Source: a virus
DNA length: 64,000 nucleotides
Reading direction: 5' to 3' (one strand)
Virus record (IMG/VR): IMGVR_UViG_3300017917_000733
Span: 32,001 to 96,000 of that record
The stretch's first letter is position 1. Every line of letters starts with the position of its first letter. The notes beneath the pieces are model-generated. The model was not told the DNA's origin. It was given only the letters and a program-made list of their open reading frames with translations, and searched no databases. Below are positions 1 to 64,000 of this stretch, one piece after another. The position numbers were made by a program, and so were the translations under genes.

Positions 1-3000
1 GCTAGAAGTATAGGAACAGATGTAGTTTCACTAACATTTGATAAACCACATAGCCTAACACAATACACACCTTTTGCTTTGATTAATTTCAATAGCAATT
101 TAGATGGTTACTATATTGCTAATAGCATCGTTGATCCTTATACTATAACTATTACTATACCTAATTTAGGAACACCTTTCTTAACAGCAATTACAGGTAA
201 TGGTATAGTTGTTACATTCCAATCAAATCGTGTAAGAAAAACCTCAGACATTACAAATCTACCATTACTAAACAATGAGTTTGTAAAAGACAAAGTTTGG
301 GTTGATACTGCATCAAACGGCTCTTGGGCTGTATACCGCAAATCACTAAACTACCAGTATAGCAAAGAATTTACAAACGATGGTTCTTTAAACTACGGTA
401 GCGCAGTAGCATACGCTGATTCATTTGGATACTTGATTGGAGATAACGAGTTAGGTGAAGTCTACAGATATGTTTACAACCCATTAAGAAATCGTTATGA
501 TTTAGTGCAAACACTAACAGGTGATAGTTCATTTGGTTCGACAATTTCATACTCAGGTAATATTGTTGCTATTTCTCAGCCTACAGGTGCTACTGCATCT
601 GATAGAAAAGTTAGAATTTATGAATATGTTTCTAACAATTTAGTTGATGAATTACAACTACTACAAACCATAGATGCACCTGATAGCTTGATTACTTCTT
701 GGGGTAGTGCATTAGCTGTATCCGGTGACCTAAATTGGTTATATGTTTCTGACACCGCAAACAATACTGTTTATGTCTATCGTAAATCATTAGTTGACGG
801 ACTATATGCATACTCTACTGTATTGCCAAGTGTATCAGGTTTAGTATCTGGTGACAATTTTGGTAGCTCACTGTCAACAAATTATTACGGCGATACTGTA
901 ACGGTTGGAGCACCAAACATTGATGTTGGCGCATTAGCTGACGTTGGATATGCTTATGCGTTTGATAGACTATATCAAAACTTTGAAGCAGCAACCACAA
1001 GTATTCCGTTTGTTCCATTAACGTTTAACCTAGCAGTTACTGTAAGTACAACGTCTAAAACTGCAACAAATACTTCTGAAGGTGGTTTTGCGGATTACAT
1101 TAAGGTTACTAGTGGATTGACAGGTGTGTCAATAGATGATCCTGTAGTGTTCTCTGGCACAATATTATCTGCTGGCGCATTACAAGAAAATAGAATCTAT
1201 TATGTTGTTGATATATCAGGCTCAAGATTCAAAGTAAGCACAACTCGCGGCGGCGCTCCTGTAACATTGTCCACTGATACTGGAACAATGACATGCACAT
1301 TCCAAACTGAACCAGTGTTTGTCAGCGTTAACGGAACTACGCTTTCTGATGACAATTATTTTGTTGTAGGATCTGTATTAAGTGTTATAAGCACAATTAA
1401 CGCAGGTGATATTATCAATGTAAGCACATCTACATTCGTGTTATCACAAACATTTGCATCAGAAGATACTACAAGGGTAGGTCCTGAATTTGGTACTAGC
1501 GTTGCAAATAATAGCTATGCTACTGAAATATTAGTTGGCGCACCTTTTGAAATACGTGAAACAACCGGTGAAGGTGCAATTTATAGGTACACTAATAGCG
1601 GTGGAAAGTATGGCTACATCATTGGTACAGGTACCGTAGCCATTTCAGCTCCAACTACTATTTTGATTAATGGTTATGCAGTGTCATTAGTTGCGGGCGA
1701 TGCTACTAGTGTCGCAAACGCTATATTGGCAGCTAACATAACAAACGTAACCGCTAGTGCTGTTGACGGCAAATTAACAATTGCATTACTTAATACATCA
1801 TTGGCAACAGTAAATGATAAGTTAAATCTTGCAGTATTGAACGATTCAGATTGGGCTGAATTAGGAATTGACCTATACACAAGAACAGAAGTCATAACAT
1901 GCCCTCATACACAAGGCGCAACTCAATTCGGTACAGTTATTAAATTCAACGAGTATCAATCATTTGTAGCGAGTGCTGTATCTGGAAACAGATATGTTGG
2001 AACAACATTTGATAGCACTGATGACGAAAACTTTGACAACGACACTATATTTGACAACAACGCTACACAATTTGTAGATGTGTTCAAGAATGCAGGTGCT
2101 GTTTACATGTTTGATTACCTAGAGAATTATAATGAAACTTTATTAAATGTTGGTAAATTTGTTTATGCACAAAGCACAAATTCATTAAACACTGAGTATG
2201 GTAATCAACCTTTATATGGTAAGGCACTTGATTTTAATAACTATACAGTTGTTGTGGGTTCTCCTAACTTTGAATTTGACGGAAACTATGGTCAGGTTAT
2301 ATCTTATGTAAACGATATAAACGAGTCTGATTGGTTTATTTACAGAAATTCATCCAGTATTGTTGATATCAACAAAATTCAAAATGCACAATTGTTTAGT
2401 GCCGAAAATAACCAAACATTGGTTAACTTAGATTATATTGATCCACTACAAGGTAAAATTCTAGGGTCTGTAAGACAAAACATTGATATAGTGTCTAATA
2501 CTGATCCTGCTAATTACAACTCACCAAACGCTACTAACAAGGGAAGCATTGTTTGGGGACCTGAACAAGTAGGTCAAGTGTGGTTCAACACAAACAACGT
2601 AAGATTTGTTAACTATCATCAAAATGATGATGTAGAATATAATAGTCAATATTGGGGACAAGTTTTCCCGGGAAGTGATGTTGCTGTATATTCTTGGATA
2701 GCAAGCAATGAATTACCTGTCAACTATCAAGGTCCGGGAACACCGCATGATTTGGATTCATATGTAGTATTCAATACTCAAGATACGCGCGGTATGTTTG
2801 TTCCAGTATATTACTATTGGGTAAGAAACACAAATATCGTATTCACAAAGAGAGGAAAAACTCTTTCTGATACTATCATTGAATCTTATATTACTAATCC
2901 AAAGAACTCTGGAATAAGTTACTTTGCTCCATTGCTACCAAATGTATTTGGATTATACAACACAGATGAGTATGTAAACAATACTGATACTGTTTTCCAT

Positions 3001-6000
3001 GTAGGATTTAGTACAGGAACTAACGATGATGTAGCTCATGCTGAATACTCATTGATTCGTGCAAACTATGCTGACGATTTCTTACCTGGATTACCAATAA
3101 ACAATAATCAATCTCCAATATCTTTATATGATAGATTGTTAGATAGTTTATCTGGTGTTGATGAGACTGGCGCAGTTGTACCGGATCCATTCTTACCTAA
3201 AGCTGTTCAAAGTGGTATCTATGCTCGCCCAAGACAAAGTTTCTTTGTAAACCGTTTTGGTGCATTAAAGAATTACTTGACTTATGCAAATGAAATAATT
3301 GCACAGTATCCTATAACCGAAACTAAGAATGAATTAACGTTCTTGTTCAAAGTAGGTGATATTAATCCTTCTACTGGATTGCCGTTCTATGATACACAGA
3401 ATTTCTGGAACTATATTAACTGGTGGGCAACTGGATATGATAACAATACTAAATCTGTCTTGCAAGTACCTTTATACGCTGATTTGTCAGCATTAAGCGT
3501 ACCAGCAGGAACTATTGTTACTGTTGCTCAAAACAATAATGGTAATTCTGAAACTTATGTATTGCAAACTACAGGTACATGGGAGCGTATTGGATTACAA
3601 AATGGTACAATAGAATTCAAATCTACATTATGGGATTACAACGAAGGTAAGTTTGGATTTGGTGGTAGCTTCTATGATACTACAGTTTACGATGAGTATC
3701 CATCAGAAGAAACAAGATATATTATTCGTGCAATAAACGAACAAATATTTACAGACGAGTTATTAATTCACAGAAACAAAGGCTTGATTCTATTGTTTGA
3801 GTACATTCAATCTGAAACAATCGAATCACAAAACTATTTACCGTGGTTAAACAAAACTTCTCTAGTAGACGTATCACATACCATTCGTGAACTACGTCCA
3901 ATTGAAGTATTCCAGTCAGATAATCAACAATTCTTGTCTAGTTATTTGAATGAAGCAAAACCATATCACGTAGTAATTAAAGATTTCTTATTCAAGTATA
4001 CAGGTACAGATGTGTTTGAAGGTGATATAACTGATTTTGATTTACCTGCGAAATTCAATTTTGAAACAAATCAATTTATTACACCTGAATTAGTTTACAG
4101 CAGCCCATCTACTGTAAACCAGTATCTACCTACTGATTCAATCTGGCAAACAACAGATTACTCTCAGTGGTTCAATAATTATGGATTGAGTATTACAGGT
4201 GTTGATAATTATCAAATTACTGTATTGTCATCTTATATTGCTCTCAACTCTCAAACTATTGTTGTAGATAACGTAAGTGGCTTTCCTGTTAATGGAGTAA
4301 TACGTATTGGTGATGAACAAATAGGATATTCTGATGTTGATAGAAGTACGAACACACTATTTGGTTTAACTAGAGGTGTTAACGAAACAGCTATCACTAC
4401 ACATATACCAGGTGAAAACATCTATATCAATTTACCAGCAGCATTGTTATTAAACGCCGGTAGAGGATATGTAAATCCACCTAGAATAACAGCCTATATT
4501 GATACTTCAATATACCCTGAACCAAGGCAAGCTGCTATTTTAGAACCTGTAATGAATTTGGATAAAATTCTAAGCATTAACGTTATTAATCCTGGTGATG
4601 GTTACGCAGTTCTTCCTGAAATTATTATTGACCCATCAATAACAGTAAGTGTTAACTCTGATGATGTAAGTACCACAGAAAACACTATTCGCTTGTTGCA
4701 ACCTTTATTACAAACAGGTGACCTTGTCCGTTATACTGTCGGAGCCGACACAACAGCAATCGGCGGATTAGATAATGGTCAATATTATTATGTAAATGTT
4801 CTAGATACAACTCCATCATTTATCATAGCATTGTATACCACATATTCAAATGCAGTAAATGACGTAGACCGTGTAACTCTTTACTCAACAGGGTCAGGTT
4901 CAAACAACAACCTAAGCGTAAGTGCTAAGGCATCTTGCGTTACTAACTCACAGCCTATCAGAGAAAATCAAATTACTTTAAGATTTGACAGAACTTCTTA
5001 TAATTCTGAAATTACTGAATGGCAATCAGGCGAATTCTATGGTTCGTTCTATGCAGGTTTGTATAATAATAGCGAAACTATTTCTAGTTCTAGCATTGGA
5101 TTGTACGCAACGCAACCACCGATAGACACTATATTAGCTAGCTTTAGAGGTGCACCATTCCAAATTTCTAACGTTACTGATGACTTATCATTAACATGGT
5201 CATCCCGTACACGTAACGTAGTTTCTACTACATCTGGAACAAATGTAATTACTATCGAGCCTTCTGAAGGCGGTGCACCTGATATGGGATCAGTTAGCCC
5301 AACTACTGGTTTCTATGTTGGAATGCCGATAAAATTTGTTGGCTCTGTAGGTACTTCTGGATTATCTGACAGTACAACCTATTATGTTAATAACATAGTT
5401 AACGGTACTGATTTTACAGTATCTGCATCTAGCACTCTAACACCTACTGTTGCTCTAAACACCACAACAATAGGAACAGCTGGCTTATTAAGCTATATTG
5501 GTCAAGTGGTAGATACAACTATTATTACTATTGATTATCCTGGTATTAGAAACGTATCTGCAACAGCAGCTACAACCAACGCACTAACTGTAGATTTAAC
5601 ATTTAGTGGTCAAGGTGGCACATCTAGATTCTACCCAGGACTACCTATATCGTTTGTAGGAAATGTATTTGGGTCAGTCATCGAAAATGAAATATATTAT
5701 GTTACTACAATCATTGACGATCAGACCTTTACTATGTCAACTAACTCTGATCCAGAGTTGATTAACGTAACAGCAACCAATTCTTCTGGTAACATTATTA
5801 CTTGTGAAAGTACTTTAGGATTAAGCGTAAACGATCCAGTCATATTCAACAATATGACTATTAGTGGGTCTACAGTAAGTAGTTTTGGTGGCATCACAAG
5901 CGGAATTATCTATTACGTAGCAACTGTATTATCACCAACCACATTTACTATTGCAACCGCACCAAACAGTTCTGCAATTAGTTTAACCACACAAGCTGCT

Positions 6001-9000
6001 GGAACTGGTACAGGCTGTATTGTCACAAATCAAAAAGATACAGCACAACTTTCAACTGCTACTGGTAATATGACGTTGAACGTTGGACTTCCATTAAGCC
6101 CAGGGCAGGTCAATGGTCAAAGGTTTACATTGTACCAGTCAGTGCCTGAATTTGGGAATACAACACCGTACACTAATATAACTGGAACAACTGGTGACTT
6201 ACTAACATATACTATAACACACACTGTCTCTGCAGGAGATGAAATCATCTTATTCACAAGCGGAGGAAGCATTTTTAGTAATATGTATGTAAACATGCCG
6301 TTCCGAGTAGCATCAAACATTGGTAACTTGACAACAGGTACAACATATTATATTACTGATTTTGGTAATGTAACAACAACTGTTACAGGAACAGCTACAC
6401 CAAGCAACATATTAACGTGTAATTCGACTGATGGTTTTTATGTTGACATGCCAGTAAAGTTCTCAGGAACATCATTGGGTGGAATAGATTTAAACACTAC
6501 ATATTTTATTGTTAATATCAATAGTTCAACTGAATTCGAAATTAGCACTACTATGGGCGGAAGTAGTTTTGCTGTATACGCTGATGCTGGAACAATGACA
6601 GTTACAGGTTCACCCTATATTACAGCGTCTACATCTATAGGTGGTTTAAATGTTACACTATCCGATGCAACAGGTAACGTGACAGCAACACAATATGTAA
6701 CAGGCACACCTATATTTGATATAGGATATACATTGGGCGGTTACTATGTTGATAACATAGTAGATGCTGGTTCAGGTTTCGCAGTAACCAATACTATTAC
6801 TATTTTGGGTAGCGATGTAGGTGGAGTAGATGGGGTCAATGATTTAACTATTATGGTCAATACAGTTGATACACAAGGTGAAATATTGACAACAATCGTA
6901 GAAGGTACACCTCCAGGCACAGTCAGTTATTATTACTTGAAAGTAATTTCTGAAACTCAATGTGAAGTTTACTATGACCCATTGATGCAAATACCTGTAC
7001 CTATCAACGACTTTGTATACGTTCAAGGTGATTACGCATTATTACCAGAACCATTCTACTTTAACCAAAGTATTGTGAAATATGGTAATAATGTTTATCA
7101 GTGTATTGTAAGTAACAACGACACTGAATTCATTCCTGGTAAATGGTTATTATTGGATAGTGGCAGTAGAGAATTAAACGCATTAGATAGAATCATCGGC
7201 TACTACAAACCAGAAAAGTCTAACGACCTAGCATGGCAAAATTATATCAACATGCCTGGCTTGGATTTAACTCAATTAGTAAGAGGTATCGTATATCCTA
7301 ACAGCACTTACTTAGGAAATGCATTTGCACCAGATGAAGAATTCCCGTTAGATGTAATCTTACAGGATCAACCTTTCACACCTAGTAATGTTGATATCAA
7401 AGCAGTAATTTACGATGGTTCTGCATATTATGCACCTGCTGTTATTATTGATGACTACTCAGCGTTATTAGTAAGTCAAGACGGTGTAACTTGGAATATT
7501 GAAAAACTTGCAGAGCAACCTATCGATTTCACGGATATGATATACGCTAACTCTAGATACTTGATAGCATCAGATAATAATGCTATATCATTGTTATTTG
7601 GATACACTGGAACTATATATTCACCGATAGTCACAGGTGCTCAATTAAATAGCATAGCGTACAATAACGGAACATTTGTCACTGCAGGCAACAAGATAAT
7701 AAGGTCTACTGATTTAGAAGTATGGACTGACGTTTATACATTTACAAATGGCTATAATAATACAATTAACAGTGTATCTTATGTTGATGTAGCATTCTTT
7801 ACTGGTTTCATTGCTGTAGGTAAAACTGTTATTCCTGGAGGCTCAGGACAATATGGAATTATTTTAACCAGTATTGACGGTGTAGTATGGACACAATCAG
7901 CGTTCACACTTGCTGATTATGGATTAAATTCTGTTGCAGCAAATTCTGACTACATTGTAGCTGTAGGTGAAAATGGATCTATCATATCATCTACTAATGC
8001 ATCTAACTGGGTACAAGAAGTTTCTGGTACTACTGAAACATTGAACAATATTGTTTGGGGATATGATAAATTTGTAGTTGTAGGTGGAAACACTACAGGT
8101 ACTATAATAACAGCACCTAGCACACCAACTACATGGACATTACAAACATCAGGTACAACTGAGTTGTTAAATGATGTTGTATATAATTCATTAGGTGATG
8201 AGTATATTGTAGTAGGTGAAAATAATACTATCCTACAAAGCTCAGATGCTATTACTTGGGTAAACCAATCTAAAATTTTACTTGAGCCAACAAAATACAA
8301 CATTCAAGGTTCACCGTTCTTATCAGGATATGGACCTGAAGAATTAGTTCCTGGAGTGGTTTCTGATAACTTGACAATGATTGTCAATACACGTCCTGGC
8401 ACAAACTGGGATGAAACTATATACCAACATGTTGGGTATAGCGTAGTTACACGTGAAATTACACAAACAGTAGGAACACAATCAGAATTTAGTTTTGATG
8501 ACATGGTTGAAGTACCTTCTCAAATTGCAGTATACCTAGTTGATTCTTCTACTGGTTTAGGAACAAGATTGTATGAAATAAATGATTACACATCTAATTG
8601 GTTAACTAAGACTATAACATTAACAACTGCACCTTCAATTGGTGACAAGATTATGATATGCGTCTACGATGTTGGTAACGGAGACCAGTTAGTTAAATCA
8701 TCTACTGATTACAATCCTATACAAGTAAATGATACAACTGGATTCTGTGAGATTCAATTAGATTGTAACTACACTGGAACTAGAAGCAGCGGTTCTGGTG
8801 TAATGAGACCAACTACTACTCCTATAAATGTAACAGTAATATCAACTAGTTCAGTAGATAACTCTATATTATGTGAGTCAGTGGATGAATTTGTAATTAA
8901 TAGCCAAATCACATTCCAGGGTTCATTATTTGGTGGGATAACTGCTGATACTCCTTATTATGTTAAAACAAGAAGCTACGCAAGTAACAGGATAACAATC

Positions 9001-11394
9001 TCTAACAGCATTATAGATGGCGTTGCAGGACCTGTATTTAACCTAACAACTGCATCTGGTCCTTCTATGACAGCAATAGTTCAAACAGGTAATGGTTTAG
9101 TTTGGACAGATCCTATCGTTTATCATAATGGATCAACATTGATATTGGGAACAACCTTGTTCTTAACAAATACTAGTGGAGATACAAATACAATCTATTG
9201 TAATACAACTGGTGGTATTGCTGCAAACGATCCAATTGTGTTTAGTGACACGATGTTTGGAGATGTAATTGTTCCGCAAACAGTTTATTACGTAAAACAA
9301 GTTATTGACGGTAATGAATTCACTATTTCTGAAACATTAGGTGGGCCAACGTTAGCATTAACTACTGCTGCAGGTGGTGCAATAGCTATAACAAATGACT
9401 ATGCATTTATTATGGCATCTAATAGTTTAACAGCAAACATGATATTTGCATCTCAGTATAATAATACTACAGATTTTATCTCTTATACTATACTTGGAGA
9501 AACTTATCCTGAACAATATCGCTTTACTATTCCGCAATTACAAACATTTGTTGCTGACGGATCTACAACAGTATTCAACTTGACAAACTATGTTTCAGGT
9601 TCCAATCCAGAAAATGCAGTTGTCGAAGTTAATGGTGTTCGTTTGTCTGACGTAGACTACGTTATAGATGGTTCATTAGATACATTGACCATGCTTTATG
9701 GAACTCCTGCATCAGACGATGTAGTAGCAATAACTAGCTATAACTCTACAACTCGTCAGTATTTCAACACACAGTACGACATTACTGGAAATATTGTTTC
9801 TAACATAGTTAATATCAGTAATGATATTAGTGTGCCTATAGCAACATCATCTTGTACAAGCACAAGTAGCGTTACAAACGAAATTACATGTGCGGATACA
9901 ACAGGTTTTGTAGTAGATCAGACAGTAGAGTTTAAAGCACCTTCTTCAACATTTGGTGGAATTGTTGCTGGTACAATTTACTATATTGAGTCTGTAACCA
10001 GTTCAACAACGTTCAAGATTTCTACCACACAAGGCGGTAGTGCTATGACATTGACTACTGATTCAGGTGTTATGGTTGCTTATGTTGGTGGACAACCTGC
10101 TGTTCGTGTAACTACTGGAATAACCAACGGATTTACTGACGGTGATTTAGTCAGACTAGATGGAGTTGTTGGACCTACACAATTAAACAACCAAGTATTC
10201 TATGCAAGAATAATAAGTTCTACCCAGTTTGATCTTTACAATCAACCTTACGATTCATCTTATAATGCTATAAATGATCCTGTTACAGGAACCACTATGA
10301 ATGCTTATATATCCGGAGGCTATGTATGGAAAGATCAGACATATATATTACAGACAACCAGAGCAACTGCTACTGATTCGTCAAACAATATAACTGTCAA
10401 TTCAGTCGATGACCTTGTGTTGAATACTCCAATCGTCTTTACTGGAACTACATTTGGTAATATTGTTGAAGGAACAGTTTACTATATTATTGACATTAAT
10501 ATTGCTGTAAACACTATAAAGATTTCTGAAACACATCAAGGCCCAGTGTTCGTCCTCTCAGTTGATACGGGTGATATGGCCGTGACTCAATGGAAGCAAG
10601 ATAATGTTGATAGACTATGGGTCACTGTCAATGGATATCGCGTTCCAAGTAGTTCGTTGTTTATTAATGATGGAGTAAACATCAGCATATTGACAACAAT
10701 CACAGCAGGTGACACTGTAACTATTACTAGCATGATTCCTAGCGAAACACCAAATCAAGTTACATATATTCAAAATGTAGGTAAGACTGGTATACCTAGT
10801 GTTTATCGCGCTGATCCTCCAACTACTACATGGTTAACACAACCGTTGTACGTTACAAACGATACAATTTATGTAAATGATGCATCTAAATTGGTGACAA
10901 CAAATACGTTTGTTGTAACGGTCGACAGTGTACCATTTTCTGTTCAGTTAGGAGATGATAAGAACTCTATCAGTAACATAACTGTATACAATAAAACTAC
11001 TTCTACTGAATTATCATCTAACGATTTCCATCTAGAAATACAGGATACAGCTCCTGTATTGGTGATAGAAAGTTCTATAAGTATTGGAAATGAAGTAGAA
11101 ATTACGGTAGTTTCTGGTAATTTACTCTATGTAAACGGAGAACAAATTAAGTTCTCATCAATAGATTTTACAACAAATTCAATATCTGGATTACAACGCG
11201 GTGCGAATGGTACCGGAGTCAATATAGAGATTTCGATATATTCACGTGTGTACGGTATATTGTCATCACATAAAATGGCTGATCCAGATTATTACGTGAC
11301 TTGGAATTCATATGTTTACAACACTGTTGAGGGTGACCCATTACAAATCAGTGATACTAACCCTGCAATATTCTTGAGAACGGACATACCTTAA
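1..11394 (+). CDS. Giant virion structural protein (baseplate/tail-associated), 5'-truncated
   Basis: Frame is open from base 1 to TAA at 11394. Contains FG-GAP-like propeller repeats (FGSTIS, FGSSLS, FGTSVA), many PxxF-G..GG..YYV..FTIS repeats and BNR-like SxDGxxW repeats. Thr/Ser/Asn-rich and followed by tail genes. Confidence 0.8.
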   Translation, partial: ARSIGTDVVSLTFDKPHSLTQYTPFALINFNSNLDGYYIANSIVDPYTITITIPNLGTPFLTAITGNGIVVTFQSNRVRKTSDITNLPLLNNEFVKDKVWVDTASNGSWAVYRKSLNYQYSKEFTNDGSLNYGSAVAYADSFGYLIGDNELGEVYRYVYNPLRNRYDLVQTLTGDSSFGSTISYSGNIVAISQPTGATASDRKVRIYEYVSNNLVDELQLLQTIDAPDSLITSWGSALAVSGDLNWLYVSDTANNTVYVYRKSLVDGLYAYSTVLPSVSGLVSGDNFGSSLSTNYYGDTVTVGAPNIDVGALADVGYAYAFDRLYQNFEAATTSIPFVPLTFNLAVTVSTTSKTATNTSEGGFADYIKVTSGLTGVSIDDPVVFSGTILSAGALQENRIYYVVDISGSRFKVSTTRGGAPVTLSTDTGTMTCTFQTEPVFVSVNGTTLSDDNYFVVGSVLSVISTINAGDIINVSTSTFVLSQTFASEDTTRVGPEFGTSVANNSYATEILVGAPFEIRETTGEGAIYRYTNSGGKYGYIIGTGTVAISAPTTILINGYAVSLVAGDATSVANAILAANITNVTASAVDGKLTIALLNTSLATVNDKLNLAVLNDSDWAELGIDLYTRTEVITCPHTQGATQFGTVIKFNEYQSFVASAVSGNRYVGTTFDSTDDENFDNDTIFDNNATQFVDVFKNAGAVYMFDYLENYNETLLNVGKFVYAQSTNSLNTEYGNQPLYGKALDFNNYTVVVGSPNFEFDGNYGQVISYVNDINESDWFIYRNSSSIVDINKIQNAQLFSAENNQTLVNLDYIDPLQGKILGSVRQNIDIVSNTDPANYNSPNATNKGSIVWGPEQVGQVWFNTNNVRFVNYHQNDDVEYNSQYWGQVFPGSDVAVYSWIASNELPVNYQGPGTPHDLDSYVVFNTQDTRGMFVPVYYYWVRNTNIVFTKRGKTLSDTIIESYITNPKNSGISYFAPLLPNVFGLYNTDEYVNNTDTVFHVGFSTGTNDDVAHAEYSLIRANYADDFLPGLPINNNQSPISLYDRLLDSLSGVDETGAVVPDPFLPKAVQSGIYARPRQSFFVNRFGALKNYLTYANEIIAQYPITETKNELTFLFKVGDINPSTGLPFYDTQNFWNYINWWATGYDNNTKSVLQVPLYADLSALSVPAGTIVTVAQNNNGNSETYVLQTTGTWERIGLQNGTIEFKSTLWDYNEGKFGFGGSFYDTTVYDEYPSEETRYIIRAINEQIFTDELLIHRNKGLILLFEYIQSETIESQNYLPWLNKTSLVDVSHTIRELRPIEVFQSDNQQFLSSYLNEAKPYHVVIKDFLFKYTGTDVFEGDITDFDLPAKFNFETNQFITPELVYSSPSTVNQYLPTDSIWQTTDYSQWFNNYGLSITGVDNYQITVLSSYIALNSQTIVVDNVSGFPVNGVIRIGDEQIGYSDVDRSTNTLFGLTRGVNETAITTHIPGENIYINLPAALLLNAGRGYVNPPRITAYIDTSIYPEPRQAAILEPVMNLDKILSINVINPGDGYAVLPEIIIDPSITVSVNSDDVSTTENTIRLLQPLLQTGDLVRYTVGADTTAIGGLDNGQYYYVNVLDTTPSFIIALYTTYSNAVNDVDRVTLYSTGSGSNNNLSVSAKASCVTNSQPIRENQITLRFDRTSYNSEITEWQSGEFYGSFYAGLYNNSETISSSSIGLYATQPPIDTILASFRGAPFQISNVTDDLSLTWSSRTRNVVSTTSGTNVITIEPSEGGAPDMGSVSPTTGFYVGMPIKFVGSVGTSGLSDSTTYYVNNIVNGTDFTVSASSTLTPTVALNTTTIGTAGLLSYIGQVVDTTIITIDYPGIRNVSATAATTNALTVDLTFSGQGGTSRFYPGLPISFVGNVFGSVIENEIYYVTTIIDDQTFTMSTNSDPELINVTATNSSGNIITCESTLGLSVNDPVIFNNMTISGSTVSSFGGITSGIIYYVATVLSPTTFTIATAPNSSAISLTTQAAGTGTGCIVTNQKDTAQLSTATGNMTLNVGLPLSPGQVNGQRFTLYQSVPEFGNTTPYTNITGTTGDLLTYTITHTVSAGDEIILFTSGGSIFSNMYVNMPFRVASNIGNLTTGTTYYITDFGNVTTTVTGTATPSNILTCNSTDGFYVDMPVKFSGTSLGGIDLNTTYFIVNINSSTEFEISTTMGGSSFAVYADAGTMTVTGSPYITASTSIGGLNVTLSDATGNVTATQYVTGTPIFDIGYTLGGYYVDNIVDAGSGFAVTNTITILGSDVGGVDGVNDLTIMVNTVDTQGEILTTIVEGTPPGTVSYYYLKVISETQCEVYYDPLMQIPVPINDFVYVQGDYALLPEPFYFNQSIVKYGNNVYQCIVSNNDTEFIPGKWLLLDSGSRELNALDRIIGYYKPEKSNDLAWQNYINMPGLDLTQLVRGIVYPNSTYLGNAFAPDEEFPLDVILQDQPFTPSNVDIKAVIYDGSAYYAPAVIIDDYSALLVSQDGVTWNIEKLAEQPIDFTDMIYANSRYLIASDNNAISLLFGYTGTIYSPIVTGAQLNSIAYNNGTFVTAGNKIIRSTDLEVWTDVYTFTNGYNNTINSVSYVDVAFFTGFIAVGKTVIPGGSGQYGIILTSIDGVVWTQSAFTLADYGLNSVAANSDYIVAVGENGSIISSTNASNWVQEVSGTTETLNNIVWGYDKFVVVGGNTTGTIITAPSTPTTWTLQTSGTTELLNDVVYNSLGDEYIVVGENNTILQSSDAITWVNQSKILLEPTKYNIQGSPFLSGYGPEELVPGVVSDNLTMIVNTRPGTNWDETIYQHVGYSVVTREITQTVGTQSEFSFDDMVEVPSQIAVYLVDSSTGLGTRLYEINDYTSNWLTKTITLTTAPSIGDKIMICVYDVGNGDQLVKSSTDYNPIQVNDTTGFCEIQLDCNYTGTRSSGSGVMRPTTTPINVTVISTSSVDNSILCESVDEFVINSQITFQGSLFGGITADTPYYVKTRSYASNRITISNSIIDGVAGPVFNLTTASGPSMTAIVQTGNGLVWTDPIVYHNGSTLILGTTLFLTNTSGDTNTIYCNTTGGIAANDPIVFSDTMFGDVIVPQTVYYVKQVIDGNEFTISETLGGPTLALTTAAGGAIAITNDYAFIMASNSLTANMIFASQYNNTTDFISYTILGETYPEQYRFTIPQLQTFVADGSTTVFNLTNYVSGSNPENAVVEVNGVRLSDVDYVIDGSLDTLTMLYGTPASDDVVAITSYNSTTRQYFNTQYDITGNIVSNIVNISNDISVPIATSSCTSTSSVTNEITCADTTGFVVDQTVEFKAPSSTFGGIVAGTIYYIESVTSSTTFKISTTQGGSAMTLTTDSGVMVAYVGGQPAVRVTTGITNGFTDGDLVRLDGVVGPTQLNNQVFYARIISSTQFDLYNQPYDSSYNAINDPVTGTTMNAYISGGYVWKDQTYILQTTRATATDSSNNITVNSVDDLVLNTPIVFTGTTFGNIVEGTVYYIIDINIAVNTIKISETHQGPVFVLSVDTGDMAVTQWKQDNVDRLWVTVNGYRVPSSSLFINDGVNISILTTITAGDTVTITSMIPSETPNQVTYIQNVGKTGIPSVYRADPPTTTWLTQPLYVTNDTIYVNDASKLVTTNTFVVTVDSVPFSVQLGDDKNSISNITVYNKTTSTELSSNDFHLEIQDTAPVLVIESSISIGNEVEITVVSGNLLYVNGEQIKFSSIDFTTNSISGLQRGANGTGVNIEISIYSRVYGILSSHKMADPDYYVTWNSYVYNTVEGDPLQISDTNPAIFLRTDIP

Positions 11395-11409
11395 AAGATA
11401 AATAAATAT

Positions 11410-11565
11410 ATGAATAATTTTACGGAAAAAAGTCAAGACCCGCAAAAACAAGAGGCTCCTGAAAAGAAGCCCAACGAAAACGCGGGTTATTACTTTTCTT
11501 CTCATATCAAGATATTTGATCCGAACACGAAAGAAATATTAGTCCAAAAACGAGGCGATAACTAA
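11410..11565 (+). CDS. Small hypothetical protein (51 aa), not in ORF track
   Basis: MNNFTEK...HIKIFDPNTKEILVQKRGDN. ATAAATA lies 5 nt upstream, the TAA overlaps the next ATG, and the C-terminus resembles the N-terminus of the next gene (FLKIYDPNNGEIFVDKK). Confidence 0.7.
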   Translation: MNNFTEKSQDPQKQEAPEKKPNENAGYYFSSHIKIFDPNTKEILVQKRGDN

Positions 11566-12191
11566 TGTCATTAATCAATCTGTCATATAAAGTTGAGGGT
11601 TTTCTAAAGATTTACGACCCTAATAATGGGGAAATCTTTGTAGATAAAAAGAACGCCATTAACTATGAAAACATGTCGCAAGCTATTGCGTACTCACTAA
11701 GCGCCCGCGCACAAGGCCAGGGCCAAATCTATCAAATGGCTTTTGGTAATGGCGGTGCAAGTGTTGACGAAACAGGTGTTATTACTTATCTACCACCAAA
11801 TACCACTGGTCAAAATGCTGCGTTGTACAACCAAACATATGCAAAAATTGTTAACGACAATAGCGTTTTTAACCTAGACCCTACACGTAACAAAATGACA
11901 GTATTGCATACTACAGGCAAGTTCTATACTGACATTTTGGTACAATGTTTATTAGATTACGGTGAGCCTGCAGGCCAGGCTGCGTTTGATAACAGTACAC
12001 AGACTGATTCCAGCTATATTTTCGATGAATTGGGATTACTAGCGAATTGGGGTACAGATACTGAAGGAAATGTAATTACAAGGTTGTTGACACACGTTGT
12101 TTTTCACCCTGTTCAAAAATCTTTGAATAGACAAATTCAGATAGATTACACAGTTAGAATACAAAGTTTGACAAACTTGATAACAATTTAA
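11565..12191 (+). CDS. Putative virion structural (tail/baseplate) protein
   Basis: 208 aa ORF in the structural cluster; MAFGNGG and FDELGL..L(T)HVVFHPVQKS motifs resemble phage tail/baseplate proteins. Confidence 0.55.
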   Translation: MSLINLSYKVEGFLKIYDPNNGEIFVDKKNAINYENMSQAIAYSLSARAQGQGQIYQMAFGNGGASVDETGVITYLPPNTTGQNAALYNQTYAKIVNDNSVFNLDPTRNKMTVLHTTGKFYTDILVQCLLDYGEPAGQAAFDNSTQTDSSYIFDELGLLANWGTDTEGNVITRLLTHVVFHPVQKSLNRQIQIDYTVRIQSLTNLITI

Positions 12192-12227
12192 AGATAAATA
12201 GTCAAGAATATCGGAGTGATTTTTTAA

Positions 12228-13430
12228 ATGGCATATACGATTATAAAAAGTGATGGAACAGTCTTAACAACCATTGCTGATGGAACAATCAATACTACAA
12301 GTACATCACTGGGCCTACCCGGTAGGAATTATTCAGGATATGGACAAGCGTTAGACACTAACTTTGTACATATTACTGAAAATTTTGCTGACACCACACC
12401 ACCTGTTAACCCTCTAAGAGGTCAGTTATGGTATGATACCAATGCTGGTTCTCTTAAAGTTTGTCCTGCTGACGGTACAAGTAACGCTAATGCTTGGTTA
12501 ACACTAACAACAACTTCTTCAGGTGGCACAACAACATTTGGTCAAGTTACAGTAACTGGTAACTTGCAAGCAAACAATGTAACAGTCACAAATGCTACTT
12601 CAAGTGATATAATTACTGTTCGTTTGGCAACTGTAACAGCAAATGCCACAATCGCAAACGCTATTGTCACTACAGCTAACGTCAGCACATTGAATACAGC
12701 AGTTATTTCTACTGGTGCAAATACAACAACTGGCTCACTAACTGGTACATGGACTGCTAACGGTGGCGCAAGCGGTAACACTCTAATCGTTACAAACGGT
12801 AATATTGTTGCAGTTACAGGTATTAAAACAGACAATTACTATTATGCAAACGGTACCCCATTCAACCCAACAGGGTCATATAATAACGGTAACGTATTTG
12901 ATTACTTGACTGGTTCTAATGCTGTTGTTCAGTTTAGCGGAAACATTGCTCCTACAAAAGTCACAACTACTGCAATTGCAGGTGGCGGAACAGTTACTGG
13001 TATTTGGACATTAGCAGTTGGTGCAAGATGGCAAGCAAGTTACGCTGACTTAGCCGAACGCTTTGAAGCTGATGCACTATACGAGCCAGGTACTGTTGTT
13101 GAATTAGGCGGTGATAAAGAAATCACTGCTGTTCAATATGAACTATCTGACGATGTATTTGGCGTTATATCAACTACTGCTGGTTACTTAATGAATGCTA
13201 TGGCAGGTGATGATGACACGCACCCTGCTATTGCTGTTGGAGGCCGTGTACAAGTTAAAGTTATCGGTAAAGTCAAAAAAGGTCAACGTTTAGTTAGCGC
13301 TGGCAAGGGTATTGCTAGAGCAGCTAAGAAAGAAGAATTAACCGCTTTCAACGTTATCGGTAGAGCACTAGCAAACAAAACAGACGACGGTTTGGGCACA
13401 GTAGAAGCTGTAGTCACAATTAGTAAGTAA
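12228..13430 (+). CDS. Tail fibre-like protein with C-terminal chaperone-like domain
   Basis: T/N/G-rich beta-repeat shaft, PxNPLRGQLWYD motif, C-terminal YADLAERFEAD..GTVV..GRVQVKV domain. Confidence 0.65.
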   Translation: MAYTIIKSDGTVLTTIADGTINTTSTSLGLPGRNYSGYGQALDTNFVHITENFADTTPPVNPLRGQLWYDTNAGSLKVCPADGTSNANAWLTLTTTSSGGTTTFGQVTVTGNLQANNVTVTNATSSDIITVRLATVTANATIANAIVTTANVSTLNTAVISTGANTTTGSLTGTWTANGGASGNTLIVTNGNIVAVTGIKTDNYYYANGTPFNPTGSYNNGNVFDYLTGSNAVVQFSGNIAPTKVTTTAIAGGGTVTGIWTLAVGARWQASYADLAERFEADALYEPGTVVELGGDKEITAVQYELSDDVFGVISTTAGYLMNAMAGDDDTHPAIAVGGRVQVKVIGKVKKGQRLVSAGKGIARAAKKEELTAFNVIGRALANKTDDGLGTVEAVVTISK

Positions 13431-13440
13431 GGATTAAAGA

Positions 13441-14394
13441 ATGACATACGCACAGTTTGGTACTATTGCCGCAAGTGATTACAATAATTTAGTGGGTGGT
13501 GATCCAGTAACTACTTCAGGAAAGTTGAATACTGTATGGGCAACCGGTGGAACAAATGCTGGGTATGGTCAACCAGCTTTAGCAAACGTTGCTGTTGGTA
13601 ACACAGTCGGTGCTAGTGAATGGGCTAATTTAGTTAATAGAACAGCTAACTCAGCTTCTCATCAAGGGAGTTCTATTACTAGTGTAACTGCACCCACAGT
13701 GGGTGGCACAGTGACATATTTGTCTGCTATTCCTACTAACTTAACTACAATTTATACTAATAGATTAAACGCGCAAACACAAGGTGCGACTACATCTAAT
13801 GCAGCGTCTAGAGGAACATCTTGGAGTTCTGCGCTAACATTTACGCACACCGTTACATTTGCTAACGGTGATGCTGCTCGTTATTTCTTTAACTCAGGTG
13901 GACAGTTAAAAATTACTTGTTCACATGCTAACACAGCAACATCAATTAACCAGTTGTACAATCAACTAGCAAGTAATATTGGCACTGTTGTTATGAGTGC
14001 TCCTAGTTCTGGTACGATCACTATAACCGGAACAACATATAGCGGTATAAGTAAAATAGGTGGCGGCGGTAACACACCGACTATAGACGCTAATAAGGGA
14101 TATTTTGCACAAACAACGTCAAACGCAAACGTATTCACGCAAACAGCAAGTACTGGTCCTTCAGGTTATTTGGGTTCTTTCATCCGTGTAATTACAAAGA
14201 GCAATGGAACACAAGGTTCAAACGGTGACGCTGGTTCTGTCATTACTATCTACACAGTTTGGGATGAAGTTCCAGACGGATTAGTAGTAGGTTCAGGATC
14301 AACTACTACAGTGGTCGCGCAAGCTCCAGAAACTACATATCTAGCAAACACCTGGGGCACAATTACTATTTCAGGAACCGTTACTGGTGCATAA
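13441..14394 (+). CDS. Putative tail/virion structural protein
   Basis: 317 aa T/S/G-rich ORF with AAGGA SD, in the tail cluster. Confidence 0.55.
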   Translation: MTYAQFGTIAASDYNNLVGGDPVTTSGKLNTVWATGGTNAGYGQPALANVAVGNTVGASEWANLVNRTANSASHQGSSITSVTAPTVGGTVTYLSAIPTNLTTIYTNRLNAQTQGATTSNAASRGTSWSSALTFTHTVTFANGDAARYFFNSGGQLKITCSHANTATSINQLYNQLASNIGTVVMSAPSSGTITITGTTYSGISKIGGGGNTPTIDANKGYFAQTTSNANVFTQTASTGPSGYLGSFIRVITKSNGTQGSNGDAGSVITIYTVWDEVPDGLVVGSGSTTTVVAQAPETTYLANTWGTITISGTVTGA

Positions 14395-14405
14395 TTTTTA
14401 AAATT

Positions 14406-14445
14406 GTCTTTGTATCCATCTAAATAATGACATGGATACAAAGAC
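14406..14445 (+). promoter_or_regulatory. Perfect 14-bp hairpin with late-promoter motif in the loop and start codon in the stem
   Basis: GTCTTTGTATCCAT-ctaaataatgac-ATGGATACAAAGAC. Confidence 0.75.
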
Positions 14446-14737
14446 CTTAATAGCGGACGCAAAAGCCCGTTTCAATCACAACTCAGCAAAAGCACACTTA
14501 AAAGACAAATACGAAGCCAAACTTGTCGTGGCTGACCAAGGTGGACTTTGGAAAGCGACACCTGAACTTATTGGGTTTCTCGCATCTAGCACAGACGAAT
14601 ATGTAATTTTAATAGACACCTTTGACAATCCAGTACTAGTAAACCGCATTACGTTGCATGATGTGTTGTATAAAGCATATAACGATGCTATGCAATTGTG
14701 GTTCGCAGAATGGAAAGAATTGGAAAGTAAACGATGA
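14432..14737 (+). CDS. Hypothetical protein
   Basis: 101 aa ORF with ATGA overlap to the next gene. Confidence 0.7.
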   Translation: MDTKTLIADAKARFNHNSAKAHLKDKYEAKLVVADQGGLWKATPELIGFLASSTDEYVILIDTFDNPVLVNRITLHDVLYKAYNDAMQLWFAEWKELESKR

Positions 14738-15537
14738 GTAGGGGCGCATTATTATTTGCGTTTAACTCACCTAAGTACAATTATTATGATATGGCGGTGG
14801 CTACAGCTAAACGCATCAATCATTTTTTAGACATGCCAGTAACTGTTGTTACTGATGAAGAATCACTACCTAAAAATACAAGCTACACATTTGATAATGT
14901 AGTTATAACTACACCTGATAAAAATAACAAACGTGACTGGGGTATGTGGATAAACAAAGGTAGATATCAAGCATTTGAGTTTAGTCCATATGATGAAACT
15001 ATATTGTTAGACACTGATTATATGGTAAATTCAAATAAGTTGCTAAAGACATTTGAATTACCTACTGATTTTTGCTGTCACGATACTACTACATTTTTAA
15101 TGCAGCCTGGCTTGCCACAAGAATATTTGAGTGTATACAGCGATAAAACATTATGGGCAACAGTCGTTCGATTCAATAAAACTAAACGATCAAAACAAAT
15201 ATTTGATTGTTTAGAAATGATTCAGAAAAACTTTGAGCATTATGCTAACATTCATGGTTTTATCTCAGCCACATTTAGAAATGACTACGCATTGACACTA
15301 GCAACAAGATTAGTAAACGGTCACATGAAAGACAAGGCTGATGTAATTCCTTGGGACCTATTACACGTTGGTAAAAATACAATTGTGCATAGAAACAATG
15401 ATGAAGAATTAAACACAGAATATACAGCTATGTTTGATAACTGGCAACGAGGCAAAATTCGTAAAGAATATATAACAATCAAAGATTTAGATTTTCATGT
15501 GATGAACAAAGAAAACTTTTTGGAACTTATAAAATGA
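14734..15537 (+). CDS. Putative glycosyltransferase (GT-A, GT8-like)
   Basis: SPYDETILLDTD (DxD) and FRNDYAL motifs. Confidence 0.6.
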   Translation: MSRGALLFAFNSPKYNYYDMAVATAKRINHFLDMPVTVVTDEESLPKNTSYTFDNVVITTPDKNNKRDWGMWINKGRYQAFEFSPYDETILLDTDYMVNSNKLLKTFELPTDFCCHDTTTFLMQPGLPQEYLSVYSDKTLWATVVRFNKTKRSKQIFDCLEMIQKNFEHYANIHGFISATFRNDYALTLATRLVNGHMKDKADVIPWDLLHVGKNTIVHRNNDEELNTEYTAMFDNWQRGKIRKEYITIKDLDFHVMNKENFLELIK

Positions 15538-16280
15538 ACAAAGGTTTCGTAATAATGGCACAAAATACTGACAAAGTAGATTATGTGCATTGTGCTAAAG
15601 TTTTAGAAAAAAGCATAAAAAGAGTTATGCCTAATGCTAATGTAACAATTGTGACAACCGAAATGTTACCACATGGTGACAAAGGTGGATACGCAAACGA
15701 TTGGCAAGTATATGAAGTTAGTCCATACGACTTAACAATAAAATTAGAAGCTGACATGTATATTCCTAGAAACATTGAACACTGGTTTGATGTAATGAGT
15801 CAGCAAGATGTTGTAGTATGTGATAAGATTAGAAACTTTAAAGGTGAAATTTCTGATGTTAGAGTTTATCGTAGATTTATAGATGACAATTTACTACCCG
15901 ATGTTTATAACGCAATAACATTTTTCAAAAAGTCGGACACAGCAAAACAGTTTTTTGAAATGGTTCGTGATGTATTTGAAAATTGGGAAGAATACAGAGC
16001 TATATTAAAATGTAAATCAGACGAGCCTGTATCAACTGATTGGGCATATGCTATAGCATGTCACATTATGGGAGTTGAAAAAACAACCATGCCATTCAAC
16101 GAACTATCAATGGTTCATATGAAACAGTTTATCAATGGTACACAAACTGAGAACTGGACTGATACACTAATTTACGAATGTTTGTCAGACCACATTCGTG
16201 TAAATACATATCCTCAGTTATATCCTTTTCACTATCATGTGAAAAACTTTGGTGATAAAATATTACAAGGACTAACATGA
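15534..16280 (+). CDS. Putative glycosyltransferase (GT-A-like), paralog of the upstream gene
   Basis: SPYDLTIKLEAD aligns with SPYDETILLDTD; STDWAYAIA motif. Confidence 0.55.
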   Translation: MNKGFVIMAQNTDKVDYVHCAKVLEKSIKRVMPNANVTIVTTEMLPHGDKGGYANDWQVYEVSPYDLTIKLEADMYIPRNIEHWFDVMSQQDVVVCDKIRNFKGEISDVRVYRRFIDDNLLPDVYNAITFFKKSDTAKQFFEMVRDVFENWEEYRAILKCKSDEPVSTDWAYAIACHIMGVEKTTMPFNELSMVHMKQFINGTQTENWTDTLIYECLSDHIRVNTYPQLYPFHYHVKNFGDKILQGLT

Positions 16281-16618
16281 ACACAGAAGATGATTATGTC
16301 ATATTATGGGAAGCTCCTAAGATTGAAACACCCGAGTTTAGACTGTACTATGATGACAACGGAAAAGTTATAGGTTATTGCGGTGATAAGTCAATGACAG
16401 GAAATTATATCGTTATTGACAAACAAACCTTCTTAGAAGGAAGAATGGATGTAAGAATCATAGATGGTGTAATTTCTAGAGCAGCACCCAATGCTGTTGT
16501 TTATAAATTGATGCCTAGCAATGAAGGAATTAGTTGCTATAAAAATGATGTAAGTATTATCGTCAACGACGATTCTATTGAAACTACTAAATGGAAAATT
16601 GTAACATATGAGCTATGA
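16277..16618 (+). CDS. Hypothetical protein
   Basis: 113 aa ORF overlapping both neighbours in the operon. Confidence 0.65.
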   Translation: MNTEDDYVILWEAPKIETPEFRLYYDDNGKVIGYCGDKSMTGNYIVIDKQTFLEGRMDVRIIDGVISRAAPNAVVYKLMPSNEGISCYKNDVSIIVNDDSIETTKWKIVTYEL

Positions 16619-17561
16619 GGATATCGTTGACGTTGCTGATTTAGATTGCATATATCTAAGTTATGATGAACCACAAAAAGAAGAATTTTGGCTCAAGATT
16701 AAGAACATGATACCTTGGGCTAAACGAGTCGATGGTGTTAAGGGGTCTGACGCTGCACATAAAGCTGCGGGAAAAGCAAGTGAAACTGAGCGTTTCATTT
16801 TGATTGACGGGGATAACATGCCCGATGAAAACTTTTTCAACATGCAGTTAGACTTTACTGGGTTAGATCCTATCTACAAGAAAGCACAGTTTCGTTGGAA
16901 AGCAATTAATCATATCAACGGTTTACGTTATGGTAATGGTGGATTAAGTAGCTGGACTAAAGAATATGTATCAAAAATGAAAACGCATGAGGCACAAAAT
17001 GAAGGTGATGTGACACGTATTGCTGATTTTTGTATGGACAGTTCTGATAACATATACTGGGCTATGTGGGACTGTTATTCAACTACATATCCTAACTATA
17101 CCCCTTTCCAAGCATGGCGCGCAGGTTTTCGTGAGGGTGTTAAGATGGTACTAAGCAGAGGTGCTGTCCCATCAATAGACGAATTTAAAGAAACAGTCGC
17201 TACCAGAAATCTTAACAATCTCACAATTTGGCACAATGTAGGTGCCGATGTTGAAAATGGAATGTGGGCTATATATGGCGCACGCCTAGGTACATATATG
17301 ACATTGCTCACTGATTGGAATTCACAAAACGTTCAATGGTTCGATAATTACATTCAAATGTGGGAAGAACAAGAACATCGTAATCCATTGGTTGAAGCAG
17401 AAAGCATTGGTAAAGTTCTAAAAGACAAGTTAGGATTACCTATGTGTATTCTTGATGAAGAACAAAGCCTGTTCTTCAAGCGACATTACCAAGCCGATAA
17501 ATATAACTTGGGTCCATTGGTGAAAGAAATGGATGTAATAAGAAAGATTGAAGGTTGGTAA
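16608..17561 (+). CDS. Glycosyltransferase-like protein
   Basis: YLSYDEP..RVDGVKGSDAAH..FILIDGD (DxD); homologous to the C-terminal domain of 31032-33770. Confidence 0.55.
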   Translation: MSYEDIVDVADLDCIYLSYDEPQKEEFWLKIKNMIPWAKRVDGVKGSDAAHKAAGKASETERFILIDGDNMPDENFFNMQLDFTGLDPIYKKAQFRWKAINHINGLRYGNGGLSSWTKEYVSKMKTHEAQNEGDVTRIADFCMDSSDNIYWAMWDCYSTTYPNYTPFQAWRAGFREGVKMVLSRGAVPSIDEFKETVATRNLNNLTIWHNVGADVENGMWAIYGARLGTYMTLLTDWNSQNVQWFDNYIQMWEEQEHRNPLVEAESIGKVLKDKLGLPMCILDEEQSLFFKRHYQADKYNLGPLVKEMDVIRKIEGW

Positions 17562-18514
17562 TGGAACACAAATATATTAAATTAGTGCACAGCAATCCTA
17601 CACATGAAGATTGGTTCGTTGTCAACTGGTGTTTGGGTAATACTTGTAATTTTGCCTGTAGTTATTGTCCTAGCGAACTACATGACGGGTCCAAACCATG
17701 GCCATCACTTGATGATATCAAAGCATTTATAACTAAGACAGTAGAACAAACTTATCCTAGAAAAGTCTATTTTGAATTCACCGGTGGTGAAGTAACATTG
17801 TATCGTCACTTTATTGAAATATGTCAACACTGTACTGATTTAGGTGCTAAAGTTGGATTAATTAGTAATGGATCACGTACATTGCGCTGGTGGGAAGAAA
17901 ACAAAAAGTATTTTGACCATGTGTGTTTAAGTTTTCACCCGCAATTTGCTGACGCCGATCATTTCATTGAGGTAGTCAAGTTGTTACATGATGATATAAG
18001 AACGCATGTTAACATTATGATGGATCCTGATAAGTTTGATTATTGTTATGCAATTGCTAACAAGATTAAAAACTTAGGTAATTTGAGCATGGCATTACAG
18101 CCACTCATACACGATTTTGGAGATACATTGTATGACTATACTCCTTCTCAGAAAAATATCTTTGATAAGCAACATGAATTGATTACTAGACATATTAAGT
18201 TTACAAAGTCTTTTGATTATTACAGAGGTGCGATGCGACTAATATATCCCGATGGTACATCAGAAATTAGTAGCGCACATCGTTTTATTAGTTTTAAAAC
18301 TAACGACTGGAGTGGTTGGAAATGTTATTCAGGTGTTGAGCAGGTTATCGTTGATATGGACGGCAGCATTTGGCGCGGCTGGTGCAGAGTAGGTGGACCA
18401 ATTGGTTACATACACGATGCAAATTTAGAGATACCTACAGATCCTATAATATGTAATAAAACAATGTGTCATTGTAATTTTGATATTATGAGCACAAAGG
18501 AAAATAATGTCTGA
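17561..18514 (+). CDS. Radical SAM protein with C-terminal Cys-rich (SPASM/twitch-like) domain
   Basis: CNFACSYC, TGGE, SNGS, C-terminal WKC..C..C..CHC. ATG at 17561 overlaps the upstream TAA. Confidence 0.9.
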   Translation: MEHKYIKLVHSNPTHEDWFVVNWCLGNTCNFACSYCPSELHDGSKPWPSLDDIKAFITKTVEQTYPRKVYFEFTGGEVTLYRHFIEICQHCTDLGAKVGLISNGSRTLRWWEENKKYFDHVCLSFHPQFADADHFIEVVKLLHDDIRTHVNIMMDPDKFDYCYAIANKIKNLGNLSMALQPLIHDFGDTLYDYTPSQKNIFDKQHELITRHIKFTKSFDYYRGAMRLIYPDGTSEISSAHRFISFKTNDWSGWKCYSGVEQVIVDMDGSIWRGWCRVGGPIGYIHDANLEIPTDPIICNKTMCHCNFDIMSTKENNV

Positions 18515-19880
18515 TTCATTGAAAACAATTTGCGATTTGAAATGGAATTATCCTATATTTGGAATGGATAGAGGAGAGTTTCGTAGCTGCTGTAGAACAC
18601 CCACTAATCTTGTAACAGAAGCTGAATTGCAAGAATTTGGTATTGATGCATTTTTAAATTCACCTAAACAAAAACAAGAACGACTCGATTTAATTCAAGG
18701 TGTTAGAACAGAAGCATGTACAAGCTGCTGGAGACTAGAAGATTCCGGGATACAAAGTCCCCGACACCATCCTAAACAAATGTGGTGGCAACTTATCAAA
18801 TCAGAACAAGTTAAACCCAGTGAATACACAGAAGAAAAATTAAAGCTAGAACTAAGCAAAATCAATGATATAAACCATCCTGCATTAAACAGCTACAAGC
18901 CCTACATGCTAGAAATCAGTATGGGAAATACTTGCGATTTGAAATGCATGTATTGCAGTCATCACTATTCTACACAATGGGCTACGGAACGTATCAAGTA
19001 TTTTGAGATAACACAAGAACAATACGACAGAGAATTCCCCAAAGCACCGCCTAGCTTTGACGGTAAATTTTGGGAATGGTTTAATGAATACGGTCGTTAT
19101 AGTATCACACGTTTAGGATTGATCGGTGGTGAGCCACTTATCATGCCCGAGTTTTACACATTCATGGACAAAGTAATTGCTAGTGTTGAAGAAATTAATG
19201 ACCAACGTAAAGAAAAGATTACGTTGTGGATCGTTAGCAACTTAAATACACCATCAAATTACTTGCAACGTGTAATGCAATATCTACCTAAGATTGCTAA
19301 AGTGTTTAACTTAGAAATTTTAGGTAGTATGGAAAGTGTAGGTGAAAAGGCTGAGTATATTCGTAACGGGGTAAGTTGGGAAAGATTTACTAAGAATGTT
19401 GACACTATATTGTCTAATAAAGAACTAGAATTTGATTTTGGTTTTATTATGAGCGTTAACGCTTTGAACATTACCAGCTTAAAAGATTTCATCTCTTATA
19501 CAAAACAATTATATGAGAAACACGGCAGACCAGTAACATTAAAACAAAATTTGATTAGTTTCCCTAGTTGGCAAAGTCCTATGATATTATCACAGGATTT
19601 TATTCCATACTTAAAAGATACTATTAATTATCTAAATGACAACGCGGAATCTATGCCAGTAGTAAAAGATCCATTAGGGTCATGGTCTGCCTACGCTAAG
19701 TTCTTACAAACAATCATAGACGGCATTAACAATCCAAATATAGATAGAGTAGCCGACAGGCGCAAATTTGCTGAGTGGTTCGCTACTTATGATGAACGCA
19801 GGCAATTAGTACAAGCAGATGTTTTTCCAGAGTACCGAGAGTTTCAACGTATGTGCAAGGAATTGTTAGATGCTAAGTAA
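18507..19880 (+). CDS. Radical SAM protein with N-terminal twitch/SPASM-like domain
   Basis: N-terminal C..SCC..CTSC; CDLKCMYC; IGGEP. Confidence 0.9.
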   Translation: MSDSLKTICDLKWNYPIFGMDRGEFRSCCRTPTNLVTEAELQEFGIDAFLNSPKQKQERLDLIQGVRTEACTSCWRLEDSGIQSPRHHPKQMWWQLIKSEQVKPSEYTEEKLKLELSKINDINHPALNSYKPYMLEISMGNTCDLKCMYCSHHYSTQWATERIKYFEITQEQYDREFPKAPPSFDGKFWEWFNEYGRYSITRLGLIGGEPLIMPEFYTFMDKVIASVEEINDQRKEKITLWIVSNLNTPSNYLQRVMQYLPKIAKVFNLEILGSMESVGEKAEYIRNGVSWERFTKNVDTILSNKELEFDFGFIMSVNALNITSLKDFISYTKQLYEKHGRPVTLKQNLISFPSWQSPMILSQDFIPYLKDTINYLNDNAESMPVVKDPLGSWSAYAKFLQTIIDGINNPNIDRVADRRKFAEWFATYDERRQLVQADVFPEYREFQRMCKELLDAK

Positions 19881-21240
19881 AGCCAAATTTATACCTATAT
19901 TAGCAGAGAGCAGCGAAAAGGTTGTGCTTGCTAGAAACGTTGCCGCTAAATTGGATGAAGAGTACAACACAGATTTAAAATCGGTTGTCTACGGAACAGG
20001 TGATTGGACTGAACGTCTGCGAGAAAGAGTTCCCGACAATTTTTGCTTGTATCCATTCATACACTTTCAACTAGATCCTGACGGTAGAGCAAGACCTTGC
20101 TGTAAATACAAAGTCGGTGATGCATCTTGGCAAGAAAATGTTCCTAAATTACCAGAATCTAATATAGGTGAATTATGGGATCAACAGGAATTTCAAGAAT
20201 TACGTGATAAATTTTTGCGTAATGAAAGACCTAGTGGTTGTAAAGCATGTTGGGATGAAGAGGATGCTGGCATTAAGAGCATGAGGTTGCAGCGTGAGGC
20301 AGCAGGCAAAGAGCACCCGTTCGCTACATTCTTTCATCATATTCCAAGAACATATCCTAAGACTTTAGATTTAAAACTTAGCAATCTATGTAATTTAAAA
20401 TGCAGAATATGCACTCCTTTTTTAAGTAGTCAATGGATGAAAGAAATTAAGGATTTAAATGTCATCGACATGGGCACACATGAAAGTTTTGTTAATAACT
20501 CTAGGGAAAAGTTTAGCGCCAATCCTGAGAATGAAGAAATATTAAAACAGTGGGCACCCTCAGTTACATTTTTAGAATTTTACGGTGGTGAGCCATTAAT
20601 GCAGCAAGAGCATGATAAAATTCTGAAAATATTCCACGAATATGGTAACCCGTCTGAAACAGGTTTATATTATAATACTAATTCAACTATATGTGATGAA
20701 GAATTCTTTAAACTTTGGGCTCCATTTAAAGAAGTAATCATTAATTTCAGTATTGATGATGTGGGTGATAGATTTGAGTATGAAAGAAAAAATGCTAAAT
20801 GGGCTGAGACATTACGCAATATTGAATTGTACAAGGAATACGGTTTAAAATATAATGTCAATTTACAATTGAAGTTTTATACTACGGTGGGAATTCTAAA
20901 TGTGTTTTACTTGAAAGAGTTTTTTGAGTTTGCTAAACCATACAATATCCCTATTATGTTAAACATGGTTCACTATCCACATCATTACTCAATTGTAAAC
21001 TTACCAACAGAAGTTAAAGACAGTATTAAAGAGAAACTAATATCAATTGATACAGCTGGTACTCTTGATCCATGGTCTCCTACAATAGATAATATTATAA
21101 ATTTCATGTATGGTAATGAATGTAATTATGAACTATTAAAGATGCTCTTTGCAAAAGTTAGAATGCATGATGGATATCGAAATGAATCTTTTGAAAAGAC
21201 GTTTCCTGAATTTTATGAAATGATTCGTAAATATGAATAA
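19870..21240 (+). CDS. Radical SAM protein with N-terminal twitch/SPASM-like domain
   Basis: CLYPF..RPCC..CKAC; CNLKCRIC; YGGEP. Confidence 0.9.
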   Translation: MLSKAKFIPILAESSEKVVLARNVAAKLDEEYNTDLKSVVYGTGDWTERLRERVPDNFCLYPFIHFQLDPDGRARPCCKYKVGDASWQENVPKLPESNIGELWDQQEFQELRDKFLRNERPSGCKACWDEEDAGIKSMRLQREAAGKEHPFATFFHHIPRTYPKTLDLKLSNLCNLKCRICTPFLSSQWMKEIKDLNVIDMGTHESFVNNSREKFSANPENEEILKQWAPSVTFLEFYGGEPLMQQEHDKILKIFHEYGNPSETGLYYNTNSTICDEEFFKLWAPFKEVIINFSIDDVGDRFEYERKNAKWAETLRNIELYKEYGLKYNVNLQLKFYTTVGILNVFYLKEFFEFAKPYNIPIMLNMVHYPHHYSIVNLPTEVKDSIKEKLISIDTAGTLDPWSPTIDNIINFMYGNECNYELLKMLFAKVRMHDGYRNESFEKTFPEFYEMIRKYE

Positions 21241-22402
21241 AACTTTTTGTCCTATGCCGTGGATAAATTTGTCTACGGATGTTAATGGATCACTAAGACC
21301 TTGTTGTAAATTTGCACAACCTAGTCCTGACAACGAATATCAATTACCTAATATGAAAGATGGTAGTTTAGATGTAGTATGGAATGATGTTAAGTTTCAA
21401 AACTTACGACAAGCATTCTTAGATGGAAAGAAACCTAAAGAATGTCAAAGTTGTTGGGACGAAGAGGCTGCCGGAGTACAAAGTTTTAGGGTTCAATTTG
21501 CACAACATAAAAAAATCGATTTGTCTAAAGTTGAATTTACACCGTTTGCTAAAAACGGACCTATGGCATTAGATTTGAAACTAAACAATGTATGCAATCT
21601 TAAATGTAGAATTTGCGGAGCACAAGCTAGCTCTACTTTCTTGAAAGAATACCAAGAACGATTCAATATTAAAATTGAAGACGGTGCGTATTGGCTTTCT
21701 AATAAAATTCTAGGCACTCAAAACGAACAAGTGTTATCTGAATGGGCTAAGGATTTAGTTCATTTAGAAGTAACGGGAGGCGAGCCAATGGCTAGTCCTG
21801 AAAACATTAAAGTGTTAGAGTTATTGATAAATTCTGGACGAGCATCTGAGATTACTATACTGTTGAACACAAATGGTACACTGTATAACAAAAAGTTTAT
21901 AGACCTATTACTAAATTTCAAGTCAGTTACGTTATGCATTTCAATTGATGATTTATATGGACGTTTGGAATATGAGAGATATCCTACTGAGTGGGATGAA
22001 ATTCAAACCAATCTACAAAAATTCTTAAAATTGCGTAGTGAAAACAAAAATGTATTTTTAACATTGTGTCCTACAGTAAGTAATTTTAATGTTTACTATT
22101 TGCCTGAATATCTTGAATGGTCTAAAGAGTTAGATATACATACTTACTATAACATATTACATTATGCACCCAGTCATAGTATAAAAAATTTACCTGATAA
22201 GTTAAAAGATATTGTAGCAGAAAGATTAACAGCAACTGAGTTTACTGAAGTTAAACGTTTTCTTTTGCTTAAAAGAGAAAATGATAGTTTGATTCAGGAG
22301 TTCATTTCAACAACTATTGAATTGGATGATTTTAGACAACAAAACTTTGAAGAAACATTTGGTATTTGGGGTCAACTAGTCATGGAATATAAAAATGGAT
22401 AA
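21233..22402 (+). CDS. Radical SAM protein with N-terminal twitch/SPASM-like domain
   Basis: CPMPW..RPCC..CQSC; CNLKCRIC; TGGEP; NTNGT. Confidence 0.9.
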   Translation: MNKTFCPMPWINLSTDVNGSLRPCCKFAQPSPDNEYQLPNMKDGSLDVVWNDVKFQNLRQAFLDGKKPKECQSCWDEEAAGVQSFRVQFAQHKKIDLSKVEFTPFAKNGPMALDLKLNNVCNLKCRICGAQASSTFLKEYQERFNIKIEDGAYWLSNKILGTQNEQVLSEWAKDLVHLEVTGGEPMASPENIKVLELLINSGRASEITILLNTNGTLYNKKFIDLLLNFKSVTLCISIDDLYGRLEYERYPTEWDEIQTNLQKFLKLRSENKNVFLTLCPTVSNFNVYYLPEYLEWSKELDIHTYYNILHYAPSHSIKNLPDKLKDIVAERLTATEFTEVKRFLLLKRENDSLIQEFISTTIELDDFRQQNFEETFGIWGQLVMEYKNG

Positions 22403-23570
22403 TAAATTAACAATAGAACAAATCGAAGAATATAATCAAAAACGTAGAGACTTTGATAAATCCAGAAATATTAACACAATAAGCCCTTGCGTTGCTCCGT
22501 ACAATAACATGTACTTCACCACCGAAGGACATGTTGCACCGTGTTGGTTATTAGTAGGTCAACTAGAGAAATGGGGCCCTGATAATTCTATTAAAGATAT
22601 ATGGACAAGTAAAACGTTTCAAACATATAGAGAAAATTTAAAGAATGGAATTTTTGAAAACAAATGCGGAGTATGCAAACAAAAAATAGAAGCAAATACT
22701 TGGCCACTCGCACTTGCATACGATGGTTTCAGTGTCAAAGAATATCCTACGTGTTTAGAATTGGAATTAAGTAATCAATGTAATTTAGAGTGTATCATGT
22801 GTGAGGGTAGACTAAGTTCCGGTATCAGAAAAAACCGTGATAAACTACCACCGATGCCAAATATATACGATGATAGTTTTGTTGAACAATTAAAAGAATT
22901 TATTCCTCATTTAGAAGAACTGCGATTCAATGGCGGCGAGCCATTTGCACAAAAAATTGTTTATGATATTTGTATGTTAGTGGCAAAACTCAAACCAGAA
23001 TTGCGTATCAATATTGCAACTAATGGCACAGTATATAATAAACAAGTTAGAGAAATGTTAGATAAATGTAATATTCATTTGAATATCAGTATTGATAGTT
23101 TGGACAAAGAAAACTATGAATCAATTAGGATAAACGGTGACTTTGATATACTCATGGATAACTTCCAAACATTTAAAAAATACTGTCACGAAAATCAACG
23201 CGGGCTAAGTGTTATGGTTAATCCGATGAGAAACAATTGGTGGGAAATGCCTGAGTTTGTTAGATTTGCTACTTCAAATAAAGTACATTTGTGGTATAAT
23301 ACTATTCATCATCCAGACCATTTAGGCATTTGGAATTTACCTAGTGATAAGTTAAAAGAAATATTAGATACCCTTAATCCAAAAGTAGAAGAACTACGAC
23401 CACCTGAAGTTTCTGATAACTTTACAGCATATGGTAATTGGGAAAAACTAAAACATTTTGTTCAGAATCAAATTCAAAATTGGTATAATAAACAACTTGC
23501 ACGTGAATCAGAGAATAAACAGAGAATAATAAATATTGCAAGTGCGAATAGTTATAGAGGAATTTCGTGA
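22395..23570 (+). CDS. Radical SAM protein with N-terminal twitch/SPASM-like domain
   Basis: CVAPY..PC..CGVC; CNLECIMC; NGGEP; ATNGT. Confidence 0.9.
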   Translation: MDNKLTIEQIEEYNQKRRDFDKSRNINTISPCVAPYNNMYFTTEGHVAPCWLLVGQLEKWGPDNSIKDIWTSKTFQTYRENLKNGIFENKCGVCKQKIEANTWPLALAYDGFSVKEYPTCLELELSNQCNLECIMCEGRLSSGIRKNRDKLPPMPNIYDDSFVEQLKEFIPHLEELRFNGGEPFAQKIVYDICMLVAKLKPELRINIATNGTVYNKQVREMLDKCNIHLNISIDSLDKENYESIRINGDFDILMDNFQTFKKYCHENQRGLSVMVNPMRNNWWEMPEFVRFATSNKVHLWYNTIHHPDHLGIWNLPSDKLKEILDTLNPKVEELRPPEVSDNFTAYGNWEKLKHFVQNQIQNWYNKQLARESENKQRIINIASANSYRGIS

Positions 23571-24436
23571 AAAAAATATTACTTAATGGTTGCAGTTTTG
23601 TAGCAGGCGATGCTATTTCTTGGAACAAGTATTATCCTGATATTGATTGGATAAAGTATGTCTATTTAAGAAAATTACATCCCACTTATTCATCTAAACA
23701 AATTGAATCAAAATTTTTTCTGTACACCACTAAGTTACGTCCACATGATAATTTGTCCGGTAAATTAAGAACTAAACTGGGTACTGAGGTACTTGATATT
23801 TCTATAGATGGAAATACAAACGATTATATCACAAACTCTACTATTGATTATCTTCAAACGCTGTCACCTGAAGAACGAAAAAACTACCATGTGTGCATCG
23901 GTTGGACTGAATATACCCGTCGCCTACGATGGATTATAGAACAAAATCATTTTTTCAATTTACACCATTCTCATTTATCAGATGATAATTTTATAAATGA
24001 AAAAGATTTCATAAAAGAAGTAATAGTAAATTCTGCTGAATTTGACCATTTATTTAATTATTACAACAATATATTATTGTTAGAAAATTACTTAAAAATT
24101 AACGGTATAACATATACATTTTGGCGTTCACTTGGCTATGAAATATTAAAAGAAACGCAGAGGGTAATCAATCAACCTAATAAAGTACTAGTGCCGTATA
24201 ATAGGCCATATAAAGCTACAGTGTTTTTCCATAATAATATTATGGATAGCAGCAAATGGATTAAATTTGTTGAAGACGATATGCCTTGGGCACGTAAGTC
24301 ATGGGGCAATAATGTGTATGAAAGAAAACTACATGTAGCGGCTAATAATCTTCACCCCAACAGTCAAGCTGTCGAAGAATTATCGGATTTGATTGTGGAC
24401 ATGTTAAAAACCTCAGGCTCTCTCAATCACAATTAA
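23567..24436 (+). CDS. SGNH/GDSL-like hydrolase-fold protein
   Basis: N-terminal LLNGCSF..GD and C-terminal LHPN. GTG start overlaps the upstream TGA. Confidence 0.5.
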   Translation: MKKILLNGCSFVAGDAISWNKYYPDIDWIKYVYLRKLHPTYSSKQIESKFFLYTTKLRPHDNLSGKLRTKLGTEVLDISIDGNTNDYITNSTIDYLQTLSPEERKNYHVCIGWTEYTRRLRWIIEQNHFFNLHHSHLSDDNFINEKDFIKEVIVNSAEFDHLFNYYNNILLLENYLKINGITYTFWRSLGYEILKETQRVINQPNKVLVPYNRPYKATVFFHNNIMDSSKWIKFVEDDMPWARKSWGNNVYERKLHVAANNLHPNSQAVEELSDLIVDMLKTSGSLNHN

Positions 24437-26986
24437 ACTCTCGACTTGTTCTGTTATTTTCCATTCATCATTTATAAATTTATCAACTCCGGTAGTAACT
24501 GCATCGTCCAACTTATACATATGAACTAATATTTTTCCAGTATCAACTAGTGTATTAGAGAAAAAATGTAACGCCTCAAGTAACCTATCAGTATCACCTA
24601 CTGATAATAAAATCATATTTATTTTTTTAGGGAATAAATGATACGTGGGTGAACTATACTCGTGCATTAGAGAAATATTTGTATATTTTTCAACAACTAA
24701 ATTTCGTGCAGTAATTCCTGTATTGTCCTTTTCGAATGATTCTAATAATGGTTTTAAAATTTCTAATGATTTCTCTTCGGATAATTTTAGATTTTTTCCA
24801 GCATCTATTAACTGTTCGTGTAGCCACTTTTGGTTTAGTTCTTCTCTCCAATGATTCATCCCAAAAGAGTTAAACGGATCTGCTGATATAACTTTAAGAG
24901 TTTTATTAGCATTTGCAATAATAACAGGTCTTCCTCCTAAGTTAGGACCTATATCAATTACTACCCCTCCTGTAGGTAAGTTCCTAGCGATATTATGCAA
25001 CGCGATTCTTTCAGGCACACTCATTGATGACAGACAGCTTTCTAAAGGAAGTTCTCTAGGACGTTGGTCAGATTCTATATAAAATATTTTTCTAGTTTTT
25101 GTTTTCTTAATATCAGTCCATTTACCAGAAGTTTCATATACATATTCAAAATCGGTTAATTCTGTCGCTGATTCAATATAGTTAACAAACTTGTATGTGT
25201 TAAGTATTTGGTAATTCCCACTATCATCGATTTTGAATCTTATTTTTGATGTGTAGGAATACATTGACGGTTCTACAACAAAAATGAAATCTTTGCGATC
25301 CAACTCATCATTAAAATCTATTGTTATTTCATACCCGCCTTTGACTCTCCATAACAACCTTAAAAATCCAAAAACTTCATTCATTAAGCTATCAGCAAAA
25401 TCACCATGCTCTGACTTAATTAAGTTGTAGTCAAAGTCTTCATACTCTACTTCGGAGGATACTTTTTCACTATCAAAATCTACAGTAAAATGTTCAGTTA
25501 TATCACCTATGCTATGTACATTAGTAAGTGTCCCCCCAAATGTTTTACACAAGTGCAACCAAATATGCATTAACTTGATTCTTATCATTCTATGCAGTCT
25601 AGTATTTTTAAGGTCTAGTGTATACCAACCTCCTAAAAGCTGGTGATCCCTAGGATTCATATTATACTTTTCGCGGTTATCATAATCTGAACCTAAGTTG
25701 TCACCTAAACCCGGGCCTGGACTAACTGCTAGAATTCTCATTCTATGATTCCACAACATGTTCATGCTATGTGAGAAAGCCTCAATGTCTTCACCAGGAG
25801 CACCAATTACCCAACATGCTGATACTTGCATTCCTACTTTGTGACTGTCAATTAAGTTTTGATTAATTTCTGCTACAGTGTTCTTTTTATTAATTGCTTT
25901 TAAAACCTTATCGCTACCGGATTCAATGCCATAGTTAAATCCTTGGGCGCCAGCAGCCTTCATTAATTTATAGAATTCAAGATCCATTCTGCCGTCTGCT
26001 CTCGCATATCCCCACCAATTGATACCTAAATCTCGTTCAATTAACCCTTCACAAAATTTTCTGAATTCTTTTAAGTTACCATTCATTAGGCTATCAACAA
26101 ATGAAACAAAGTTAATACCGTATTTTTTAACCTGATACTCTAATTCATCAATAACATTAGAGGAACCCCTGTCTCTAAATTTCCAGTAATATACTTCAGT
26201 ACAATAACTACACTTGGCAATACAACCTCTACTTATTTCAGCACAAATAGAATTTTTACCCCAGTATTTTTCTAAATCAAAATCAGAGTAATCAGGATAT
26301 GGCAAACTATCAATGTCTATACGTGTATCACTGTATAAACTACCTATAGAAATTTGTTCTGGTTTAATATCATTTTCCCAGTTGTTTAAAAAGTCTAAAA
26401 CGTTTTGTTCACTCTCGCCTATGAAATAATAATCAGATTCTTTGGGCATAACAAAATTTCTTTCGTTACACTGTGGTCCACCCATAATTATGGTAACATT
26501 AGGTTTGCGTTTTCTTAACTCTCGTATCATCCATAATGTAGGTTCAAGATTTGTATAATACGTACTGAACCCTACGATATCACTTTCTTCTTCTAGTATC
26601 TTATTCAAATATGATTCCAGTATAGGCTCATATGTAGGATGAATTCTAGTAAAGTATTCTGTACCTTGCCACCACCAATAATTAGCACCGTTCCATGCAT
26701 CAGCTAGGTCTGGGTTTGCTTCTTTGAGTGCATAATGTGATTCTACATTGAAATCAAAGACTCGTGTAGTATACCCAGCTTCGCGGGTTAATGCTGACAA
26801 TCTTGCAAGGTTGTACGGTGGCATATAGATAGCCCAACTACCCATTACACATAATGTTATTTTTGTTTTTCTAGAGGCAGTGAATACTTCTACTCCCTTG
26901 ACGTTCAAACGTAATTTTCTCGCATTGGGTGCAGTATTTTTAGGGAATACATTTTCTGCTAACCACGTGTCTTTATCTACAGCCAT
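24413..26986 (-). CDS. B12-binding radical SAM protein fused to a C-terminal class I methyltransferase-like domain
   Basis: PPYNLA..IVGFS..IMGGP cobalamin-binding domain; SRGCIAKCSYC; YGIESGS; C-terminal VIDIGPNLGG. Confidence 0.85.
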   Translation of the reverse strand: MAVDKDTWLAENVFPKNTAPNARKLRLNVKGVEVFTASRKTKITLCVMGSWAIYMPPYNLARLSALTREAGYTTRVFDFNVESHYALKEANPDLADAWNGANYWWWQGTEYFTRIHPTYEPILESYLNKILEEESDIVGFSTYYTNLEPTLWMIRELRKRKPNVTIIMGGPQCNERNFVMPKESDYYFIGESEQNVLDFLNNWENDIKPEQISIGSLYSDTRIDIDSLPYPDYSDFDLEKYWGKNSICAEISRGCIAKCSYCTEVYYWKFRDRGSSNVIDELEYQVKKYGINFVSFVDSLMNGNLKEFRKFCEGLIERDLGINWWGYARADGRMDLEFYKLMKAAGAQGFNYGIESGSDKVLKAINKKNTVAEINQNLIDSHKVGMQVSACWVIGAPGEDIEAFSHSMNMLWNHRMRILAVSPGPGLGDNLGSDYDNREKYNMNPRDHQLLGGWYTLDLKNTRLHRMIRIKLMHIWLHLCKTFGGTLTNVHSIGDITEHFTVDFDSEKVSSEVEYEDFDYNLIKSEHGDFADSLMNEVFGFLRLLWRVKGGYEITIDFNDELDRKDFIFVVEPSMYSYTSKIRFKIDDSGNYQILNTYKFVNYIESATELTDFEYVYETSGKWTDIKKTKTRKIFYIESDQRPRELPLESCLSSMSVPERIALHNIARNLPTGGVVIDIGPNLGGRPVIIANANKTLKVISADPFNSFGMNHWREELNQKWLHEQLIDAGKNLKLSEEKSLEILKPLLESFEKDNTGITARNLVVEKYTNISLMHEYSSPTYHLFPKKINMILLSVGDTDRLLEALHFFSNTLVDTGKILVHMYKLDDAVTTGVDKFINDEWKITEQVESLIVIERA

Positions 26987-26989
26987 AAT

Positions 26990-28057
26990 TTACTTCCTAT
27001 CACCGAATAGTATATAATCTTCTTGTTTGTAACCTTCCATGATTTCAGATCCTGAGCCAGAGTCTGGCGCACTATTTTTGTTATTAAGACTACCGCGAAT
27101 AGGAACAATAGCCCACGTGCAGTAATCTTTAAAGTGTGGTAGATTTTTTAATTCTTCTTCTAAGCTAAGTGTTTCTTCAACATTGTGTGGAGCCATCATA
27201 AATTTAACTTCTAAATGCCCAACACCTACATTTTTATGTTCAGCCTTTTCTTTTGCCACAGCTTCAACGACCTTAACGAACTTTGCCCTGTCATAAAACT
27301 CATAGTGTACTGATAGATTTAAATCACCATAGTGAATAATTTCTTGGTAGTAGTCAGGTTTGCGACTACCGTTGCTGTGTAAGCTAACGTGATGTCCGCA
27401 TGCATTCAAATAACGTAACCAATCTAAGAAATCTTTGTTAACAGTTGGTTCGCCACCTGAAATAATGAAATTAACACTCTCACCCTTCGTAAACTTGCTT
27501 TCAATCAAATGTGTAGCTCTCATTAATTCTTCTAATGACTTATGTGGGTCAGTGTTATTATGTATCCAGGGCCAGCAATAGCTACAATCGTAGTTACAAC
27601 GACGACCTATTTCCCAATAGATTTGCTTCTGCGTACTAGCGTGAGTTCTTTCCATACTGACGAAATCAGTTAGTTCAGTGTCAAGTAACTCAGGTTGTGC
27701 TGGTAAATTTTGACCTTTACGTAATGTAGGTATAAATTCTATCTTGCTTGCTTTAGGTATAAACAAGTCAGCACCGCAACTACACACGTTCTTAGTACAG
27801 TCTATCCAGTCATCGGGAACAGAAAAATCATCCCAAACACTGCCCAACTTACCACCAACCCTGCAGCTTGCTGTCCAAACTCCACCATCCATATCAATAA
27901 ACAAACTATCAACACCTGCGCCGCACTTCCAACCTGTTAAGTAATTTAATCTTGCCCCTACTAATTCATCAGTAGACCAATCTCTCCAATTACCATTTTG
28001 GTTATATGTTCTGATAGGCTTACCAGGTGTAAATTCGTAATTTGTTCTGTCTGTCAT
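26990..28057 (-). CDS. Radical SAM protein, circularly permuted relative to 17561-18514
   Basis: The Cys-rich WKCGAG..C..CSC domain precedes the CNYDCSYC/SGGEP/SNGS core. Confidence 0.88.
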   Translation of the reverse strand: MTDRTNYEFTPGKPIRTYNQNGNWRDWSTDELVGARLNYLTGWKCGAGVDSLFIDMDGGVWTASCRVGGKLGSVWDDFSVPDDWIDCTKNVCSCGADLFIPKASKIEFIPTLRKGQNLPAQPELLDTELTDFVSMERTHASTQKQIYWEIGRRCNYDCSYCWPWIHNNTDPHKSLEELMRATHLIESKFTKGESVNFIISGGEPTVNKDFLDWLRYLNACGHHVSLHSNGSRKPDYYQEIIHYGDLNLSVHYEFYDRAKFVKVVEAVAKEKAEHKNVGVGHLEVKFMMAPHNVEETLSLEEELKNLPHFKDYCTWAIVPIRGSLNNKNSAPDSGSGSEIMEGYKQEDYILFGDRK

Positions 28058-29409
28058 TTAATCTCTCCGCACTGTATGTAGAACTCTTTGAGTTCGGGGA
28101 ATGTTTCTGTAAAATTTAGTCCGCGTAATTCATCGAAATCTTTGAACCAAGCATGAAATTGTTGTCTCAAAATACTTTGATCGGAGTTGTTATTCTTAAT
28201 ACTGTCTCTTAGATTTATTAAGAAATCAGTATAAGCACCCCATCTACCATATCGGTCACTGAAGTCAGGCATAGATGATTGAACAGATTGTATCCATTCA
28301 ATTGCATCTGATAAGTTATCAGCAAAATTTGGTGTCAAAACAAAAGGTGTGTGACTATTAGGCCACGTTACTATGTTTTGCTTCAACATCGCAGGTTTAC
28401 CTGTATCCTGACTTACTTTATATACCCATTGTAAAAACTTCTTATATCTTGGGATGCTAAGTGCTGTAATGCTAGGTAAAAATCCTAACGTAACTCTGTC
28501 ATTGTCTTTTGTCATGTTGAATAACTTATAGACATTACTTTCAAATCGTTTCCAATCTAACCCGTTACGAATGTATTCAGCCTGTTCTTCTGTGCTTTCC
28601 ATACTTATTAGAATTTCTAGTTTGAACTTTTCATTCAACTTAGGTAGATAATTCATAAGTTTATTGAAATAGCTTTCAGGAGTATTCAAGTTAGTGACTA
28701 TCCATATAGTAGTGTTGTCGTTTTCAACATCTTTGTAAACATTTAACAACTTATCAATGAATGGATAAAAGTCGGGTGTAATCAACGGCTCGCCGCCGAT
28801 AATACCTATTCTATCTAAACTATGTTTTGCTTCGGTATCAACCCATCGCCAGAACAAATCAATAAACTTTTGATTAGGAGATCCGTTGACTTCTTCATAA
28901 ATCTGATATGAAATTTTACCATTCTTAACGCTCTCACTGGCCCATTGACTACTATAAACGTGATTGCAATACATGCACTTTAAGTCGCATGTATTTCCTA
29001 AACTCACTTCTAGCATGAAAGGCTTGTGACTTCTTAGAAACTTTGAGTCAAGGCTAACTTGTTCAGAAATAACATTAAGGTCGTCTGTTTGAAATTCTTC
29101 AAACATGTTTCTATGATAAGCAAAATCAATAAACCCCTGAGGACTATTGCCTCGTAAGCTGACCGCGCCTTGATCTTCAATTTGCCAACATTGATTACAA
29201 TCACTATGACGCTCTCCCTTTACCATTTCAAATCTGCGATTTATTTGATAATCAGTATTTAGGAATAAGTTAATATCATAAGTGTTTAAATCCTTCTCAG
29301 TTACTGTCTGAAAGGGAGTTTTACAGCATGTTCGTATCTCATTCCTAGTTAAACTGATGTTTGGATAACCCCAGCGCAAATGGCATAGGCTTTTTTCGTT
29401 TGAGGGCAT
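28054..29409 (-). CDS. Radical SAM protein with N-terminal twitch-like domain, paralog of 18507-19880
   Basis: CHLRWGYP..TCC..CNQC; NTCDLKCMYC; IGGEP; LKQN motif shared with the paralog. Confidence 0.9.
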   Translation of the reverse strand: MPSNEKSLCHLRWGYPNISLTRNEIRTCCKTPFQTVTEKDLNTYDINLFLNTDYQINRRFEMVKGERHSDCNQCWQIEDQGAVSLRGNSPQGFIDFAYHRNMFEEFQTDDLNVISEQVSLDSKFLRSHKPFMLEVSLGNTCDLKCMYCNHVYSSQWASESVKNGKISYQIYEEVNGSPNQKFIDLFWRWVDTEAKHSLDRIGIIGGEPLITPDFYPFIDKLLNVYKDVENDNTTIWIVTNLNTPESYFNKLMNYLPKLNEKFKLEILISMESTEEQAEYIRNGLDWKRFESNVYKLFNMTKDNDRVTLGFLPSITALSIPRYKKFLQWVYKVSQDTGKPAMLKQNIVTWPNSHTPFVLTPNFADNLSDAIEWIQSVQSSMPDFSDRYGRWGAYTDFLINLRDSIKNNNSDQSILRQQFHAWFKDFDELRGLNFTETFPELKEFYIQCGEIK

Positions 29410-29448
29410 AATGGATTTTTATAAATAACTATTTAGTGAGATTGGTTT

Positions 29449-29547
29449 ATGAAATTTTTAAAAAACTGGATATTGAGTATCATCCGTGAGTATAGGTACA
29501 GAAAAAAATTAAAACAACTTAAAAAACGAGACCCTTTCATATATTAA
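29449..29547 (+). CDS. Small basic protein (32 aa), not in ORF track
   Basis: MKFLKNWILSIIREYRYRKKLKQLKKRDPFIY. TATAAATA at 29420-29427; the stop abuts the carbamoyltransferase ATG. Confidence 0.65.
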   Translation: MKFLKNWILSIIREYRYRKKLKQLKKRDPFIY

Positions 29548-31023
29548 ATGAATTACTTAGGCATATCATCCGGCTTCCATGATGCATCGGCTACCTTAAT
29601 TGATTTCGAAGGTAATATCTTATTTGCTGGTCATAGTGAACGATACAGTAAAAATAAGCATGACAAATACTTAGATATTGACCTATTGAGAGATGTAACT
29701 AAATATCAAACGGATGCTTTGGAAATCCATTATTACGAAAGACCTTGGCTAAAGTCGTTAAGAGAAATACGAGCAGGCCAACCAATTTCACATCTAACAG
29801 CTAAAAGTGCTATAGGACAACAGTTCGTGTCATTTTTAGATAATCCAAAAATTCATACATATAATCATCATTTAAGTCATGCTGCTGGCGGATTTCAAAC
29901 TAGTCCTTTCGAAGATGCAACTGTCGTTGTTATAGACGCAATAGGTGAGTTTGATACTATAACAATATGGGACGCTAGATACGATAATAATGGATTTGCA
30001 AAGTACAAAAAACTATACAGCAAAAAGTATCCAAACAGTATTGGTTTATTTTACTCAGCAATGACTCAACGAGTAGGTCTTAGACCTTTAGACGAAGAAT
30101 ACATTCTTATGGGAATGGCCGCATACGGTGAGCCTGTGCATCTACATGATATGATGGCACTTTTCAATAATGTATCAGATATAAATTTTAAAGAAAATTT
30201 ACACATAGGTGTTCCTGAAGATTTTTTAAATAATGCGAATCCTATGGATATCGCTAATAGCGCACAGCATTTGGTAGAATGGATGATTAAGCAAGTTGTA
30301 AGTAAAGCTAGGTATTTAGGGTCAAGCAAAAATTTAGTATATAGCGGTGGCGTTGCACTAAACTGTTTAGCTAACAGACTATTAGGAGATTATTTTGAAA
30401 ACATTTGGATCATGCCTAATCCAGGTGATGCAGGAAGTAGTCTCGGAGCGGCTGCTCTTGGTTATGGCAGAAAACTTAATTGGATTAATGCTTTTCTTGG
30501 GCATGACATTGCCGGTACTTATCCCACTAACAATATACTTGACCATCTACTTACCGATCGTATTGTTGGTGTGGCTAGTGGTAGGGCAGAATTTGGACCA
30601 AGAGCCTTAGGAAATAGAAGTCTGCTTGCAGACCCAAGAGGAAACGAAGTAAAGGATCTAGTAAATGAAATCAAACGCAGACAAAAATTTCGACCATTTG
30701 CGCCAGTCATTCTGGAAGAGTATGTTGATGATTATTTTGATATGCCTGCTGGGTTCAGTAATAGTAGGTATATGCAAGTCATCGCTCCTTGCAGGCATCC
30801 TGACTTATTTCCTGCTATCGTTCATTATGATGGTACCAGTCGTGTCCAAACAGTGTCAAAAGATGGAACAGGCATTAGAGAACTCCTCGAAAAATGGTAC
30901 GTACTAACAGGCTGTCCTATGCTATTGAATACGTCATTGAACATTCGAGGCGAACCCATGGTCAACGATAGAAATGATGCAGCCCGTTTTGAGAATCTGT
31001 ATGGAGTCAAAGTTTTATCATAA
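29548..31023 (+). CDS. Carbamoyltransferase (NodU/CmcH/TobZ family)
   Basis: GFHDASA, HHLSHAA, DAIGE, GGVALNC, EFGPRALGNRS, FRPFAP and LNTSLN motifs. Confidence 0.93.
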   Translation: MNYLGISSGFHDASATLIDFEGNILFAGHSERYSKNKHDKYLDIDLLRDVTKYQTDALEIHYYERPWLKSLREIRAGQPISHLTAKSAIGQQFVSFLDNPKIHTYNHHLSHAAGGFQTSPFEDATVVVIDAIGEFDTITIWDARYDNNGFAKYKKLYSKKYPNSIGLFYSAMTQRVGLRPLDEEYILMGMAAYGEPVHLHDMMALFNNVSDINFKENLHIGVPEDFLNNANPMDIANSAQHLVEWMIKQVVSKARYLGSSKNLVYSGGVALNCLANRLLGDYFENIWIMPNPGDAGSSLGAAALGYGRKLNWINAFLGHDIAGTYPTNNILDHLLTDRIVGVASGRAEFGPRALGNRSLLADPRGNEVKDLVNEIKRRQKFRPFAPVILEEYVDDYFDMPAGFSNSRYMQVIAPCRHPDLFPAIVHYDGTSRVQTVSKDGTGIRELLEKWYVLTGCPMLLNTSLNIRGEPMVNDRNDAARFENLYGVKVLS

Positions 31024-31031
31024 GTAATTAA

Positions 31032-33770
31032 ATGCTAAGAGATGTATTTTATTACGGAAAAAAGCCAAACGCACACCCTAGAGAAAAGTTCGCAGTAAAC
31101 CTAGCTGACGCTAGACAACAATGCACAACAGAACACTTTTGGATAATTAATGAATACTGTGATTATCGTGGGTTCGATTGGGATTTTGATTTTGAATTTT
31201 TACCCGACGAAGATGTTTGGGCAGAAAACCATAACAACGTATGGCCTAGTCAACATCAAAAAGATAGTGGCACGTGGTTATGCTCTAAAGAACACAGCGA
31301 TATTATAATATATCGTGCTGACGTAGATCCTGTAAAAAGAAGAAATGAAATAAACGAACACTGGGTTCTTTTGAAAAATGTAGATACAGAAAAATTTGAT
31401 TTTAGCTGGCATCCTGATCCAACCGAACCTCCCTATATCTATGTATTTGGAAATCAATGGTATGATGTAAGTTTAGAACCCACACTAGAATATCATGTTT
31501 CGGGTGCAACTGATAAGAAATACATGACAGATATAATAGCGCATACAAAACCTGATATGGACAATTGGGTTACTACTTATCAAGTGGAAGATTTTGACTA
31601 TAGCTGGCGCCCTCACCCACACAATCCTCCTATGATATATCAGTTCGGAACATTACTGGATGATATACACTTAAAGGATGGTCCTGTATATAACGCTCCG
31701 GGAAATGATGGTACAATCGTCTACCTTGATAATAAACTTGCTACAAAATCTAAAGTTTCATATCCTAAGTATTATATTAACAATACACTAGATGAGTTAA
31801 TACAAGACCATCCTAACGAAATATTTTGGGCCTTGCGTAAAAATATTAACTACGATAATTTTGATTTTAGTTGGACACCGACCAAAGAAAACGTTTTTCA
31901 TATAAACGTATTCGGATCTCCTGATAGTGAAACTACGCAAACTTATTTTGTTAATTCGGAAATGATAAGTCGCGGATTCAAAAGTTTCAATTTTATAGAA
32001 AATAAAAGATTAGATGACGAATACCTAGCGACATTATTCAAACCAATGGATATGTTCTTTGTGGATAGAAGCAATAAAGAATCGTCAGAAAGATTTGAAA
32101 AGTTAAAACAACGGTTTCCAAGTATCCAAAAGACACGTTATCTACATACATGGGTTGATACTATTAATCGCTGTTTGAATAAATGTACAACTGAATTATG
32201 TTGGATACTAAACAGCGAATTAGATTATACTGACTTTGATTTTGAATATTATCCTAATCCATGGCAAATGAAAATGGTTCATGTATTCGGAACTCAATGG
32301 AGTCATTGGGGAACAACGTTTGTTGTCAATAAAGAAACATTCCCCAATGATACAAAATACATTAAAATAGTCGAGCATTTATCTAATATTAATTTTGTCA
32401 AAAAATCAAAGGCTCGTGCTACCAGTTGTTTATATGATATCTATTTTATCGACCATGGTAACGATGAGTCTCTGGTACTTTTTGAAGAATTGAAACAAAA
32501 TACGCCAAACGTTTACAATATCAAATACGATACTGATTATCTACAAACATTTAAAAATCTATTAGAAGAAATTCCTATTAGAAAAGACCATTATATTTGG
32601 GTGTGCAGTTCTATATGTAAGTATGATAAGTTTGATTTTACTTATATCTGTGATCCATTCTCACTAGAACAATTACACGTTTTTCCTAGCGATAAACAAA
32701 AGTTTGGAGATACATTCTTTGTTAATGTTAATAAATTGAGAATGTTAATAGATGACTTGAATAAATTGGATGACTTAGAAAAAATCAACTTTAATAATAG
32801 TTTACGAACCAATAGATTGCCTTGTCCTACATTTATAAATGATAGTGATACACATACTGATTTTGCAAAGTTTGAACACAATTTCCCTTATGCTGTATAT
32901 CTGACTGAGGATAACAAAACAATGATGGTCAAAGATGATGAACCTATATCATTGTGGTCAAGTGATAGCAAAAATATTATCGTATCAAGTGAAGGTGCAA
33001 GTAGAGTTCTTATACCAAAAGAAGCAAAAGAATATGTTAAGAAAGAGTTGTACGACTATCCATACATTATAACAGCTAGCCGAGTTCGCCAAAGCAGACC
33101 AATGGACATTGTTTTTCTAAGCAACGGTGAAAAGGGCGCAGATGAAAACTTTGAACATTTACAACGAGTTGCAAGGGGCGTGGCTAACAAAATAATAAGA
33201 GTTGATGGTGTCAATGGTCGCGTAGCAGCATATCATGCAGCAGCCGAAGCAAGCACCACACCTTGGTTATTTACAGTGTTTGCTAAGTTGAAAGTCAATG
33301 AAAAGTTCAATTGGTCTTGGCAACCTGATAGATTACAGATGCCTAAACATTATATCTTTAATGCAACTAATCCAGTCAATGGCTTAGAGTATGGTCACCA
33401 AGCTATGATTGCATACAATAAGAAAATGACGTTAGCTAACATAGGTAAAGGACTTGACTTTACATTGGACGACGAACACGAAGTTGTAAATCTTAACTCG
33501 GGTATAGCATTGTTCAACACTGATGAATGGTCAACTTGGCGTACTAGTTTCCGTGAAGTAATTAAACTTAGAAACGCAACAGATGACGAATCTAAAGAAA
33601 GATTAAATGTTTGGCTAACTGTGGGCAATGGTGATTTTGCTCAGTATAGTTTAGATGGTGCAAGACATGCAGTAGAATATTATGAAGAAGTCAACGGTGA
33701 CATGGATAAACTAAAACTAAGCTATGATTGGCCTTGGCTACGTGCTTACTTTGATTCCAAATATAAATAA
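31032..33770 (+). CDS. Multi-repeat glycosyltransferase-like protein
   Basis: Repeated FD(F/Y)(S/E/T)(W/Y)xP motif; C-terminal domain homologous to 16608-17561. Confidence 0.55.
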   Translation: MLRDVFYYGKKPNAHPREKFAVNLADARQQCTTEHFWIINEYCDYRGFDWDFDFEFLPDEDVWAENHNNVWPSQHQKDSGTWLCSKEHSDIIIYRADVDPVKRRNEINEHWVLLKNVDTEKFDFSWHPDPTEPPYIYVFGNQWYDVSLEPTLEYHVSGATDKKYMTDIIAHTKPDMDNWVTTYQVEDFDYSWRPHPHNPPMIYQFGTLLDDIHLKDGPVYNAPGNDGTIVYLDNKLATKSKVSYPKYYINNTLDELIQDHPNEIFWALRKNINYDNFDFSWTPTKENVFHINVFGSPDSETTQTYFVNSEMISRGFKSFNFIENKRLDDEYLATLFKPMDMFFVDRSNKESSERFEKLKQRFPSIQKTRYLHTWVDTINRCLNKCTTELCWILNSELDYTDFDFEYYPNPWQMKMVHVFGTQWSHWGTTFVVNKETFPNDTKYIKIVEHLSNINFVKKSKARATSCLYDIYFIDHGNDESLVLFEELKQNTPNVYNIKYDTDYLQTFKNLLEEIPIRKDHYIWVCSSICKYDKFDFTYICDPFSLEQLHVFPSDKQKFGDTFFVNVNKLRMLIDDLNKLDDLEKINFNNSLRTNRLPCPTFINDSDTHTDFAKFEHNFPYAVYLTEDNKTMMVKDDEPISLWSSDSKNIIVSSEGASRVLIPKEAKEYVKKELYDYPYIITASRVRQSRPMDIVFLSNGEKGADENFEHLQRVARGVANKIIRVDGVNGRVAAYHAAAEASTTPWLFTVFAKLKVNEKFNWSWQPDRLQMPKHYIFNATNPVNGLEYGHQAMIAYNKKMTLANIGKGLDFTLDDEHEVVNLNSGIALFNTDEWSTWRTSFREVIKLRNATDDESKERLNVWLTVGNGDFAQYSLDGARHAVEYYEEVNGDMDKLKLSYDWPWLRAYFDSKYK
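33762..33769 (+). promoter_or_regulatory. T4-type late promoter TATAAATA (representative of many)
   Basis: Exact TATAAATA also at 29420, 37449 and 54472; NTAA(A/G)TA variants precede many other genes. Confidence 0.7.
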
Positions 33771-33773
33771 AAC

Positions 33774-34493
33774 ATGAAACCAGTACTTATATTAGAACAT
33801 CAAGCTCCTGAAAACGCAGCATATCTATTAACATGGTTAAAGAACCGTGATATTCCTTATGAGATATTCAATGCCGACGTGCAAAAAGAATTTCCTCAAA
33901 GCATAGAACCATATTCAGCACTGGCTGTTATGGGCGGTGGCATGAGTGCAAACGATCCACTATTAACAAACAGACAAGCAGAGATATTGATATTGCAAGC
34001 TATGCACTATGATATTCCTGTCATTGGACATTGCCTCGGCGGGCAGTTAATGAGTAAAGCATTAGGTGGTAAGATAGGACTAAGCCCTAAACCTGAGATA
34101 GGATGGCAACCAATATCTTATATAGATAATGAACTAACTAAACAATGGTTTGGTTCTGATCCCACTGATACAGTAATACATTGGCATTACGATACATTCA
34201 GCATACCAACAGGTGCTACATTATTAGCAAGTTCAGAAAGTTGTCCTAATCAAGCGTTTGCAATCGGTAAACATTTAGCTATGCAATTTCATATAGAAAT
34301 AGATGAAAACAAAGTAAATCGTTGGGTATCAGATGACGATGGTAAATGGCAACAAGCTAGACAAGATTACGATTCGGTTCAAAACAGAGATGAAATGTTA
34401 AATGATATACCAAAATATTTGACAAAACATCAACAAACCGCTGATAATATATACACTAACTGGCTCAAAACTACAGTTTGGGCTGATAAATAA
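33774..34493 (+). CDS. Class I glutamine amidotransferase
   Basis: MGGGMS, GHCLGGQL (catalytic Cys), QFHIE (His-Glu). Confidence 0.9.
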   Translation: MKPVLILEHQAPENAAYLLTWLKNRDIPYEIFNADVQKEFPQSIEPYSALAVMGGGMSANDPLLTNRQAEILILQAMHYDIPVIGHCLGGQLMSKALGGKIGLSPKPEIGWQPISYIDNELTKQWFGSDPTDTVIHWHYDTFSIPTGATLLASSESCPNQAFAIGKHLAMQFHIEIDENKVNRWVSDDDGKWQQARQDYDSVQNRDEMLNDIPKYLTKHQQTADNIYTNWLKTTVWADK

Positions 34494-34497
34494 GGTT

Positions 34498-34593
34498 ATG
34501 AGTTATATAGCTTGGATCATCGGTGGTTTGATTGTCGCTCTTGCCATATATTGGTTAATGGATTGGCAATCACAGCACGAAGATGGTGAATGA
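34498..34593 (+). CDS. Small membrane protein (31 aa), not in ORF track
   Basis: MSYIAWIIGGLIVALAIYWLMDWQSQHEDGE with one TM helix; ATAAATA 5 nt upstream. Confidence 0.55.
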   Translation: MSYIAWIIGGLIVALAIYWLMDWQSQHEDGE

Positions 34594-34907
34594 TTATTGT
34601 GGTATGAAGTAAAGAGAAAAGTGTTCTGGACGGCGGGGCAGTACCGCCCAGGTCCACCAAAAGAAAATTGACACGGTGTACAACGTGCATCACGGCGTGA
34701 GCATATGGTCAGGACATAGAGCCTGAATTCAGTTTTCTTTTGATGGGCCTGACATAGTTTCGACAGGGCAAAGAGTAACAGAGTGGACCACACGGTAGAT
34801 GACGACCGTAAATCGCATTAAAAACGTAAACGCAAACGACGAACAGTTCGCATTGGCAGCTTGATTAAAAGCAGCCTGGGGTAAGACAGACCTCGCAACA
34901 GAACCTC
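34594..34907 (+). ncRNA. ssrA: Circularly permuted (two-piece) tmRNA; ends approximate
   Basis: 3' acceptor CAGGTCC-A-CCA (34649-34659) precedes 5' acceptor GGGCCTG (34745-34751) and forms G3.U70. T-arm GGCGG-GGCAGTA-CCGCC. Tag ORF ANDEQFALAA* at 34832-34864. AACAGAA at 34897-34903. Confidence 0.93.
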
Positions 34908-34932
34908 AAAAAGGGCATTAATGCCCTTTTTT
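34908..34932 (+). terminator. Intrinsic terminator after tmRNA
   Basis: AAAAAGGGCAT-TA-ATGCCCTTTTTT inverted repeat with T tract. Confidence 0.85.
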
Positions 34933-34943
34933 CATGGCTACCA

Positions 34944-34959
34944 TGTGATTGTAATCACA
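34944..34959. promoter_or_regulatory. CRP-consensus palindrome
   Basis: TGTGA-ttgtaa-TCACA, intergenic, upstream of TATACT at 35002-35007. Confidence 0.5.
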
Positions 34960-35042
34960 ATCTACCCGTAACTTTTATTTCCCTCATTAATCTAATTACT
35001 ATATACTTGTTAAGTTATTTTTAATCACAGAAAGGCACACAA

Positions 35043-35945
35043 ATGACAACTACAATTACAATTAAAGACAAAGCAATTAACGCTACATACCAAGATAAAA
35101 CTGGTACAACATCAGGCACTGGTACAGGCGCTAAGTTTGATGTTACTAAAACAGACGGTGTTTATACCGTTGCATTGGATTCTGCACTAGCAAGCGCAGG
35201 CTCTGGTTACGCAGCAGGTGACACTATCACTATTCTTGGTTCTCAACTAGGTGGTGTTAACACTACTAACGATTTGATTCTTACTGTTGCTACAGTTGGA
35301 GCAGGTGGTAAAATCGCTACATTCGGCTCTGTCGGAACAGGTCGCGTAGGCGATGGCACAGTTGATGTTCAAGTTGATGTTACTGGTACAAGCGGCGTTG
35401 ATACATATGTTGTTCCTGGCAACAGCACTGACTTCACAGTTACTAAGAATGAATCTGACATTACACTAGACAGCGGTCTTTCTACAAACGTTCACTTCAA
35501 ACTAGCTGACCATGAGCGTGTTGTGTTCGATGACACAGCAATTGCATTTGATGCAGATGGTGTTGCAGGTGATGTATATGCATTACTAGCAGCCGCACTA
35601 GGTGTTAGCGATGTTACCGCTGAGTTCCAAGGTATTGGTATCGCTCTTGCAGACAACGGTTGGACAAACAAACAACTTGCAGAAGCATTGTTGAACACTG
35701 ATGTTTACAAAGAAGATGCAGGTGGTGTAAGTACAGAAACTTTCATCAAGCATGTCTACAAGAATGTCATGGGAACTGACGCTACATTGGCAGAAGTTGT
35801 TGACTTGACCAGTTGGATGACCACAAATCACCTAAGCCAAGCTGATGTTTTGGTTATCGCTAGTCAATTAGAAGATTTCCAAACTACTATTGATTTAGTT
35901 GGTTTGGCAACTACTGGTATTGAGTATACCCCTTACGTAGCATAA
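35043..35945 (+). CDS. Surface/S-layer-like protein with DUF4214-like C-terminus
   Basis: ERVVFDDTAIAFD..GDVYALLAAALG..ETFIKHVYKNVMG. The N-terminal GSGYAAGDTITILGSQLGG resembles a module in the giant virion protein. Confidence 0.6.
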   Translation: MTTTITIKDKAINATYQDKTGTTSGTGTGAKFDVTKTDGVYTVALDSALASAGSGYAAGDTITILGSQLGGVNTTNDLILTVATVGAGGKIATFGSVGTGRVGDGTVDVQVDVTGTSGVDTYVVPGNSTDFTVTKNESDITLDSGLSTNVHFKLADHERVVFDDTAIAFDADGVAGDVYALLAAALGVSDVTAEFQGIGIALADNGWTNKQLAEALLNTDVYKEDAGGVSTETFIKHVYKNVMGTDATLAEVVDLTSWMTTNHLSQADVLVIASQLEDFQTTIDLVGLATTGIEYTPYVA

Positions 35946-36032
35946 CCTGCAAATAATTTATTGGGTAGAAAATATCACAGTAAATATTATTCTAGCCTGA
36001 GAAATCAGGCTTGTTTTTTAAAAGGAAATTAT

Positions 36033-36584
36033 ATGAAAAAAATCTTAGCAATCTTAGCTCTTGCCACTTTTGGTTCTGCGTTCGCCGCAGATTATGTTTC
36101 TGTTGACGTTGATAGCGTCAAGGGTCTAGAAGGTGCAAGGAACAGCATCGCACAATATGTTCGTGCTGGCAAAGGATTCGGTGATTACCAACTTGGTCTA
36201 CAGTCTCGTACTGCTGTCTTCAGTGGTGGCGGAATGTTGAACAGTTTGGAAGCAACTGTTGCTAACAACAAAGTTAGCAAATTTGGTGTTACTCCATTCG
36301 TTGGTGTTGGATACGACAATGGCTTTAACGGTGTAAAGAATGGCAACTACACTTACGGTCTGGTAGGTGCTACAACTGGTATGAAAGTAGGACTTGGTTA
36401 TGCACTATTAGGTGTTAAGACTCGTGTAGGTAGCAACGAAGCAGTTCAAACTAAACAAACCGTTGCGTTCGGTACATACAGTATCCCAGTTGCAAATAAA
36501 GTTTCCCTAAACTTGAATGCAAGTAAGTCTTATCAGACTATCAAAGAAGATGCAGTAGGCTTAGGTTTAACATTCAGCTTCTAA
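36033..36584 (+). CDS. Outer-membrane beta-barrel protein with signal peptide
   Basis: AAAGGA SD; MKKILAILALATFGSAFA signal; amphipathic strands; terminal LGLTFSF (C-terminal Phe). Confidence 0.75.
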   Translation: MKKILAILALATFGSAFAADYVSVDVDSVKGLEGARNSIAQYVRAGKGFGDYQLGLQSRTAVFSGGGMLNSLEATVANNKVSKFGVTPFVGVGYDNGFNGVKNGNYTYGLVGATTGMKVGLGYALLGVKTRVGSNEAVQTKQTVAFGTYSIPVANKVSLNLNASKSYQTIKEDAVGLGLTFSF

Positions 36585-36599
36585 TCATTCAAAGGCATC

Positions 36600-36622
36600 A
36601 AAGGCTCTTCGGAGCCTTTTTT
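36600..36622 (+). terminator. Intrinsic terminator
   Basis: AAAGGCTC-TTCG-GAGCCTTTTTT. Confidence 0.9.
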
Positions 36623-36654
36623 GTTGGGGTACAGCCCTGTCAATTAAATATCAA

Positions 36655-37335
36655 ATGCATCCAGTTATATTTACTTCTTATAATCACGCAGTAGACCCTA
36701 GACTTGCAGAGTATCAAAGTCTTGTGATTGAGAAACTTAGAAATGGAATTCCATTCCTACCGTTAAAGTACGGCTTCACTGAAAATGAAATGCTACACGG
36801 TGATATATTAAACAAAGCGATACATAAAGTATTTTATGAAATGGGTGCGGATTGTATTCTTATAGTAGATGTAGACGCGATACCACTAAGTACTGAATCA
36901 TTAGAAGAAACATTACACGTAGCCTATTCAGGACACGTAGTTGGAAACATTCAACGGTCAAATCATTTTGAAAATGGTCAGCATGTCTATGTAGGCTCAT
37001 CTTATATATGTTTTACTAGGTACATATTTGAAGCTGCTGGTAGTCCGACTATGTGTTACAACAACAAATATGATACATGTGAATTATTAACTGTGAATGC
37101 AGAACGTTTTAACATACCTGTAACTAAATTTATGCCAACTCATGTTGATTCGCCGTGGGTAGACTCTAACGGAAATTTAGGATACTGGAACTTAGCTGAC
37201 GGTATGCCTAAATATGGAATAGGGACTACATTTTCCTATGAAAATAAACCCATGTCTTATCATTTATTTTCATCAAGGCATCATATTTACAATCAATATT
37301 TCTTTGATAAGTGCCAAAGTATTTTGTCCAAATAA
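36655..37335 (+). CDS. Glycosyltransferase-like protein
   Basis: ILIVDVDAIP DxD motif and GT-A-like layout. Confidence 0.5.
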   Translation: MHPVIFTSYNHAVDPRLAEYQSLVIEKLRNGIPFLPLKYGFTENEMLHGDILNKAIHKVFYEMGADCILIVDVDAIPLSTESLEETLHVAYSGHVVGNIQRSNHFENGQHVYVGSSYICFTRYIFEAAGSPTMCYNNKYDTCELLTVNAERFNIPVTKFMPTHVDSPWVDSNGNLGYWNLADGMPKYGIGTTFSYENKPMSYHLFSSRHHIYNQYFFDKCQSILSK

Positions 37336-37373
37336 TTCGAACCACCCATTGATTTAATATATAATAGAAACAT

Positions 37374-37446
37374 GCGCTGTTCTCAATGGTTGAGTAAGAG
37401 CCTCTAAAACTCTGAATAACGGGTTCGACTCCCGTACAGCGCACCA
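37374..37446 (+). tRNA. Amber suppressor tRNA (anticodon CUA) with atypical D-arm
   Basis: Acceptor GCGCTGT/ACAGCGC plus A-CCA; D-arm CTCA-ATGGT-TGAG; anticodon arm AGAGC-CTCTAAA-ACTCT; T-arm ACGGG-TTCGACT-CCCGT. Confidence 0.85.
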
Positions 37447-37461
37447 ATTATAAATAATATT

Positions 37462-37611
37462 ATGAAACTACCGTTTATTGGACTCATGGGAGTCAAAAAT
37501 GATTTAACACTTGTTACCCCTAGTGGTCGTGAGTTGTTTAGGGTGCCCCAATGGGCAGCGTGGAGAATCCAACACGTACAACACTGGATCGCACAAAAAA
37601 CTTGGAGATAA
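37462..37611 (+). CDS. Small hypothetical protein (49 aa), not in ORF track
   Basis: MKLPFIGLMGVKNDL...IAQKTWR; TATAAATA at 37449-37456. Confidence 0.65.
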   Translation: MKLPFIGLMGVKNDLTLVTPSGRELFRVPQWAAWRIQHVQHWIAQKTWR

Positions 37612-37617
37612 AACAAA

Positions 37618-38190
37618 ATGGCATAGATTGAATTTGCATGTAAAGACGTAGTGTTTCACTTTAACAAGAAACACCTAGAAGACCAAACTATACCCATGTG
37701 GGTCTTAAAATTTCATGGGGAAACATATTATGTGAATCATGTGGAATGCAATGTTCCATGGTCTACTAAAGAGACACCCGACAATTCACATACAAAAGGC
37801 AGCATCAAAGTCAAAGAGGTCTTATTAAAGATTGATGACGATAACAATGCTACATTAACCAATCTCACTATCTTTGATAAAATTCGTTTGCGTAATCAAA
37901 AATTAGGTATTACACGAATCATATTCAAACCTCACAGTGAAATGCACAAGGCAATATTAAAGAACGAGTTTAAACATAGTCCACTCAAATATGTGAATGC
38001 ACCTTGTTCAACTTCATATTTGGTTTGTGATTTATTAGATAAGGCAGAGTTTACATTTGCATCATTGAAGTATGAAGGATTTAGACAATTAATGCCCAAC
38101 GAATCATACTATCAGCAATATGATGATGTTAAAGGTGAACATTTAAAAGTGGATTACAGTCATCCAGACACACCCTACGAATATAGTTAA
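37618..38190 (+). CDS. Hypothetical protein with an in-frame TAG at codon 3 (probable read-through)
   Basis: GGAGA SD at 37604-37608. ATG GCA TAG ATT GAA TTT GCA TGT AAA GAC GTA GTG is in frame with track ORF 37651-38190. Confidence 0.7.
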
Positions 38191-38306
38191 CCAAAATATT
38201 TTATTTCGCAAAAGCCCTGTGCTATACTAAATAATGTTGAAGCATGGGGCTTCACCTAACACTCTTTAAACATAATGGTCTTAGAGTGTGACCAGAAAAG
38301 GAAAAT

Positions 38307-39128
38307 ATGATGTACAATCAAAAGCTGGTGGCCAGCCTAAAAGCCAATGGTAAAATCCTTCGTGAATTCAAGGATACTGTCTACTGCCCATTCGGAGCAG
38401 AATACTCAATCTTACTCAAGAACCTAAACACAGTCCGTGCAGTTGTCAATGTTTATATTGACGGCGAGAACATTGTTCCAGGTGGTCTTGTTCTTAACGC
38501 AGGTCAAGAGGTTGACCTTGAGCGTAGCATCAAGAACGGCAATCTAACTGAAGGTAACAAACTAAAGTTCATTGAACGAACCGGAGCAGTTGAACAACAT
38601 CGTGGTATCAAACTTGAAGATGGTATTGTTCGTATTGAATACCAGTTTGAAATTGCTCGTCCAATTATCAACATCAGTGATAATATCTGGAAATCTACTC
38701 CTATTACAGGGGCGTATGATAATTACAAAACATACAATGTCAATGGTATGATGCGTAGTGTAGATTACAGCGCCGGCGAGACTATGAAAGCTACCGCGGC
38801 AAGTGCTACTAATGCCACATTACAAGCCATGAATATCAGCGCAACATCAGCACATGATGGTATGGCTACGATGGATTGGAATGATGCAGGTATTACTGTT
38901 CCGGGTAGTAAAAGTGAACAAAAGTTTCAAACAACATATTTAAACGCATTGGATCCGCAGAAGTATTCTATTGTGTTGAAGATTCTCGGTGAGACTCCTG
39001 ATAATGAACCTGTTCGCAAGCCCGTCACTACTAAGCATAAGCCTAAGTGTGTGACATGTGGCAAACAGAATAAAGCTACTGCTAAGTTCTGTACTGAATG
39101 CGGTACAGCCTTAGAAATTTTCGCTTAA
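38307..39128 (+). CDS. Hypothetical protein with C-terminal zinc ribbon
   Basis: CVTCG..FCTECG; AAGGA SD. Confidence 0.75.
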   Translation: MMYNQKLVASLKANGKILREFKDTVYCPFGAEYSILLKNLNTVRAVVNVYIDGENIVPGGLVLNAGQEVDLERSIKNGNLTEGNKLKFIERTGAVEQHRGIKLEDGIVRIEYQFEIARPIINISDNIWKSTPITGAYDNYKTYNVNGMMRSVDYSAGETMKATAASATNATLQAMNISATSAHDGMATMDWNDAGITVPGSKSEQKFQTTYLNALDPQKYSIVLKILGETPDNEPVRKPVTTKHKPKCVTCGKQNKATAKFCTECGTALEIFA

Positions 39129-40066
39129 ATCATTTTCGATGCTATGTTGGTATACAAAGGTATACCAACTAACACATTGAACGGGAATGTTATACCAAGG
39201 CTAAGACCAAAGTAGATACTAGGATTAGCCTCTGGTATAGCAAACTTCACTACCGCGGGTACAGCAATATAACTAGCACTAGCAGCTAGTACCATTAATA
39301 GTGCCGTGTTACCCAAGCTAACTCCAAACAATATACATAGACCTAAAGCCAAGATACTGTGCATTATAGGTGCTACTATAGCGTATGCTAATAACGCAGG
39401 ACTTTTGTCACGTAACTCAGGTATGCGTTTTGCAACTTGTAATCCCATGTCTAACAAGAAAAACGCTAGTAAGCCCTTGAACAAGTCACCAGTGAATGGC
39501 TTCATTACAGTAGCACCACTTTCACCCGTCAACATACCGATAGCTAAACTTGCTAACAGTAATATATGAGCACCGTCAGTAAACGATTCATGCAACACAT
39601 GTTTTATACTGACTGAATTGTTAGCTCTTGTATATGCAGCTAATGCTACTGCCATGATGATTGCAGGACTTTCCATTAACGCCATAACAGCAGACATGTA
39701 CCCGCCAAACTCTATTCCGTTGTTTGACAAATATTGTGTCGCTGTAACAAACGTGACAGCACTTACACTTCCATAAGTAGCAGCTACTGCGGCACTATCG
39801 AATCCATTTAAGAATCGTTTCAATATCACATAACCCATCGCAGGAATAGTCAATGCTAGAAATAATCCTATTCCTATAACACTACCGATTTCGTCAGTGA
39901 ACCCGCTTTTTGCTAATGCAAAGCCACCTTTAAGTCCTAATGCCATTAACAAGTACAGACTTAAAAATTTTACAATTTGGTTTGGGATTTCTAAATTGCT
40001 ACGTATAAGTCCAGCAAAAATGCCAAACACAAAGAATAATATTGCGGGGTCTAGTAAATTGTTCAT
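39125..40066 (-). CDS. SbtA-family (DUF897) sodium-dependent bicarbonate transporter-like permease
   Basis: About 10 TM helices; LDPAILFF, GLKGG, YGSVSAVTF, MESPAI, ASASYIAVP, LGITFPFN. Start placed at ATG 40066, after ATAAGTA. Confidence 0.85.
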   Translation of the reverse strand: MNNLLDPAILFFVFGIFAGLIRSNLEIPNQIVKFLSLYLLMALGLKGGFALAKSGFTDEIGSVIGIGLFLALTIPAMGYVILKRFLNGFDSAAVAATYGSVSAVTFVTATQYLSNNGIEFGGYMSAVMALMESPAIIMAVALAAYTRANNSVSIKHVLHESFTDGAHILLLASLAIGMLTGESGATVMKPFTGDLFKGLLAFFLLDMGLQVAKRIPELRDKSPALLAYAIVAPIMHSILALGLCILFGVSLGNTALLMVLAASASYIAVPAVVKFAIPEANPSIYFGLSLGITFPFNVLVGIPLYTNIASKMI

Positions 40067-40199
40067 GCAGATACTTATCGCAACTAATTTGCCCATAAAA
40101 CTTTAAAACGCAATATAGTAGCATATAATCGACTCAGTAGACCACTAAATAAAAGTATATAGTGCTCTACTGAAGTGCTCTATATCGAGAAAGAGGATA

Positions 40200-40571
40200 A
40201 TGTCAAACTTAGGTTGTTTTACTTGTTTAAACTGTGGAAAAGTTAACCCAATCAAGGGCCACTCCTATACAAACAAATACTGTAATAATAGTTGCCAGCA
40301 AGAACATCAAAGACGCCATCGTGCGTTTGAGAATGTTCAGAAATGGAAAGAATCAAAAGAGCCGCAAGCCTGGGCTAAAATTCCCGACTGGATTAGAAAA
40401 TATTTGGTTGATAACAGAGGTCACAAATGTGAATCATGTAATAATGAAACACATAATGGGAAAGAGATTCCACTAGATGTAACTTATCGTGATGGTGATA
40501 GTTACAATACAAAGGAAGACAACTTAATGTTGATATGCCCCAATTGTAGGGCACAAAGTAAAATTCATTAA
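40200..40571 (+). CDS. HNH endonuclease-like zinc-binding protein, possibly degenerate
   Basis: CLNC, YCNNSC, CESC, DGD..N...NLMLICPNC; the expected catalytic His appears replaced (LDVTY). Confidence 0.65.
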   Translation: MSNLGCFTCLNCGKVNPIKGHSYTNKYCNNSCQQEHQRRHRAFENVQKWKESKEPQAWAKIPDWIRKYLVDNRGHKCESCNNETHNGKEIPLDVTYRDGDSYNTKEDNLMLICPNCRAQSKIH

Positions 40572-40590
40572 CACACAAGGAGAAACACTA

Positions 40591-41136
40591 ATGAAAACAA
40601 TCGGCGATAAAATTACAAGTTTTGCAGTTACAGGCGTTAAGCCAGGTGCACTTACACCGGAAGGCGCGTTTGAAACTATTACTGACAAAAGTTTCGAAGG
40701 AAAATGGAAAGTTATTGTTTACTATCCTAAGGACTTCACTTTCGTATGTCCTACTGAGATTGTTGCTTATGACAAGCTCAATGGCGACTTTAGTGACCGT
40801 GATGCAGTTCTATTAATCGGTTCTACAGATAACGAATTCTGTAAGCTAGCATGGCGTAATGCACACGAAGACCTAAAGAAAACAAATTCTTGGTCATTCG
40901 CTGATGTTGCCCGTGACGAGAACAGTTTAGCACAACAATTAGGTATCTTCTACGGTCCAGCAGGCGCCGCATTACGTGCTACATTCATTGTTGACCCTGA
41001 TAACGTTATTCAGCACGTTACAGTTAACAACTTGGACGTTGGTCGTAATCCAGATGAAACATTGCGTATTCTTGACGCACTACAGACTGGCGAACTATGC
41101 CCATGCTCACGTCCTATCGGTGGTGAGACACTATAA
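40591..41136 (+). CDS. ahpC: Peroxiredoxin AhpC
   Basis: YPKDFTFVCPTE, RATFIVDP, GRN, GELCPC. Confidence 0.95.
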   Translation: MKTIGDKITSFAVTGVKPGALTPEGAFETITDKSFEGKWKVIVYYPKDFTFVCPTEIVAYDKLNGDFSDRDAVLLIGSTDNEFCKLAWRNAHEDLKKTNSWSFADVARDENSLAQQLGIFYGPAGAALRATFIVDPDNVIQHVTVNNLDVGRNPDETLRILDALQTGELCPCSRPIGGETL

Positions 41137-41483
41137 TGGATTATCACGCACATCTTTACTGGGAGAACGAGTCTCAACGATTTGAGGCTCTACATCTAAG
41201 ACCACAGTTGCAAGACTTGGGTTGCAAGCTAGGTAGAATTTGGGATGAACCTATTGGGCCGCACCCCATGGCAATGTATCAGGTAAATTACAATAGTGAT
41301 AATAAAAAAGCTGTAGAAGACTTATTGTACAAAGCCAAACTACATATTCTACTACACGAAGACACCGGTGACGATTTGCGTGACCATATTGAAAATACAC
41401 GATGGATAGGCAGACCATTGACAGTAAACATCAAATGGTTAAAAGATAACATTAAGGAAGGAAAACAACATGAACTTTCGTGA
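41136..41483 (+). CDS. DOPA 4,5-dioxygenase family protein
   Basis: YHAHLY, PIGPHP, LLHEDTGDD..DH..WIG. Confidence 0.8.
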   Translation: MDYHAHLYWENESQRFEALHLRPQLQDLGCKLGRIWDEPIGPHPMAMYQVNYNSDNKKAVEDLLYKAKLHILLHEDTGDDLRDHIENTRWIGRPLTVNIKWLKDNIKEGKQHELS

Positions 41484-41535
41484 TTTATTTGAATATCTAA
41501 AGAGAGAACATTGCCCCTCTTGTAAAGGAAAATAA
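41470..41535 (+). CDS. Putative 21-aa CxxC peptide
   Basis: AAGGAAGGA SD; MNFRDLFEYLKREHCPSCKGK; the TAA overlaps the next ATG. Confidence 0.4.
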   Translation: MNFRDLFEYLKREHCPSCKGK

Positions 41536-42140
41536 TGTTAGAAACAATAAGTGAATTGTTTAATGAAGCCTACAAGCGTAATTGGATTACTGCAAGAGAC
41601 GGTAATGCTAGTATTCGTTGGCATGACCGTGACCATATGTATATCACTCCCAGTGGTATACGTAAGCAAACACTTCAACCAGAAATGTTTGTTAAGTGGG
41701 ATATGGTAAACGAGTATAGAGCATTGCCTTATACTAATCTAAGCAGCGCCTTACGCCCATCAGGTGAACTACCACTTCATTATGAACTGCAAAAACAGAT
41801 TGATACTGAAGTTCGTGTAGTATTACATATGCACCCTACTTACACGGTTGCAGCTATGTATGCAGGCATCGAGTTAAGTGAACTTGTAAAAGAGTTTCCA
41901 GAACTAGGTCGTTATACAAAAGTAGGACAAAATGTTCCTGATGTTCCTCCGATAAGTGTAGAGTTAGCAAACGCAACTTATCCAAAACTTATTAATGAGT
42001 CTGGGCAAACAATTAATCATATTGTTGGTATCGACAGACATGGAGTAGTTGCGGTAGATACAAGTCCTTGGCGTGCATTTGAGCATATTGAACGTCTTGA
42101 ACATATTTGTAAGATAGTTTTGTCTTCTAGGAGATTTTAA
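41535..42140 (+). CDS. Class II aldolase/adducin family protein
   Basis: DGNASIR, ITPSG, PSGELPLH, LHMHP, HGV. Confidence 0.9.
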   Translation: MLETISELFNEAYKRNWITARDGNASIRWHDRDHMYITPSGIRKQTLQPEMFVKWDMVNEYRALPYTNLSSALRPSGELPLHYELQKQIDTEVRVVLHMHPTYTVAAMYAGIELSELVKEFPELGRYTKVGQNVPDVPPISVELANATYPKLINESGQTINHIVGIDRHGVVAVDTSPWRAFEHIERLEHICKIVLSSRRF

Positions 42141-42800
42141 ATGTTAGAAATGATTTGGGCTGTCATAGCCATTATATTAATCGATATTGTACTAGCAGGT
42201 GATAACGCACTTGTTATTGGCATGGCAGCAAATCGCTTGCCAGAACATCTTAGAAAACGTGTAATTTTCTGGGGTACATTTGGGGCAGTTGCGATTAGAT
42301 TTTTAAGCGTATTACTATTGACATATTTGTTACTAGTGCCTGGCTTAAAACTAATTGGTGGTTTGGCGTTGTTGTACATTGGTTGGAAACTAGCTTTTCA
42401 AAACAGTGAACATACAATTGATGCTAAAGACACGTTCTGGGGTGCTATCAGTACAATCGTTGTTGCAGATGCAGTAATGGGTATTGACAATGCACTAGGA
42501 ATCGCAGCAGCGGCAGGGGGAAATATTTGGATGGTAGTGTTTGGTCTATTAATCAGTGTACCTATCATATTGTTTGGTAGCACTGTGATAGCAAAGATAT
42601 TAGAAAAGTATCCAGATAGTGTGTTTATCGGAAGTTTTGTATTGTTTGTTGTTGCGGCAAAAATGATATTAGCAGAACCTTTCGTAGAATCACACATTGA
42701 TCCAATGCACGATTTGGGAGAATATGCACTACCCTGGTTGGCAGGTATAGTGCTAACAGCAAAACAATATTACAGAGCAAGAATAAGGAGTAACAAATAA
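42141..42800 (+). CDS. TerC/YjbE family membrane protein
   Basis: IDIVLAGDNALVI, ADAVMGIDN, GLLISVPII. Confidence 0.9.
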   Translation: MLEMIWAVIAIILIDIVLAGDNALVIGMAANRLPEHLRKRVIFWGTFGAVAIRFLSVLLLTYLLLVPGLKLIGGLALLYIGWKLAFQNSEHTIDAKDTFWGAISTIVVADAVMGIDNALGIAAAAGGNIWMVVFGLLISVPIILFGSTVIAKILEKYPDSVFIGSFVLFVVAAKMILAEPFVESHIDPMHDLGEYALPWLAGIVLTAKQYYRARIRSNK

Positions 42801-43339
42801 TGCAACCAATTACAATTAACGGAGATTGGGTACAATCAGTAAAAGACAGTATCCCAGATCATAGCAAAGATATTAAACTAAACATTGACAGTGTTATTAA
42901 CCGTAGTGGTTTAGATCCTGTAGACACACATGCTATTGCATATGTTTCAGCACTAGCTGCAGGTAACGGTGGATTGGCTTTTGAAATTGAACATAATAGC
43001 CCATTGTTCACAGCAGAAGCCGAACGTGAGGCAGCTAAAACAGCAGCAAGTTTAATGGGTCAAAATAATATTTGGTATCCATTCACTGAAATGGCTAATG
43101 ACGAATCAATGAAAGGATTGCCTGCAGGATTGCGTATGAATGCATATGCTACACACGGTGGCGTTTCAAAGAAAAAGTTTGAAATGTATTCACTGGCTGC
43201 AAGTATCATAGGCAAGTGTCATTTCTGTGTCAAGGCACATTATGACACATTAAAGAAAGAAGGCATGACTACCCAAGAACTAATGGCTATTGGTCGCATT
43301 GCTGCCGTAGTTAACGCAATTGGGAAAGTTGCAATTTAA
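42800..43339 (+). CDS. ahpD: Alkylhydroperoxidase AhpD
   Basis: KDIKLN, AASLMGQNN, FEMYSLAAS..KCHFCVKAH. Confidence 0.9.
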   Translation: MQPITINGDWVQSVKDSIPDHSKDIKLNIDSVINRSGLDPVDTHAIAYVSALAAGNGGLAFEIEHNSPLFTAEAEREAAKTAASLMGQNNIWYPFTEMANDESMKGLPAGLRMNAYATHGGVSKKKFEMYSLAASIIGKCHFCVKAHYDTLKKEGMTTQELMAIGRIAAVVNAIGKVAI

Positions 43340-43340
43340 A

Positions 43341-43369
43341 TTGCAATAAATAGCAGGGTATGATATAAT
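43341..43369 (+). promoter_or_regulatory. sigma70-type promoter
   Basis: TTGCAA-17 nt-TATAAT with TG extension. Confidence 0.7.
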
Positions 43370-43377
43370 GTCCTGCT

Positions 43378-43632
43378 ATGAAGATACAACGTGCATTAGA
43401 CTGGAGTGAAGTTAGCGATAACTTGCGTAGCCAATTGGGAACGATTGGCTACAACCCAGACTTGCGTAAACTGTATAAAAACATCGAACACATGGTGTCA
43501 GACCTGAGTAAATTAGAAGTCACTTTCCGTCGTTCACAAAAGTATGCAATGTTGGATGATAAAGTATACGAAATCAACAAAGCAATAGACCACTTAGAAA
43601 AATTGATTCTCATGGCTAAACTTATGGGTTGA
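43378..43632 (+). CDS. Hypothetical protein
   Basis: 84 aa helical ORF downstream of a promoter. Confidence 0.7.
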   Translation: MKIQRALDWSEVSDNLRSQLGTIGYNPDLRKLYKNIEHMVSDLSKLEVTFRRSQKYAMLDDKVYEINKAIDHLEKLILMAKLMG

Positions 43633-43657
43633 CAATAAATCCATATTGTTATACACT
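43629..43657 (+). promoter_or_regulatory. Early sigma70 promoter (TTGACAATAAAT family)
   Basis: TTGACA-17-TACACT. Confidence 0.75.
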
Positions 43658-43664
43658 AGCTATT

Positions 43665-44072
43665 ATGGAATTCAAAATCGAAGCCAGCAAGCGTAGCAAG
43701 AAATTCATTGAGGCACTGATGCCCTCAATAATCAAGCAACTTAAATTAGAAAGTAGTACTAAAGTAGTAGTAATTCGTGTCGCTAACGAGTGCGGAAAAG
43801 ACCAAGGTATAACTGTAGACTTGGGTATTAGTTTTGGTTACATGGTTGTAATCAAGCCTACCCGTAGTTTCAAAGACCTCGGACTTACACTTGCACATGA
43901 AATGGTTCATGTGAAACAATTGGCTAAGGGTCAATTGAAACATCGTCCTACTGGATCCTACATCTGGGCGGGCAAGCGTTTCAGTAAAAAAACTGAATAC
44001 TTGAGTATGCCCTGGGAAATTGAAGCATTTAGTAAGCAGGAACTTATTTTGCGTCGGGCCCTCGAGGTTTGA
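43665..44072 (+). CDS. Putative zinc metallopeptidase (HExxH)
   Basis: TLAHEMVHVKQ..PWEIEA. Confidence 0.7.
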   Translation: MEFKIEASKRSKKFIEALMPSIIKQLKLESSTKVVVIRVANECGKDQGITVDLGISFGYMVVIKPTRSFKDLGLTLAHEMVHVKQLAKGQLKHRPTGSYIWAGKRFSKKTEYLSMPWEIEAFSKQELILRRALEV

Positions 44073-44097
44073 CAATAAATGGGTTTGGGCATATAAT
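44069..44097 (+). promoter_or_regulatory. Early sigma70 promoter
   Basis: Perfect TTGACA-17-TATAAT. Confidence 0.85.
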
Positions 44098-44127
44098 ACA
44101 TGTATTGATTGATTAAAGGAGCTTGCA

Positions 44128-44400
44128 ATGTCTCAACTCACTGAATACACCCTGGAAATCTACAAACAAGACAAGCGTACTAAAAAAGGTCGCCGTCTGT
44201 ATGCAAAAGAAGATTTTGCCCCCGTGACTAAAGACTACATTCAGGCAGTTGCTGAAGGTAAGCGTAAACTGGGTTTCATTGTTGAAGTTTTTGAAACTTT
44301 CGTGACCCGCAAGAATCTGCAATCTGGTCGTGAGTTCCAAGAACGTTACGACACCCCGTATTTCTGCTCTCCTTCTAGCGAATCTTTTTGGAGCAACTAA
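44128..44400 (+). CDS. Hypothetical early protein
   Basis: AAAGGAG SD; 90 aa ending TPYFCSPSSESFWSN. Confidence 0.75.
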   Translation: MSQLTEYTLEIYKQDKRTKKGRRLYAKEDFAPVTKDYIQAVAEGKRKLGFIVEVFETFVTRKNLQSGREFQERYDTPYFCSPSSESFWSN

Positions 44401-44579
44401 TGAAATCGTACAAAGTAACACTGTTGTTCACAAATCTGGAAAACTTCATGGGCACTGATGACGAGGCCTCTATGACTGTGGAAATCAAGTCTGACAGCTA
44501 CAGCCACGCTATGCTGTTGGCCCAGAGATTCGCTAAAGTCATGGATGCTGACCGTTTCGATATTGACGAAAAAATTTGA
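44400..44579 (+). CDS. Hypothetical early protein
   Basis: ATG overlaps the upstream TAA; 59 aa. Confidence 0.6.
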   Translation: MKSYKVTLLFTNLENFMGTDDEASMTVEIKSDSYSHAMLLAQRFAKVMDADRFDIDEKI

Positions 44580-44604
44580 CAATAAATCCAAATCCTGATA
44601 CAAT
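44576..44604 (+). promoter_or_regulatory. Early sigma70 promoter
   Basis: TTGACA-17-TACAAT. Confidence 0.8.
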
Positions 44605-44637
44605 ACTTGTATTGACACTGAAATAGAGGAAAACGAA

Positions 44638-44946
44638 ATGGCACTGACTCCCCTGACCGAACGTCAAAAAGCACTGATTGTTTCCAATGTCGTTAAGGCA
44701 TGTCGCAACATTGACAACCTGAACAGCACTGGTTACAAGTACATTAACCTCTGCTCGGGTTTCATCGCCCACTACGACCTGTATGGTTTCATTTCAGCCT
44801 ACAGCGAACCTGAATCTCTCAAGCGAGATATTATTTCCTACGCTGGTCAAAATCAGTGGAAGAACTTCCGTCCCGGTGAGCGTGACTACGAATATTACAT
44901 GTCCAAGGCTGATGTATATAATCGTATTCTTGCCCAAATCGTCTAA
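44638..44946 (+). CDS. Hypothetical early protein
   Basis: GAGGA SD; 102 aa. Confidence 0.75.
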   Translation: MALTPLTERQKALIVSNVVKACRNIDNLNSTGYKYINLCSGFIAHYDLYGFISAYSEPESLKRDIISYAGQNQWKNFRPGERDYEYYMSKADVYNRILAQIV

Positions 44947-44952
44947 AATAAT

Positions 44953-44981
44953 TTGACGATAAATCAATCTTCACATACAAT
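44953..44981 (+). promoter_or_regulatory. Early sigma70 promoter
   Basis: TTGACG-17-TACAAT. Confidence 0.75.
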
Positions 44982-45023
44982 CAAGTTTCTTTATCTCAAC
45001 GCCATCTTTCATAGGAGCATATT

Positions 45024-46127
45024 ATGGCATCGCAAGTCTCTGACAATCTGACTATTACATCTGTTCAAGCCCGCAAAGCAATGCTTGCGGCATTCAAAGC
45101 AAAACGTCCCATTTTCTTGTGGGGCCCTCCCGGCATCGGTAAGTCTGAGGTTGTCGCTGAAGTCGCTGAGGAACTTAACGGTCCCGTGATTGACTTGCGT
45201 ATGGCTCAGATGGAACCTACTGACATTCGCGGTATCCCTTACTTCAACAAAGATATCAACAAGATGGACTGGGCTGCTCCTGTCGATCTGCCTAGCGAAG
45301 AATTCGCAAAACAACATCCCATCGTTGTATTGTTCCTCGATGAAATGAACAGTGCCCCGCCCGCTGTGCAGGCTGCAGGTTATCAACTGATTCTGAACCG
45401 TCGTGTTGGTAAGTATGTTCTGCCCGATAACGTTGTTATCGTTGCGGCAGGCAACCGCGACAGTGACAAGGGTGTTACTTATCGCATGCCGATGCCCCTC
45501 GCTAACCGATTCTTGCACTTGGAAATGCGCCCTGACTTTACTGCATGGCAGAACTGGGCTGTTAACAAAGGCATTCACAAGGACGTTGTTGGTTACTTGT
45601 CTTTCGCTAAACAAGACATGTACGACTTTGATGCTAAGTCTGCAAGCCGAGCATTCGCTACTCCCCGTAGCTGGTGTTTCGTCAGTGACCTTCTTAAAGA
45701 GGAAGATGCACTTGATACTGATACACTGTTTAACTTGGTCAGTGGTGCTGTTGGTGAAGGTCTTGCTGTTAAGTTTATGGCTCACCGCAAGATTGCAGGT
45801 AAGATGCCCGAGCCTAGTGATATTCTCAGCGGTAAGGTCAAGGATCTGCAAGTCAAGGAAATTTCTGCAATGTACTCTTTGACTATCTCTATGTGTTACG
45901 AACTCCGTGACTGCCTTGAGAACAAGAAGGTTGACAACAAGAAGTTCCATGAAATGGCTGATAATTTCTTCAACTACATCATGGCAAACTTTGAGACTGA
46001 GTTGGTCGTTATGGGTGCTAAGATTGCACTAAAAACGTACAAGCTGCCGATTGAGCCTAGTCAACTCAAGAACTTTGACGAATTCCACAAGAAGTACGGT
46101 AAGTACATCGTGGAGGCAGGTAACTGA
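45024..46127 (+). CDS. MoxR-like AAA+ ATPase
   Basis: Walker A GPPGIGKS, Walker B LFLDE, AAGN, LANRF. Confidence 0.9.
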   Translation: MASQVSDNLTITSVQARKAMLAAFKAKRPIFLWGPPGIGKSEVVAEVAEELNGPVIDLRMAQMEPTDIRGIPYFNKDINKMDWAAPVDLPSEEFAKQHPIVVLFLDEMNSAPPAVQAAGYQLILNRRVGKYVLPDNVVIVAAGNRDSDKGVTYRMPMPLANRFLHLEMRPDFTAWQNWAVNKGIHKDVVGYLSFAKQDMYDFDAKSASRAFATPRSWCFVSDLLKEEDALDTDTLFNLVSGAVGEGLAVKFMAHRKIAGKMPEPSDILSGKVKDLQVKEISAMYSLTISMCYELRDCLENKKVDNKKFHEMADNFFNYIMANFETELVVMGAKIALKTYKLPIEPSQLKNFDEFHKKYGKYIVEAGN

Positions 46128-46143
46128 TAGTTAACTGCTTTAC

Positions 46144-46177
46144 AGGGTGAGTGTAGCAATATGCTCACCCTTTTTTT
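46144..46177 (+). terminator. Intrinsic terminator
   Basis: AGGGTGAG...CTCACCCT followed by a T tract. Confidence 0.8.
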
Positions 46178-46191
46178 ATAAAGGAAGTATT

Positions 46192-46344
46192 ATGAGTGGT
46201 AAAAAATATTTTTATGCGTTAGGTCAAAGTGCCCGCGCAAGAGGTATGTCTAAAGAAGGTGGATTATTTATGTATAGGATTAGTGAGGCTCTCCCGTACG
46301 CACGAATTGCATTTGATGCAGGCTACCGAGGGCTGTCACTATGA
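46192..46344 (+). CDS. Small hypothetical protein
   Basis: AAGGAAG SD; ATGA overlap with the next gene. Confidence 0.55.
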   Translation: MSGKKYFYALGQSARARGMSKEGGLFMYRISEALPYARIAFDAGYRGLSL

Positions 46345-46571
46345 GCGAAGACAAAAAGAAAATTGAAATCGTTTTCGCCCCTGGTTGCTTTGACCATTTC
46401 GAAGGCACACAGGAAGAACTTGAGGAACTGATTCAGCAAATCAAGGACATGGCAGAATCAGGTGAACTATTTGAACAATCCTTCGATGTTCAGGACCTTA
46501 TTGACGAAACCGATCCTCTAGAGATTGAAGAAATTGTAAACGAAATGCTTACACCTCGAAAACTTCACTGA
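46341..46571 (+). CDS. Acidic hypothetical protein
   Basis: 76 aa; FAPGCFDHFEGTQEELEELI. Confidence 0.7.
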   Translation: MSEDKKKIEIVFAPGCFDHFEGTQEELEELIQQIKDMAESGELFEQSFDVQDLIDETDPLEIEEIVNEMLTPRKLH

Positions 46572-46572
46572 A

Positions 46573-46601
46573 TTGACAATAAATCCAGTGTACAGTATAA
46601 T
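46573..46601 (+). promoter_or_regulatory. Early sigma70 promoter
   Basis: Perfect TTGACA-17-TATAAT. Confidence 0.85.
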
Positions 46602-46626
46602 ATAAGTATTCTATAGGAGTATTCAC

Positions 46627-47910
46627 ATGAGTGAAGTTATTGATAAGTCTAAGTCTAAGAAAAAGCGTAGCGCAAAATTTGAAAATCTTGTTGGTCCTAT
46701 GGATCCTAAGATTGATGCACAGGCCCGTGAACGTCTGGTTACAGCACGTATCGGTCTATTGTTGCGTCATTCATTCTTCGGTAATCTCGCAACTCGCCTG
46801 ACTCTTATCAACGGTGACGAATGGTTGTCTACTGCGGCAACTGACGGTCTCAAGTTCTATTACAACTCCCGATTCATTATGATGCTGAAGCCTAAGGAAG
46901 TTGAATTCCTCGTGGCTCACGAAGTTCTGCACGTTGTTTATGACCACATGGGTCGCCGTAATCATCGTGATCCTCAAATCTGGAACATTGCCGATGACTA
47001 CGCCGTTAACGCTGACTTGAAGCGACACAAGGTTGGTCAATTCATTACCACAGTCCCTTGCCTCTACGAACAAAAGTATGATGGCAAGCCTGCTGAGGAA
47101 ATCTATGATGACTTGATGAAGAATGTTCAGAAACTGGACATCGACCAACTCATTGACCAGATGATTGATGACCACATGGATGGTGATGAACAAGATAGTG
47201 ACGGTGAAGGTGATGGTGACAAAAAAGGCAAGCGTCCTAAAATGTCTCCTGAGGAACGTGAACGTGCCCGTCAAGAAATCAAGCAAGCAATTATCAATGC
47301 GGCACAAAGTGCAGAAGCAGGTAGTCTGCCTAAAGGCGTCGAACGTCTGATTAAAGATGCTACTAACCCTGTCATGCCTTGGCGTGAACTGATTCAAACT
47401 AACTTGACCAGTGCTATTCGTACTGACTATAGTTGGATGCGTCCTTCTCGTCGCGGTTGGCATATGGATGCTGTGATGCCTGGCATGACTCCTGGTGAAG
47501 AAATCGATGTGGTCGTTGCTATTGACATGTCTGGTTCTATCAGCGACAAACAAGCACAGCAATTCTTGGGTGAGATTGCAGGCATGATGGAAGCGTTTGA
47601 TGGCTACAAGGTTCATGTGTTCTGTTTTGACACTGATATCTATAACCCTCAAGATTTCACATCTGAGAACATGGATACAATTGACAACTACGAACCAATG
47701 GGCGGTGGTGGCACTGACTTTGACGCTATCTTTGAATACTTGAAGAAAGTTGGCAATGTGCCCAAGCGTCTAATCTGTTTCACTGACGGTTATCCCTGTG
47801 GTTCATGGGGCGACCCTGACTACTGTGATACGACTTGGATCATTCACGGTGACCCGGATCCGAATCCCCCGTTCGGTACATTCGCACTGTACGATGACCA
47901 TAAAAAGTGA
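46627..47910 (+). CDS. HExxH metallopeptidase-like plus VWA domain protein (DUF2201-like), likely MoxR partner
   Basis: TAATDG, AHEVLH, MIDAS DMSGS, GGGGTDF, FTDG. Confidence 0.85.
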   Translation: MSEVIDKSKSKKKRSAKFENLVGPMDPKIDAQARERLVTARIGLLLRHSFFGNLATRLTLINGDEWLSTAATDGLKFYYNSRFIMMLKPKEVEFLVAHEVLHVVYDHMGRRNHRDPQIWNIADDYAVNADLKRHKVGQFITTVPCLYEQKYDGKPAEEIYDDLMKNVQKLDIDQLIDQMIDDHMDGDEQDSDGEGDGDKKGKRPKMSPEERERARQEIKQAIINAAQSAEAGSLPKGVERLIKDATNPVMPWRELIQTNLTSAIRTDYSWMRPSRRGWHMDAVMPGMTPGEEIDVVVAIDMSGSISDKQAQQFLGEIAGMMEAFDGYKVHVFCFDTDIYNPQDFTSENMDTIDNYEPMGGGGTDFDAIFEYLKKVGNVPKRLICFTDGYPCGSWGDPDYCDTTWIIHGDPDPNPPFGTFALYDDHKK

Positions 47911-47917
47911 GGACTAG

Positions 47918-48019
47918 ATGAATATCTTAACTGTCGCAATTCTTGTTGCAGTGATTGTTGCCATTTTATATGGCATGTATTTTATCCTGAAAAGGGTAAA
48001 AGATGATGACGATGATTAA
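47918..48019 (+). CDS. Small membrane protein (33 aa), not in ORF track
   Basis: GAGGA SD; MNILTVAILVAVIVAILYGMYFILKRVKDDDDD. Confidence 0.6.
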   Translation: MNILTVAILVAVIVAILYGMYFILKRVKDDDDD

Positions 48020-48030
48020 TCAAGTGTCCA

Positions 48031-48297
48031 ATGGCTGATGAATTGAACCCGTTAGTTTGGTTTGGTACTAGAGAACTACTGTATACTCCAAAACATTTTA
48101 CAGTAGCTAGTACCAGTCTTACTCCCGAATCTAAAATTTGGATACTGAATAACCTTAAAGGTCGTTTTAGTTGCGTCAATCACACTGATGATTACAGTAG
48201 TGATTCGGGCATATCGTTGTTTGTAGATTCTATATATGGCAGACCCGCATTTGAGGATCCTGCTGAGGCTACAATGTACGAACTCAAGTGGTCTTAA
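48031..48297 (+). CDS. Hypothetical protein
   Basis: 88 aa ending FEDPAEATMYELKWS. Confidence 0.7.
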   Translation: MADELNPLVWFGTRELLYTPKHFTVASTSLTPESKIWILNNLKGRFSCVNHTDDYSSDSGISLFVDSIYGRPAFEDPAEATMYELKWS

Positions 48298-48303
48298 AAA
48301 TAT

Positions 48304-48358
48304 TTGCAATCTCTGTTACTGCATTAAATAAAATGCATAAACATTAAGGAGATTGCAA
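48304..48358 (+). promoter_or_regulatory. SD-sequestering hairpin with a late-promoter motif at its apex
   Basis: TTGCAATCTC pairs with GAGATTGCAA (covering GGAG); inner TGCATT/AATGCA stem surrounds TAAATA. Confidence 0.65.
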
Positions 48359-48359
48359 T

Positions 48360-49034
48360 ATGAGTTTTTTACGCCATGTAGGTAAACACGGTGATCGTAA
48401 GGTAGCTGTGATTTTCCGTGAGATACCAGGTGAACCTCATATGTGTTTGGTTGCCTATACTGAAACACTTAACCAACATATTCACGATCCGCTAGTCAAG
48501 TGTATTGAAAGTGATATTGGTCAAAACAGTGAAAATCTAGCCGATGCACTGAACAGAACACATACGAACGACGGTAGAATCATTCTACACGTTTTACATA
48601 CTGAAGGTCAGTTAAAGAAAGTCAATACAGAATTAATCGTAATGACCCCTGCGCCTAATACAAAAATCAAGTTGAATGAATTAAACAAGATACTTGATGA
48701 AATGAAACAAGGTGAAGAAGCAGTTAAGCGTCTTGCTGAAATGGACAAGTCAATGGGCTTACAAGACCCAGCTGATGTTGCACGTAGAATGCGCGGAGAT
48801 GCACAACAGCCACCAGTACAAACAGCACAAGGTCTATTAGGTGATAACGACTTAGCAAATAATCTACGCCAGCAAGCTGCTAAAATGACGGCTGAAGCTA
48901 AAGGTCTAATGGCTGAAGCTGATAGACTTTTGAAAGAAGCTGCACAAATGGATCCTGCTCCAGTAGAAGCACCTGCTAAGAAATCTACCGCAAAGAAAAC
49001 AACTACTAAGAAAACTGCTAAAGCTACTGCATAA
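48360..49034 (+). CDS. Hypothetical protein with coiled coil and K/T/A-rich basic tail
   Basis: 224 aa; AAGGAG SD. Confidence 0.75.
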   Translation: MSFLRHVGKHGDRKVAVIFREIPGEPHMCLVAYTETLNQHIHDPLVKCIESDIGQNSENLADALNRTHTNDGRIILHVLHTEGQLKKVNTELIVMTPAPNTKIKLNELNKILDEMKQGEEAVKRLAEMDKSMGLQDPADVARRMRGDAQQPPVQTAQGLLGDNDLANNLRQQAAKMTAEAKGLMAEADRLLKEAAQMDPAPVEAPAKKSTAKKTTTKKTAKATA

Positions 49035-49330
49035 TGAGTCCAGAATTCATCGAGAAATGGGAGCATATCCTTGAAGATGTTGAAAAGAACAAAATACCTA
49101 TTCAGTTTATTAAGAAACTAATTATTAAACTAGAAGGTAAAAGACAGCAAACTCTCAATATTGAAAAGTTTCTGTCTCAAGGATTAGACCCCGAACAAAT
49201 AGAAGAAGCGGTTAGTAGAAAACTACACGAACTTGATGACCTAGTTGTCAGTGTAGAATTCATTCTGAATGTACAATCTATTGCTGATACTGTACAACCT
49301 GAAACGGATAAACTATTGGGAAGATTATGA
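49034..49330 (+). CDS. Hypothetical protein
   Basis: 98 aa, translationally coupled. Confidence 0.7.
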   Translation: MSPEFIEKWEHILEDVEKNKIPIQFIKKLIIKLEGKRQQTLNIEKFLSQGLDPEQIEEAVSRKLHELDDLVVSVEFILNVQSIADTVQPETDKLLGRL

Positions 49331-49779
49331 AGTTGATTGTAGCTTGTGATCCTAAAGGAGGAATAGGCTATCAGTGTAAGTTGCCCTGGGATAAAATCCA
49401 GGGCGATTTGCCAAGATTTAAGGCATTGACTGACGGACAAACTATTGTCATGGGTCGAAATACTTGGGATAGCTTACCGAAGAAACCTTTACCAAACAGA
49501 AACAATATAATTTTAACTAAATTAGATTTTACAAATTTACCACCTAATGCATGTGTTGCACATAGTTTGGATGAACTTGATAACAATGCTTGGATTATAG
49601 GTGGTGCAAAGTTGATTAACACATCTTGGGAATATGTAGATGAAATACATTTAACCAGAACATTTGCCGAATACACTTGTGATACTTTCATAGATTTAGT
49701 AAAATTAGAAAGTGAATATATGTGTTGGTTTAAAGAGAACCATACAGACCATTCATATGAAATTTGGAAAAGAAAATGA
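49327..49779 (+). CDS. folA: Dihydrofolate reductase
   Basis: IG..LPW..DL..F, VMGRNTWDSL..PLPNR, IIGG, CDTF. Confidence 0.95.
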   Translation: MKLIVACDPKGGIGYQCKLPWDKIQGDLPRFKALTDGQTIVMGRNTWDSLPKKPLPNRNNIILTKLDFTNLPPNACVAHSLDELDNNAWIIGGAKLINTSWEYVDEIHLTRTFAEYTCDTFIDLVKLESEYMCWFKENHTDHSYEIWKRK

Positions 49780-50351
49780 AAGCATATAGTGTTCCTGGTT
49801 TTACTAGCGAAGAAGAACTTAATATTTTAAGTGATTGGGCAACAAGTGTTCCAAAAAACGGTATAATTGTTGAAGTAGGTTCTTTGTTTGGTAGATCAGC
49901 ATCGGCATTTGCTGACGGTGCGGATCCATCGGTTACCATATATTGCATTGATTTTTTTGACAATATTTGGCCTGGAGATCATATTGATTTGATGAAATCA
50001 GCATCTTTTGAAAAAGACAAAGTGTATTACATTGGTAGTGAATTTAAAAAGTATACTAGCGAATATAAAAATATTATACCGTTAACTAATACACAAGCCG
50101 TTTATCCATATGATAAAGAGGAAATAGATTTATTTTTTTTAGATGCAAGCCACAGAAATCCGAATGACATTAAAAATTTAATTTACTTTAAAAAATTTTT
50201 CAAAAGGGGCACTTTAATTTGTGGTCACGATTACATAAATGATATTTTTCCCGATGTTGTTAAAAACGTTCATTTTCTTGAACTGGCTTATAACACTAAA
50301 GCAAGTTTTTATGAACGAACATCACTCTGGTCAATAAGGATTACCGAATGA
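49776..50351 (+). CDS. Class I SAM-dependent methyltransferase (Methyltransf_24-like)
   Basis: VEVGSLFGRS, FLDASH, CGHDY. Confidence 0.8.
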   Translation: MKAYSVPGFTSEEELNILSDWATSVPKNGIIVEVGSLFGRSASAFADGADPSVTIYCIDFFDNIWPGDHIDLMKSASFEKDKVYYIGSEFKKYTSEYKNIIPLTNTQAVYPYDKEEIDLFFLDASHRNPNDIKNLIYFKKFFKRGTLICGHDYINDIFPDVVKNVHFLELAYNTKASFYERTSLWSIRITE

Positions 50352-51223
50352 AACAATACCACGATTTACTACAAGACATATTAGATAACGGAGAAATAAA
50401 AGATGACAGAACTGGCGTTGGCACTATTAGTGTGTTTGGACGTAATCTTCGCTTTGATTTGCGTAGGGGCTTTCCAGCAATCACCACAAAAAAGCTCGCA
50501 TGGAAAGCGTGTGTAAGTGAACTATTATGGTTCATTGAGGGATCTGGCGACGAACGCAGACTCGCTGAAATATTACATGGTCCTGATAACGATGGCAAGG
50601 TCACGATTTGGACACCAAATGCTCTCGCACCTTATTGGAAGTCAAAAGCAAAGTTCGATGGAGACCTTGGTCGAGTTTATGGAGTACAGTGGCGTCACTG
50701 GAACAAGTACAACTGGAATGAGCAAGCAAATGCACATGAGATAACCGAAGTTGACCAATTGACTAATCTACTTGAAGGATTAAAAAATGACCCTAACGGT
50801 CGTAGACACATTCTCAGTGGCTGGAATGTTGCTGAAATGGATCAAATGGCACTGCCACCATGTCACGTAATGAGTCAATACTATGTCAACAAAAATAAAG
50901 AACTATCTTGTCATATGTACCAGCGTAGTGTGGATGTGTTTCTTGGTTTACCTTTTAATATTGCTAGCTATGCGCTACTCACTCATTTGATTGCTACACA
51001 TTGTGGCTACAGTGTTGGTGAATTAATTATTTCAACAGGTGATACACATATCTACAAGGATCATGTAGAGCAGGTGAAGGAACAATTAACGAGGGAAGAA
51101 TTCCCACTACCTACTCTAATGTTAAATCCCAATAAAACAAACATCTTTGAAATGCACATGGGTGATATTGTTTTATCAAACTATCAAAGTCATGGACAAA
51201 TCAAAGCAACTATGGCAGTTTGA
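50348..51223 (+). CDS. thyA: Thymidylate synthase
   Basis: DRTGVGT, ELLWF, YGVQWR, MALPPCH, YQRSVDVFLGLPFN, DTHIY. Confidence 0.97.
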   Translation: MKQYHDLLQDILDNGEIKDDRTGVGTISVFGRNLRFDLRRGFPAITTKKLAWKACVSELLWFIEGSGDERRLAEILHGPDNDGKVTIWTPNALAPYWKSKAKFDGDLGRVYGVQWRHWNKYNWNEQANAHEITEVDQLTNLLEGLKNDPNGRRHILSGWNVAEMDQMALPPCHVMSQYYVNKNKELSCHMYQRSVDVFLGLPFNIASYALLTHLIATHCGYSVGELIISTGDTHIYKDHVEQVKEQLTREEFPLPTLMLNPNKTNIFEMHMGDIVLSNYQSHGQIKATMAV

Positions 51224-51476
51224 TACTGATGCCAAGACTATTCGACATGTAGTTCACAAAATATTGTTGAGCGACATTGATAATCCTGACCTGCATTTAG
51301 CTCAACCACTATGGGAGTGGCAACAAACAGATGCAGGTAAGTATGTAATGGAAAATTCTTGTCCTAAACCAAGTTGGCAGCGCCACATGGACACGCTTAC
51401 GTATGGATATCAGTATATAATTGTTGCGTATTTTACTCCTCAACAATTAACGTATTGGAGGTTAAAATTCGAATGA
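51192..51476 (+). CDS. Hypothetical protein
   Basis: 94 aa from ATG 51192; ATGA overlap with the epimerase. Confidence 0.6.
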   Translation: MDKSKQLWQFDTDAKTIRHVVHKILLSDIDNPDLHLAQPLWEWQQTDAGKYVMENSCPKPSWQRHMDTLTYGYQYIIVAYFTPQQLTYWRLKFE

Positions 51477-52444
51477 ATATATTAGTAACAGGTGGATTAG
51501 GACTTATAGGTCACAATGTTGTAGATAGATTAGAAAAGTTAGGTCATCTAGTCACCGTTGTTGACACAAAAACAAACTATGGAATCATCCCACAAGATGA
51601 AATTGATTATCTCATGGGTGAACGTTTGAAAGTCATTTACAGAAGTGGTATCTATATCAACAACAGTGATATCACTGATGCACAAAAAATGAATTACATT
51701 TTCAACTATGACAAGCCTGAAATTGTGATACACATGGCTAGTTTCCCAAGACAAAAAGTAGTTAACGCAAATCCAGCATGGGGAAGTCGCGTTATGAGTG
51801 AAGGGTTGCTCAACTTGTTGGAAGCTAGTAAAAAACATGGTGTACGCAAGTTTGTTTACATCAGTAGTTCAATGGTCTATGGTGACTTTACTGACGATGT
51901 TACTGAAGATGCTATCTGTAAACCTCAGGGTCAATATGGCATTATGAAATTAGCAGGAGAATGGCTTGTTAGAGATTATTATAGAAGTGCTGGTATTTCT
52001 GGAACAATTATTCGTCCAAGTGCTGTGTATGGTCCATTGGATGTTGAGGACAGAGTTATCGCTAAGTTCATGCTTACAGCGATGCGTGGCGGCACTCTCA
52101 ATGTTAATGGTGCCAATGAGGCACTCGATTTTACATATGTAACTGATGCAGCAGATGGTATCGTTGCAGCAGCACTAAGCAACAACACAGATAACAAAAC
52201 TTACAATATTACAAAGAGTCACAGCCGCACACTGTTAGATGCCGCACAACTTGCAGTGAAAATTGTAGGTAAAGGTACTATCAATGTCAAAGACAGGGAT
52301 TTAGATTTTCCCAGTCGCGGTGCATTAAACATTGACGCAGCACGTGGAGATTTTGGTTACGATCCTAAAATTGATGTAGAAGAAGGATTTCAAAAATATT
52401 ATGAGTGGCTAAGTATTAGTCCATATTGGTCTAAAAAAATATGA
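51473..52444 (+). CDS. NAD-dependent epimerase/dehydratase
   Basis: TGGLGLIG, SSSMVYG, YGIMK (YxxxK), DFTYVTD. Confidence 0.92.
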   Translation: MNILVTGGLGLIGHNVVDRLEKLGHLVTVVDTKTNYGIIPQDEIDYLMGERLKVIYRSGIYINNSDITDAQKMNYIFNYDKPEIVIHMASFPRQKVVNANPAWGSRVMSEGLLNLLEASKKHGVRKFVYISSSMVYGDFTDDVTEDAICKPQGQYGIMKLAGEWLVRDYYRSAGISGTIIRPSAVYGPLDVEDRVIAKFMLTAMRGGTLNVNGANEALDFTYVTDAADGIVAAALSNNTDNKTYNITKSHSRTLLDAAQLAVKIVGKGTINVKDRDLDFPSRGALNIDAARGDFGYDPKIDVEEGFQKYYEWLSISPYWSKKI

Positions 52445-53400
52445 AAATAGTGCCCATTAAAGTAGAATCAGTCTCACGTACAAAATATAAATTCGTAGAG
52501 TGGATGTTACATAACGTGTGCAATCACGACTGTAGCTTTTGCGGGCAATCAATTAAAGACGGTTCAAAAAGATGGTTGAGTATTGAACAGTATAAAACAT
52601 ATGCCGATAAAATAATTAAATTGTGTGAAGGCAACCCCTTTTGGATACAATTTACAGGAGGCGAACCAACATTGTTTCCTGAACTACTAGAGTTGATGGA
52701 CTATGTTAAAAACAAAGGAGCATATGTCAGTTTAATTTCTAATGGTACAAGAACATTACGATGGTGGCAAGAGTTAAAAGATAAGAAATGTTTAGATTAT
52801 CTATATGTCACATATCATAGTGAACAAACAGATGACTACAAACACATTGTAGATGTGTTGAATATGTTTCACGACGAACCAATTCAAACAGTATGCCTGA
52901 TTACTCACTCGGTTACGTCAGTGAATTTAGCCATCGAAGCTAGAACATATATTGAACAGAACACCGGAACATTAATATTATTCAAAGCAATGATGTTAGG
53001 GGACTTTGATATATTCGCAACATATACAAATGACCAATTGAATGAAGTTAAAAAATCCTATTCTTTTGGCATCAATAGAAATACAAAAACACAACATGCA
53101 TTCCCAAAAAAATATGAAATGGTAGGTAAACTATTAGTGACGTATGATGATGGCTCTAATAAAATCGTAGATTCTCAATACCTACTAAAAAATAATCAAA
53201 ACAATTTCATTAATTGGAATTGTGAAGTTGGCATCGATACAATGAGAATCGTAGTCGATGAAATATATAGAGGCGTGTGTGAAGTGGGAGGAAAACAATT
53301 TTCTCTCCAAGATGATTTTAGTTTTAGCAACAATAGTATAAAATGCACTAAAACAAAATGTGTTTGTAATACCGATATAGTGACCACAAAAATAAAATGA
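52441..53400 (+). CDS. Radical SAM protein, paralog of 17561-18514
   Basis: CNHDCSFC, TGGEP, SNGTRTLRWW, C-terminal WNC..C..C..CVC. Confidence 0.9.
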   Translation: MKIVPIKVESVSRTKYKFVEWMLHNVCNHDCSFCGQSIKDGSKRWLSIEQYKTYADKIIKLCEGNPFWIQFTGGEPTLFPELLELMDYVKNKGAYVSLISNGTRTLRWWQELKDKKCLDYLYVTYHSEQTDDYKHIVDVLNMFHDEPIQTVCLITHSVTSVNLAIEARTYIEQNTGTLILFKAMMLGDFDIFATYTNDQLNEVKKSYSFGINRNTKTQHAFPKKYEMVGKLLVTYDDGSNKIVDSQYLLKNNQNNFINWNCEVGIDTMRIVVDEIYRGVCEVGGKQFSLQDDFSFSNNSIKCTKTKCVCNTDIVTTKIK

Positions 53401-54458
53401 ATATACCCCATTTTGGTCTACAAAGACAATATAATAATATTGGCGAAGAACTACTAGATGCCTCACATAGAGCATTGAAAGACGGTCAACTAGTGAACGG
53501 GCATTATACTCGTTCGTTTGAAGAATGGTTAAAAAATCGCACTAAAACAAAGTACGCCGTAACAGTACATTCAGGTACACAAGCACTTGAGATTATTGCC
53601 CGTTACAAAAAGATTAAACATAATCAAAGTATGCAGGGTAATCCTAAAGTACGCATACCTAATCTAACATACCCTGCAACATTAAATGCATTCTTGTCTG
53701 CTGGATGGGATGTAGAGTTGGGTGATACAGACAAGTATGGCATATTGAAAATGGAAGGTGGTACTGCAGGTGTATATGATTGTCTAGTAGGACTATATGG
53801 AAAGATGCCATGGGAACAAGCAAGAATTGAACAAAGTCACGGTGTCATTGTCGATGGAGCACAACACTGGCTTGTTTCAAACGGTCAAATAGGTAGTGGT
53901 ATGGCTATTAGCTTTGACCCTACAAAAAATCTACCAAGTTCAGGCAATGGTGGCGCTATTGTCACAAACGATGAACATTTATATCTTTATGCTGCTAGAT
54001 ACAGAGATAACAACAAGCCTGACTTTTATGATGTAGGTACAAACACTAAAATGAGTGAGCAAGATTGTGCTCAAATTTTAGTACGTGCAAAATATATCAA
54101 TGAATGGCAATCACGAAGAAAAGCTATAAGTGATTATTGGTGTGATAGATTTAGAGACTTACCTGTAACTTGTTTATCAGACACTCCTACACCACACACA
54201 CATCAAAAGTTTGTGATGTATATGTCAGATAGAAATTCTATGCATACGCACTTGATTGTTAACGATATCGAAAGTAAGATCCATTACGAATACACATTAG
54301 GTGATCTACCGACTACCTATACAATGTCAAAACCCGACTTGTTAAGTAACAGCGTTATGCTAAGTCGCGGTGTTATTAGTTTGCCTATGTACCCTGAACT
54401 TACTGATAACGAAGTGAATTATATAGCAGACAAAGTTGATGAATTCTTTGGAAAATAA
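53397..54458 (+). CDS. DegT/DnrJ/EryC1/StrS PLP-dependent aminotransferase
   Basis: SGTQAL, DGAQ, SFDPTKNL..GNGG, SLPMYP. Confidence 0.9.
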   Translation: MNIPHFGLQRQYNNIGEELLDASHRALKDGQLVNGHYTRSFEEWLKNRTKTKYAVTVHSGTQALEIIARYKKIKHNQSMQGNPKVRIPNLTYPATLNAFLSAGWDVELGDTDKYGILKMEGGTAGVYDCLVGLYGKMPWEQARIEQSHGVIVDGAQHWLVSNGQIGSGMAISFDPTKNLPSSGNGGAIVTNDEHLYLYAARYRDNNKPDFYDVGTNTKMSEQDCAQILVRAKYINEWQSRRKAISDYWCDRFRDLPVTCLSDTPTPHTHQKFVMYMSDRNSMHTHLIVNDIESKIHYEYTLGDLPTTYTMSKPDLLSNSVMLSRGVISLPMYPELTDNEVNYIADKVDEFFGK

Positions 54459-54487
54459 ACAATATCCCTAGTATAAATAAGGGTACT

Positions 54488-54931
54488 ATGTGGATACTAA
54501 CTATACTACCCGAATCAGCCATACATATCATTTTTGGCATTGGTGTCCTAGGCGTAATCGCAGGATTTGTCCTAGGTTTTATTCCCTTTATTAGGACTTA
54601 CAAACTAGCGATACAAATATGCAGTATCCTATTGCTAGTATTTGGCGTTTACCTCGAAGGCGGATTAGCTGATTATAAAGAGTGGGAACTCAAAGTCAAA
54701 GAAATGGAAGCTAAAGTAGCAGAAGCTGAAGCAAAAGCCGCCAACAAAAATGTAGAGATTCAGGAAAAAATCGTTGAAAAAACAAAAGTTGTCCGTGAAA
54801 AAGGTCGTGATATTATCAAATATATTGACCGTGAAGTAGTCAAGGATAATGAAGTTATCAAATACGTCGAAACATGTCCTGCTATTCCCGCAGCACTGAT
54901 TGAGCAACACAATAAGGCGGCTACAAAATGA
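54488..54931 (+). CDS. Putative i-spanin (Rz-like)
   Basis: N-terminal TM segments, coiled coil and C-terminal Cys; directly followed by a lipoprotein. Confidence 0.65.
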   Translation: MWILTILPESAIHIIFGIGVLGVIAGFVLGFIPFIRTYKLAIQICSILLLVFGVYLEGGLADYKEWELKVKEMEAKVAEAEAKAANKNVEIQEKIVEKTKVVREKGRDIIKYIDREVVKDNEVIKYVETCPAIPAALIEQHNKAATK

Positions 54932-55188
54932 GATACCTACTAATCGCTTTATTATTAGCTGGATGCACTACAACTGTTCCAGTACAACCTAAGTTCCCTA
55001 ATCCTGTTCCTGAACTTATGAAAAAGTGTGAGGACTTGAAAAAGATTGAGGGCGACAAGGTAGCAATTACTGAATTACTCAAAGTCGTAGTCTATAACTA
55101 TTCACTATATTACGAATGCTCAGCCAAAGTAGAAGGTTGGCAAGAGTGGTACAACGAACAGAAAAAGATATATGAAAGTGCAAAATAA
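54928..55188 (+). CDS. Putative o-spanin (Rz1-like lipoprotein)
   Basis: Lipobox LLAG-C, Pro-rich linker, two further Cys. Confidence 0.7.
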   Translation: MRYLLIALLLAGCTTTVPVQPKFPNPVPELMKKCEDLKKIEGDKVAITELLKVVVYNYSLYYECSAKVEGWQEWYNEQKKIYESAK

Positions 55189-55444
55189 TAGCATATTATT
55201 GGCATGTTTGTTATTAGTCGGTTGCGCGTCTACTAATGACTATCAGACCTACGTGGAAACACAAAAGACACTTAACCGTGACTATACTATGGCCGAACTA
55301 GCACGAATATCAGCACTTACTGAAATTGTAAAAGAATCTCAGGACGTGAACGTTAGGATTGAAGCAATCAAAGCACTGCAAGAGATTCAAAGAACTAAAA
55401 AGCCGTTAAGAATAGACAGACCAAAGTCTTGGCTAGAAAGATAA
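55172..55444 (+). CDS. Putative lipoprotein
   Basis: Lipobox LLVG-C. Confidence 0.55.
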   Translation: MKVQNNSILLACLLLVGCASTNDYQTYVETQKTLNRDYTMAELARISALTEIVKESQDVNVRIEAIKALQEIQRTKKPLRIDRPKSWLER

Positions 55445-55468
55445 ATACTTAATAGTCAGGAAATTATT

Positions 55469-55993
55469 ATGGCACAAGAAATTATTAATATTGGTACGTT
55501 GCCCAACGATGGTTCAGGTGATCCGTTACGTGTAGCGTTCCAAAAGATAAACAACAATTTTACCCAGTTATACGGCACTGGGTACCAGACTATAGAAAGT
55601 GTCACTACTGGAACTGACCTACAAGAGATTTTCAGCTATCCTGCTGATTCGTTTACTGAAGGTATTTTCCAGATTAATTCCTTTAACCCATTGACACAGG
55701 ATAGCACAACTATGACTATCACTAGTGTAATCAGAAACGACCTATCAAATGTACAATTTACTGGTACTAGCACAATGGTCTACGGAGACTATGTGACTAA
55801 TTATGATATGGCTGTAGTCAGCGGAAACGTAGTATTATACGCACAACCGCTAGTCGATGCACAAATCAATCATTTTATAGCATATCAAATACTGTTCAAC
55901 AATGTTGTTCTAGGAACACCTTTATCTACACAAAGCGGTTCTGATTTAACAACAGAGAATAGTATCAATATTACTACAGAACAACCAGTATGA
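55469..55993 (+). CDS. Virion protein with a T4 gp9/gp10-like N-terminal motif
   Basis: INIGTLPNDGSGDPLRVAFQKINNNF. Confidence 0.7.
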   Translation: MAQEIINIGTLPNDGSGDPLRVAFQKINNNFTQLYGTGYQTIESVTTGTDLQEIFSYPADSFTEGIFQINSFNPLTQDSTTMTITSVIRNDLSNVQFTGTSTMVYGDYVTNYDMAVVSGNVVLYAQPLVDAQINHFIAYQILFNNVVLGTPLSTQSGSDLTTENSINITTEQPV

Positions 55994-56382
55994 GAGCTAG
56001 AGAATTTATAACAGAAACCACTGGTTCTATTTTGCCCGATGTGCAAAAAACTCTACCTGCCGCTTGGGTAATTGACGACTTGCAAAACAACGATTTCTAT
56101 AAGCAATATCGTTTTGGTGTTGCATTAGCAGGCGCAAAAGGCGCTGAACAACGTAAAAAAGATGGTGTCCCACCTTATGCTAGTGAAACAACATGGGGCG
56201 AAAATGAAATTGTAGTTTCATATGCAGGTGAAAATCCTTTAAAGAAATACTTAGATGATGCACTAAGACAATTAGGATTAAGTCCTAAATCAGCTAAACT
56301 AGTGACTACATCAAAAAGCGAAGAACCAGCAGCTACTGGTAAAACAAGTCCTTTACAAGGGTTCAAGGGTTACAAGAAATGA
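55990..56382 (+). CDS. Putative internal head protein, paralog 1
   Basis: MRAREFITE...SPLQGFKGYKK. Confidence 0.6.
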   Translation: MRAREFITETTGSILPDVQKTLPAAWVIDDLQNNDFYKQYRFGVALAGAKGAEQRKKDGVPPYASETTWGENEIVVSYAGENPLKKYLDDALRQLGLSPKSAKLVTTSKSEEPAATGKTSPLQGFKGYKK

Positions 56383-56759
56383 GAGCAAAAGAATTTATCA
56401 CTGAGGGTTCTCGCAAAGGCTCTAGATCGGATGCAGCACACGAATTTGATAGAGCACACCCGGGATTAGTATCACCGGGAGGTAACGGTGATGTATATTG
56501 GGGTCGCTATTATGATTTTTACCGTGTAGCACAATTAACAGGTGTGGATCCTGATGAATTAGACAAAATGGATTTGATTTCATTTTTTGGTAACCTGCCA
56601 GTGTTTTCAGGTTACACTGAACACGACCGTGATAAATTATTCCGAGTAATGAAAAAATTAGGTATGAAGCCAAAAGATAGTATTTCTAAAGGAAGTACAG
56701 AAACAGATGGTACTAATATCACAAGCCCAGTGAACGGATTTAAGGGATATAAAAAGTAA
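56379..56759 (+). CDS. Putative internal head protein, paralog 2
   Basis: MRAKEFITE...SPVNGFKGYKK. Confidence 0.6.
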   Translation: MRAKEFITEGSRKGSRSDAAHEFDRAHPGLVSPGGNGDVYWGRYYDFYRVAQLTGVDPDELDKMDLISFFGNLPVFSGYTEHDRDKLFRVMKKLGMKPKDSISKGSTETDGTNITSPVNGFKGYKK

Positions 56760-57637
56760 TGTGCATTATAGTTGCAAAATACTTTGATGGAATAGGTTGG
56801 GCAGGAGCAAAAAATCGTGACCGCAAATATATACCTACATTAGATTTTATCGAATCAGATGAGCAGGGTATAGGTAGAATGATGATGCACGATTTAGTTA
56901 CAGGATATAAAGAGGGCATCAACAGTCATGGTGTTAGCATATTAAACACTAGTTTGGATGTACTTGAAGATGAGCCTGATGTTGAATCAGGAAACGCAAA
57001 ATCAAGTCCAGACGGAAACATTATCGCAACAGCACTATTGTACGATAATCCTATCAACGCAGTTCATCACATCATTAAAAAGAAATTAGTTGGATGCACT
57101 ATTGTATTTGACAAAGAAAATATGTTTTTAGTAGAAGCAAGCGACCAAGATGGTACACAGCCCTACAAATACGAAGTTAGAAAGATTCCAAAAACTGAAA
57201 CTGTAGTCAGAACTAATCATGGTATTTGGTTACCTTGGGCTAGTTTCCAGCGTAAAGAAGACGATAAACAGCAAACACTAGATAGAATTAGTAGTGAAGC
57301 AAGATTATTACAAGCTGAAGAAGTTGTCAAAAAGGCAAAAGAGCCACAAGATTTAGTGGACGGACTGTGCAGGGTTAACACAAAACATCCTCAGCTAAAT
57401 ATAATGAGAATGAGCACTGGTAAGGACGAGTTTCGCACCACATCACAGCAGTTATGTGTGCCAAGTGAGAGAACACTTTATTGTCGTCCAGTGAGCAGCA
57501 ATTTAAAGTTCGATTTCTGGACTCTCAATAAACCTAAACCAAATGTATGGGTTGAGATACTAAGTAATCGTGCATTATGGCAACGAAATGGAGATGATCC
57601 TCCGTTTGACAGTTTGCACTTGAAAGATATAAAATGA
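56759..57637 (+). CDS. Ntn-hydrolase-like protein (N-terminal Cys; NRDE/TANGO2- or C45-like)
   Basis: M-C-I-I start, KNRD, EGINSHGVSILN, RTNHG. Confidence 0.6.
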   Translation: MCIIVAKYFDGIGWAGAKNRDRKYIPTLDFIESDEQGIGRMMMHDLVTGYKEGINSHGVSILNTSLDVLEDEPDVESGNAKSSPDGNIIATALLYDNPINAVHHIIKKKLVGCTIVFDKENMFLVEASDQDGTQPYKYEVRKIPKTETVVRTNHGIWLPWASFQRKEDDKQQTLDRISSEARLLQAEEVVKKAKEPQDLVDGLCRVNTKHPQLNIMRMSTGKDEFRTTSQQLCVPSERTLYCRPVSSNLKFDFWTLNKPKPNVWVEILSNRALWQRNGDDPPFDSLHLKDIK

Positions 57638-58032
57638 GAGCAAAAGAATTTATTGTTGAAACAAAATATGGCGCTGCAACTGATGTGCATGCCAGTGCTA
57701 AGAAAATGCCAGGATCACATGTTTCAGCAATAAAGGGCGCTATTAGTATGCCCGATATTTCTCAAACCAAACAAGGTGGTAGTCCATATGCACAATGGAG
57801 ATTCGGCATAGCTATGGCAGGCGCGCCAGACTACGTTACAGAACCAGCAGGTGCATTCGCAGGTGATCCATTACTTGCAACATATACAGATGTTGAATTA
57901 GAAATCATCAATAAAGCCGCAGAAATGATCGGCGCCGGTGAAGTTAAAAAACTAACTGACAACCGCAGTACAGAACACCCTAAGGTCAACACAACAAGCC
58001 CCATTAATAGCTTCAAGGGCTACAAAAAATAA
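57634..58032 (+). CDS. Putative internal head protein, paralog 3
   Basis: MRAKEFIVE...SPINSFKGYKK. Confidence 0.6.
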   Translation: MRAKEFIVETKYGAATDVHASAKKMPGSHVSAIKGAISMPDISQTKQGGSPYAQWRFGIAMAGAPDYVTEPAGAFAGDPLLATYTDVELEIINKAAEMIGAGEVKKLTDNRSTEHPKVNTTSPINSFKGYKK

Positions 58033-58079
58033 TATCAGCATGTTAAAATCAACTAAGTAATACAAACTTAGGATGATAC

Positions 58080-58772
58080 ATGATTGATATTAACAACACA
58101 CTAGACCTAGTCAAACTTAAATTTTATAACGAATGGTTATATACCGCCCACATCTATGATGAGGGCGATAGTCCAATGCACAAGACTTTAACTGCTAAAG
58201 TTGTAAAAGACTATGTTGATCCATTAAACTTACCCAAGAATGCTAAGATTTTAGATTTGGGTTGTGGTCCAGGTTATTTTCTTGATGAAATGAAAGAACG
58301 TGGCTATACTGATTTAACTGGAGTTACACTTAGCCCCGGTGATATAGAAATCTGCGAGAAAAACGGACACACAATCAAAAAATATGATTTAAGTTTCTTG
58401 CCACAAAAAGATGGATACTTTGACGAATCTGTAGACTTTATTTTCTTACGCCATGCACTAGAGCATAGTCCATATCCTATTTTTAGCTTAATGGAATATA
58501 ACCGTGTATTGAAACAGTTCGGTAGGATATATATTGAAGTTCCTGCCCCAGACTGTGACCGAAGACACGAGTACAACTTAAATCACTATAGTATTTTGGG
58601 TGAAAAACAGTTAGCAGCCTTGTTGGAAAGAACAGGTTTCAATATAGATATGTTTCAAACCATAGAATTTCAAATCAGTGGGAAAAATCCAAATACTAAT
58701 GAGGATTTTACAGCTACAGAGAGATTCTACTGTATAGTCGCTACTAAACAACGGCCATTAGATATTAAGTAA
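58080..58772 (+). CDS. Class I SAM-dependent methyltransferase
   Basis: ILDLGCGPG, HALEH, RVLK..G.IYIEVP. Confidence 0.88.
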   Translation: MIDINNTLDLVKLKFYNEWLYTAHIYDEGDSPMHKTLTAKVVKDYVDPLNLPKNAKILDLGCGPGYFLDEMKERGYTDLTGVTLSPGDIEICEKNGHTIKKYDLSFLPQKDGYFDESVDFIFLRHALEHSPYPIFSLMEYNRVLKQFGRIYIEVPAPDCDRRHEYNLNHYSILGEKQLAALLERTGFNIDMFQTIEFQISGKNPNTNEDFTATERFYCIVATKQRPLDIK

Positions 58773-58778
58773 AACGAT

Positions 58779-58807
58779 AAATACTCTCTATACGAGAGTA
58801 TTTTTTT
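58779..58807 (+). terminator. Probable intrinsic terminator overlapping a late-promoter motif
   Basis: AAATACTCTC-TATAC-GAGAGTATTT plus T tract; ATAAATA at 58777-58783. Confidence 0.55.
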
Positions 58808-58818
58808 AGGATACTTAT

Positions 58819-59169
58819 ATGAATATCAGTCAAATATTGAGAAATTTAGCCGACAAGTTAGACACAATGGCTACTAGTGCCGAAAAACCTACAGTAGCAG
58901 ACCAAGCCCTACAAGTAGCAAGAGCACCAGAAACACAAGAGTTAGACGGTGAAGAATTACCGTTAAGCACAATGGTTCCTCCATTACAACAAAAGATGGA
59001 ACTATTGAAAAGATCCGTAGGAATAGACAACGTATTTGACGGTTCTCCTATTGACAAAACTGAAAACGGTGATGATGACGAATTAGAAGTTATCAAAAAG
59101 AATGCGGGTATTTTACCTAACCCAGCCGCAATTATGGCATTGTCTGATGATGAGCCACTAGATGATTAA
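58819..59169 (+). CDS. Acidic hypothetical protein
   Basis: 116 aa; MVPPLQQKMELLK and IKKNAGI motifs. Confidence 0.7.
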   Translation: MNISQILRNLADKLDTMATSAEKPTVADQALQVARAPETQELDGEELPLSTMVPPLQQKMELLKRSVGIDNVFDGSPIDKTENGDDDELEVIKKNAGILPNPAAIMALSDDEPLDD

Positions 59170-59184
59170 TCTGGGGGCTAGATA

Positions 59185-60762
59185 ATGTCTTTCATTCAAA
59201 ACTTTTTCACAAGCCGCGACAACAACGCAAACACAGAAACATATGTAGGTCAAACAGACCGTCTATGGTATAATCCTGATAATAATACAATCAGAGTAAG
59301 TGATGGTAGTACACCTGGAGGCTTGCCTGTAGATTTAAACATTGATTCAAACCTTACAGTTAATACTTTTACAGCCAACTCAGGGAACATTATAGGTAAC
59401 TTAGTAGTCGGTGGTAATATCTCTCCTGCAACTGATACTAAAATAGGTGGAGTTAAAGCAGGACCCGGAGCCAACATTTCCAATGACGGTACACTTACTA
59501 TTGACACTGCGGGGCTACCATTAAGTTTCGGAGATTTCACTGCTAATAATAATATTTTAACATTGGTCAACGTAGACCAAAATATGATATTAGCTACTAA
59601 TGGTGATGCAGAAGTTCAATTAGTAGGAAACATTGGTTTCTACCGTACAGATGGCTTTCCACCTAATGTCGCTAATAGATATTTTCAAGCACTTAGCGAC
59701 GGTCAAATTAAAATGTACGTACCTCAAGTTGACGCAACAGCAGGAGCTATTGAAATTATAGGTACTACAAGTGGTTTAGCAGGCCCGGTTGTTAATTCGG
59801 GCGTCATGGTACACATTACAGGACAGAATGGATTACCTAGTAGATTCTACAATGACGGTGTAGGAAGTTTTGCAGCGTTTGTGGGTCGTAGAGTTAATGG
59901 AACAGTCGCATCACCTACAGCCGTATTAGCAGGTGATGAACTTATAAGATTCTCAAGTACAGGCTACAATGGTACTGAAATATCAGGTAACGGTAGTGCT
60001 AGAATAGTGTTCCAAGCAATGGAAAACTTTACTCCATCCAACACTGGTAGTAATTTAAGTTTTTGGACTGCGGCAATTGGTAGCAATACATTAACTAAGA
60101 TAGTAACTATAGACAGTGCCAATGGACTAGTAGCTACTAATGTTGTTTCAATTGGTAACGCAAACGTAGGTAATTTGGGTACAGGTGGTTTAATCACTGC
60201 TACCGGAAATATTACAGGTGGTAATTTAGTGACAGGTGGCAGTGCTAATATCACTGGTAATGTTAATGCAGGCAACTTAGTATTATCAACTGGTAATATT
60301 ATCTATACACCAAGACATGGAGCATTCTATAGTAATGTAGACCAAACTAATCCAGTTGCAAACACTGCCATGGCAATGACATTTAATAACACTGTTACTG
60401 CTAATGGTGTATCTGTTGTTTCTAATTCTCAACTTACTATTGCTAAAACTGGTGTGTATAACATTCAATTTAGCGCACAAGTAAACAAAACAGGTGGCGG
60501 CACGGGAATCGTTGATATTTGGTTGAATAAAAACGGTACTCCTGTTGATTGGACTAATACTTCAATACCAGTAACTGCGGGTGCCCCTCAAGTAGCGGCA
60601 TGGAATTTTGTTGAAAATGTTACTGTAGCAAATACATATTTTCAAATCATGTGGTCTAGTCCAGATACAGGTGTATTATTGGATGCTGTGGTCGCAAATA
60701 CGAACCCAACAAGACCCGGTATTCCTTCAGTTATAGTATCAGTAACACCCGTCGGTGCATAA
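59185..60762 (+). CDS. Tail fibre/spike-like protein with C1q/TNF-like C-terminal domain
   Basis: LWYNPD..IRVSDGSTPGG, GNITGGNL repeats, GVYNIQFSAQ. Confidence 0.65.
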   Translation: MSFIQNFFTSRDNNANTETYVGQTDRLWYNPDNNTIRVSDGSTPGGLPVDLNIDSNLTVNTFTANSGNIIGNLVVGGNISPATDTKIGGVKAGPGANISNDGTLTIDTAGLPLSFGDFTANNNILTLVNVDQNMILATNGDAEVQLVGNIGFYRTDGFPPNVANRYFQALSDGQIKMYVPQVDATAGAIEIIGTTSGLAGPVVNSGVMVHITGQNGLPSRFYNDGVGSFAAFVGRRVNGTVASPTAVLAGDELIRFSSTGYNGTEISGNGSARIVFQAMENFTPSNTGSNLSFWTAAIGSNTLTKIVTIDSANGLVATNVVSIGNANVGNLGTGGLITATGNITGGNLVTGGSANITGNVNAGNLVLSTGNIIYTPRHGAFYSNVDQTNPVANTAMAMTFNNTVTANGVSVVSNSQLTIAKTGVYNIQFSAQVNKTGGGTGIVDIWLNKNGTPVDWTNTSIPVTAGAPQVAAWNFVENVTVANTYFQIMWSSPDTGVLLDAVVANTNPTRPGIPSVIVSVTPVGA

Positions 60763-61028
60763 TGTTTGATCCATTTAAACAAGCAAGACTAATGAACGGA
60801 TACGATAAACTCAAGTCCGTTCAATTACCTGAAGACAGCATAGATTCATTAGATGACTTAAAAAAACTTGCAGGTATAAACGAAAACACCAGCATGGGAG
60901 AAGAAATGAGCCACCAAGGAACTAATTTAGGTAAAATCATGCGCGAACGAAATATTCAGCCCGGCACTGACGAATGGTTTAAACTATGGTTCGCTAAACC
61001 AAAATTGACAGGTGAGAAGCCTTACTAA
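60762..61028 (+). CDS. Hypothetical protein
   Basis: LKKLAGI and IQPGTDEWFKLWF motifs. Confidence 0.7.
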   Translation: MFDPFKQARLMNGYDKLKSVQLPEDSIDSLDDLKKLAGINENTSMGEEMSHQGTNLGKIMRERNIQPGTDEWFKLWFAKPKLTGEKPY

Positions 61029-61040
61029 CTAAATAATGGT

Positions 61041-62588
61041 ATGAGTGGAACGCCTACCTTAATTAAAGACCCTTATAAAAAGACGGTTTTTAAAAATGAC
61101 CAAGAATTACAAGACTTTATAAAGTGTTGCGACCCTAACACTGGTTATCTATACTTCATGGATAACTTCTTTATGATTCAGCACCCGACACGTGGTAGCA
61201 TGAATTATCACCCCTGGCCTTATCAGGAACGATTGATTGAAACATACCATAAATATCGTTTCTCAATTTCATTGATGCCTCGACAGTCAGGTAAGTCTAC
61301 TAGTGCTGCTGGTTATCTATTATGGTACGCTATGTTCGTGCCTGACAGTACAATTCTTATTGCAGCGCACAAATATACAGGTGCTCAGGAAATCATGCAA
61401 CGTATTCGTTATGCATACGAAGCATGTCCCGATCACATTAAAGCAGGTGTGACAACATACAACAAAGGCTCACTAGACTTTGAGAACGGCAGTCGCATTG
61501 TTAGTGCTACAACGACTGAAAACACAGGTCGTGGTATGTCTATCTCATTATTGTACCTAGACGAATTTGCGTTCGTTAGACCTAGTATAGCGCAAGAATT
61601 CTGGACTGCTATTACTCCTACACTATCTACTGGTGGTAAAGCGATTATCACAAGTACCCCAAACAGTGACGAAGACCAGTTCGCATTGATTTGGAAGGGT
61701 GCGAACAAGACAGAAGATGAATTCGGTAATACAACTGAATTAGGTATTAATGGATTCAGAGCATATCGTGCTTATTGGAATGAACAGCCGGGCAGGGACG
61801 AAGCCTGGGCTGAACAGATGAAGGCACAACTAGGCGAGGATCGCTTCAACCGAGAGATTGGTTGTGAATTCATTATTGCTGACGAAACATTAATTAATCC
61901 TAACACATTGATAATGCTTGAAGGACAAGAACCTACATTTCGTCAAGGACAGATTCGTTGGTATAAGAAACCTGAAAAGGGAAACATATATACAGTAGCA
62001 CTTGATCCTAGTATTGGTACTGGTGGTGATCCTGCAGCTATTCAAGTGTTTGAAGCAAATTCAGCTACACAGGTTGGTGAGTGGAAACACAACAAGACAA
62101 CTATTCCTGAACAAATTAAGTTGATAGCACAGATTTGCAAGTACATTGAAGAATGCACTAACGAACCTAATAACATTTACTATTCTATTGAAAATAACTC
62201 AATAGGTGAGGCAGCGTTAGTTTCATTGAACGAATACGGTGAAAGTAGTATTCCAGGAACATTTATAAGTGAACCCGGTAGAAAACGCAAGGGTTTCAAC
62301 ACCAGTGCTAAGTCAAAATTAGCAGCTTGTGCAAAGTTTAAGACTCTGTTAGAAAGCAAGAAAATGACAATACACAGTCGTAGTCTTATAACAGAACTTA
62401 AAGCATTTGTTGCATCAGGTGGAAGCTACCAAGCTAAGATTGGAGACACCGACGATTTGGTTATGGCTACACTATTAACTGTAAGAATTATCCAGCAATT
62501 ATCAGAATATAATGTAGATTTAGACAATTATGTCCGAGACCATGACGAATTTGTAGCTCCTTTGCCCTTCTTTGCCTTGCTAAGTTGA
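61041..62588 (+). CDS. Terminase large subunit (T4 gp17-like)
   Basis: PRQSGKS, LYLDEFAF, ITSTPN, nuclease ALDPS, IENN, DDLVMA. Confidence 0.95.
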   Translation: MSGTPTLIKDPYKKTVFKNDQELQDFIKCCDPNTGYLYFMDNFFMIQHPTRGSMNYHPWPYQERLIETYHKYRFSISLMPRQSGKSTSAAGYLLWYAMFVPDSTILIAAHKYTGAQEIMQRIRYAYEACPDHIKAGVTTYNKGSLDFENGSRIVSATTTENTGRGMSISLLYLDEFAFVRPSIAQEFWTAITPTLSTGGKAIITSTPNSDEDQFALIWKGANKTEDEFGNTTELGINGFRAYRAYWNEQPGRDEAWAEQMKAQLGEDRFNREIGCEFIIADETLINPNTLIMLEGQEPTFRQGQIRWYKKPEKGNIYTVALDPSIGTGGDPAAIQVFEANSATQVGEWKHNKTTIPEQIKLIAQICKYIEECTNEPNNIYYSIENNSIGEAALVSLNEYGESSIPGTFISEPGRKRKGFNTSAKSKLAACAKFKTLLESKKMTIHSRSLITELKAFVASGGSYQAKIGDTDDLVMATLLTVRIIQQLSEYNVDLDNYVRDHDEFVAPLPFFALLS

Positions 62589-62598
62589 TAAATACAAT

Positions 62599-64000
62599 AT
62601 GCCTAAGAATTCAGAAAACCTTAACAGACAGCTTTTTGACCTATTAAAGGGTAAAGGATACGATCCTATAACCCTAGATACGTCAGGAAAAGAGACTCCA
62701 GTACCAGAAGAAGCAGAAGTATTCCAGTTTGATTTCGTCAAAGACGGTGAAAATTATGGAAAAGTCACTGTTTCTATTGATGGATTACACAAACTTATCA
62801 TTTACTTTAGTGACGATGTTGCTAATAGTTCAAAAGCGAACGACGGTGAAAAGCCATCAGTTGATGGTAATTCATGGTACTCATTGTTGAGACACTTAAA
62901 GAAATTCGCAAAAAATAGACAACTCAGTTTTGAGTTAAAGAATTCAAACCATTTAAAGCACGATATGGCTAAGAGGGAATATATGAAAAACAAAGAGAAA
63001 ATCAGTGAAGGATACTACCCAATGGGGAAAAAAGCAAGCTATAGCGATGCTATACCTAACGTAAAGATGGTGATTCAACACACTCGCCAAATTGAAGAAG
63101 GTGAACAACGTTATCGCAACATTGCTAGAATTTTCTTAGAGAATGAGCAAGGTGAAAGATTCCTAGCACCTACAACAAAGCCAGGCATTGCACGTGTATA
63201 TGCTCGCCATATCGCAGAAGGTGGTCAACCACATGACGAGCGTTGGAATCATATCAACAGCTTGTGCGAAGAATATCAAAAAATGGCAGGGTTCGTTCGT
63301 GCTGTTCGCAATGGACAATTCAATGAATCTGCACAACAATTAGTTAATGAAGGTATCAATCACTACCAGTCATTGCGTGAAACACTAAGCAAGATGACAG
63401 GTCATCGTGGTTATAATACTTATTTTGAAAGCTATACACCACCTTTAATGGAAGATGAAGTAGACACAAGTGCGTTAAACGAATTATTTGTCCAAGAGAC
63501 ATTGGACCCACGCATTGAAAGTGTAATGCCAATATTATCTCGCCTACACAAAACAGTAGCTGAAATGAAAGAAGTTGGTGCATTAGCAGAATGGGCTGAC
63601 AGCTTACTTGAAGGCGGCGATGGTGGTGAAGCAAGCGAAGAAATCGACGGTGATACACCAGGAGATGCAGGTGAAGGTGGTGCAGAAGACGCACCTGAAG
63701 ATTCATTATCAGAAGCTACTGATGCATATTCTATTCCTGAAGATGATTTGGATGAAGATAGACATTATGAGCGCGGTGAAGAATATGAAGATATGGCTGA
63801 CCGTGAATTGATGCACCATGCTCGTATGTTAGGTTTAGAAAAGAACATAGTACCTGATGACGAAGGTGGTTTAGCTAACCGTCGTGAAATCATATATTTG
63901 TTACAACAACAATTAGATGACGAAGATTTAGAAGAAGGTTTAGGTGATATCGCTAAGAAAGTCGGTGGTGTTGTTAAGAAAGCAGCTGGCAAAGCGTTAG
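62599..64000 (+). CDS. Large acidic hypothetical protein, 3'-truncated (not in ORF track)
   Basis: ATAAATA 4 nt upstream; frame MPKNSENLNRQLF... stays open to the end of the window. Confidence 0.75.
   Translation, partial: MPKNSENLNRQLFDLLKGKGYDPITLDTSGKETPVPEEAEVFQFDFVKDGENYGKVTVSIDGLHKLIIYFSDDVANSSKANDGEKPSVDGNSWYSLLRHLKKFAKNRQLSFELKNSNHLKHDMAKREYMKNKEKISEGYYPMGKKASYSDAIPNVKMVIQHTRQIEEGEQRYRNIARIFLENEQGERFLAPTTKPGIARVYARHIAEGGQPHDERWNHINSLCEEYQKMAGFVRAVRNGQFNESAQQLVNEGINHYQSLRETLSKMTGHRGYNTYFESYTPPLMEDEVDTSALNELFVQETLDPRIESVMPILSRLHKTVAEMKEVGALAEWADSLLEGGDGGEASEEIDGDTPGDAGEGGAEDAPEDSLSEATDAYSIPEDDLDEDRHYERGEEYEDMADRELMHHARMLGLEKNIVPDDEGGLANRREIIYLLQQQLDDEDLEEGLGDIAKKVGGVVKKAAGKAL

What the first reader, a model, noticed from the sequence alone, without database searches (positions are those of the whole stretch)
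37374..38190. Amber suppressor tRNA beside a gene with TAG at codon 3: candidate tRNA-gated expression switch
Seen: a CUA-anticodon tRNA (37374-37446), then TATAAATA, a 49-aa ORF, a GGAGA SD, and ATG-GCA-TAG-ATT-GAA-TTT (37618) continuing in frame for 190 codons. The track's GTG start (37651) has no convincing SD. Known: suppressor tRNAs occur in TAG-recoded phages, but the long ORFs here contain no TAG, so this segment is not wholesale recoded. Inference: a single amber codon makes one gene depend on the adjacent phage tRNA. This could be a translational gate, a selfish tRNA-plus-dependent-gene module, or an early step toward recoding.
Basis: partly seen in the sequence, partly recalled or inferred. 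Interest (0 to 1): 0.92.

Follow-up and report, generated by a model that had tools for sequence, protein, structure and literature searches.

The report
Phage gene gated by amber tRNA
A large aquatic phage that otherwise reads its DNA by the normal code keeps a UAG stop as the third codon of one conserved gene, just behind its own UAG-reading tRNA, so the protein is probably made only when that tRNA overrides the stop.

Summary
The window is part of a 121-kb phage record. tRNA-CUA lies at 37374-37446. GGAGA, then ATG-GCA-TAG-ATT, opens a 190-codon frame at 37618.

I examined 142 related loci. 138 (103 distinct) keep SD-ATG, 1-8 further codons, then TAG. It is always TAG and always followed by A. 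Of the other four, 2 lack it and 2 are cut by a contig end.

The nine codons after TAG vary synonymously. The annotated GTG is a non-start codon in 21 of 103 distinct sequences. AlphaFold puts residues 4-15 in the first strand.

56 of 58 TAG-bearing viral records carry a co-varying tRNA-CUA on the same strand. In one it ends 21 nt before the ATG.

The contig and a complete 364-kb relative otherwise use the standard code, with one such gate each. An independent DNA run shows the same TAG. A cultured Rhizobium phage has a one-domain version of the gene.

The "Q" at this position in database proteins is TAG read by another code (shown for 2).

Most likely this is a suppressor-dependent, feed-forward translational gate. 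The protein's function is unknown. The only clue is that its N-domain is fused or adjacent to PTH2 peptidyl-tRNA hydrolase in relatives.

The scan found this module before on other DNA (six notes). I did not find it in the papers searched.

The parts
37374..37446 (+). Amber-suppressor-type tRNA (anticodon CUA, loop CUCUAAA, A73, encoded CCA). It has an unusually short D arm: 1-nt spacer, 4-bp stem, 5-nt loop.
   Evidence: ARAGORN. Rfam RF00005, 40.4 bits. It belongs to a family of 34 distinct tRNA-CUA genes in which 15 of 18 predicted pairs show compensatory changes. The same short D arm is seen in one other phage (L079).
37462..37611 (+). 49-codon ORF between the tRNA and the gated gene. Its TAA (37609-37611) directly follows the GGAGA of the next gene.
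   Evidence: the ORF listing. tblastn finds it in 7 of 60 viral loci at 62-87% identity, always ending just before the gated gene's ATG. No Pfam or PHROG match.
37604..37608 (+). Shine-Dalgarno GGAGA, 9 nt before the ATG at 37618.
   Evidence: Sequence. An SD-like motif lies in -16..-4 before the ATG in 103 of 103 distinct relatives.
37618..37626 (+). Leader ATG-GCA followed by the in-frame amber codon TAG (37624-37626): the gate.
   Evidence: Sequence. TAG is kept in 138 of 142 loci. The leader is 2 codons in 80, 3 in 13, 4 in 9 and 9 in 1 of the 103 distinct sequences, and the base after TAG is A in 103 of 103. Identical in independent DNA run X2.
37618..38190 (+). Gated gene: 190 codons, a two-domain protein of unknown function. 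The real start is ATG 37618, not GTG 37651.
   Evidence: Translation. 1642 database relatives. AlphaFold2 pLDDT 90.3, with strand 1 spanning residues 4-15. Codons 4-12 vary synonymously, and the 'GTG' codon is GTC/GTT/GTA in 21 of 103 distinct sequences.
37627..37887 (+). N-terminal all-beta domain (about residues 4-90). It is the widespread part of the family and is also found alone, behind a helical domain, or fused to PTH2.
   Evidence: architectures. (pLDDT 95.2). (best structural Z 3.8, so no clear fold match). (PTH2 fusions).
37906..38142 (+). C-terminal beta-alpha-beta-beta-alpha-beta domain (about residues 97-175), of the generic ACT/RRM-like ferredoxin type.
   Evidence: VIA-align wide search: best match 8y1j_B, Z 5.6, rmsd 2.7, 71 residues aligned. 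This is too weak to assign a function.
38307..39128 (+). 273-aa protein with a C-terminal zinc ribbon. It is a frequent neighbour of the module, downstream as here or between tRNA and gene. No role has been shown for it.
   Evidence: Pfam PF13240, E 6.5e-07. tblastn finds it in 36 of 60 viral loci.

Best explanation
What it is. The stretch is a two-part translational switch of a large aquatic phage that uses the standard code.

How it would work. The 190-codon gene starts at ATG 37618, behind a good Shine-Dalgarno. After one more codon the ribosome meets UAG. Host RF1 would release a dipeptide there. Only if the UAG is decoded by the phage's own tRNA-CUA, 171 nt upstream on the same strand, does translation go on into the conserved protein.

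Why the site is free to be a gate. The amber codon sits in a short leader of variable sequence, exactly where ungated distant relatives have their start codon. Any inserted residue should therefore be tolerated. Lys or Gln is likeliest, but this was not determined. Failure costs only two residues.

The logic. In relatives the tRNA ends as little as 21 nt before the ATG, so tRNA and mRNA probably come from one transcript. Output would then depend on the product of mRNA level and the level of mature, charged suppressor. This is a natural coherent feed-forward (AND) gate. It gives no leak early on and rising yield as the stable tRNA accumulates and outcompetes RF1.

Shown: the anatomy, its conservation and the linkage of tRNA and gene. 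Inferred: suppression itself, co-transcription, the feed-forward logic and the amino acid inserted.

The gated protein's function is unknown. Its N-domain is tied by fusion and by neighbourhood to PTH2 peptidyl-tRNA hydrolase, which suggests a role at tRNA or the ribosome.
For: (1) The amber codon is conserved. 58 of 60 viral loci, 78 of 80 metagenome loci (2 cut), 1 of 1 genome-collection locus and the window carry it: 138 of 142 loci, 103 distinct. These loci were found through peptide patterns inside the protein, not through the TAG. The stop is TAG in 103 of 103 distinct sequences and never TAA or TGA, although TAA and TGA make up 123 of 127 ORF ends on the contig.

(2) The stretch after TAG is coding. 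Ile, Glu, Cys and Val positions are kept through synonymous codons. Pairwise codon differences are 1494 synonymous against 1236 non-synonymous. AF2 puts residues 4-15 into strand 1.

(3) The GTG start is not conserved: GTC/GTT/GTA in 21 of 103 distinct sequences. The SD lies before the ATG in 103 of 103.

(4) tRNA-CUA lies on the same record and the same strand in 56 of 58 TAG-bearing viral loci. It is upstream in all but one, and the gap to the ATG is 21-36 nt in L002, L047, L048, L004 and L031. It sits apart from the 28-tRNA array in the complete relative G007. 15 of 18 predicted tRNA pairs show compensatory changes.

(5) The rest of the genome uses the standard code. Coverage by ORFs is 0.957 under table 11 against 0.941 with TAG read as sense. 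There is one gate on the contig and one in the 364-kb G007, where 16 of 326 ORFs of at least 100 aa end in TAG with short read-through tails.

(6) The same TAG is seen in an independent DNA run. Contigs from RNA libraries of two studies join the tRNA to the gene, and one RNA-library contig spans the TAG. This RNA evidence is weak.

(7) Cultured Rhizobium phage RHph_I1_18 has an unannotated one-domain version, MSEFM-TAG-NESCREVIFHFNK. Its stop lies 12 nt before a tRNA-CUA.

(8) In L058/L059 this gene has no TAG. There, another gene 19 nt after two tandem tRNA-CUAs has TAG at codon 5.
Against: There is no direct evidence that the tRNA is charged or that it suppresses. No peptide, ribosome-profiling or reporter data exist.

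The window's tRNA has a non-canonical D arm and a C31-A39 mismatch, and it scores only 40.4 bits in Rfam.

tRNA-CUA also occurs where the homologue is not gated (Phosso, L058/L059), so the tRNA may have other or main targets.

TAG is rare as a terminator, but not more so than in many ordinary genomes (G007: 16 of 326). That rarity therefore adds little.

If tRNA and mRNA are co-transcribed, the gate cannot act as a simple early/late transcriptional timer.

The codon after TAG is ATT in 96 of 103 distinct sequences. This is also compatible with re-initiation at AUU.

No sigma-70-type promoter or terminator was found that defines the transcript.

The ORF counts come from my own crude greedy ORF picking, not from a gene caller.
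Confidence: 0.78

Rival explanations
1. Mini-ORF plus re-initiation. ATG-GCA-TAG would be a two-codon upstream ORF, like the lambda bar minigenes (recalled). Ribosomes would terminate at TAG and restart at the adjacent AUU or at the downstream GUG. The tRNA-CUA would serve other purposes.
For: The leader is only 2 codons in 80 of 103 distinct sequences, and the next codon is ATT in 96 of 103. AUU can act as a weak start (recalled, infC). tRNA-CUA exists in phages whose homologue is not gated.
Against: A plain uORF stop should use TAA or TGA as the rest of the genome does (123 of 127 ORF ends). Here it is TAG in 103 of 103. One relative has AAA-GTT after TAG, with no start-like codon (L056), and RHph_I1_18 has AAC. 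The GTG is replaced by non-start Val codons in 21 of 103. The tRNA is tightly linked to the gene on the same strand (56 of 58).
Confidence: 0.07
2. Read-through without the phage tRNA. The UAG would be leaky, read by near-cognate host tRNAs or helped by slow termination on a dipeptidyl-tRNA. It would simply set a low expression level, and the neighbouring tRNA would be coincidental or act mainly on host genes.
For: A follows TAG in 103 of 103 distinct sequences, which suggests context selection. 2 of 58 TAG-bearing records show no tRNA-CUA.
Against: The two exceptions are an 11.5-kb fragment and a contig that begins 57 nt before the gene. Linkage in the other 56, with the tRNA set apart from the tRNA array, is hard to explain by coincidence. 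A weak SD would set a low level more cheaply, yet all 103 have an SD-like motif.
Confidence: 0.06
3. Whole-genome TAG reassignment (code 15), with this gene merely one recoded gene.
For: A suppressor tRNA is present. TAG ends only 4 of 127 ORFs on the contig, and 0 of 77 ORFs of at least 150 aa. Database entries show Q at the site.
Against: Reading TAG as sense lowers coding coverage, 0.941 against 0.957. There is one convincing in-frame TAG on 121 kb and one on the complete 364-kb relative, where 16 of 326 ORFs of at least 100 aa end in TAG with short tails. The database Q is TAG read by another code in the 2 of 49 entries I could trace. All Q-forms sit on contigs under 5.4 kb.
Confidence: 0.02
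4. Artefact or decay: a sequencing or assembly error, or a pseudogene with a nonsense mutation.
For: A single stop close to the start is what a fresh nonsense mutation would look like in one genome.
Against: 103 distinct sequences keep it. An independent DNA run shows it unchanged. Purifying selection acts on both sides of it.
Confidence: 0.01
5. UAG encodes pyrrolysine or another special residue, as ARAGORN's label 'tRNA-Pyl' suggests.
For: The label. The window's tRNA has a 1-nt spacer and a 5-nt D loop, as tRNA-Pyl does (recalled).
Against: The label only reflects the CUA anticodon. The T loop is the canonical TTCGA, the D loop holds GG, and the variable region is 5 nt. 32 of 34 family members have the usual two-base spacer (L017 also has one), and most have a longer D arm. 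The site lies in a non-conserved leader where no special chemistry is expected.
Confidence: 0.01

Closest known systems
Stop-codon-recoded phages with their own suppressor tRNAs (TAG read as Gln, 'code 15': crAss-like, Lak and other gut phages; Borges et al., bioRxiv 10.1101/2021.08.26.457843; I read passages)
   Same: A phage-encoded tRNA-CUA in a host with the standard code. In-frame TAG is proposed to make translation of particular genes wait for phage-made translation factors. That paper also notes standard-code relatives that have acquired a suppressor tRNA.
   Different: There, many in-frame TAGs are spread over late, structural and lysis genes, and coding density rises under code 15. 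Here there is one codon in one gene per genome, at a fixed site in a dispensable leader. It is held across 103 distinct sequences, while other genes still end in TAG.
Synthetic 'leak dampener': a suppressor-tRNA coherent feed-forward loop (Ho et al., NAR 2021, PMC7969014; I read the abstract and outline)
   Same: One input drives both a suppressor tRNA and a target gene carrying a nonsense codon, so output needs both. This removes leak and sharpens induction.
   Different: That circuit is engineered in E. coli. Here it is a natural arrangement, and co-transcription is inferred only from spacing (21 nt in L002) and from weak RNA-library contigs.
prfB (RF2) autoregulation through an early in-frame UGA
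   Same: An in-frame stop early in a gene turns the competition between termination and an alternative decoding event into a regulatory sensor.
   Different: prfB escapes by +1 frameshifting and senses its own product. Here the escape is by a dedicated tRNA, and nothing links the gated protein to RF1.
Lambda bar minigenes, two-codon ORFs that cause peptidyl-tRNA drop-off
   Same: The form ATG-NNN-stop behind a Shine-Dalgarno. Both have a link to peptidyl-tRNA hydrolase: bar toxicity shows in Pth-deficient hosts, and here the gated N-domain is fused or adjacent to PTH2 in relatives.
   Different: bar minigenes end in TAA or TGA and have no downstream in-frame protein. Here TAG is invariant and a conserved protein follows in frame.

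Membership tests
Amber-suppressor tRNA | Cloverleaf kept by compensatory changes across relatives | tested here: met
   RNAalifold on 34 distinct sequences gives 18 pairs, 15 of them with both-side changes. Rfam tRNA 40.4 bits against a cut-off of 29.
Amber-suppressor tRNA | Anticodon CUA in a 7-nt loop, with U33 and a purine at position 37 | tested here: met
   The loop reads C/U-U-CUA-A-A in all 34. ARAGORN calls CUA.
Amber-suppressor tRNA | It is aminoacylated and reads UAG in vivo | not testable with these tools
   This needs tRNA charging assays, a reporter or mass spectrometry. By sequence it resembles no isoacceptor of these phages closely (at most 77% identity).
tRNA-Pyl / pyrrolysine system | tRNA-Pyl shape (features recalled): 6-bp anticodon stem, 3-nt variable loop, no G18G19, no T-psi-C | tested here: not met
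   The T loop is TTCGA, the D loop holds GG, the variable region is 5 nt and the anticodon stem is 5 bp. The 1-nt spacer of the window's copy is shared by only L017 among the other 33 aligned sequences; L079, outside that alignment, has the same short arm.
tRNA-Pyl / pyrrolysine system | pylS and pylBCD genes present | not tested
   I made no search for them.
TAG-recoded (code 15) phage | Many in-frame TAGs; coding density rises when TAG is read as sense | tested here: not met
   Coverage is 0.957 under table 11 against 0.941 with TAG as sense. There is one convincing in-frame TAG on the contig and one in the complete 364-kb relative.
TAG-recoded (code 15) phage | TAG no longer used as a terminator | tested here: not met
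   In G007, 16 of 326 ORFs of at least 100 aa end in TAG, with short tails beyond. On the contig it is 1 of 97 ORFs of at least 100 aa.
Suppressor-tRNA coherent feed-forward gate | A nonsense codon in the regulated gene and a matching suppressor tRNA in the same unit | tested here: met
   Same strand in 56 of 58 records. Gaps of 21-36 nt in five loci leave no room for a separate promoter.
Suppressor-tRNA coherent feed-forward gate | tRNA and mRNA driven by one input (co-transcription) | tested here: inconclusive
   RNA-library contigs of two studies join the tRNA to the gene, but contigs do not prove a single transcript. No promoter or terminator was defined.
Regulatory mini-ORF with re-initiation | Any stop codon would serve, and a start codon follows | tested here: not met
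   TAG in 103 of 103 distinct sequences. No start-like codon after TAG in L056 or RHph_I1_18. The GTG is not conserved.
PTH2 peptidyl-tRNA hydrolase (PF01981) | The gated protein itself matches the family | tested here: not met
   No Pfam hit for the 179-aa form or for the 90-aa N-part. Only relatives carry a separate PTH2 domain fused to the N-domain.

The most novel reading that the evidence does not exclude
The tRNA-CUA would be first of all a weapon. It would make host ribosomes run through host UAG terminators, while the phage keeps its own genes largely on TAA and TGA and brings its own rescue kit. That kit is the two-piece tmRNA 2.5 kb upstream in this window and also in the complete relative G007, an RF-1-domain ORF in that relative, and PTH2 genes in relatives.

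The amber-gated gene would then be the built-in sensor of this take-over. Its tRNA- or peptidyl-tRNA-linked protein would be made only once suppression beats RF1, coupling a translation-remodelling effector to the state of termination in the cell.

The gate would also be portable. In the one lineage where this gene lacks TAG, the next gene upstream carries it.
Probability: 0.15. Interest if true: 0.9.

Novelty: new variant of a known kind. Interest (0 to 1): 0.8.

Why it matters
Phage suppressor tRNAs are known from phages that have recoded many genes. Here a large, widespread group of standard-code phages (1642 database relatives of the protein) dedicates a tRNA to one codon of one gene. It has kept that codon fixed across deep divergence.

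That would be a natural single-codon translational AND gate, the same design that synthetic biologists built as a 'leak dampener'. It would give a clean system for asking why phages carry suppressor tRNAs at all.

It also has a practical side. Gene callers mis-annotate this gene everywhere. They truncate it to 179 or 164 aa, read it with Q, or leave it unannotated, as in a cultured phage.

The cultured Rhizobium phage RHph_I1_18 makes the idea directly testable.

Tried and rejected
Function of the protein
- Pfam, PHROGs and a profile search of PDB sequences (best E 0.14) gave nothing.
- Foldseek against the PDB gave 0 matches at E <= 0.001.
- VIA-align wide on the whole model gave a best Z of 5.6, generic ACT/RRM-like, on the C-domain only. 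On the N-domain alone the best Z was 3.8. OB-fold-like and ADP-ribosyltransferase-like rows there are far below a meaningful score, and I draw nothing from them.
- The ESM Atlas gave no usable hit with a natural homologue.

Origin and identity of the tRNA
- Pairwise identity to 44 other phage tRNAs peaks at 77% and is spread over several isoacceptors. No parent isoacceptor and no amino acid can be named.

TATAAATA as a T4-type late promoter
- Rejected. It is present in 11 of 98 distinct upstream regions and is not enriched on the contig.
- The consensus promoter and terminator scan gave nothing that defines the transcript.

TAG avoidance as an adaptation to the suppressor
- TAG is rare on the contig (4 of 127 ORFs). 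In the complete relative 16 of 326 ORFs end in TAG, a level I recall as ordinary for bacteria and phages. I therefore do not use it as evidence.

Translation factors in 5 records
- PF01981 (PTH2) is present in 1 of 5 records, and PF00472 (RF-1 domain) in 1 of 5. The window's own record is only 24% complete, so absence says nothing.

Bacterial genomes
- 1 hit in the species collection, a 7.6-kb MAG contig that also carries the TAG. This gives no host information.

'Q' at codon 3 in database proteins as evidence for Gln
- Rejected. 2 of 49 such proteins were found letter for letter in fetched loci only when TAG is read as Q. The other 47 could not be traced.

Metagenome loci
- tRNA-CUA was seen by ARAGORN in 24 of 80 loci within 1.5-kb flanks. 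I did not follow this up, and many of those contigs are short.

RNA runs
- X15-X17 hold only small parts of the stretch, and I draw no conclusion on habitat or expression level. In table 3, 17 further rows were not shown. For the RNA contigs I can therefore only say that no listed difference falls on 37624-37626.

Papers
- Four searches did not turn up a one-codon amber gate in standard-code phages. I read passages of two papers and one abstract and outline. Papers in subscription journals and all supplements were not seen, including Table S2 of the Borges preprint. They could list such phages.
Full report
WHAT IS THERE

ARAGORN and Rfam agree on a 73-nt tRNA with anticodon CUA at 37374-37446 on the + strand. 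It is the only tRNA on the 121,144-base record that holds the window.

Downstream lie these features, in order:
- a 49-codon ORF (37462-37611);
- GGAGA (37604-37608);
- ATG GCA TAG ATT GAA TTT from 37618;
- an open frame running to TAA at 38188-38190, 190 codons in all.

Table 11 gives only the ORF from GTG 37651, 179 aa.

The record is a virus record. Its CheckV completeness is 24% and its G+C content is 37.7%. It carries a two-piece, beta-proteobacterial-type tmRNA 2.5 kb upstream of the tRNA.

THE AMBER CODON IS CONSERVED, NOT AN ERROR

The loci came from scans that use peptide patterns inside the protein. The TAG therefore played no part in choosing them. The counts are:
- 60 viral loci: 58 carry SD-ATG, a few codons, then TAG, directly before IE[FY]ACKD[VI]VFHFNK.
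- 80 metagenome loci: 78 carry it and 2 are cut by contig ends.
- 1 locus in the bacterial species collection, a short MAG contig: it carries it.

With the window this makes 138 of 142 loci, and 103 of them are distinct sequences. The two sets overlap in part, so 103 is the number that counts.

In all 103 distinct sequences:
- the stop is TAG;
- the next base is A;
- an SD-like motif precedes the ATG.

The leader is 2 codons in 80, 3 in 13, 4 in 9 and 9 in 1, and its sequence varies (A, K or S at codon 2).

A contig from an independent DNA run of another study covers 37300-37677 without a single difference.

THE STRETCH BETWEEN TAG AND THE ANNOTATED START IS PART OF THE PROTEIN

- In 36 distinct versions of the nine codons after TAG, Ile, Glu, Cys and the last Val are kept through synonymous codons (for example TGT/TGC and GTG/GTC/GTT/GTA). 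Pairwise codon differences are 1494 synonymous against 1236 non-synonymous.
- The codon that is GTG in the window is GTC, GTT or GTA in 21 of 103 distinct sequences. It cannot be the conserved start. This explains why the database holds 164-aa, 179-aa and about 190-aa forms of one protein.
- AlphaFold2 with 60 aligned relatives gives pLDDT 90.3 and places residues 4-15 in the first beta strand. The N-domain alone gives pLDDT 95.2 with the same strand.
- More distant, ungated relatives begin M-[IVL]-E-[IL]-A-C-K. The TAG thus sits exactly where they have their start codon. The gate amounts to 'ATG + 1-8 codons + TAG' placed in front of the protein's first conserved residue.

THE 'Q' IN DATABASE PROTEINS IS NOT A REAL CAG

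All forms of about 190 aa come from contigs under 5.4 kb. Two of the 49 (P0010, P0060) are found letter for letter in fetched loci only when TAG is read as Q. None of the 103 distinct DNA sequences has CAG. The residue inserted is therefore unknown.

The tRNA has A73, G1-C72, C2-G71 and G3-C70, and it resembles no isoacceptor closely. From recalled work on E. coli amber suppressors, Lys or Gln is the likeliest. At this non-conserved position the choice should not matter.

THE tRNA

- 34 distinct tRNA-CUA genes from these loci align as a family with encoded CCA. 15 of 18 predicted base pairs show compensatory changes.
- ARAGORN finds the tRNA within 3 kb upstream, on the same strand, in 39 of the 58 TAG-bearing viral loci.
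- A covariance model built from the family finds it elsewhere on the record in 17 of the remaining 19. Three of these are copies with odd D or T arms that ARAGORN misses.
- The two misses are an 11.5-kb fragment and a contig that starts 57 nt before the gene.
- The tRNA is on the gene's strand in all 56. It lies upstream in 55, and 8.5 kb downstream in one. In L002 it ends 21 nt before the ATG, and in L047, L048, L004 and L031 it ends 28-36 nt before it. That leaves no room for a separate promoter.
- In the complete 364-kb relative G007, 28 tRNAs form an array at 232-238 kb. The CUA tRNA sits 100 kb away, 4.7 kb upstream of the gated gene.
- The window's own copy has a short D arm (1-nt spacer, 5-nt loop). 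One other phage shares it (L079), but most relatives do not, so its tRNA-Pyl-like look is incidental.

THE REST OF THE GENOME USES THE STANDARD CODE

The figures in this section come from my crude greedy ORF picking, not from a gene caller.
- The contig has 127 ORFs of at least 60 aa, ending in TAA 74, TGA 49 and TAG 4. Coverage by ORFs is 0.957, and it falls to 0.941 if TAG is read as sense.
- Only one in-frame TAG has an SD, an ATG and a clean long frame behind it.
- In G007, 16 of 326 ORFs of at least 100 aa end in TAG with short tails beyond. Again only one gate is found, and it is this gene.
- TAG rarity at that level is ordinary, so I give it no weight.

TWO INSTRUCTIVE RELATIVES

Cultured Rhizobium phage RHph_I1_18 (MN988519.1) has an unannotated N-domain-only gene. 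It reads SD-ATG AGT GAG TTC ATG TAG AAC..., that is MSEFM-TAG-NESCREVIFHFNK. Its stop is followed 12 nt later by an annotated 'tRNA-Pyl(cta)'.

L058/L059 are the only two loci whose homologue lacks the TAG. There, two tandem tRNA-CUAs are followed after 19 nt by a different gene with TAG at codon 5, and the homologue comes next. No further relatives of that gene were found.

Conversely, phage Phosso has a tRNA-CUA far from its ungated homologue. In Atu_ph07 the best tRNA-model hit has anticodon UCA; of its four lower-scoring hits only two were checked, and neither is CUA. In short, the gate implies the tRNA, but the tRNA does not imply this gate.

RNA-LEVEL HINTS (WEAK)

- In metatranscriptome libraries of two studies, one contig each lies on both the tRNA and the gene, with 71 other letters between. 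These are relatives without the 49-codon ORF.
- A third library has a 350-nt contig spanning 37519-37817.
- No listed difference falls on the TAG, but 17 rows of that table were not shown.
- Contigs cannot prove a single transcript, and RNA libraries can hold DNA.

THE PROTEIN

- It has two domains: an all-beta N-domain (about residues 4-90) and a beta-alpha-beta-beta-alpha-beta C-domain.
- There is no Pfam, PHROG or PDB-sequence match.
- There is no Foldseek match at E <= 0.001.
- The best structural scores are Z 5.6 for the C-domain, of the generic ACT/RRM type, and Z 3.8 for the N-domain.
- The N-domain is the mobile unit of the family. It occurs alone, behind a helical domain of about 100 aa, or in front of the C-domain.
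- The one functional clue is a link to PTH2 peptidyl-tRNA hydrolase.
  - The N-domain is fused to a PTH2 domain in P0178 (PF01981, 32 bits against a cut-off of 23).
  - Three more cluster representatives share that N-terminal part.
  - 6 of the 10 proteins listed in the search with P0178 (P0178 itself included) carry PF01981.
  - In phages Phosso and Atu_ph07 the N-domain gene lies two genes downstream of a PTH2 gene, with 4-nt overlaps between neighbouring genes.
- This suggests, without showing it, a role at tRNA, peptidyl-tRNA or the ribosome.

HOW IT MOST LIKELY WORKS

Ribosomes start at ATG 37618 and meet UAG after one elongation step. RF1 would release a dipeptide. The phage tRNA-CUA, if charged by a host synthetase, lets translation continue.

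The gate sits in a leader that is not part of the fold. Any inserted residue is therefore tolerated, and a failed attempt wastes two residues and leaves no truncated protein.

tRNA and mRNA are probably made together. Output should therefore follow mRNA level times mature suppressor level. This is a coherent feed-forward AND gate of the kind built synthetically as a 'leak dampener' (PMC7969014, abstract). It would be silent at first and rise as the stable tRNA accumulates.

The invariant A after TAG fits selection for a context that favours suppression. That point is recalled and was not tested here.

I put 0.78 on suppression-dependent translation. The feed-forward purpose is less certain.

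The rivals are:
- a mini-ORF with re-initiation;
- leaky read-through without the phage tRNA;
- whole-genome recoding;
- an artefact;
- pyrrolysine.

Each is contradicted by the TAG-only rule, by the tRNA linkage, by the lack of a conserved start, or by the standard-code background.

KNOWN OR NEW

Phage suppressor tRNAs and TAG recoding of many late genes are established (passages of 10.1101/2021.08.26.457843; PMC13037316). Those surveys detect recoding through coding density, which a single codon cannot move.

Four literature searches did not show a conserved one-codon gate in standard-code phages. Subscription journals and supplements were not seen.

Within this scan the same module was noted at least six times on other genomes, with the same reading. 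My loci and counts were made independently.

New here, as far as those short notes tell, are:
- the equivalence of the TAG to the start codon of ungated relatives;
- the proof that the database 'Q' is TAG;
- the 21-nt tRNA-ATG spacing, and the feed-forward reading that follows from it;
- the PTH2 fusion and neighbourhood;
- the shifted gate in L058.

LIMITS

- There is no experimental evidence for charging or suppression.
- ORF statistics come from my own simple picker.
- Many loci are fragments.
- The function of the gated protein remains open.

Noticed in passing
window 34544-34934 (+): Phage-borne two-piece (permuted) tmRNA of beta-proteobacterial type, tag ANDEQFALAA, 2.5 kb upstream of the suppressor tRNA. 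The complete relative G007 also has one (tag ANDNVYALAA), about 41 kb from its tRNA-CUA. It could be linked to read-through-induced non-stop ribosomes, but I did not test this.
   Followed up: partly
L058:2496-2990 (+), also L059: This is the only lineage whose homologue lacks the TAG. There, a different 164-codon gene of unknown function starts 19 nt after two tandem tRNA-CUAs and has TAG at codon 5. The gate may be portable between genes. No relatives were found beyond the two records.
   Followed up: partly
L093:2046-3225 and L094:2049-3228 (phages Phosso and Atu_ph07): A three-gene run with 4-nt overlaps: PTH2 peptidyl-tRNA hydrolase, an unknown gene, then a helical domain joined to the N-domain of the gated family. 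It sits amid an RNA ligase (Atu_ph07) and phosphatases (both phages). In metagenomes the N-domain is also fused directly to PTH2.
   Followed up: partly
window 37462-37611 (+): A 49-codon ORF between the tRNA and the gated gene, conserved in 7 of 60 viral loci (62-87% identity). Its stop codon directly follows the next gene's Shine-Dalgarno, so translational coupling is possible.
   Followed up: partly
G000:C1:103526-104155 (outside the window): The only ORF of at least 100 aa on the contig that ends in TAG. It ends TAG-CAT-AAA-TAG and is in frame with the following ORF, so a suppressor tRNA would fuse the two.
   Followed up: no
G007:C1:231273-231590 (-): An RF-1-domain (PF00472, 70.9 bits) open frame of 189 aa beside the tRNA array of the complete relative. 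It is too short for a full release factor and may be ArfB-like. It was found in 1 of 5 records searched.
   Followed up: no
window 38307-39128 (+), 39125-40096 (-), 40200-40571 (+), 40591-41136 (+): Neighbours of the module. A zinc-ribbon protein is present in 36 of 60 loci. An SbtA-type Na+/bicarbonate transporter family gene (PF05982, E 1.4e-109) is unusual for a phage. There is an HNH endonuclease (PHROG hits). An ORF I read by eye as peroxiredoxin-like, not run through Pfam, lies near the module in 28 of 60 loci.
   Followed up: partly
window 1-11394 (+): A giant open frame of at least 3797 codons that runs off the 5' end of the window.
   Followed up: no
L118:1501-1575 (Atu_ph07): Agrobacterium phage Atu_ph07 carries a tRNA with anticodon UCA, opal-suppressor-like, which ARAGORN labels tRNA-SeC.
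   Followed up: no
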